Translations under genes and position numbers: made by a program | Part shown: piece after piece, positions 1-40,817 of the stretch | Layout of the letters: the number at the start of each line of letters is the position of its first letter | How positions within the stretch are numbered: position 1 is the first letter of the stretch | NCBI GenBank assembly: GCA_002269645.1 | Contig: NIVC01001324.1 | Location: 1-40,817 of the forward strand | Direction of reading: 5' to 3' | DNA length: 40,817 nucleotides | Source of the DNA: Macrostomum lignano | Lineage: Eukaryota | Notes under the pieces: model-generated | Database searches by the model: none | The model's input: only the letters and a program-made list of their open reading frames with translations | Told to the model about the DNA's origin: nothing

Positions 1-444
1 CATTCGTTTTCTCTGACCAAAAAATCGGACCTTCAGACATGAAGGTCCGCCTTCAGGCATGAAGGTCCGCATTATGCAATTCGGACCTTATCCGGACCAT
101 AAGATTTACAGTGTGGCAAACCATGAGAAGGTGTGCAAGGCGAGACGAAATAGATGCGTCAAGAGTAAATGTCAGCAATGTGGAAGACAATCGTAAAATC
201 GAACCTAGCGAGGCACAGAAAGACATGTAAAGAACAACACCACAATCCACCGGAGATGGAGGAGAACAAGAGAAGAGCAAGAAAATACGAAGGAAGACAG
301 CAGAATGCGACAAGTGCGGAAGAACGTTATCGGCGACAAACATGGCGCGACACAAACGCACTTGCGGTGAAGCCTGACGCTGTTCACTCCACGCCGCAAG
401 GCGATAAACGGAGAAGAAGAAGAAGAAGAAGACACACTAAGCAG

Positions 445-1290
445 CTGTGATAGACTACATGCCAGTGGTAGTCAAACCTCTCGCACACAATCAGGGCGCA
501 ACAATTTTTCAATTGTCACCTGTACGGAGGATGGCACAGCCTCACATTACGGACGCTACAGTGCCTCCGAAAGCAGATCAATCCACCTTGCAATTTCGAG
601 ACTTTATTACCCCTCGGATTAAGATTGACCCGCGTAGTCAAATAAAAGTGACTACTCTTAGCAGCTGCCTTGAGCCACAACAGACGCGAGGTTTGATTAC
701 CCCTCGTAGGTCAGCATTTTCAGTCAACTGCTCAACTTTGATTCATCGGTTGAAGCGGGGTTCAATTATCCCTCACTGGTGGCCATACACCAACACTGCA
801 GACGCTTTAGACAACCCAATGGAGCATGCTCTAGCAAGAGCTAGAATAACGTCTGTCTTAAAAAAAGGCTACCTTAGAACTGGGCCAGTAGGAGCTTTTG
901 GAACCATGCCACAGCTCCATCTAGACACCCAGCTGCACCAGATAATAGGGTAATCTGATACACTAAGTAACCACGACAGACTACATGCCATTGGGAGTCA
1001 AACCTCTCCAGCACAATAAGAATGCAATAGTTTGTCGAAGAGCCAACAAAGCTATCACCTGCAGGGAGGGTGGGCACGGCCTCACATTACGAGCGCTAGC
1101 GTTTGCTGATATATGGCACTTTACCCCTCGCAGGTCAGCTTAGCAGCTGCCTTGAGTCCCAACAGAAGCGAGGATTGATTATCCATCGCAGGTCAGCTTA
1201 TAAGCTGCCTTGAGCCACAACAGAAGCGAGGATTGATTATCCATCGCAGGTCAGCTTATGAGCTGCCTTGAGCCACAACAGACGCGAAGT
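445..1290. repeat. Diverged direct duplication (about 530-bp period) ending in three 58-bp tandem units (1121-1288)
   Basis: AGACTACATGCCA..G.AGTCAAACCTCTC occurs near 452 and 979. GGCAC.GCCTCACATTACG occurs near 533 and 1072. CAGGTCAGC recurs at 1131, 1189 and 1247 (58-bp spacing). Confidence 0.75.
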
Positions 1291-1779
1291 CCAGTCTTAT
1301 CCATAACTTCATCGAGATTCGAGTCAATGGGAGCTGATCCCTGTGGATTTGCCGAATCACTTGATCTAGATCTCTGATGAATTCCGACTGAACTCCTGAA
1401 ATCTCATCCAGAACATTTTCATTTGGAAAACCTGAAATTTGGGTCTACAATTAGAATTTAGCAGTGTTCAAGGTGAAAAATTTCGGAAAATGCAGCCGGA
1501 ACAGCTTTCCTTTTTCCCGAACTTTTGCAGGATCACATTTCCGGAAAAAGGGGCTATTCCGGGCTAAAAATGCTGATCCGGGCCTTCACTTGGAAATCAA
1601 TTAAATTAGGCCTGGATCACGAAATTCTGAAAAAAATTATGGGTGAAAAGTACAACGGGTTCTTACAGACCGGATAACACAAAGGCATCTTTGAGGCATT
1701 TTCCATTATCTGGTTTGCAAACCAGATTCGCATCCTGTTATCCGGTAAATTTCAGATTCACACAGGTTTCTTACAGACT

Positions 1780-2480
1780 AGATAACGCACAGTTATTCTG
1801 ATTTAAATCTTGTACTGTTTTCTGTCTTTCAAACAAGCTTCGCACCATGTTATCCTGTGAAATTCCGATTCAAACAAGATTCGATCAACCAAGATAACAG
1901 AGAATTATCTGGTGGCGAATCTTGTACTGTTATCTGATTTTCAAACAAGATTCGCACCATGTTATCCTGTGAAATTCCGATTCAAACAAGATTCAATCAA
2001 CCAAGAAAACAAAAAATTATCTGGTGGCAAATCTTGTCATGTAATCTGATTTCTAAGCAAGATTCCGGCCATGTTATCTGGTGAAATTCAGATAACTCAC
2101 CAGATAACAGTCAAACAAGAAAACAAAAAATTATCTGGTGGCAAATCTTGTCATGTAATCTGATTTCTAAGCAAGATTCCGGCCATGTTATCTGGTGAAA
2201 TTCAGATAACTCACCAGATAACAGTCAAACAAGAAAACAAAAAATTATCTGGTGGCAAATCTTGTCATGTAATCTGATTTCTAAGCAAGATTCGGGCCAT
2301 GTTATCTGGTGAAATTCAGATAACTCACCAGATAACAGTCAAACAAGAAAACAAAAAATTATCTGGTGGCAAATCTTGTCATGTAATCTGATTTCTAAGC
2401 AAGATTCGGGCCATGTTATCTGGTGAAATTCAGATAACTCACCAGATAACAGTCAAATAAGAAAACAAAAAATTACCTGG
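1780..2480. repeat. 114-bp tandem array (about 4 near-perfect units at 2000-2480, degenerate units upstream) with internal palindromes
   Basis: ACAGTC recurs at 2107, 2221, 2335 and 2449. Each unit contains the inverted pair GTTATCTGGTGA...TCACCAGATAAC. Confidence 0.9.
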
Positions 2481-2592
2481 TGACGAATCTGGTGGTTTCA
2501 CCAGTTTCGCAACTCAAACAAGGAAATCGGTAGTGAATCTGACAAGATTTGCAAATTATCTTGTGGTGTTATCTGGTTTATTTACCAGAGGG

Positions 2593-3144
2593 GACTGATT
2601 GGTAGATTGTGTGGTAGTTGAGTGATTGGTAGATTTTGTGGTAGTTGAGTGATTGGTAGATTGTGTGGTAGTTGAGTGATTGGTAGATTGTGTGGTAGCA
2701 GACTGATTGGTAGATTGTGTGGTAGCAGACTGATTGGTAGATTGTGTGGTAGTTGAGTGATTGGTAGATTTTGTGGTAGTTGAGTGATTAATAGATTGTG
2801 TGGTAGTTGAGTGATTGGTAGATTGTGTGGTAGCAGACTGATTGGTAGATTGTGTGGTAGCAGACTGATTGGTAGATTGTGTGGTAGCAGACTGATTGGT
2901 AGATTGTGTGGTAGTTGAGTGATTGGTAGATTGTGTGGTAGTTGAGTGATTGGTAGATTGTGTGGTAGTTGAGTGATTGGTAGATTGTGTGGTAGCAGAC
3001 TGCTTGGTAGATTGTGTGGTAGTTGAGTGATTGGTAGATTGTGTGGTAGTTGAGTGATTGGTAGATTGTGTGGTAGCAGACTGATTAGTAGATTGTGTGG
3101 TAGTTGAGTGATTGGTAGATTGTGTGGTAGCAGACTGCTTGGTA
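2593..3144. repeat. 27-bp minisatellite, about 20 copies (GAGTGATTGGTAGATTGTGTGGTAGTT / GACTGATTGGTAGATTGTGTGGTAGCA)
   Basis: Directly visible. It accounts for the repetitive ORF 2582..3187. Confidence 0.97.
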
Positions 3145-3191
3145 GGCCGGATATCAGACCAACTGCTTTATTTTCTCTCGGTTGCACTCAG

Positions 3192-3335
3192 CTGTTTTCG
3201 GATAAGCTGCGCAGAGTCAGCACAGGCGGCGGTGACGTAGACACAGCCCAGATGGACCGGCGGGTGCGCAAGTTCTACAAGCAGCAAGACCGGATGATTG
3301 ACACCTATCAGAGGATCTACAATGATATTGTTCAG
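3192..3335 (+). CDS. Mn-type cation diffusion facilitator (MTP8-11-like), first visible coding exon
   Basis: Acceptor CACTCAG (3190-91) and donor CAG|GTAAG (3336), phase 0. Encodes VRKFYKQQDRMIDTY, matching the FY..Q N-terminal motif of Mn-CDFs. The true start may be in an upstream exon or at ATG 3252. Confidence 0.75.
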
Positions 3336-3414
3336 GTAAGTTGTGGAACGAAACTGTAACGTTGCGAACCTCCTGAAACTTTCTGCAAACTCTGGATGTT
3401 ATTATGGAAGCTTC

Positions 3415-4727
3415 CTGACAATCAGCCCAATTCCGCCCGGACAATCAGCCTGAATCCGCCCTGACAATCAGCCTGAATCCGCCCTGACAATCAGCCTGAA
3501 TCCGCCCGGACAATCAGCCTGAATCCGCCCGGACAATCAGCCTGAATCCGCCCGGACAATCAGCCTGAATCCGCCCTGACAATCAGCCTGAATCCGCCCT
3601 AAAATCAGTCTGAATCCGCACTGACAATCAGCCTGAATCCGCCCTGACAATCAACCTGAATCCGCACTGACAATCAGCCTGAATCCGCCCTGACAATCAG
3701 TCTGAATCCGCACTGACAATCAGCCTGAATCCGCCCTGACAATCAACCTGAATCCGCACTGACAATCAGCCTGAATCCGCCCTGACAATCAGTCTGAATC
3801 CGCACTGACAATCAGCCTGAATCCGCCCTGACAATCAACCTGAATCCGCACTGACAATCAGCCTGAATCCGCCCTGACAATCAGCCTGAATCCGCCCTGA
3901 CAATCAACCTGAATCCGCACTGACAATCAGCCTGAATCCGCCCTGACAATCAGTCTGAATCCGCACTGACAATCAGCCTGAATCCGCCCTGACATTCAGC
4001 CTGAATCCGCACTGACAATCAGCCTGAATCCGCCCTGACAATCAACCTGAATCCGCACTGACAATCAGCCTGAATCCGCCCTGACATTCAGCCTGAATCC
4101 GCACTGACAATCAGCCTGAATCCGCCCTGACATTCAGCCTGAATCCGCACTGACAATCAGCCTGAATCCGCCCTGACATTCAGCCTGAATCCGCCCTGAC
4201 AATCAGTCTGAATCCGCACTGACAATAAGTCTGAATCCGCACTGACAATCATCCTGAGCCTGAATCCGCCCTGACAATCAGCCCAATTCCGCCCTGACAA
4301 TCAGTCTGAATCCGCACTGACATTCAGTCTGAATCCGCACTGACAATCAGTCTGAATCCGCACTGACATTCAGTCTGAATCCGCACTGACAATCAGTCTG
4401 AATCCGCACTGACATTCAGTCTGAATCCGCACTGACAATCAGTCTGAATCCGCACTGACATTCAGCCTGAATTCGCCCTGACATTCAGCCTGAATCCGCA
4501 CTGACATTCAGTCTGAATCCGCACTGACAATCAGTCTGAATCCGCACTGACATTCAGCCTGAATCCGCCCTGACATTCAGCCTGAATCCGCACTGACATT
4601 CAGCCTGAATTCGCCCTGACATTCAGCCTGAATCCGCACTGACATTCAGCCTGAATCCGCCCTGACAATCAGCCTAAATCCGCCCTGACAATCAACCTGA
4701 ATCCGCACTGACAATCAGCCTGAATCA
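3415..4727. repeat. 23-bp minisatellite (CTGACAATCAGCCTGAATCCGCC), about 57 copies, filling a CDF intron
   Basis: Directly visible; ACAATCAG recurs at 3441 and 3464. Confidence 0.97.
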
Positions 4728-4752
4728 ATAATCCCCTACTCTCATCCTCAAG

Positions 4753-5233
4753 GCCGATGACCCACCAGTGAGAGGTGAAAACGGCGGCGACCCGGACGCA
4801 GTCGATATTGAAGAGTCGGACACGAGGTGCTCCATTCGGCTTGCCCAGTTGTCATTTTTTATCAACTTAGCATTGGCTATCATCAAAGGCACCGCCATCG
4901 CTCTGTCCGGCTCATTATCTGTTGTCTCTTCGCTAATTGATTCGCTAATTGATCTAGTCAGCGGTATCGTTGTTTGGATCGCTAATCGGCAGGTGAAATC
5001 CCGGAATCCTTATTATTATCCGCAGGGCAAGACTCGCCTGGAACCCATCGCTATTGTCATTCTGGCCGTTATCATGTCCACGTCTACAATTCAGATTATT
5101 ATTAAAGCTATCGAGTCTATTGTCAATATGGCCATGGACACTAAGACTGTAGCCAGCAATGCCAGTTTCTGTTTATGCGACAATGATGCTAATGGTTCCG
5201 TGTTCGTCTCCGGACTGGCAGCGGGCCACGGTG
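4753..5233 (+). CDS. Mn-type CDF, exon with TM1-TM3
   Basis: Acceptor CCTCAAG (4751-52) in phase 0. Encodes SLIDSLIDLVSG (TM2 DxxxD) and YPQGKTRLEP. Donor G|GTAGGT at 5234 is phase 1 and matches the next acceptor. Confidence 0.9.
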
Positions 5234-5344
5234 GTAGGTCGCTGACTTGTACGCCTGCATATTTTCTAGAACTGTCTTACGGAAGCGACTAGTGTGTCTC
5301 ACGTTGTCCAGATGTGTCTTTTCGTGAATAGTTCTTGTTTTTGT

Positions 5345-8300
5345 TAGATGGTCCGTGTGTCTCATGGTAGATGGTCCGTGTGTCTCATGGTAGATTATCC
5401 GTGTGTCTCATGGTAGATGGTCCGTGTGTCTCATGGTAGATTATCCGTGTGTCTCACGGTAGATGGTCCGTGTGTCTCATGGTAGATGGTCCGTGTGTCT
5501 CATGGTAGATGGTCCGTGTGTCTCATGGTAGATTATCCGTGTGTCTCATGGTAGTTATCCGTGTGTCTCATGGTGATTATCCGTGTGTCTCATGGTCCCC
5601 GTGTGTCTCATGGTAGATTATCCTCATGGTAGATGGTCCGTGTGTCTCATGGTAGATGGTCCGTGTGTCTCATGGTAGATTATCCGTGTGTCTCATGGTA
5701 GATTATCCGTGTGTCTCATGGTAGATTATCCGTGTGTCTCATGGTAGATGGTCCCCGTGTGTCTCATGGTAGATTATCCGTGTGTCTCATGGTAGATTAT
5801 CCGTGTGTCTCATGGTAGATGGTCCGTGTGTCTCATGGTAGATTATCCGTGTGTCTCATGGTAGATGGTCCGTGTGTCTCATGGTAGATTATCCGTGTGT
5901 CTCATGGTAGATGGTCCATGTGTGTCTCATGGTAGATGGTCCATGTGTCTCATGGTAGATGGTCCGTGTGTCTCATGGTAGATTATCCGTGTGTCTCATG
6001 GTAGATTATCCGTGTGTCTCATGGTAGATTATCCGTGTGTCTCATGGTAGATGGTCCCGTGTGTCTCATGGTAGATTATCCGTGTGTCTCATGGTAGATG
6101 GTCCGTGTGTCTCATGGTAGATTATCCGTGTGTCTCTTGGTAGATTATCCGTGTGTCTCATGGTAGATTATCCGTGTGTCTCATGGTAGATGGTCCCGTG
6201 TGTCTCATGGTAGATTATCCGTGTGTCTCATGGTAGATTATCCGTGTGTCTCATGGTAGATTATCCGTGTGTCTCATGGTAGATGGTCCGTGTGTCTCAT
6301 GGTAGATTATCCGTGTGTCTCATGGTAGATGGTCCGTGTGTCTCATGGTAGATTATCCGTGTGTCTCATGGTAGATGGTCCATGTGTGTCTCATGGTAGA
6401 TGGTCCATGTGTCTCATGGTAGATTATCCGTGTGTCTCATGGTAGATTATCCGTGTGTCTCATGGTAGATGGTCCGTGTGTCTCATGGTAGATGGTCCGT
6501 GTGTCTCATGGTAGATGGTCCGTGTGTCTCATGGTAGATGGTCCGTGTGTCTCATGGTAGATTATCCGTGTGTCTCATGGTAGATTATCCGTGTGTCTCA
6601 TGGTAGATGGTCCGTGTGTCTCATGGTAGATGGTCCGTGTGTCTCATGGTAGATTATCCGTGTGTCTCATGGTAGATTATCCGTGTGTCTCATGGTAGAT
6701 TATCCGTGTGTCTCATGGTAGATGGTCCGTGTGTCTCATGGTAGATTATCCGTGTGTCTCATGGTAGATGGTCCGTGTGTCTCATGGTAGATTATCCGTG
6801 TGTCTCATGGTAGATGGTCCATGTGTGTCTCATGGTAGATGGTCCATGTGTCTCATGGTAGATGGTCCGTGTGTCTCATGGTAGATTATCCGTGTGTCTC
6901 ATGGTAGATTATCCGTGTGTCTCATGGTAGATTATCCGTGTGTCTCATGGTAGATGGTCCCCGTGTGTCTCATGGTAGATTATCCGTGTGTCTCATGGTA
7001 GATGGTCCGTGTGTCTCATGGTAGATTATCCGTGTGTCTCTTGGTAGATTATCCGTGTGTCTCATGGTAGATTATCCGTGTGTCTCATGGTAGATGGTCC
7101 CGTGTGTCTCATGGTAGATTATCCGTGTGTCTCATGGTAGATGGTCCGTGTGTCTCATGGTAGATTATCCGTGTGTCTCATGGTAGATTATCCGTGTGTC
7201 TCATGGTAGATGGTCCCCGTGTGTCTCATGGTAGATGGTCCGTGTGTCTCATGGTAGATTATCCGTGTGTCTCATGGTAGATGGTCCCCGTGTGTCTCAT
7301 GGTAGATTATCCGTGTGTCTCATAGTAGATGGTCCATGTGTCTCATGGTAGATTATCCGTGTGTCTCATGGTAGATGGTCCCCGTGTGTCTCATGGTAGA
7401 TTATCCGTGTGTCTCACGGTAGATGGTCCGTGTGTCTCCTGGTAGATTATCCGTGTGTCTCATGATAGATGGTCCCCGTGTGTCTCATGGTAGATGGTCC
7501 GTGTGTCTCATGGTAGATTATCCGTGTGTCTCATGGTAGATGGTCCGTGTGTCTCATGATAGATGGTCCGTGTGTCTCATGGTAGATTATCCGTGTGTCT
7601 CATGGTAGATTATCCCTGTGTCTCATGGTAGATTATCCGTGTGTCTCATGGTAGATTATCCGTGTGTCTCATGGTAGATGGTCCCGTGTGTCGTATGGTA
7701 GATTATCCGTGTGTCTCATGATAGATGGTCCCCGTGTGTCTCATGGTAGATGGTCCGTGTGTCTCATGGTAGATTATCCGTGTGTCTCATGGTAGATGGT
7801 CCCCGTGTGTCTCATGGTAGATTATCCGTGTGTCTCATGGTAGATGGTCCCCGTGTGTCTCATGGTAGATTATCCGTGTGTCTCATGGTAGATGGTCCGT
7901 GTGTCTCATGGTAGATTATCCGTGTGTCTCATGGTAGATTATCCGTGTGTCTCATGGTAGATGGTCCCGTGTGTCTCATGGTAGATGGTCCGTGTGTCTC
8001 ATGGTAGATTATCCGTGTGTCTCATGGTAGATGGTCCGTGTGTCTCATGATAGATGGTCCGTGTGTCTCCTGGTAGATTATCCGTGTGTCTCATGATAGA
8101 TGGTCCCCGTGTGTCTCATGGTAGATGGTCCGTGTGTCTCATGGTAGATTATCCGTGTGTCTCATGGTAGATGGTCCGTGTGTCTCATGATAGATGGTCC
8201 GTGTGTCTCATGGTAGATTATCCGTGTGTCTCATGGTAGATTATCCGTGTGTCTCATGGTAGATTATCCGTGTGTCTCATGGTAGATTATCCGTGTGTCT

Positions 8301-11300
8301 CATGGTAGATGGTCCCCGTGTGTCGTATGGTAGATTATCCGTGTGTCTCATGATAGATGGTCCCCGTGTGTCTCATGGTAGATGGTCCGTGTGTCTCATG
8401 GTAGATTATCCGTGTGTCTCATGGTAGATGGTCCCCGTGTGTCTCATGGTAGATTATCCGTGTGTCTCATGGTAGATGGTCCGTGCGTCTCATGGTAGAT
8501 TATCCGTGTGTCTCATGGTAGATGGTCCCCGTGTGTCTCATGGTAGATTATCCGTGTGTCTCATGGTAGATGGTCCGTGTGTCTCATGGTAGATTATCCG
8601 TGTGTCTCATGGTAGATTATCCGTGTGTCTCATGGTAGATGGTCCCCGTGTGTCTCATGGTAGATGGTCCGTGTGTCTCATGGTAGATTATCCGTGTGTC
8701 TCATGGTAGATTATCCGTGTGTCTCATGGTAGATTATCCGTGTGTCTCATGGTAGATGGTCCGTGTGTCTCATGGTAGATTATCCGTGTGTCTCATGGTA
8801 GATGGTCCGTGTGTCTCATGGTAGATTATCCGTGTGTCTCATGGTAGATGGTCCATGTGTGTCTCATGGTAGATGGTCCGTGTGTCTCATGGTAGATTAT
8901 CCGTGTGTCTCATGGTAGATGGTCCCCGTGTGTCTCATGGTAGATTATCCGTGTGTCTCATGGTAGATGGTCCGTGTGTCTCATGGTAGATTATCCGTGT
9001 GTCTCATGGTAGATTATCCGTGTGTCTCATGGTAGATGGTCCCCGTGTGTCTCATGGTAGATGGTCCGTGTGTCTCATGGTAGATTATCCGTGTGTCTCA
9101 TGGTAGATGGTCCCCGTGTGTCTCATGGTAGATTATCCGTGTGTCTCATGGTAGATGGTCCGTGTGTCTCATGGTAGATTATCCGTGTTTTTCATGGTAG
9201 ATGGTCCCCGTGTGTCTCATGGTAGATTATCCGTGTGTCTCACGGTAGATGGTCCGTGTGTCTCCTGGTAGATTATCCGTGTGTCTCATGATAGATGGTC
9301 CCCGTGTGTCTCATGGTAGATGGTCCGTGTGTCTCATGGTAGATTATCCGTGTGTCTCATGGTAGATGGTCCGTGTGTCTCATGATAGATGGTCCGTGTG
9401 TCTCATGGTAGATTATCCGTGTGTCTCATGGTAGATTATCCGTGTGTCTCATGGTAGATTATCCGTGTGTCTCATGGTAGATTATCCGTGTGTCTCATGG
9501 TAGATGGTCCGTGTGTCGTATGGTAGATTATCCGTGTGTCTCATGATAGATGGTCCCCGTGTGTCTCATGGTAGATTATCCGTGTGTCTCATGGTAGATG
9601 GTCCGTGTGTCTCATGGTAGATTATCCGTGTGTCTCATGGTAGATTATCCGTGTGTCTCATGGTAGATGGTCCCGTGTGTCTCATGGTAGATGGTCCGTG
9701 TGTCTCATGGTAGATTATCCGTGTGTCTCATGGTAGATGGTCCCCGTGTGTCTCATGGTAGATTATCCGTGTGTCTCATGGTAGATGGTCCGTGTGTCTC
9801 ATGGTAGATTATCCGTGTTTTTCATGGTAGATGGTCCCCGTGTGTCTCATGGTAGATTATCCGTGTGTCTCACGGTAGATGGTCCGTGTGTCTCCTGGTA
9901 GATTATCCGTGTGTCTCATGATAGATGGTCCCCGTGTGTCTCATGGTAGATGGTCCGTGTGTCTCATGGTAGATTATCCGTGTGTCTCATGGTAGATGGT
10001 CCGTGTGTCTCATGATAGATGGTCCGTGTGTCTCATGGTAGATTATCCGTGTGTCTCATGGTAGATTATCCGTGTGTCTCATGGTAGATTATCCGTGTGT
10101 CTCATGGTAGATTATCCGTGTGTCTCATGGTAGATGGTCCCCGTGTGTCGTATGGTAGATTATCCGTGTGTCTCATGATAGATGTGTCTCATGGTAGATT
10201 ATCCGTGTGTCTCATGGTAGATGGTCCGTGTGTCTCATGGTAGATTATCCGTGTGTCTCATGGTAGATGGTCCCCGTGTGTCTCATGGTAGATTATCCGT
10301 GTGTCTCATGGTAGATGGTCTCCCGTGTGTCTCATGGTAGATTATCCGTGTGTCTCATGGTAGATGGTCCGTGTGTCTCATGGTAGATTATCCGTGTGTC
10401 TCATGGTAGATTATCCGTGTGTCTCATGGTAGATGGTCCGTGTGTCTCATGGTAGATGGTCCGTGTGTCTCATGGTAGATTATCCGTGTGTCTCATGGTA
10501 GATGGTCCGTGTGTCTCATGATAGATGGTCCGTGTGTCTCCTGGTAGATTATCCGTGTGTCTCATGATAGATGGTCCCCGTGTGTCTCATGGTAGATGGT
10601 CCGTGTGTCTCATGGTAGATTATCCGTGTGTCTCATGGTAGATGGTCCGTGTGTCTCATGATAGATGGTCCGTGTGTCTCATGGTAGATTATCCGTGTGT
10701 CTCATGGTAGATTATCCGTGTGTCTCATGGTAGATTATCCGTGTGTCTCATGGTAGATTATCCGTGTGTCTCATGGTAGATGGTCCGTGTGTCGTATGGT
10801 AGATTATCCGTGTGTCTCATGATAGATGGTCCGTGTGTCTCATGGTAGATGGTCCGTGTGTCTCATGGTAGATTATCCGTGTGTCTCATGGTAGATGGTC
10901 CCCGTGTGTCTCATGGTAGATTATCCGTGTGTCTCATGGTAGATGGTCCGTGCGTCTCATGGTAGATTATCCGTGTGTCTCATGGTAGATGGTCCCCGTG
11001 TGTCTCATGGTAGATTATCCGTGTGTCTCATGGTAGATGGTCCGTGTGTCTCATGGTAGATTATCCGTGTGTCTCATGGTAGATTATCCGTGTGTCTCAT
11101 GGTAGATGGTCCCGTGTGTCTCATGGTAGATGGTCCGTGTGTCTCATGGTAGATTATCCGTGTGTCTCATGGTAGATGGTCCGTGTGTCTCATGATAGAT
11201 GGTCCGTGTGTCTCATGGTAGATTATCCGTGTGTCTCATGGTAGATTATCCGTGTGTCTCATGGTAGATGGTCCGTGTGTCTCATGGTAGATTATCCGTG

Positions 11301-12350
11301 TGTCTCATGGTAGATGGTCCGTGTGTCTCATGGTAGATTATCCGTGTGTCTCATGGTAGATTATCCGTGTGTCTCATGGTAGATGGTCCCCGTGTGTCTC
11401 ATGGTAGATGGTCCGTGTGTCTCATGGTAGATGGTCCGTGTGTCTCATGGTAGATGGTCCCCGTGTGTCTCATGGTAGATTATTCGTGTGTCTCATGGTA
11501 GATGGTCTCCGTGTGTCTTATGGTAGATTATCCGTGTGTCTCATGGTAGATGGTCCGTGTGTCTCATGGTAGATTATCCGTGTGTCTCATGGTAGATTAT
11601 CCGTGTGTCTCATGGTAGATTATCCGTGTGTCTCATGGTAGATGGTCCGTGTGTCTCATGGTAGATTATCCGTGTGTCTCATGGTAGATTGTCCGTGTGT
11701 CTAATGGTAGATTATCCGTGTGTCTCATGGTAGATTATCCGTGTGTCTCATGGTAGATGGTCCCCGTGTGTCTCATGGTAGATGGTCCGTGTGTCTCATG
11801 GTAGATTATCCGTGTGTCTCATGGTAGATGGTCCCCGTGTGTCTCATGGTAGATTATCCGTGTGTCTCATGGTAGATGGTCCGTGTGTCTCATGGTAGAT
11901 TATCCGTGTGTCTCATGGTAGATGGTCCCCGTGTGTCTCATGGTAGATTATCCGTGTGTCTCACGGTAGATGGTCCGTGTGTCTCCTGGTAGATTATCCG
12001 TGTGTCTCATGGTAGATGGTCCCCGTGTGTCTCATGGTAGATGGTCCGTGTGTCTCATGGTAGATGGTCCGTGTGTCTCATGGTAGATTATCCGTGTGTC
12101 TCATGATAGATGGTCCGTGTGTCGTATGGTAGATTATCCGTGTGTCTCATGATAGATGGTCCCCGTGTGTCTCATGGTAGATTATCCGTGTGTCTCATGG
12201 TAGATTATCCGTGTGTCTCATGGTAGATTATCCGTGTGTCTCATGGTAGATTATCCGTGTGTCTCATGGTAGATTATTCGTGTGTCTCATGGTAGATGGT
12301 CCGTGTGTCTTATGGTAGATGGTCCGTGTGTCTCACGGTAGATGGTCTGT
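5345..12350. repeat. About 7-kb satellite of 23(-25)-bp units GTGTGTCTCATGGTAGA(TTATCC|TGGTCC), roughly 300 copies, inside the CDF intron
   Basis: Directly visible. Two main variants are interspersed, and rare variants recur at about 630-bp spacing. Confidence 0.99.
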
Positions 12351-12396
12351 GTCCCATCGACCCGTTTCTAAGCGAATGGTCCTTTGCATTTTGCAG

Positions 12397-12965
12397 ACTA
12401 TGGCACCAGCTGGGGCTCCGTGTTCGGGCTGATCGGATCCGTGATCATTCTCAAGCTGTTTCTATTCATTCTGTGCCACAGGCTTGGCACTACATCAAGC
12501 ACTGGGGCCCTGGCTCTGGACCATCGCAACGACTGCGTATCCAACGCCACCGTGCTCATCATGACGGTGCTGTCGGCCTATGTCTGGCCCTACTTCGACG
12601 CGATTGGAGCTCTGGCCATCAGTGTCTATATTATTTACACCTGGGCGGAGACGCTGAAGCAGCAGATCCGGCTGCTAACGGGGTACACGGCCGATTCTGA
12701 ATACCTGAAGCAGATTATCTTTATCTGCGTCAATCATCACCCACTGATCCAGCAGCTGGAAACCGTGCGAGCATTTCACATTGGCAACAACTATCTGGTT
12801 GAGGTGGACATTGTTGTGCCAGGTGATTTAGCCCTGCGCGAGGCGCACGATATAGGCGAGAGTCTGCAGCGCAAACTGGAGCGCTTGGGCGGTGTAGAAC
12901 GGGCGTTTGTTCACGTGGATTACGAGTTCATGCACCACCCCAGCACTGAGCACAAGCAGGTGTGA
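12397..12965 (+). CDS. Mn-type CDF, last exon (TM4-TM6 and cytosolic dimerisation domain)
   Basis: Acceptor TTTGCAG (12395-96), phase 1. Encodes ALDHRNDC (TM5), WPYFDAIGA, EVDIVVP...EAHDIGESLQRKLE and VERAFVHVDYE, all typical of the MTP8-11 C-terminus. Stop TGA at 12963-65. The three exons total 1194 nt in frame. Confidence 0.95.
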
Positions 12966-13060
12966 CAAGGCCGCTAGTGACCCAGATTACATTTTTGTAT
13001 GATCTTTGACGGGAAATCTTGCAACAGATTTACTGTGTATTCGTATCTGAACTGCCTATT

Positions 13061-13125
<65 letters not shown>

Positions 13126-13126
13126 G

Positions 13127-13215
<89 letters not shown>

Positions 13216-13218
13216 TAG

Positions 13219-13255
<37 letters not shown>

Positions 13256-13258
13256 TAG

Positions 13259-13291
<33 letters not shown>

Positions 13292-13337
13292 TAGTGTCTG
13301 TCTGTCTGTCTGTCTGTCTGTCTTAGTGTCTGTCTTA

Positions 13338-13407
<70 letters not shown>

Positions 13408-13408
13408 A

Positions 13409-13481
<73 letters not shown>

Positions 13482-13518
13482 GGCTGTCTGTCTGTCTCTG
13501 GCTGGCTGTCTGTCTCTG
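13061..13518. repeat. (TCTG)n microsatellite, about 110 units with TTAG interruptions
   Basis: Directly visible. It accounts for the TDRQ and CLSV ORFs. Confidence 0.99.
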
Positions 13519-16229
13519 GCTTCATAACCGTATCCACAGCTAATTCGAAGTGTTTTAACTGACAAAGCTTGCTGATTGGACGACAATCTACGAGTACATG
13601 TACCTTCTACTTCAATAAAAATGCTTTGTTTTTGCATTTTCACAGATTTTCCCGTATGATATTTGTTATAGAAGTATCCTGCACTGCAGTTAAACAAGCT
13701 AGGACAGAATAGGACAGATGTCTGATGACTTTTTGCTAAGTTTTACATGTCTTACCAGGTAGAAAGAAATAACATGTACTGAAATTTATTTACTTTTTGT
13801 TTTTAGTGCAGTATTAGTCAATAATTCATTCGTTCATTTTTTAGCTTTTATTATTTTCCTTAGTTTAGCAAATCATTTTCTGTGTTTTCAGACCTAGTTT
13901 TCATAGCGTTTGTTTTTTATTATATTGTAAAAGATTGAAGGACACCACCAACATTTATAGTGGTAGGTCTGTGGAGCTTCATGTGCAAAGCTTTCAGAAT
14001 TCTGAGTTATGCCGTCAAACCTACACTTATCCGGAATAGTGAACAGCTTAGTCGGGTGCGACTAGCCAGGTGTGCTCCCTAGGCCTAGTGTCTTTTGGTT
14101 TTTCCATGTAGAAATTGCCCGGATCAAGATAGCAACAAAATTTATGCACGACACCAGCTTTAGGGACCTTCGCTTCCAACCTGCTAACAAAATAAACTGA
14201 CCGATTTTAGCGGACTGGCTGAAACGCAACCAAGATTTGAGAGTTCAAGTACTTCAAGAAAGTTCTTTTAAGCCTTTTTTCAAGAATCAGAGATTGAGCA
14301 CCAATGAATTGGAATTTGATCAACTCATTAGTTATACATGTGTAGAGTTAGACACCTTAGATTCGTCAAATCTGATACACTTATTGGGGGGGGATCATTT
14401 TCTTTGTCAGAAAGCCATTAAACACTTTAGCAAGGAAACTTCCAGGATAAGCATTCTGTTGAAAATTATCAATGAGGTGAATCGATCAATTCTTGGTAAA
14501 GGGATTGCCAGGTATTTGCAGATATTAAACGCTGTGCAAAGTGTAGCCAATCAGACCCGTTTACCACCAGCGCGGGAACACCGCAGTGAAAAATGTGTTT
14601 GCGATACACCTTTAGCGCTAACAATGTCTAGGCACAATCAAACCCGTCAACAGTGAACAGTTCGGGTGAGTAAGGGTAATGACTTGGATAAATCCACTCT
14701 GCATGATTGCTAGCCAAATAAAAAATCTAGGTATCATCAACATACCTACGGCTACATGCAGTAAAGGTCGGAGCACAGAGGATTCATCCACGTACATGTA
14801 CTGCTTTTCCCAATGAGCCATACATATATGCACAGATGCTGGCTATTTTAGGGTCGATATATAAAATTGTCTGCGCGGAGTTTGCCCGCCGAAGTTGCAT
14901 GGTCCGCGCGAATTTTTCCCACCGAGGCCATTGCTCGTCGAAGTTCACATGTGTAACCCACATTAATTTACATGTATTTAGCTGGTGATCTTCATTCTTA
15001 ATACATGTACATACATTTATGCAGCTATAATGCATGTCATCATGGCTTCTGTCATCGAGAACGCCAGTTTCATCTTGGTCATATATACCTGTACATGCAT
15101 GATATATTTGACAAAATCAATCAAGAAAAAGTATATATATTTTGGACTTGAATTTCCTTTAATCTGATGCACGACTGAACGTTTGCTATGACCAATGACC
15201 CATGCATGACCTTTGTGTCGACGCAGTAGCTTTATATCGTCCAGATGGGTTTTGCGCTTCCCTAGCTCGAAGTACTCCCCCCAGGTTAAGGTATTTTACG
15301 TCAGCATGTAGTAACCTTCGCGAAAGTTCTGCACATCGACAGAATCGACTATTCTCAGAGATTTTATTGGGATAGACTCGTTTCCAAAATTTAGACAGTG
15401 AAGTAGCTAAAAAAATTAATTAGTTTGCATTGCATTCATTGCAGGCTCGCAACCTTAACCGTGAAGTACTCATTTAAATAAATCTATCTATAATACCTTA
15501 TATCTTACAAAAAATACAAAAAAGTAAATTAATCCTAAATTTATTCTAAAAAATTATTTCAATGCATTTTTCCTAGCTTCACTAATCTGTAAAATTAATT
15601 TTGCATCTTTACAAGTTTAACAGACGTAAAAACGAACTGATTTCGGATTTATTCGGACACTGATTTGCATATATTGTGCAATATATTCCGTTTGCAGTGT
15701 AATCTGTAAGGAGTTATTTATTGTTTCAAAGAAAGCGTAACTTATCAAGTATTAACCATAAGTCATGGATATTGCATCAAGTAGTGGTGTTTCGATGTAA
15801 GTTGATTTTCAATTCTCTAGTTGTCTAGGGCCTAGTCTTGAACTAAAGTTAACTTTTATACTATAGTCTATAGTATACTAGGTAGGTATGCCATAGGTAC
15901 GCCTTGTATCTTAGACCATCCATATACTAAATCAAATTTAAATACTAATTTTGTGCTGTTTTATGTCTGTAATGGATTTTTGCAAGAACTGTCTTACCAA
16001 TTTTTTTAAATTCAGCCTAGGCCACCTAGTTTAAAAATTTAGGCATTTTTTGGTGGTCTTGTATAACTTTTTCAATAAAAATTCAAATGGGAAGTGGGTC
16101 ACAAAAAGTAGCACAAAATTTGGTATACATATCATGATTGCTTTAATCTTTGGTATAGGCCCTAAACTTCATGCTGTAAAAACATTATTTTTATACAATT
16201 GTTAAAAACTTGAAAACTATTTTCATTAT

Positions 16230-16969
16230 GATTTTAGCATGTTTGGACATCCCCAAAGCTACTAAAACAGTAAAATTAATAACTTTGTTTTCTAGTACTT
16301 TTTTCCATCTTCAGCAATTCCTAACAATTCCTAACGATTTGAAGTTTAAAGTTTCTGATTTCAGACTAGTGCAAAAATGTGGGAATTATGTTGTCAAAGT
16401 TGACAATTAACTAATAACTAATAATATAAGTGATGAGCAGGGTAGAAAAGAAATGAAGGGCCTAAGGTGCAAGTTGAACTTGTATTTAAACTAACATAGT
16501 AAATAGGTTAGCTGAAATATCTAATGTCCCAATTAATGGTTGGAATTGTCTGTGGGGAAGAGCATAGTAGACAAGTACAAGACTGAATTGCAGAACAAAA
16601 AGTACAAATATTTGGAGAATGGAAAATATGATACATGTTGTCTAATATGGCATTGATGCTTAAGAGTGTCTATGGCCCAAAGGGATGAGTTGGTTAGATT
16701 GAAGGGAAGTATGAGCACTCAGACTTATGTTCTTGCTGCTAAGTTCTTGCTAGGACCATTAACCATTAAGTCTATCAGCAGCATGCCAAGAGGCTATCCT
16801 GCAGCACTATCATTTATTGTACCAATTCACACCAATCCAAAATAAAAAACTTTGATTTTTGAATTGTTAAGAATCATTAGGAATTGCTAAAGATGGAAAA
16901 AGTACTAAAAAACAAAGTTGTTAATTTTATTGGTTTAATAGCTTTGGGATGTCCAAACATGCTAAAATC
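16230..16969. mobile_element. Foldback/MITE-like element with inverted arms of about 110-125 bp
   Basis: 16230-16350 (GATTTTAGCATGTTTGGACATCCCCAAAGCTA...) is the reverse complement of 16850-16969 (...TAGCTTTGGGATGTCCAAACATGCTAAAATC) with few mismatches. No target-site duplication (TSD) identified. Confidence 0.7.
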
Positions 16970-18162
16970 AGCTTTTCAAGAGGAGAAAATGCATAAAATA
17001 TTAAAAGTTGTTTAAGGAATGATTTGAGAAGAATGCCAAAATTTTTGGTATAAGAAACTAAAAAGTTTTGTTTTATGTTAAATAAGCAAATGTGCTTATT
17101 GCCTATTTTTCTTAAGATTTTAAAATCCTAGGCCTGTGTTATATATGCTTATATATACTTTGACAACTTGTTACCTTAAAACTTTTATGTACTTTTATTA
17201 TATTGAAATTTTATAATCTAAATCTCTAGATTGAAAAAAAGTATATTAATTCATTATAATGAAATAGGTGACAGTCATTATTATTTTGTTATAATGAAAT
17301 AATTTAATTATTATACTATAAATGCTACTATTGTAGAAAAGTTTAATAAAGTTATATAAAATTCAACTAAAATGACAATAAAAGCCTAAAATATAATATT
17401 ATTCTTGGTAAAGACTTTTCTTTCAGAGTACTTTTACTTTTATATACCTTTTAATATTATCTATCACTAGTATTAGCATAGCCTTTTATGTAATCATTTT
17501 TTTCTTATCAGTTTTAATAATATTTTAATAAATATTTTGATGTGTACTTTTTTTTCTAATATATAGAAAAGAAAGACTCCAAGCTAAACAGGCTCTAACA
17601 ATGCTTTTCCCAACCAAGGCAGATAAATGAAAATTGATACAATTAGCGTCTGCTTCATTAATTTGCAAATCTAATCATTTGCATTTTGCATAGCTGCCCT
17701 CAGTCATGCTTGACTATATTTTAGTCTCAGATTAATACAACAGCAAAGCTTAATTGATATTCTCTAGAATTGTTCCAAAACTAAAATTGGGGCACTGTTA
17801 AACAGAATTTATAGCATTCCATACTGAATGCTTTGCTTTTAAGAATTTATGAGGAAAATTTATAATTAAGTTATATAACTATTTTTTTAAAGCCTCTCAT
17901 TTGGTGTGAATTGAAATTCATCAAGCGAACAATTCTATAGAACAGTCAGTATTTGCTATTAGGCTGAGCATTAGTCACGTGACTAGCTGGCTTAGAGAAC
18001 AGCCTGGCACAGCATGACTGAGTGATCCAGCCAGCAAAAGAAGCATCGGCTAATCCCCTTCTGCCTCCCCACCTGCCCGCCATCTCTCGCCGCTGCCGCC
18101 GCCGCCGCTGCCGCAGGTCGTCCGCCAGTCTGGCCTCGTCTATAACCGACGCCGACGATCGC

Positions 18163-18741
18163 ATGTCGGTTTCGTCGAATTCGACACTCGACCCGCCAAG
18201 GCCACTCGGATTGGCCGCTATGCGTCGGCTGCGTCCTAGGCGACCGTTGCCAAGGCAACAACAGCAGCACCAGCAGCACCAAGGCGGTGGCGGAGGTGGC
18301 AGCGTCTACGGCAGGCCCGGCAAGCGCTGGAAGCGCCGCCAGGTGAACGAGGCCTACCTGCACAGCCTGGCGGCCGTGGCCGAGGTCACGGACGAAGACG
18401 TGTCCGGCTGTCCGTGGCCAGAGTCGCCTCTGTCCAGCCTGTTCCTAGACCCCGCCCAGATGCTGGCCTGGCGTCAGTTCAACGAATTAACGGACGAACA
18501 GCAGGCCGACTTTCTGGCCAAAGCCGGCGGCGACAAGGACGAGGAGGAGGAGCAGCTGGCGGAGGACGCCGAGCTGAAGGCGGTGCTGGTGCAGCCGGCC
18601 GGCGGGGTGGCCACCGCCGGCCAGGCCTGGAGCCGCCTGAGCGCCACCTGCCGGGACTTTGCGCTGCACCGAGCAACACCGGGTAGCCGCTTCCATGCCG
18701 AACTTGGCAGGCTGGAGACCGAGCTGCGGGACCTGTTCCAG
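18163..18741 (+). CDS. R3HDM4: R3H domain-containing protein 4-like, exon 1 (R3H-associated domain)
   Basis: GKRWKRRQVNEAYL, AWRQFNELTDEQQADFL and AWSRLS...LETELRDLF parallel R3HDM4 as recalled. Donor CAG|GTGAGC at 18742, phase 0. Start codon uncertain (ATG 18163, 18219 or further upstream). Confidence 0.75.
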
Positions 18742-18780
18742 GTGAGCCGGGAGTTACCAGTGGCTACGAGGTATCCATGG

Positions 18781-18940
18781 CTACTGATTGACAGGTGGGT
18801 GAGAGGGCAGGTGGCATGAGGTACTGATTGACAGGTGGCAGTGAGGGAGAGGTGGCATGAGAGGTACTGATTGACAGGTGGCAGTGAGAGGTACTGATTG
18901 ACAGGTGGCAGTGAGAGGTACTGATTGACAGGTGGCAGTA
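18781..18940. repeat. About 27-bp minisatellite (GAGGTACTGATTGACAGGTGGCAGTGA), about 5 copies, in the R3HDM4 intron
   Basis: Directly visible. Confidence 0.85.
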
Positions 18941-19016
18941 CTTGACACTGTACTTTATTTTCCGTCGCATAAATTTTACCTTTATACTTGATTCCAATTT
19001 TTAATTTTCAACAAAG

Positions 19017-19310
19017 GACGGCTGCGCGCCCTGGGCGGACTGGGTGAGCGGCCCTTTGGCGCCGTGCGACCGTCTCGTGGTGCACAGCGCCGCAGGCTAT
19101 CTGGGCCTCCAGTCGGCCTCTGAGGATGCTGAAAATGGGAGCACCAGCGGCGGCGGCACCGCGCGCTGTGTCTGCGTTCGGCGATGGCCGAATCGACCGT
19201 ACCGCCCCCCCGCTGGCAGCCTGACCGCCCACCTGGCCGTGCTGAGAGCGCGCCGGGAGCGCGCCGTCCTGATGATGTCCTCGCTCGAGAGCTTTAACAG
19301 CGCTAGATAG
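19017..19310 (+). CDS. R3HDM4: R3HDM4-like, exon 2 (R3H domain)
   Basis: Acceptor TTTTCAACAAAG (19015-16), phase 0. Encodes DRLVVHSAAGYLGLQSAS, containing the R-x3-H motif. Stop TAG at 19308-10. Confidence 0.8.
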   Translation, partial: DGCAPWADWVSGPLAPCDRLVVHSAAGYLGLQSASEDAENGSTSGGGTARCVCVRRWPNRPYRPPAGSLTAHLAVLRARRERAVLMMSSLESFNSAR

Positions 19311-19424
19311 GGTCTGGCTGGGTTGGAGCCGATGTGTGTGTGTGTTAGGGCTTCTCTGGCGCCATAACAGCAGGTTCCGCACGAAAATGAATTTGTAATA
19401 TATAGTGCTAAAATTGATTTGTAT

Positions 19425-19590
19425 TTTTGGCGCCTAGCAATAAATAGTTAGATTGGCGCCAAAAGGATTTAGTTAAATTGGCGCCAAGATGGTTTAGTTA
19501 GATAGGCGCCAAAATGATTTAGTTAGATTTGCGCAAAAATGATTTAGTTAGATTTGCGCAAAAATGATTTAGTTAATTAGATTAGCGTAA
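19425..19590. repeat. Degenerate repeat of about 25 bp (GGCGCCAAAATGATTTAGTTAGATT), about 6 copies
   Basis: Directly visible. Confidence 0.75.
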
Positions 19591-21053
19591 AAATAAATGA
19601 ATTGGATTTATTGATTAACGATGAAGTCCTATGTTACACATCGCAGATAATATTTTAACTGACTAAAGACTATCGGAATGGCACTCTTATCATTAATGTA
19701 TCGCACGCTACTCGTTTTCGCAGAGTTAGTTTTCTTTATGGAATTATTATGGTACTTTACAGTACAATATGTAATTTTAAAGCTGTGCTTGAATTTTAAT
19801 GTTCGGTTTGTTTTTGATTTTTAGTTTTGTTGGTTTTTAGTTGGCTGTTTGTGTTTTTTTAGCTTTGTTATTTAGCTACAACAATCCAAGTCAGAGCTAA
19901 CTGTATTTGTTTTAAATTTCTGCTAATTTATTCGTCAATAGAAAGTCCGAGTCAGACTACTAAGAGTAGCAAAAGTAAAAAATTGGGGCATGCCGCCTCT
20001 GCTTGTTGTCATCAAATACCTTAGTGATAGATTTCCTAAAGTACGTGTAATATAGTACTCTCAGTAGCTTATCGTACCAATACTAACGTACACCATCGAA
20101 CAGAGCCTGCTTCCTTTCATACTTTATCGGTGTTGGTGTGTACTAATTTTATAGTCATTAAGAAATAATGAACTCATACTCTGATGCTAATTAATGTTAA
20201 TATACGAGTAATTGGAATGCAATATGCCTATTAATTTGCGGTAATGTCGAACCCTTATGTAATCGAAAATCACGCACTGGACTGCTCATTATTTTTCCAT
20301 TGCTTTACTGGTTTTGTTGGCCAGTTATAGTAAGAGATCACCTACTGAAAAGTAGTAACCAAAGAATATTGTAGTTTTTGCAAGGTTGCGCAATAATTAT
20401 TAAAGAAAAGCTGCAAGCCTGTGCGTGTCCACAGGTGAAGTCCGGGCTTAGCGGCTATGCCCACGGCGTGTACATGCACATGTAGGTAGAATATAAACGG
20501 GAGAAATGCGGATTCTGTTTGCTAATTACACTACACTAGGGACACTACATGTAGGACAAATTCAGTTCATGTAAATGTACTTTTATAGAAGTGAAATCGC
20601 CATGATGCTGATGTTTTTTAATAACTGACTGCGCTTAATTTTGTTTTTGGCTAGCAGTTGATCTAGTACATGTAGGTACTGTAGCTTTCAGAGGCGATAT
20701 CAATTATAGGCTTTGTGCTGGCGGTTATCAGCACCAGAGCCTATTCGACCTGCACATTCCGATTGGTTTCTGCGACCTAATTAACAAATACAAGTCCGAT
20801 GTCAATCATAAAAGCTTTATTTATAGCACCTCCAACCAAATCGATAGATTTTTCAAACGCATTTTTTTCACAGTTGCGAATGAAAGCAGAAAATACATTA
20901 AAGTATCACCAGTCAATTTTCGAATCAACCTTGAAAAAAATGCTTTTAAATATCTGATGCGTGAGTCTGACAAAGGATTGTAGAGAAAACCACCACCACA
21001 GAGAGGGGGTGACTGCTTCAGCCAACTAAACAAACAATAGTTGTTCTATAAAG

Positions 21054-21195
21054 CAAGAGTCGGTAAACTTTTTTATCTCAAGGGCCAGACGAAGAATCCA
21101 GCTCATGGCGGCCAGATGAGAGAGGAAAGGAGAGGAAAGGCGAGGATCGACGAGAGGAGCTTGAGAGGAGAGGAGAGAGAAGAGCTGAGAGAGAC
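21054..21195 (+). mobile_element. Dispersed non-autonomous element, copy A, with a hAT-like terminus and purine-rich body
   Basis: Begins CAAGAGTCGGTAAACTTTTTT...AAGGGCCAGA, resembling hAT/Charlie-type ends. Shares ATCCAGCTCATGGC..GGCCAGATGAGAG...AGCTGAGA.GAGAC with the reverse complement of 40102-40263. Confidence 0.6.
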
Positions 21196-21340
21196 CTTAA
21201 GCCCTTGGCTCAAGGTGAAACTGACAGTTTATAATGCTGCTGATAAGTTCAAACTGGTTGCAACTGTAACAACCATTCACAACTACTGTATTGTCTCTGG
21301 AATCATTGCAGCTATGCAAGTAGCCCAGAGCACACCTGCT

Positions 21341-21984
21341 CTAGCAATAGCAGTCGTCTAAGCTGCGACTCAGACAGCGGGCAATGGAAGAGCCGGCATT
21401 CTTGAAAAAGGTGACGCCGAAAGCGAAATGCCAGCTGTCGCGGCCCAGCGCACCTTTGACGCTTGGCTTCCAAGTAGGCTGCTTCTCGCAGACGGGTCCC
21501 TCTTCTTCCTTGCTGTCGTTTTCTTTATCGCCGTCCGATTCGCTGTCGACGCTGGAGTCCCGCCTCCGACTTCGCGGCAGCAGAGCCAGCAGCTGCTGAC
21601 GGTGGATCTTCGAGTCCGTCGGCCCACGGTCGAGGACGCGGAATTCGCAGCCGTCAGCTTGGCCAGCCGAAGCGATCCATGATTGAATTTCGGTTAAGAC
21701 GGCGGACATTGCGGCTTCGCTTGGAACGGTTGGAGAGGCGGCACTGGCGGAGGCTGCCGGCTTCAGAATCAGGCGGTACTCCGGCGACCCGACCACACGG
21801 ACGGTCAGCTCGTGTCCGACAGCGGCAGCGGCGGCTTTGCCGGCTTTGAAAGCCGATTTTATTAGCTCGACACCCACTGGCGAATACAAGCAGGTCAGGT
21901 GGACCAGGCAGTGCAGCTCCCGGACTGAAATCCAGCGATGGAGGCTTTGGCAGTGCGGGAGAATTCGGTAGATATTCTGCGGCA
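21341..21984 (-). CDS. Divergent eIF2-alpha-like protein, last exon (C-terminal alpha/beta domain, acidic tail, extra extension)
   Basis: LTCLYSPVGVELIKSAFKAG...LTVRVVGSPEYRL...AMSAVLTEIQSWI...GCEFRV...SVDSESD parallels eIF2-alpha VACYGYEGIDAVKEALRAG...IKINLIAPPRYVM...VLSQAMAVIKEKI...GVFNV...EVDGDDD. Phase-1 acceptor TCCCCAG at 21986-85. Confidence 0.75.
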
Positions 21985-22074
21985 CTGGGGAACCCTTAAG
22001 GATGTGAGGTACGGAGTAAGATGCATGCAGGAACCATAAGTAGGTAATAAAGTCACGTGAGACACCAAAAGTAG

Positions 22075-22175
22075 GCAATAAACGCCAGGTGTGACACTAA
22101 ACGCCAAGTGAGGCACTAGAACGCCAGATGAAGCACTAAAAACACCAGATAAAGCACTAAAAACGCCAGGTAAGG
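22075..22175. repeat. Short degenerate repeat (CACTAAAAACGCCAGG-like), about 5 copies, in the eIF2-alpha-like intron
   Basis: Directly visible. Confidence 0.6.
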
Positions 22176-22241
22176 TACTTACCTGGTGAGCTTACTGTCT
22201 AAGATTCTATTTTACTATTTAACACCCGTACTTGGCCTTAC

Positions 22242-22630
22242 CCAAAGATTCTTTGGAAGCAGCAGCAACCTCAGCGGCATTCAAAGTCTCAGCCAAGCCG
22301 CTATTCCAGCTGTCGTTGAAGCGCCCGCTCTTCCCATAGAATAGCCGGCCAGCCAGCCTCTGAGCCTTGCGATTGATGGAGCGCGCAGCTAGAAACGCGT
22401 CTACAAACTGTTCGGGATTATCCAACCAGTGTCCGAGCTGCTGGAGTCTCAGCCATAGCCGCTTTGGCACTAGCGAGATTGGCGGATTGGCCAGGTACAA
22501 ACTGCGAGACAGCGCCAGCAGCTGCTCAATAGCCGAGGCTACGGCCGTAAGTGAGCCGCGAACCAGAGCCACTTTGGCCAATGTGAAAGCCACAGACTGG
22601 CTGCATTCGGTCATCAGTGCCAGAGGAGTG
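22242..22630 (-). CDS. eIF2-alpha-like protein, helical-domain exon
   Basis: Acceptor ATATTTCAG (22632-31, phase 2) and donor G|GTAAGG (22241, phase 1, matching the next exon). TECSQSVAFTLAK.LVRGSLTAVASAI and FVDAFLAA parallel [24 protein letters not shown] and AYDAFKHA. Confidence 0.65.
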
Positions 22631-23010
22631 CTGAAATATCATTTGCATGCCAAGCCGAGATTTTGAAAGCGAACCACGACCCGCAGAAACCTCTCCCATC
22701 TATGAATCAAAGAAATAAGAAAGGAAGAAAGGAGCATATGAGAAAGTTTTCCCGCAATCTTCGCTCCTAAATTCAGGCAGTCTGTAGTCCGTGAAACATG
22801 CAGCTTGTAGACAGCCACAGGCGATTGTTGAAGCTTCAAAAACTTTAAAAATGTCTAGAAAATTGTACTAGTTTTTTTCATTTTTCTACACGAACAAAAA
22901 CGCTAATTTTGGTACTGAAAAGAGTAGATGAGCGCATTCTTTGCGAGTGACACAACTGGTTATTAGATAGATACAAAGACGCTGACGAGTCAAAGACCCT
23001 TAGTGCTCAC

Positions 23011-23495
23011 ACGCTCGCGAAAAAGTTCAGAGGGACAGGGAGTGGCCTCAAGCGGGGTGAGGTGAATAGCCTGAAGGTCACTACCAGCAAAGGTCTTTAT
23101 TCTTTGTTAGAAACGTCTCAATGCGCGAATGTCCGCGACGGTATGGGTCGCATGGCGAATTGAGCACGACGACCGCTTGGGGGGGGGGGGTTTCATTTCC
23201 CTGCGTCTGTGGCTGGGTAGCACACGGCCAAGAATGATCTGGTTATTCTGGGGTTCAAAGCAGCGCCTTTTTAGGCCTCTTCGAGATGTCGGAACGTCAA
23301 GTGCTCGAGTCTGTTTCGACTGTAGGACCTGTGTCGATGCCTTCAACTTTAACACAATGAAAATGGACATCAAAGATCGCACTGCTCAGTGGTAAACGCG
23401 TCTGACTCGCGCCACAACACCTGGTTCGATTCCCCTGAGCGGCCGCATTCATTTGAGGATCGCGAACAAAAAACTGGCCGTGGGGGTGTACATGT
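23011..23495 (-). pseudogene. Disrupted segment with the end of KH2 and the S1-like domain of the eIF2-alpha-like protein; needs at least 2 frameshifts and contains a tRNA-like insert
   Basis: Three frames give consecutive pieces: IVLKLKASTQVLQSK..GLKRRCFEPQNNQIILGRV, then AVVVLNSPCDPYRRGHSRIETFLTKNKD after the G12 run (23179-90), then LLVVTFR...NFFASV up to donor GTGAGC at 23010 (phase 2). Assembly error cannot be told apart from real pseudogenisation here. Confidence 0.45.
23375..23447 (+). other. Decayed tRNA-like / SINE-head sequence
   Basis: A-box-like TGCTCAGTGGTA (23383) and B-box GGTTCGATTCC (about 23423) at tRNA-like spacing. The stems pair poorly, so it is not a functional tRNA. 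Confidence 0.45.
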
Positions 23496-23552
23496 CTGAC
23501 GATCGGGCAGAATCGATTCGATTTTGAACTAAGAAACTCCACATTTACTCAC

Positions 23553-23669
23553 TCAAAAATAAACACTTTGGCGTGGCTCTCGAATTGGATATTCTTGATC
23601 GTGACGCCGCCGCGACCGACAATTTTGCCGACGTGTGCCGGGTCGAGCAGCATGCGCAGAGTGGACGGC
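23553..23669 (-). CDS. KH domain 2 exon (hnRNP K/PCBP-like)
   Basis: Encodes LRMLLDPAHVGKIVGRGGVTIKNIQFESHAKVFIFE, a type I KH with an intact GxxG loop. Acceptor CACTCCAG (23671-70; alternative at 23731-30) and donor GA|GTGAGT (23552). Confidence 0.85.
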   Translation of the reverse strand, partial: AVHSAHAARPGTRRQNCRSRRRHDQEYPIREPRQSVYF

Positions 23670-23769
23670 CTGGAGTGGGGAATAGAGGCACTTGTTAGAG
23701 AATTATGGCATAGCAATGCAAACTTTGTTCTAGAAAGTATGAAGAAAAAATAATAATATTTTAGCACAC

Positions 23770-23855
23770 CTGTCGGAGTTACCGCTGCACATGTTTTTCA
23801 ACAGGCGCCTGCAAGCAGCCGAGCAGGTCTCAGTGTCGCCGAACAGCTGGAGAAT
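23770..23855 (-). CDS. KH domain 1, second half (small exon)
   Basis: Acceptor CTCTACGCAG, then ILQLFGDTETCSAACRRLL (beta3-alpha3 of a KH). The phase-2 donor AG|GTGTGC joins in frame to the KH2 exon. Confidence 0.7.
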
Positions 23856-23967
23856 CTGCGTAGAGACAAGTGAGACAAAGTGAGTCATTTATGGGAAGAC
23901 TGTCTGTGCTTGCTTTCATATCCACAGGAACCCGAAAAAAACTAAATTAAAAAATCAACATTTTTGA

Positions 23968-24270
23968 GCGGTCATGAGGGGAGAGAAACGCTGGCCTGGC
24001 CTGATGCAAAATGTCACACGAGCGCGCACTGCGTAGCTACAGTGGGGCATAAAAAACTACACCGCATCTATGTAGGTTAGAAATCCTATACTGAACACCA
24101 AGGTTTAACAGGCGACAAGATGTCATGGACACCAATATTTGACAGGCGACAAGATGTCATGGACACCAATATTTAACAGGCGACAAGATGTCATGGACAC
24201 CAATATTTAACAGGCGACAAGATGTCATGGACACCAATATTTAACAGGCGACAAGATATCCTGGACACTA
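23968..24270. mobile_element. Dispersed element copy 1: about 140-bp unique head plus about 5 units of a 33/34-bp minisatellite, in intron 1 of the KH gene
   Basis: GAGCGGTCATGAGGGGAGAGA...GCACTGCGTAGCTACA...CACCAAGGTTTAACAGGCGACAAGATGTC is nearly identical to the sequence from 25297 onward. Confidence 0.8.
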
Positions 24271-24424
24271 AAATTTATTGTACGACAGAAAGGATTTCGG
24301 ATGAATATTCACTGTCCCAAAGAGCGTTCCAAACACAACTAACAGATGTTACGATCAGTATGACAAAAATATCACATTAGGTCGACTTATTTCACACAAA
24401 CATGAACGGTGCAGCGTTACACAC

Positions 24425-24643
24425 GAATTTGGCAGGATTCGCTGAATCAGATTCTTGCAACTGATCGTGAATAATGAGAAATTTGGCGCGAATCTCTGCG
24501 CTACCACTGTTGAAATTTGACGCCCGCATTGCCAGTACATGCGCCTGCGCCGCGGTCAAGGCCAGGCGCAGAGGATATGGCTCAGTAGAATTCATTCCTA
24601 GCGATGAGCCTGAAGCATGCATTTGAGTCAGTAGAAAAGTCAT
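24425..24643 (-). CDS. KH domain 1, first half (degenerate GxxG); probable first coding exon
   Basis: Encodes YPLRLALTAAQAHVLAMRASNFNSGSAEIRAKFLII. The phase-0 donor TTC|GTGTGT at 24424 fits the next exon. The start could be 24643, 24622 or 24595. Confidence 0.5.
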
Positions 24644-25296
24644 GCTATAAATTAAGGATATTATATCACTAGCATTGACATTTCAAACTTTATTCTGTTG
24701 CATAGGTTCCAGTTTATAATTAAAAAGTAAACGCTTTTTTATAATTATCGTGCATGGAAGTTTATCAAAATACGAGCTAGCTATAAAATGTCTTTTTACC
24801 AAACAGTAGACCGTAGCTCAAAGCAGAAGCAGACTTGCTAGCAGTCAGAAACACGTGCAACAAGCTAAATTGAAGAGGTCAAAGTTTTGCCATTTTACCC
24901 CGCAAGCTCATCGATTTATATTTCGATTGTGTTACTGACTGATAGCTCGTATGCACAGGTGTTGCGACTTACAATATTAGGCCTTTAAATATTAGGACTA
25001 TAAACTTTTATGCTCGCAGCATATTGCCGAGTAACAACAGCCCGCCCCGCAGTGGAACCTGGCTTCGGAAATGCCAAAACGTAGCTTTACAAATGACCTG
25101 AATACGAGTATAACGCGATGCTTTGTGATGTTCATAACACCGGTTATCTTCTGCCTTCAGACAGCGGAGGAACAAACAACACCGGAGATGCTTTTATCTG
25201 ACGTCACATTCTAGATCTAAAACCAGCAGTGCCTCTTTGGGCTACAAGATCGTGTATATTTATAGTGCAGGAGGGGCCGTTGGCCATGGCGGCAGA

Positions 25297-26610
25297 GCGG
25301 TCATGAGGGGAGAGAGAAGCGCTGGTCTGGCCTGATGCAAAATGCCACACGAGCGCGCACTGCGTAGCTACATTAGGGGGCATAAAAAACTACACCGCAT
25401 CTATGTAGGTTAGAAATCCTATACTGAACACCAAGGTTTAACAGGCGACAAGATGTCATGGACACCGAGATTAACATGCGACAAGATGTCCTTGACACCA
25501 AGATTAACAGGCGACAAGATGTCCTGGACACCAAGATTAACATGCGACAAGATGTCTTGACACCAAGATTAACAGGCGACAAGATGTCCTGGACACCAAG
25601 ATTAACATGCGACAAGATGTCCTTGACACCAATATTAACAGGCGACAAGATGTCCTGGACACCAAGATTAACATGCGACAAGATGTCCTTGACACCAAGA
25701 TTAAGAGGCGACAAGATGTCTTGGACACCAATATTTAACAGGCGACAAGATGCCCTGGACAGCAATATTTAACAGGCGACAAGATGTTTTGGACACCAAT
25801 ATTAAACAGGCGACAAGATGTCTTGGACACCAATATTTAAGAGGCGACAAGATTTCTTGGACACCAAGACTAACAGGCGACAAGATGTCTTGGACACTAA
25901 TATTTAACAGGCGACAAGATGTCTTGGACATCAATATTTAACAGGCGACAAGATGTCTTGGACATCAAGATTAACAGGCGAAAAGATGTCTTGGACACCA
26001 AGATTAACAGGCGACAAGATGTCTTGGACACCAAGATTAACAGGCGACAAGATGTCTTGGACACCAAGATAAACATGCGACAAGATTTCCTTGACACCAA
26101 GATTAACAGGCGACAAGATGTCCTGGACACCAAGATTAACATGCGACAAGATGTCCTTGACACCAAGATTAACAGGCGACAAGATGTCCTGGACACCAAT
26201 ATTTAACAGGCGACAAGATGTCCTGACACCAAGACTAACAGGCGACAAGATGTCTTGGATATAAAGATTAACAGGCGACAAGATGTCTTGGACACCAAGA
26301 TTAACATGCGACAAGATGTCCTTGACACCAAGATTAACAGGCGAGAAGATGTCCTGGACACCAATATTTAACAGGCGACAAGATGTTTTGGACACCAATA
26401 TTAAACAGGCGACAAGATGTTTTGGACACTAATATTTAACAGGCGACAAGATTTCTTGGACACCAAGATTAACAGGCGACAAGATGTCCTGGACCCCATA
26501 TTTAACAGGCGACAAGATGTCATGGACACTAATATTTAACAGGCGACAAGATGTCATGGACACCAATATTTAACAGGCGACAAGACGTCCTGGACAACCA
26601 AGATTTAACA
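25297..26610. mobile_element. Dispersed element copy 2: same head plus about 35 units of the 33/34-bp minisatellite (AACAGGCGACAAGATGTCCTGGACACCAAGATT)
   Basis: Directly visible; the array spans 25438-26610 and accounts for the repetitive ORFs there. Confidence 0.85.
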
Positions 26611-27430
26611 GGAATCGTGTCCTGTGGTAATTTCTATAGCGGCTCAGTGCAAACTGGATTTCGGTTCAATTTTACGAGCTCAATAACCATCAAGCTAAAT
26701 ATTTTCAATCCCCCGATTAAAATTAGAAAATATAAAAAAAATATTTTGTTTTTGGTTTATGGGCGCTGGCTGGCCTGACAAATACTACTGCACTGCACTC
26801 TAATATTAGACTTTTGGTCGCAACAGTGGAAGCGAACAAAAAAGCAAAAGACAAGACAATAGCAAAAAGCTCAAAAAATTTTCACTAAAAGATGTAAATT
26901 CAAAACGGCTTGTATTTTTTCCGCAGAAAAGCTGACAAAAAACAAAGTAACATCGATGTAGAAACGAAAAAACAGAGGTTTGGGGAGTGAAAAAGGAAAG
27001 GGGAACTGATAATGCAACTATTAAAGACAAATGCAAACAATAAACAGACTATTCTAAACTTCTTGTAAACAATTATAGATATAATATTACTAGAAGCTGC
27101 TATTAAGACTGAATTGTGAAAAATTCTAATGTTCGGCAAACAAGGCCAACGCACAGAATAACGATATAAACCGACACTGATAGAAAAAGCACATCTTATC
27201 CGTAAATAAAGTCCAACAGCATAGAGGTCCAACAAACTGGAAGATGATTCAATTAACGCCTAACTGAACAAAACAAACTGCTTCGATAAAAAAGAAGCCA
27301 AATTTCTTTGTTTGTTTTGTTTATTACTCGTTTAAATCAAAATGTGGTTAACAAAGAAAAAGAACAAAACGAATTTGTTTAGTGTCTGATGCACTCCGAA
27401 CTATTGATTGAAACGTTTCCACTTCAATGT

Positions 27431-28006
27431 TCAATCATGCTGCTGCTGCTCATCCTGCAGAGGTTGCTGCTGCTGCTGTTGGCGAAGGCTACCAGCAGCC
27501 AGCTCAGCTTTCGCGGCCCAGTCGCGCAGCAGCTCGCAACTGCGACTTGGACGATCCAGCTCTCTATAAACAACATCGGCTAGAATGCGAGCAGCCGCGG
27601 CCAGAGCGTTGAGCAGGTCAGGCGAGGACACCGAACTCCAATCGATGCTACCAAAAACATCGGCGTCGCTATTACAAGTTGAACTAGCCGAGCTGGCGGA
27701 GTTGCTATTATTGCTATTGACAAGCTGACAGATAAGGCGGCCGGGGGCACCGCCAGAGCGGAGCACGGCTATGTAGACTTTCTCGGCCGAATTGAACGAC
27801 TGTTTATCGATTAGAACGCGACCAAGAGCGAAGCGCAGATTGCGAATAGTATCGGCGATGATCTGGAATCGATTTGGCTGAGTGCCAGACGGAGGCAGCA
27901 TTTGGCGGCACAGATCAAGCAGGATTCTAAGCAGGCCCTCTACTGATCGATTGTCCCGATCTTGAGTTGCTCTAATGCCAAGCTGGGGTTGAGCCCACAT
28001 GACGCT
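27431..28006 (-). CDS. TRIM-like protein, last exon (TPR-like helices, poly-Q tail)
   Basis: Phase-0 acceptor TTTTGCAG (28008-07). Helical-repeat-like FALGRVLIDKQSFNSAEKVYIAVL. Stop TGA at 27433-31. Confidence 0.75.
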   Translation of the reverse strand, partial: SVMWAQPQLGIRATQDRDNRSVEGLLRILLDLCRQMLPPSGTQPNRFQIIADTIRNLRFALGRVLIDKQSFNSAEKVYIAVLRSGGAPGRLICQLVNSNNSNSASSASSTCNSDADVFGSIDWSSVSSPDLLNALAAAARILADVVYRELDRPSRSCELLRDWAAKAELAAGSLRQQQQQQPLQDEQQQHD

Positions 28007-28136
28007 CTGCAAAATTCAGGAAAATATTTGGAAAGAATATTGCACCACTTTGCATACATCTGAATGTCTTCTTATTTGGATAGAAAATAATACTGAGTAT
28101 GAATAGCAGTCCACAAGAATTGGTGAGAAAGCATAA

Positions 28137-28498
28137 GGTACGAGAAAGTGGATAGCAGTCCTCCAAGGTGGACGAGAAAGTGGATAGCAGTCCTCCAAGG
28201 TGGACGAGAAAGTGGATAGCAGTCCTCCAAGGTGGACGAGAAAGTGGATAGCAGTCCTCCAAGGTGGACGAGAAAGTGGATAGCAGTCCTCCAAGGTGGA
28301 CGAGAAAGTGGATAGCAGTCCTCCAAGGTGGACGAGAAAGTGGATAGCAGTCCTCCAAGGTGGACGAGAAAGTGGATAGCAGTCCTCCAAGGTGGACGAG
28401 AAAGTGGATAGCAGTCCTCCAAGGTGGACGAGAAAGTGGATAGCAGTCCTCCAAGGTGGACGAGAAAGTGGATAGCAGTCCTCCAAGGTGGACGAGAA
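28137..28498. repeat. 32-bp minisatellite (ACGAGAAAGTGGATAGCAGTCCTCCAAGGTGG), about 11 near-perfect copies, in TRIM intron 2
   Basis: Directly visible; period 32. Confidence 0.97.
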
Positions 28499-28572
28499 GG
28501 CGTCAATACGGGAAGTGGTGGCAATAAAGACAGTACTTAGCTAGCAAGAACTCAGTCAGAAGAACAGCTTAC

Positions 28573-29754
28573 AAGCGAAATAATAGCGTTAAGCACGTCA
28601 TGGCACAATCGTTTAGCATCGCTAACGGAATCCGACTCAATTAGAGTTCTCAACACTGAGGCAACAATAGGCACAACTAGCAGGCCATTATAGAGGCCAA
28701 CTTCGCCAAATACGCGAAAAGCGTCGCACAAGAGGCGGGAGGCTTCTCTACTATCTCCATGGCAATGCAGGGCGTCGGCAAAGACGCAGAGCGTGTAGCC
28801 AAGCTCGCACCTGCCGGCGAGGTCAATGCTAGGATGCAGCAGATCCGCCGCTGATCGACTTATCTCAATGGCAATCTGGTGCCTGCCCTTGGCAATAAAT
28901 TCGCCGGCAATGGTGCGAAGCTTTCGGCCAGTTAGCAGTAAAACAGCCGCGTCCTTGCATTGAGGCGCCGGCGGGGGCACCGGCTGCGTCAGCTGGGCAG
29001 CCGCGTTGGCCACGGCTAGAGCTTCTGGCGGCATAGCGGGCGCCTTCGGCAGCATGTCAACAAGATCTTTGAGACAGTCCGCCGCGTCGTGAGCGGTAGG
29101 TATGGCACTCATCACCTGGGCCAAGCTATCCCCGTAGCCACTCGGCAGTTCGGGCATGTTAGTGCCACCGTCAACCTCTTCCAGGCGACGCCTGATGCCG
29201 TCAATGACGGTCGAATAGGTCGACAGTTCGACCGGATCGTTCAGATTGATGCCGTAGGTCCCGCTGCCAATTTTCTTGGCCTCCTTAGCAACGGAGATTA
29301 GCTCGGCAATTGATTCGCTACTCGCAACATTGTGCCAAGATTTGGCAAACAAATCAACCTTGGCCGCGATGTTGTTAACAACATTCTGCAAACTTTTCAC
29401 ACCATCGACAACGACCTGCCATTCCGATGCGCTCTGGATAAATAGGCGCGCTTCGCTTTTTCGCAGGCTGGCGTCGCATAGTAAATCGTCGGCCCTCTGC
29501 ATCAGGCTGCTGCGCAATAAGGAGACGTGATCGCTCATACAGATCTGGCACAGAGAGCGCCAGCAGTGACGGCACACCGTTGAATGGCGGCTACGACTAT
29601 CGCATTGGACGCAGGCGGCGGCAGCAGCGTCAGCTCCGGAGCTAGATCCAACGGTTGAACCAGCGACTGGGCCACCGACACCTGAAGCGGCAGCAGTCGA
29701 GCCAGCCGAGGATTCAGCGCCATCGGATTGAGCAGATTCGGTAGCTCGAACAAT
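28573..29754 (-). CDS. TRIM-like protein, exon 2 (Ser/Ala/Gly linker, B-box, coiled coil, TPR-like helices)
   Basis: Acceptor TATTTTAG (29756-55), phase 0, open through ORF 28552..29577. B-box1-like CVQC-x9-CRHC-x4-CQIC-x3-H. Donor CTT|GTAAGC at 28572. Confidence 0.85.
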
Positions 29755-30345
29755 CTAAAATACGATACGATGGTATTTCTGGGGTTCAATTTTGTTCGAA
29801 TAGAGTGACGCATATTGTCAGGATGAAATCTTGAGGTTTTTGTGATGATGATTTTCATACAAATGCCAAGATTCTGTGTTAGCTGTGTCCCACCTCTAAT
29901 TTTTTGCTCTAAATAAGCCGATGCTAACTAAATTCACTCAAATCTCAACTCACTCCATGTCTATGTCCGAAACCAAGCTAGTTGCAAATCTGCCTATTTC
30001 TAGCTGTCAAGCGTCTTCGAGTCCTTATCAAGTTTAGGGCGAGGAAGAGAGTAACACATTCATGGACCTGTGTACCTCGCTGCAATACTGGCCTTTCGTC
30101 AGCATGAGAAAGATGCAAGTATACCTGTGCACAGGTTTCTTCTGCTGGAAAATGGTCAACTTATTAACAAGTAGTGGATTGCTGCGATTCCACGAGACTG
30201 GAATGAAGTACAACCATCAAGTTTGATCTCAACTCAACATTTTCACGAGATTTTTCTGCGTTTTCGACCAAGGATGCTAATGTTTGAGGCTGTATGATGC
30301 TGTACCTTTGATCGCGATCTTCCGGAATGCTCCATCCTGCTTAAG

Positions 30346-30602
30346 CCCCGAATGCTCCATCCTACTTGAGTAAGACCATCCCGAATGCTCCTTCCTAATT
30401 GAGTAAGACCATCCCGAATGCTCCTTCCTAATTGAGTAAGACCATCCCGAATGCTCCTTCCTAATTGAGTAAGACCATCCCGAATGCTCCTTCCTAATTG
30501 AGTAAAACCATCCCGAATGCTCCTTCCTACTTGAGTAAAACCATCCCGAATGCTCCATCCTACTTAAGTAAGACCGTCCCGAATGCTCCTTTTTACTTGA
30601 GT
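30346..30602. repeat. 33-bp minisatellite (CCGAATGCTCCTTCCTAATTGAGTAAGACCATC), about 7-8 copies, in TRIM intron 1
   Basis: Directly visible; CCGAATG recurs at 30381, 30414 and 30447. Confidence 0.95.
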
Positions 30603-30895
30603 CTTGACGAGAGTCAAAAAATCACTTTAAAGACAAAGAAACTTCTAATTGAGGTCTACATTGACAGAGTCAGCTAGACCAAGACGGAACAAGGCAGGTT
30701 AAAAACCTTCAGACAGTCTGAATTTTGCGTCACGACCCCTGATTCGATTCCATGCGCGATCACATTAATTTGAGGCTCGATTCTCACCCACGAGGTATTG
30801 AAGGCCGACCCCTTAGACAGTTCAATTTTTTATTTTTATTATATGGAGTTATGACGATTTTGCTGTTGTCATAATCACGCCAAACTGTTACTAAC

Positions 30896-31108
30896 CAGGC
30901 TAGCAACGGCGAAATTGCGCGGCAGGCTGTCAACACAGACGGGGCTGGGCCCGGGACCGCGGCACATGGGACAAATCGGCTTATTCTGCACCCATTGACG
31001 AATGCAGTCCAAGCAAAACGAGTGGCCGCACGGCATAACGCGCGGGTCGCGGTAAAACTCGCGACAGATGTCGCAACGAAGCTCATCGTCCATGGATTTT
31101 TGTTCCAT
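30896..31108 (-). CDS. TRIM-like protein, exon 1 (C3HC4 RING finger)
   Basis: [24 protein letters not shown]-x10-CPMC followed by [10 protein letters not shown], typical of TRIM RING domains. Donor CTG|GTTAGT at 30895, phase 0. Confidence 0.92.
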
Positions 31109-31793
31109 ATTGAGTCTAGAATGTGCCACTAGAACTGAAAAAAGCAATTATCAAATTAGATATGAATTATTTGAGAGAAAAATAGTTTGTGCAAGAATAG
31201 GCTGTTTCTTTATTTGTTTTCTTCTATGTTCTATCTAGGGCTACAAATTTTATTTATTGAATAAAATTCAAATATGCAATTTTTTTCAATTAAAAAAGTA
31301 ATTTTTACAAAAAAATTAAAGTATCTTAATAATATCTTAAGTCTATATGAGTAAATTGAATTTAATTAAATAAATACTCTTGAGTTAAGTAAAAAAGTTT
31401 TAATGGAATATAAAGATGGTTAAAGGTTTTTTTATATATTATGGGTTTTTTAATAATAAAATATTAGCAAAATCCTTTTTGGCGCAAAGTTCTTTTTTAT
31501 TTGGTTTTAAAAAATTATTCCTAAATGTTTTCTTTTTGTTTTGATATATAAATTGTTATTTTTTTCTTGATTTTATTTATATTGATTGGAAAAGTAGATT
31601 GTTAACTATAAATATTATATTACAATTATATAAAAAATTGCAAATAATATTGGTTATAATTTATATAGTTTTATATAATTTCTACTAGATAACACTAAGT
31701 TTTTTATAGACTAAAATAAAATTATTGTATAGATTTTAAAATAGATTAAGAATAAGCTTGGTTATTAATTTCATTTCATGTCTTAGCTTATAT

Positions 31794-32469
31794 TAACCTA
31801 TTAGATACATGTATAATTAATCTAATAATCTTTCAAATCTTAGATTAGTCAACTAAACTTACAAATCCTAAGTCATGATAAAATGGCTTAACTGTAAATC
31901 CACTCTTATGCTTGTAATATTGGATTAAAATCTTCAAATTTTTGCCAATAGGGCCTATGTACTAGCTCTGCTTCTTATTGTTTGAGTTCATTTTCAATGT
32001 TATATATAATTTGAAAAAGATTGCCAATATAAGACACAACAGACTGTTAGTGTTTCATTTTTCATTATAAGTTTATCATACATGTGCAACACCTGGCCAA
32101 TCTGGCTGGCTGGCTGGCAAAGGGCCCAGCCAAAGTAAGTTGCAAAATGCCCACCCAAAATAGATGTACTAGTTAGATGACGAGGCATTTAGCCTAAATA
32201 ATACAGTCATTATTACTCTTGCCATTTACCTTAACTTACGACAACTTTTGCTTAGGTTTTTTCATAGGTAAGTCAGAAAAGTCACATTTGTGGTCTAAAA
32301 GTAAGTAGCACGGCCGGTGTAAAGCAAGGCTGTTGCGCATATATTGTATCAGTATAAGAGTGGATTTACAGTTTAGCTATGAGTATTTCACCATGGCTTA
32401 GGATATGTGAGTTTAGTTGATTAAAATCTGGGACTTGTTAGATTAATAACACATGCATCTAGTAGATTG
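31794..32469. mobile_element. Older foldback/MITE-like element with diverged inverted arms of about 130 bp
   Basis: AACTGTAAATCCACTCTTAT (31890-909) is the exact reverse complement of ATAAGAGTGGATTTACAGTT (32354-73). Similarity continues across 31794-31921 and 32341-32469. Confidence 0.6.
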
Positions 32470-32984
32470 ATCTGAGTATGTATACAGAAGAATAATCATA
32501 TTTACTTACTAAGATATATCAATATTGTATAAATAATAAAATACTATGATACATAATTAATAAATTTAACCAATGCCAATGACATCACTTTGAGCCAAGG
32601 GCATCCTTAATCTCTAAAAATATTGTTTTATAAAAAAGATAATTTTTTCCTTTATTGTATATAGCATCAATATATGTTTAGTCTAGAATCCAAAGTGTTT
32701 TGACAATTTATTTTTAGTATATAGACTAGCAATCTAGTGCCCCCTATAGGGCACCCAAAAAGCAAGGAGTAAAAATTTTTCATGCAAATCTATCCAAAGC
32801 ACATTTTCTTAAGAATCAATTCCTTCTTCAGTTTTATAAATCACCTTATCCAAGTAAAATTGTCACAGACAAAGATGTTTGTTATGAATCTCTTTTCTTT
32901 AATAGTACCAAAAAGACAATAAAATAAAAGCTTCCACAAAGATAACAGACATTCCCCTTAAATAGAAAACTTCCCTAAGATAGC

Positions 32985-33375
32985 AAGCATCCCACAGATA
33001 GCAAGCATCTTACAGATATCAAGCATCCCCTGATAGCAAGCATCCTAAAGTTAGCAAGCATTCTCCCAGATGTCTTAGCTAGTACAATGGCCCTTTCTAA
33101 GCTAGTGCAATAATCCTTGACTTATCAAGTGCAATAATCCTTGGTTTATTAAGTGAAATAATCATTGGTTTATCAAGTGCAATAATCCTTGGTTATCAAG
33201 TGCAATACTCCTTGGTTTATCAAGTGCAATAGTGCTTGGTTATCAAGTGCAATAATCCTTGGTTATCAAGTGCGATAATCCTTGGTTTATCAAGTGCAAT
33301 AGTCCTTGGTTTATCAAGTACAATAGTGCTTGGTTATCAAATGCAATAATCCTTGGTTTATCAAGTGCTTGGTTT
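32985..33375. repeat. Two adjacent minisatellites: GATAGCAAGCATCC-type (about 4 copies) and 23/24-bp TCAAGTGCAATAATCCTTGGTTTA (about 11 copies)
   Basis: Directly visible. Confidence 0.85.
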
Positions 33376-36300
33376 ATTAGTCTATTAATAAAAGCTTTCA
33401 ATAAAAAATTACACTACTAAGATTTGAACTACTAAGATAAGGTTGCTAAATTAGCAGTTTAGTCTGTACACATCTAGACTAGGCCTAGCTCGCATTGAAT
33501 TTATCAATGAATTTGTAGCACTTATAATTCAATACTTGTACCAAGTCAGTTATGACATAATCAATTTCATAGGCAAGTTATTGCTAATTTTAATAGAGAC
33601 TAGTACTATTTTTATGTAGTATAAATTAAGTTTTGCGCTATGCTTTAACACTGCATTTTCAACAGTGTAACAATTAAATTTAGTGTCAAAATTTAGCTAG
33701 TATAGACTGAATGAATAAAATGCCTAGTATAATACAATCTATTTTAGAATCAAAATTTAACTAGTAAATTTTTTCTAAAGCATTCATACAATGCATTTCA
33801 AGTCAAAAAAGCAGCTTGACTTTGCAAAAAAGCATGTTTTTCAAATATTTAATCCCTTTATCATCAAGCAATTTCTTAGCCACAATGCATATACCATGAT
33901 GGAAAAATTTCTGACAAAATGGTGCAAGTTTGAAGAAAATCGGTTGAGCTATTTTTGATAAAAATTGATCACATACTGATAGATGGAAATACCAACAAAC
34001 CATTTTTAGTATATGGAAAGCCATTGGAAAGCATAAGGGATTAAGTCTAGTAAACTTGGTAAATTTATGATACAATTGAAGAGCCAGTCTATACTACGGT
34101 TCTATACTTCTATACTATAGTATAGTATCATTAGTAGCCAAGTAGGCAGCTACCTCTAGGCTCTATAGCTAATTTTACATGCACTCAGCAGTCATCACTA
34201 AAAAGTGACCTTTAAGCCAAAAAACAAGTTTTAATTGAGCTTTAAATTTAATTTCTTCAGTAGGCCTACTAATAGCCGGTAATGTGGGATCCAGGATTCA
34301 ATCTAGGACTGGGCATAAGCAGTATACGCAATGCATAATATTTATAATAGCAATAGTTATTATTAAAAATTATTCGAGTCAGGTAGACAGTCTCATTCCC
34401 ATGTTTTAATATAAAAAAATAATAAATGTAGGTACGCGCGAGTCTGGGCACTGGCCCTGAACTGCTTACACAAGCTGCATACGTTACATACATCTTACAT
34501 GTGATGTGAGTGTGAGTGAAGTGTGATTGCACGGCATCCAGATTGGTCAACGCGGGTCTAGTGTGTTATGCATTTCAAAAAGCGAAAATTGAGTTGCAAG
34601 TTTTTACTTTTTCAAAGTTCAAGCTTTTTTCAAAGCTGTTTACAAAAATCACTTCTATAACGTATATTGAAGCACCTAGTAGTAGATTTTACAATTACTA
34701 TTTTATTTAATTTGTTAATTCGTTTTTTAAATGTTTCGTGTTGTTTGCCTCGGAAATTGGTATAAGTTAATTGCTACTGAAATCACTATTTTAAGTGATA
34801 ATCGTTACTTTTCCTGAATTCTCCCGTATTCTCTTACGGTTTCCAAAAATGCTAAAATTATTAATTAAAAGAAACAATAAATGAATTATAAAGATAGAAA
34901 ATAAAGTTTGATCCTCACACTATGATATATAACGTTAGGCGTAAAAAAGTTATGATGACATAAGGGAAATAATCAAGGAGCACTATAATAATTTCAATTT
35001 TTTGAGGGATAATTTTTTGCAGAGTTTGGGCATAAAAATTGCATCAGGATCAAGGATCGACAGCAATGGCATGCTGTCGATGTAATGCCAATTCACATTT
35101 TTTCGTTTTTTTCTTCAACTGATCTAATTGCGAAGCTAAGTTTACTGTAAGGTTTAGATTCATATATACTTTCTATTCTTTTATACTGCTGTACATATAC
35201 ATGTATGCATCTGCATATTTATATTGTATACACTGCAGCAATAGTTTAGCTGTAGTTTTATTCGATCACACGTTTAAAATAAAGATGTGACTCGCAATGG
35301 GCGCATTACATGTACAATTTATAGCATACATGTACATGGATAGCATTACCCAGACATGTGAAATAAATGAGGCATGTAACGGTACTACATGTAGAAATCA
35401 TGCATCAGATCGGATATACTGTAGTGTTTTAATTAAGAATTAATTTAATTTTGTTAGTTCACAGTAGAGGCCGCCTAGATCGATTGAAAAAATGTGAAAG
35501 CCCGTGAATTGTGTTCTCTACATGTACAGTTTGAGTCAGCTTGCAGAATGATCATTTAAACTATACATGTACTCGTACATGAACATACTACTATAATTGC
35601 TTTAAGAATCACATGCCTAACGGGTTCATGGAGGGTTTAGCTACATATTTTACATGTAGCTAACTGCAATTGAATAGTATATAAATTGCGAACGTCCCAG
35701 TTTTGGGCTCTAATTTCTCTGATATACATGCTAGTCTGAACTAAATTATCCTGGGAGACTGACAGGTGCTAATGAGGGGAACGGGGAACCGAGTGAGGAA
35801 AATTGATCTGAAAGAGACGGGCGAGATGTATAACATGACTGCCGAGTGAGGACACGGACTCCGGAGACACGGAGTTTCCTTAATTCCGTGTCACAGGCTG
35901 TGACGGGCGTGTCGCAATGGAGTTTATAGTGAGGGAAGTCAAGAATTCTACATAAATAAATTCCTACAATATTTTGAGAATCGGTATTGTCAGTAGCACT
36001 CATTTGTTGTGATGAGGACGCACTTTTTTCCAAATTTCACGCTCGCACATGGGTTCCAAACTTGCTCCCTACTGACAGCAGGCTATGGGCGTTTTTCTCC
36101 CTCTTTTGCAATTTTTCTAGAATTCATACTAGTAGGACAATTCTGTAGCTATATTAATCCACCATACTTGTAGTTATAATAACATAGGCGCGGTTTTTTG
36201 CTGCTTTTGGGTCATAAATCATTGCGTCTGAGCTGGTCTGACAGCCACCTGCGCCTCACTCAGTGCTGGGGCTGGCGCCAGATGGTCTGAGAGGATGCGG

Positions 36301-36651
36301 GCGGTAGCTTTTTTCTCATCATTTTGACAGGCCATCAAGATTTATTAGGTCAGGGCCTATTATATTGTTCGTGTTTACTCAAGCGTGTGACAGCTTTGAC
36401 AACTATGCGTTTTACCCCTCAAAGTACGTTGGGATTAGCGATTAGCGATTTCTCTTCATTATCTTCACTTTCTACTTAATAAGAGCTTTCTAATGTATAT
36501 TTTTTCATTAGTTTTTGTCAATTCTACGCGAAAAGCCATAAATCATTTTGTTGCGATTTTGATTGATTTATAGCCGCACCTGTCATATTTTTACGACCCG
36601 AAGGAACTGATAGGATCTCCCGGTCACGTAATTCTGGGTAGCATGCAGCAA

Positions 36652-36760
36652 GCTCAGCCAATCAGAAAATTCGACGCTCATTTTAACAAATCGGCTCAGC
36701 CAATGACAATCGACGTGTTCCATTATAACCAACTGCGGTCCACTTGGCGGCTATTTAAAC
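36652..36760 (+). promoter_or_regulatory. Promoter-like cluster: two GCTCAGCCAAT boxes followed by TATTTAAA
   Basis: CCAAT at 36658 and 36700, TATA-like motif at 36752. No downstream ORF identified. Confidence 0.35.
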
Positions 36761-38736
36761 CGGTGTTTTTGGCCTGCTCGGACTAACCCTGCAAAACCCT
36801 TTCTGGTGACCGGCCAGGAACTTGCTCTCTCCCTGGCCTGACCGTCGTTTCTTGATCCCCGGATTGCGACTCCCCCATCATCAAGGACGAATTCCCCCGG
36901 TCATCAGCAGTGAACATCAAAGTTAAGAGCATCACCTGCTAGCTATCTACAAAGATTGTGACATCAGCATCATCCCGGGCCTACAGCTGCGAAGCACTAA
37001 GCCGATTCGGTCACTGTGGATTACCTGGTCTCCGGCTGTTGAGTTTCTGATTGGTTGGGTGAGAGGCTGCCTAGACTTGCTTGATTGGGTGATTCCTTAT
37101 CTGTCCCCTATTTCAGTAGCTGGATTGGGATTGGCTCATTTTGTTCAGCAGTGCTGTTATCGAGGCAGAAATCACTTAATAATACTATTAGTAGTCTAAA
37201 ACTCCAATTCAATCTGAAGTGTGAAGTGATTTAAGGAGAAGGTTAAATCCGACAGTTATTTTTATCGGTTTTATTTCTTTGTTCGCCGATGGCTCAGATG
37301 AGTAGCTAAGCTAGTAGGCGCCGGTTACAGTGGACCAATGGCAAGGTGGTTCTCAGTCGATCAATCTATCAAATCAGTGAGCAAAATTGCCAATAGTGCA
37401 AACTCGGCGCTAGAGATGTACTTTGTGCACTCTAGGTTCGCCAAGCGGCTCGGGTAATGAATTATGCGGTCTCCGAAGTTCGAGTTAGTGTATCATCAGC
37501 GCTACGAGAGGCTAGTTGGCGCGTTGAAGGCCAAAAGTACAATTCCTCGTATTTAGCAATGTAATAGTACATGTAGCTACCCCATAGTCTCGCCACTGCA
37601 AGAATCCCCTGCACAAGTCCCCTCTGTACCTGCATGGCCAATGCGATCAAGTCCCAGCAGTGTCCCTTTACATCGGCTATGACTTCGAGATTGACAGCAA
37701 AAAGACACTAGTTGGCAGGTAAGCGCTAAGCCCCCTCTAGTCGGAAGCCCGATTTCGAAATTTCCGGTGTGGTGAGCCAGGACGTACGGGCTGGTGGCAG
37801 CGGGTTAGTTAATCTGCGGATTAGCTGATCTCTACCTTCAAAATTCTCCCTGCTTGTCTCTCGCTGTCCCTCTCTTAGCTATAGGACCTAGACTGCTCGC
37901 CACACGATCAAGCTACAATGGGGCTGACCATCTGACAGGAGTGGGGGGGCAGGACTCTAATTGATTTATTTCTGAGACCTGAGGCCCGAAGGCTTCCCCA
38001 CAAGGGGCCGAAAACCATCAGTTGCCCTAAGGCAAAATTACTGATTTCCATAACAGGTCTCAAGGTGGGGTGGGCGGACAAAGCATTGGCATGCCCCCCA
38101 TAGCTTTTACTGAGGGGGCATGTCCCCTGCCCCCTCCCCCGGGTGACGACGCTCCTGGGTTGATTTTCTGGGACCTACTTTGACCTGATTTTATTTTAAA
38201 TTCTAAATACTGCGATATTCTAGTTGACTCCACCAACCGTTTGAATTAATTTTGGCACAAAAATGATTAAAAATAATTTAGAGCGGGATGCTACACAATT
38301 GGCCACGTAATTGATCTTCATAATTTCAAGGTCGGATCCAAACCAAAGCAAGAAGTTAGTAAGCCGACAGTTTGAGGATATTTTTTTATACTATCACCTA
38401 AACGAAATTGGTTGACATACTCTGAGACTGAACCTACTACCAAACCAATATAAAGCTAGCAGACTGCACTGTTTGCACACAATGTCTCATCAAATAGAAC
38501 TTCGTTGCCTGCCTCTAGAAGGAATATGCAGCAACCGAGTGTAGAGAGAGCAACCAACTGCTTTCAAATGTTTACTCAGCGCTTAGCATACGGCTATTGG
38601 GCAGGAGAGCGACGCCTGGTAGTGTAAGGAGAGCCACAGGTTCCCATGGTATTTTTTCGAAGCAGAAAAATTAAAAGCTGAGCAAAGGCACACAGACAAG
38701 TCAACTACGACAGAATTTGCAGATTACGTTTAGTCG

Positions 38737-39345
38737 ATGCCAACAGTTATGAACAGCGGCAAGAAGCGAATCTCTACCGTATCGGCTCCGAGTCCCAGCC
38801 AGCTGAAGCCGTCAAACGCTGGCAAAGGGTCGCCAGACGGTCCGGATGAAGCAGGACCGGCTAGGCCAAAAGCGGCCGGCGGGACGCCTCGGCCAAAACA
38901 GCTGAGCCTGGCGACCCTCATGATGCTCAAGAAGCGGATCGGCGACATCCGGGCGAGGCACCGACGCAACCGACCCGTCAAGAAGATGGAGAACACCTAC
39001 CGCCTAGAGCCGGACTCGACTAAGAAGTTCCCGCCGAAGGAGGTGCAACAAATCGTGGACAACAGCCTCAGATTCTTCCTCGGAGAGTCCAAGTACGATC
39101 CGAAGGCGTGTCCCAAGCTGGCCAAAATGGTCTCCGAGGACGTGAAGCGCAGGATGAAAAACAACTACAACTGTCCTCGCTATAAGATTATTGTTCATGT
39201 GACGATCGCGCAGAAATCCGAGCAGATTCTAATGCAGGCATCCCGGTCTGTGACCGACCCCGCCACTGACGACTTTGTGACTGGCTTGCTAGAGAGGCCA
39301 ACCTTCAGAGCTAGCGCGACTGCCTTCTGGATCTACTGCGAGTGA
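38737..39345 (+). CDS. Tctex1-domain dynein light chain (TCTEX1D/DYNLT4-5-like) with a basic N-terminal extension, single ORF
   Basis: MENTYRLEP..KKF, YDPKACPKLAKMVSEDVKRRMK, PRYKIIVHVTIAQ and ASATAFWIYCE are the characteristic Tctex-1 motifs. Confidence 0.92.
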   Translation: MPTVMNSGKKRISTVSAPSPSQLKPSNAGKGSPDGPDEAGPARPKAAGGTPRPKQLSLATLMMLKKRIGDIRARHRRNRPVKKMENTYRLEPDSTKKFPPKEVQQIVDNSLRFFLGESKYDPKACPKLAKMVSEDVKRRMKNNYNCPRYKIIVHVTIAQKSEQILMQASRSVTDPATDDFVTGLLERPTFRASATAFWIYCE

Positions 39346-39816
39346 CAATGCGACTCAACCCTCATCATTTTAAAGATCAAAGAGATGAAAACTTGTTCCC
39401 TACGCTCGTAGATGCACTTTCCAGTTTTCAGCAGACAAGACAAGAAAAAAACAATTCAAGAAACCCGTTTTGATTAGCTAACAACACAAACCATTTTGCA
39501 CACTGTTACGTCAAGATTCTTTTCATTTATTTATCAATCAAATTTCACACCAATTCTCCTAGAAACAATGGGCAAACAAAATTTACCATAAATAATCATT
39601 TATACAGAAGCGAGACACGGAATAAGCAGCACATAAAAATCAATTAAAATTACCTCTGCACTAACTTTAGTCGTGGAGAAACTGCCTTTGAGAACTGCAG
39701 CTAACGCGCATATTTCATTCAATTCAATTCAGGAATTAATTTAGCATTATTAGCCGCTGATTCGACAAGGCACATTTTCTCCTTGTAATACGAGAAAACA
39801 AACTAATGATGAATTG

Positions 39817-40032
39817 TCAGTAGAACAGCACACAAGCGGCCATGACTAGACAGCAGCACGCAACGTATGGCGATTTTCGCTCCCCAATTCTGGCGCACTT
39901 CCAGAATATGCCGGACAGTCCGGTTTTGTAGCGATCAATTAGCCTGGGAAATAAATGCCGGAAATAGGCGCACGTGCAAATGAGCAGCAGTACCACAGTT
40001 AATAACGATTGAAAGTTGAACACGGCCGACAT
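39817..40032 (-). CDS. TMEM167A: Protein kish (TMEM167), 71 aa, intronless
   Basis: [23 protein letters not shown]...[25 protein letters not shown] closely follows kish-A as recalled. Candidate AATAAA on the minus strand at 39531-26. Confidence 0.95.
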
Positions 40033-40101
40033 CGCTGCGCTGTTTGAACTGCATGCATTTAAAGTGGTCGCTATAAAACTAAAAGGTCGCTCAAAGTTTG
40101 T

Positions 40102-40263
40102 GTCTCTTCTCAGCTATATTCTCTCCCTCTCCCCTCCCATCGCCTCTCCCCTCTCCCCTCTTCTCTCATCTTCCATTCCGTCTCCATTGCACTCTCATCT
40201 GGCCAGCAGCCATGAGCTGGATCCTCTATATGCCCCTTAGGTTAAATTTTTTACCAACCCCTG
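40102..40263 (-). mobile_element. Dispersed non-autonomous element, copy B (hAT-like end CAGGGGTTGGTAAA)
   Basis: The reverse complement is homologous to 21054-21195. Confidence 0.6.
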
Positions 40264-40589
40264 CTTTATGAACATAAAGAAAAAATCCGAAATAAACCAT
40301 CATATACCAAATTTTGATAATCATATGTCTATCTAGCTGCCTAGCATAAAAAACAGAACACAGACACGGTGAGTTATTAAATTTCTCAAAGAGACTAACA
40401 TTACAAACAGATCAAAGATTTTATTATAATAATAAAATAGCGGCAAAGTATTTAGCCCAGACTTTGGGATCAATGTTTTGGTAAGGGAGATAATGGATTG
40501 TGGTTCTAGCATTTATTTAGCTAGCTGGGTTATGAAATTCGGGATTAGGGGGGGGGCGGGGGGAACTTTCATATCTTTAAAATATCATA

Positions 40590-40817
40590 TCTCCGAAAGC
40601 ACTTCACATATCTCTGACACTTCATGTCTCCGACACTTCATATGTCTCGACAATGTCTCGACACTTCATATCTTCGACACTTCATGTCTCCGACACTTCA
40701 TATATTCGACACTGCATATCTCCGACACTTCATGTCTCCGACACTTCATATCTCCGACACTTCACGTCTCGACACTTCATATCTTCGACACTTCATATCT
40801 CCGACACTTCATGTCTC
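40590..40817. repeat. 16-bp minisatellite (CGACACTTCATGTCTC), running off the window end
   Basis: Directly visible. Confidence 0.95.

Follow-up and report, generated by a model that had tools for sequence, protein, structure and literature searches.

Does a minus-strand gene of Macrostomum lignano, located at positions 24643-21341 of the analyzed window (contig NIVC01001324.1, 40,817 nt at its full length), encode RNA-binding KH domains and a part of translation initiation factor eIF2-alpha within one protein, and if so, which part? eIF2-alpha is among the most conserved single-architecture proteins of eukaryotes and archaea. A preliminary description of the locus, made from the nucleotide sequence, had placed two KH domains, an S1-like segment, a helical domain, and an eIF2-alpha-like C-terminal domain in series. 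Our results are best explained by a transcribed chimera, in which a KH1-KH2 didomain of the IGF2BP/IMP type is joined to a strongly diverged eIF2-alpha remnant composed of a putative shortened helical region, a domain-3 (D3) alpha/beta fold, and an acidic Ser-rich tail. The probability that this is a real gene combining a KH didomain with a module derived from eIF2-alpha domain 3 is estimated at about 0.72.

Gene model and genomic copies

The locus is a five-exon gene on deposit as hypothetical protein P0001/PAA69434.1, the exon chain of which is a GenBank model based on RNA-seq and transcript assemblies, and the database entry already carries both Pfam domains. All borders of the five minus-strand exons (24643-24425, 23855-23770, 23669-23553, 22630-22242, and 21924-21341) are canonical GT..AG. 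Once joined, they yield a 1395-nt ORF of 464 amino acids that contains the PAA69434.1 sequence in identical form, the deposited protein being 5'-partial with its start at 24604. The features are as follows.

24425-24643, minus strand: exon 1, N-terminal half of KH1, with a candidate ATG at 24643 (exon map and borders)
23770-23855, minus strand: exon 2, beta'/alpha' of KH1 (ILQLFGDTETCSAACRRLLKNM) and the KH1-KH2 linker (IGF2BP1/3 KH1 alignment, 'tpEgCSsACk.iLe.M')
23553-23669, minus strand: exon 3, N-terminal half of KH2, beta1-alpha1-GRGG-alpha2-beta2, ending in phase 2 (GA) (Pfam KH_1)
22631-23552, minus strand: intron 3, noncoding in the annotated transcript and skipped by the model
22498-22630, minus strand: exon 4, first part, variable loop of KH2 with its beta' and alpha' (DTPLALMTECSQSVAFTLAKVALVRGSLTAVASAIEQLLALS) (aligned with IGF2BP3 as far as residue 172)
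22242-22497, minus strand: exon 4, second part, predicted helical region of ~85 residues, ending in phase 1 (weak AlphaFold helices)
21623-21924, minus strand: exon 5, first part, eIF2-alpha domain-3-like alpha/beta domain (Pfam, NCBIfam, AlphaFold, Foldseek)
21497-21568, minus strand: exon 5, acidic Ser-rich stretch RRRDSSVDSESDGDKENDSKEEEG (read from the sequence)
21341-21496, minus strand: exon 5, C-terminal extension of 51 residues, with the stop TAG at 21343-21341 (exon map)

In exon 4, one open frame runs without a break from the second half of KH2 into the helical region, so the fusion between KH2 and the eIF2-alpha-like part does not depend on splicing alone. Moreover, exons 1-3 and exons 4-5 can hardly be assigned to separate mRNAs, because KH2 itself straddles the junction of exons 3 and 4. 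A second locus with the same arrangement was detected on a 468-kb contig, the two genomic copies being essentially identical. The exon 4 frame, the RNA-seq-based model, and the second locus uphold the core of the preliminary description, namely, that KH domains and a highly diverged eIF2-alpha-like module reside in one protein. The ATG at 24643 stands directly after an acceptor-like site (...tttatagC) that could be a trans-splice site. The PAA69434.1 locus sits among satellites.

An IGF2BP/IMP-type KH didomain

A type I KH domain has the order beta-alpha-alpha-beta-beta-alpha, its first two helices being connected by a GXXG loop. Examination of these features revealed one canonical domain, KH2, and one degenerate domain, KH1. 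On exon 23669-23553, KH2 matched Pfam KH_1 with an E value of 3.2e-8 over profile positions 1-35 of 66, and its GRGG loop is located at 23617-23606. Exon 4 opens with the beta'/alpha' half of KH2 (residues 128-172), and through residue 172 the domain aligned along its full length with KH domains of IMP, PCBP, and Nova, with every hallmark feature in place. KH1 also aligned over its whole length, with GXXG replaced by AMRA at 24532-24521, opposite the GQGG loop of IMP. The GXXG loop, which is needed for canonical RNA binding by KH domains, is therefore found in KH2 only. The initial reading of a degenerate KH1 and an intact KH2 was borne out in both parts, the former by a pairwise alignment of residues 11-173 with an IMP1-like protein (27% identity, E=2e-11) and the latter by the Pfam match together with the alignments to KH domains in the PDB.

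In addition, residues 65-232 matched a four-KH IMP-like protein in pairwise comparison (E=9e-11), with MTECSQ opposite MTDCTQ, and the PDB matches of the didomain were IGF2BP1/3 KH1-2 and the PCBP2 and Nova didomains. In a library of 1.84e9 proteins, the named top matches were all IGF2BP except two (a dinoflagellate transcript ORF without a name and a protein listed as 'KH domain-containing protein'), and the other matches looked up were nameless. Judged from these alignments, the didomain is of the IGF2BP/IMP KH1-KH2 type.

IGF2BP/IMP proteins (ZBP1, Vg1RBP) contain two RRMs and four KH domains, the latter arranged as KH1-2 and KH3-4 didomains. The M. lignano protein shares with them the KH-linker-KH order over residues 11-173, the conserved KH1 helix with 'E.CS.AC', and the KH2 loop with 'MT.C.Q', whereas it has two KH domains, no RRMs, AMRA in KH1, and an identity of 24-27%, and its C-terminal half is unrelated to IMPs. 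Pfam detected two KH domains only and no RRM in the protein, whereas true IMP-like matches carried RRM_1 and four KH_1 domains. On this domain content, the protein is a relative of the IMP KH1-2 didomain that stands outside the IGF2BP/IMP family.

A domain-3-like module in the C-terminal half

Canonical eIF2-alpha (eIF2S1/SUI2; archaeal aIF2-alpha) consists of an S1 domain, a helical domain 2 (D2), and an alpha/beta domain 3, the loops of which bind eIF2-gamma in the eIF2 heterotrimer. In the M. lignano protein, Pfam EIF_2_alpha (PF07541) matched at 21916-21767 with 25.7-27.1 bits (E ~1e-5), exceeding the gathering score of 22.8 bits, over 50 residues corresponding to profile positions 59-108 of 114. 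The best NCBIfam matches fell on the same residues and were three independently built archaeal aIF2-alpha models, NF003064, NF003065, and NF003063, with E values from 3.7e-5 (NF003064, the best) to 3e-2; eIF2-alpha families were thus at the top in two profile libraries. Two AlphaFold models, run template-free on effectively one sequence with no eIF2-alpha in the input, predicted the order beta-alpha-beta-beta-alpha-beta with block-mean pLDDT values of 56-87, and in Foldseek the first 16 PDB matches of one model and the first 14 of the other were all e/aIF2-alpha. Among D3-only chains, TM-scores were 0.65-0.66, with rmsd values of 3.2-3.3 for archaeal 2qn6_B and 6.1-6.5 for human 8qzz_B. Moreover, a phase-1 intron at the D2/D3 border lies 0-7 codons from a conserved eIF2-alpha intron of the same phase in Capitella, Lingula, and Acanthaster. 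The Pfam score and the Foldseek matches agree with the earlier assignment of an eIF2-alpha-like C-terminal domain, and the D3 feature of eIF2-alpha is present at the domain level only, with marginal sequence evidence.

The exon 4 helical region is possibly a shortened counterpart of D2. Both AlphaFold models predicted helices at residues 182-255 with pLDDT <50, Foldseek aligned the models over 182-226 columns with the majority of e/aIF2-alpha chains that are full-length or comprise D2-D3 (rmsd 10-17), and Pfam EIF_2_alpha profile positions 1-58 were unmatched in the protein. MAFFT placed NPEQ opposite SPEE (NPEQFVDAF... opposite SPEEAIKCEDKF...), in a region ~35 residues shorter than canonical domain 2. 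The helical domain of the preliminary description thus stood in part: its first 45 residues, about one-third, belong to the second half of KH2, and ~85 low-confidence helical residues are left.

Directly after the D3-like domain comes the acidic Ser-rich stretch RRRDSSVDSESDGDKENDSKEEEG (DSSVDSESDGDKENDSKEEEG). Eukaryotic eIF2-alpha typically ends in an acidic C-terminal tail (PMC3553985). The stretch occupies the same position, with an extra 51 residues beyond it, and this extension had AlphaFold pLDDT values <35 and no detectable relatives in Pfam or a search of 1.84e9 proteins.

Comparison with canonical and viral eIF2-alpha proteins

Like canonical eIF2-alpha, the M. lignano protein has a domain-3 module, predicted helices ahead of it, an acidic Ser-rich tail, and the phase-1 D2/D3 intron. 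Unlike it, the protein lacks the S1 domain and the Ser51 loop, the KH didomain occupying that place, and it differs further in the apparent ~35-residue shortening of the helical region, the additional 51-residue C-terminal extension, and an identity of ~17%, compared with 68% or more among the metazoan eIF2-alpha proteins. The NCBIfam aIF2-alpha equivalog models scored 13-23 bits versus cutoffs of 252-432, which places the whole protein outside those families. No exon gave an S1 (PF00575) match in Pfam at E<=10, whereas canonical full-length eIF2-alpha matches carry PF00575 and PF07541 together; instead of an S1/OB-fold domain, the N terminus is the KH didomain.

Poxvirus K3 and ranavirus vIF2-alpha are partial eIF2-alpha proteins in which the S1 domain is retained, and they function as pseudosubstrates of PKR. 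Although the M. lignano protein likewise uses a part of eIF2-alpha outside the canonical factor, this part is the opposite end (D2-D3) and S1 is missing, and therefore the viral pseudosubstrate mechanism is inapplicable. Neither Pfam nor the eIF2-alpha HMM detected an S1 mimic of the PKR-binding surface, which sets the protein apart from the viral mimics.

Age and descent of the chimera

When 1.84 billion proteins were searched exhaustively, no other protein with the same C-terminal half was recovered, and no orthologue was found in 1.84e9 representative proteins or 5.8e9 clusters. The chimera has been seen only in M. lignano so far, and lineage specificity is the best reading of these searches. 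Only 13 of the 66 metazoan-invariant eIF2-alpha positions are kept (9 of 34 in D3), which fits the description of a 'fast-evolving paralog' of eIF2-alpha as far as sequence can tell.

Such a distribution would also suit an eIF2-alpha-derived chimera that is young and functionless or pseudogene-bound, having arisen by exon shuffling in a genome that is rich in repeats and was recently duplicated, and evolving neutrally. We regard this as unlikely, since a frame of 464 codons stays open through five exons with good splice sites and in at least two genomic copies, the model is derived from transcripts, and KH2 has all hallmark features. The lost GXXG of KH1, the disappearance of most eIF2-alpha invariant residues, and the apparent shortening of domain 2 speak for this reading, as do the satellite surroundings and a literature in which a published expression pattern or phenotype for the PAA69434.1 gene was not found; yet, if the module does descend from eIF2-alpha, ~17% identity combined with an open frame is hard to reconcile with very young neutral drift.

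Descent from eIF2-alpha is itself at issue if the KH didomain is instead accompanied by an unrelated or unrecognizably old ferredoxin-like domain, with the eIF2-alpha likeness reduced to a chance profile match and a common fold and the protein having no tie to eIF2. Pairwise and profile-profile comparisons were nonsignificant, including BLASTP against human eIF2S1 (E=0.17), hhalign against 15 metazoan eIF2-alpha sequences (E=0.049, probability 1%), and a narrow metazoan eIF2-alpha HMM (E=1.4), and phmmer against the PDB gave no eIF2-alpha match at E<=10. The PF07541 match covers just 50 residues; nevertheless, four independently built e/aIF2-alpha profiles choose the same residues and rank at the top in two libraries. 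Structural comparison is similarly divided. The AlphaFold models, built on effectively one sequence, are of low confidence overall (mean pLDDT 42 and 57), and the fold alone is not specific, because designed ferredoxin folds fit the D3-like domain at TM-scores of 0.63-0.69 (rmsd 3.0-5.4), as good by TM-score as aIF2-alpha D3. However, Foldseek E values for e/aIF2-alpha (3e-5 to 1e-3) surpassed those for generic ferredoxin folds by as much as ~100-fold, although the weakest overlap the best designed folds, and most alignments to full-length or D2-D3 chains take in the preceding helices. With the acidic tail and the phase-1 intron also at eIF2-alpha positions, a chance likeness is distinctly improbable, and a diverged eIF2-alpha remnant is preferred.

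Possible function and significance

In eIF2-alpha, the S1 domain carries Ser51 and the surface on which the kinases dock, and it provides much of the contact with eIF2B. Having neither S1 nor Ser51, the chimera therefore cannot mimic an eIF2 kinase substrate, and the suggestion that it acts as a decoy for eIF2 kinases is unsupported. RNA tethering of an eIF2-like module through domain 3 is possible. KH2, scaffolded by the degenerate KH1, would bind single-stranded RNA, and the domain-3-like module would serve as a protein-docking surface, the likeliest partner being eIF2-gamma, because, in e/aIF2, alpha is held rigidly on gamma by its domain 3 (PMC3553985). Bound mRNAs would then be brought to eIF2, or the protein would compete with canonical eIF2-alpha for gamma, and either route would be beyond the control of eIF2-alpha kinases. 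Docking on eIF2-gamma, proposed by analogy, is rather doubtful; with only 13 of 66 invariant positions kept, this binding may well be lost. A still more specific proposal has a low probability, namely, that the protein is an alternative alpha-like eIF2 subunit or adaptor with D3 on eIF2-gamma and the KH didomain selecting mRNAs, resulting in mRNA-specific initiation or repression; lacking Ser51, such an adaptor would be blind to the integrated stress response.

To our knowledge, partial copies of eIF2-alpha come from viruses and retain the S1 end. A paralogue encoded by a cellular organism that has the gamma-binding end, with sequence-specific RNA-binding KH domains in place of the regulated S1 domain, would thus be an unusual natural rewiring of initiation factor 2. 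If eIF2-gamma binding holds true, mRNA-targeted, stress-insensitive delivery or sequestration of eIF2 would be testable in a flatworm amenable to RNAi and transgenesis, while loss of gamma binding would make the gene an example of core translation-factor domain drift after exon shuffling. The value of the present analysis lies in pointing out this single-species gene, listed in databases as a hypothetical protein, and in its corrected anatomy.

Intron 3 and the proposed S1 segment

The ORF at 23382-23107 had been read as running from KH beta3/alpha3 into an S1-like segment, and neither assignment holds. The ORF lies wholly within intron 3 of the transcript-derived model and would break up KH2, the beta'/alpha' of which is encoded at the exon 4 start instead. 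Pfam at E<=10 revealed no S1 or eIF2-alpha similarity in it, and an eIF2-alpha HMM run on the six-frame translation at E<=100 gave no match in the ORF and no S1-region match. A KH-KH-S1-helical-C-terminal domain architecture is thus contradicted, the observed order being KH-KH-(short helical)-D3-acidic tail. That an alternative isoform uses part of this ORF as an S1-like exon, which would make the earlier architecture correct, is extremely improbable: the ORF is open for 91 codons and a few AG..GT combinations keep the frame from exon 3 to exon 4, but only arbitrary cassette combinations are possible in intron 3, S1/eIF2-alpha similarity is absent even at very permissive thresholds, KH2 would be broken by such an insert between its beta2 and beta', the ORF is missing from all five deposited models, and it has a tRNA-like fragment next to it and a C12 run of variable length inside it. 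tRNA and Rfam scans made no call on this fragment, which lies on the plus strand at ~23384-23440. The C12 run is located near 23185-23196.

Gene model and protein architecture

The stitched C-terminal exons matched a deposited Macrostomum lignano protein at 100% (PAA69434.1, "hypothetical protein BOX15_Mlig008331g1, partial," 451 aa), and its cluster, the sole one returned, contained four further near-identical M. lignano entries (Mlig005067g1/g2 and two UniRef entries). PAA69434.1 was already annotated with PF00013 (KH_1) and PF07541 (EIF_2_alpha); thus, the gene had been deposited, and both of its domains flagged automatically, beforehand. Placing this protein back on the window and refining the borders resulted in five exons.

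Exons of the gene under study
24643-24425, minus strand, exon 1
23855-23770, minus strand, exon 2
23669-23553, minus strand, exon 3
22630-22242, minus strand, exon 4
21924-21341, minus strand, exon 5

Every intron has GT..AG borders and a pyrimidine-rich acceptor. Taking as start codon the ATG at 24643, which lies directly downstream of an acceptor-like tttatag, the joined exons give an ORF of 1395 nt (464 aa). For this assembly, the GenBank models were derived from a genome-guided transcriptome, in which StringTie/TACO on RNA-seq was used with de novo assembly and ORFs were called by TransDecoder (PMC5730564), so the join from 23553 to 22630 reflects transcript evidence. The linkage of 23669-23553 to 22630-22242 postulated in the preliminary description, which had placed both exon borders exactly, is therefore present in a transcriptome-derived model, as distinct from individual reads. 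Moreover, the fusion of KH and eIF2-alpha-like parts is physical, since exon 4 carries the last part of KH2 together with the helical region within a single frame. With D1, D2, and D3 denoting the S1 (containing Ser51), helical, and C-terminal alpha/beta domains of eIF2-alpha, the protein is composed of a degenerate KH1, KH2, a short helical region that is possibly D2 derived, a D3-like domain followed by an acidic tail, and finally 51 residues of orphan extension; the S1 domain and Ser51 are absent. Regarding expression or phenotype, the locus tags of the gene were not found in the full-text literature or in supplements of two M. lignano papers.

The same gene occurs at a second M. lignano locus (L001, on a 468-kb contig), where it is flanked by a RING-finger gene and a gene for an R3H-associated protein, confirming the gene arrangement. 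The two genomic copies are almost identical, introns included, and differ by 3 nt in the length of a C12 run (∼23185-23196) and by a 4-nt block substitution at 24617-24620 within what is putatively 5' coding sequence (MHAS...), while they diverge sharply downstream of the stop codon (20900-21340), with 29 substitutions and 51 indel columns in 441 nt. Because the introns are nearly identical too, a test of exon versus intron conservation between the copies has no power. A chimera that is real, young, and functionless would have the same anatomy as proposed here, and we regard it as unlikely.

An IMP-type KH didomain

The preliminary reading of a degenerate KH1 and an intact KH2 was correct. Pfam KH_1 was detected on exon 23669-23553 (E = 3e-8, profile positions 1 to 35 of 66), and a PDB sequence search aligned residues 52-172 with the KH didomains of IGF2BP1 and IGF2BP3, KH1-2 of PCBP2, and Nova (E values of 3e-6 to 4e-4). 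When phmmer was run exhaustively over 1.84 billion representatives, 237 matches were obtained at E ≤ 1e-3, and the best-matching stretch fell within residues 11-235 for all of the best 150. Ten top matches were looked up, and those named by their source were IGF2BPs (the IMP family), except for one "KH domain-containing protein" and one dinoflagellate transcript ORF. The relatives scanned carried four or five KH domains each (three in one shorter fragment), some together with an RRM. In pairwise alignment with an IMP1-like protein (residues 11-173, 27% identity, E = 2e-11), AMRA of KH1 stood opposite the IMP loop GQGG, and GRGG of KH2 opposite RAGG. A second pairwise alignment, with a 4-KH IMP-like protein (E = 9e-11), paired MTECSQ, the variable loop of KH2, with MTDCTQ, followed by beta'/alpha' VALVRGSLTAVASAIEQLL. 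It is exon 4, in its initial ∼133 nt (22630-22498), that encodes this second half of KH2, and not the ORF at 23382-23107 as had been supposed. P0022, a match seemingly reaching residue 235, turned out to be an ordinary 4-KH IMP-like protein with a gapped tail as its extension.

An eIF2-alpha-like C-terminal half

The sequence evidence for the eIF2-alpha-like part is real but thin. PF07541 was found at residues 261-310 (window 21916-21767) at 25.7 to 27.1 bits, the gathering score being 22.8 (E ∼1e-5), and the three best NCBIfam families for the C-terminal half were archaeal aIF2-alpha models covering the same residues (NF003064, E = 3.7e-5; NF003065, E = 2e-3; NF003063, E = 9e-3; E values of up to 3e-2 across the three models), all scoring far under their whole-protein cutoffs. 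The resemblance previously noted by eye was thus recovered by profiles, whereas direct comparisons were weak or negative: human eIF2S1 (the sequence used being 97 to 99% identical to vertebrate eIF2S1 entries) gave E = 0.17 and 17% identity by BLASTP, hhalign against 15 metazoan eIF2-alpha sequences chose the same region at only E = 0.049, and phmmer against PDB did not find eIF2-alpha. When added to the metazoan alignment, the C-terminal half kept 13 of the 66 invariant positions, with a helical region ∼35 residues shorter than domain 2; at such low similarity, a tree with canonical eIF2S1 would carry little meaning. In a single BLASTP comparison (E = 0.01), N-terminal residues 3-74 (window 24598-23814) also matched human eIF2-alpha 215-287, with GMN-STEPYPLRLAL opposite GLNCSTENMPIKINL; we attributed this match to chance, since an IMP-type KH1 gives a far better alignment of the stretch.

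Structure prediction adds support to the eIF2-alpha-like reading. Template-free AlphaFold was run twice, once for the entire protein, using five near-identical sequences, and once for residues 170-375 alone, and both models, poor overall (mean pLDDT of 42 and 57), contained a predicted beta-alpha-beta-beta-alpha-beta domain at residues 261-358 (block-mean pLDDT of 56 to 87) preceded by low-confidence helices. With Foldseek against PDB, e/aIF2-alpha chains took all of the first 16 and first 14 places (E values of 3e-5 to 7e-3); where the target was a full-length or D2-D3 chain, most alignments spanned 182 to 226 columns, and domain-3-only chains superposed with TM scores of 0.65 to 0.66 (rmsd of 3.2 to 3.3 for archaeal 2qn6_B and 6.1 to 6.5 for human 8qzz_B). 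The fold alone is not diagnostic, given that designed ferredoxin folds superpose about equally well, and the predicted domain may echo the local sequence motif.

By their position, two features are in keeping with descent from a eukaryotic eIF2-alpha. Immediately after the D3-like domain comes an acidic Ser-rich stretch (DSSVDSESDGDKENDSKEEEG), and an acidic C-terminal tail is characteristic of eukaryotic eIF2-alpha (PMC3553985). In addition, the exon 4/5 intron is in phase 1, in the first codon of VRELHC-LVHLTC. In Capitella, Lingula, and Acanthaster, the eIF2-alpha genes have in common a phase-1 intron at the D2/D3 border, located in the D codon that opens DIEVAC; the gene of the sea anemone Actinia lacks it. 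Depending on the Cys aligned, the two introns coincide or lie 7 codons apart, and this position is suggestive only as a sign of ancestry. Introns after residues 80, 107, and 156 are also common to the three bilaterian genes.

A fortuitous resemblance to eIF2-alpha is, in our estimate, improbable. We rate the protein as an eIF2-alpha-derived paralogue with a domain swap.

The supposed S1-like ORF lies in intron 3

The ORF at 23382-23107, described earlier as the start of an S1-like segment, does exist (91 codons), although we regard its proposed coding role as refuted. It lies inside intron 3. Pfam gave it neither S1 nor any other relevant match at E ≤ 10, and an eIF2-alpha HMM run over all six translated frames of the entire window at E ≤ 100 did not list it. 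It also contains the C12 run that varies between the genomic copies. Frame-preserving AG..GT cassettes can be enumerated within it, but only as arbitrary combinations, each of which would place a basic, proline-rich insert between beta2 and beta' of KH2 and so break this domain. An S1-containing isoform that uses this ORF is thus highly improbable.

A tRNA-like fragment on the plus strand (∼23384-23440, GCTCAGTGGTAAAC...GGTTCGATTCC) adjoins this ORF in intron 3. A tRNA gene or SINE was considered and rejected (none by ARAGORN; none in Rfam at gathering or at E ≤ 1), further copies were not found in the window or L001, and the element is left as a tRNA-like fragment.

Relationship to known proteins and possible function

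For the C-terminal half, a word-indexed search found only the gene's own cluster, and no other protein with this half appeared in the phmmer library among the best 150 of 237 matches, those 150 all being to the KH region. Full-length canonical eIF2-alpha proteins among the 120 matches listed had S1 and EIF_2_alpha, none with a KH domain, in line with the preliminary statement; no canonical M. lignano eIF2-alpha was among the eIF2-alpha matches listed. In the literature, we found no description of a KH plus eIF2-alpha architecture, and the only eIF2-alpha-like proteins or paralogues were viral S1-type mimics and plant eIF2-alpha homologues. Unlike the viral mimics, the M. lignano protein has no S1 domain.

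Ser51 and the kinase docking surface are located in the S1 domain of eIF2-alpha. A protein lacking both S1 and Ser51 therefore cannot be a kinase pseudosubstrate, and the suggested decoy for eIF2 kinases was not borne out. The rigid core of e/aIF2 consists of gamma, alpha domain 3, and beta's N-terminal helix, with the alpha-gamma contact made mainly by two D3 loops, while D1-D2 of alpha are mobile and take part in binding tRNA (PMC3553985). Since D3 makes this contact, eIF2-gamma binding is the candidate activity if the module keeps any ancestral one. In our preferred model, the protein would act as an RNA-binding adaptor, in which KH2 would bind single-stranded RNA, KH1 would scaffold KH2, and the D3-like module would dock on eIF2-gamma or on a new partner. 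Docking on eIF2-gamma itself is a tentative proposal of fairly low probability, made weaker by the fact that most invariant D3 residues have been lost.

Genomic surroundings

The window is repeat-rich eukaryotic DNA. A 33/34-bp tandem repeat family occurs upstream of the KH gene (25424-26612, 35.6 copies) and in its intron 1 (24095-24277, 5.4 copies), and yields long spurious ORFs, e.g., 25373-25765 and 25931-26398. Farther upstream, a 32-bp tandem repeat (28140-28498, 11.2 copies, 100% identical) lies between two ORFs of a minus-strand gene, whose counterpart position in L001 is occupied by the RING-finger gene. Plus-strand neighbors encode an R3H-associated N-terminal domain protein (18022-18819) and a Tctex-1 family dynein light chain (38737-39345). 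A 7-kb array of a 23-bp satellite (5345-12343, ∼301 copies) sits between two exon-like plus-strand ORFs (4768-5292 and 12384-12965) of a Cation_efflux/ZT_dimer zinc-transporter-like gene and is apparently a giant satellite-filled intron, and a (TCTG)n microsatellite of ∼114 copies is located at 13061-13515.
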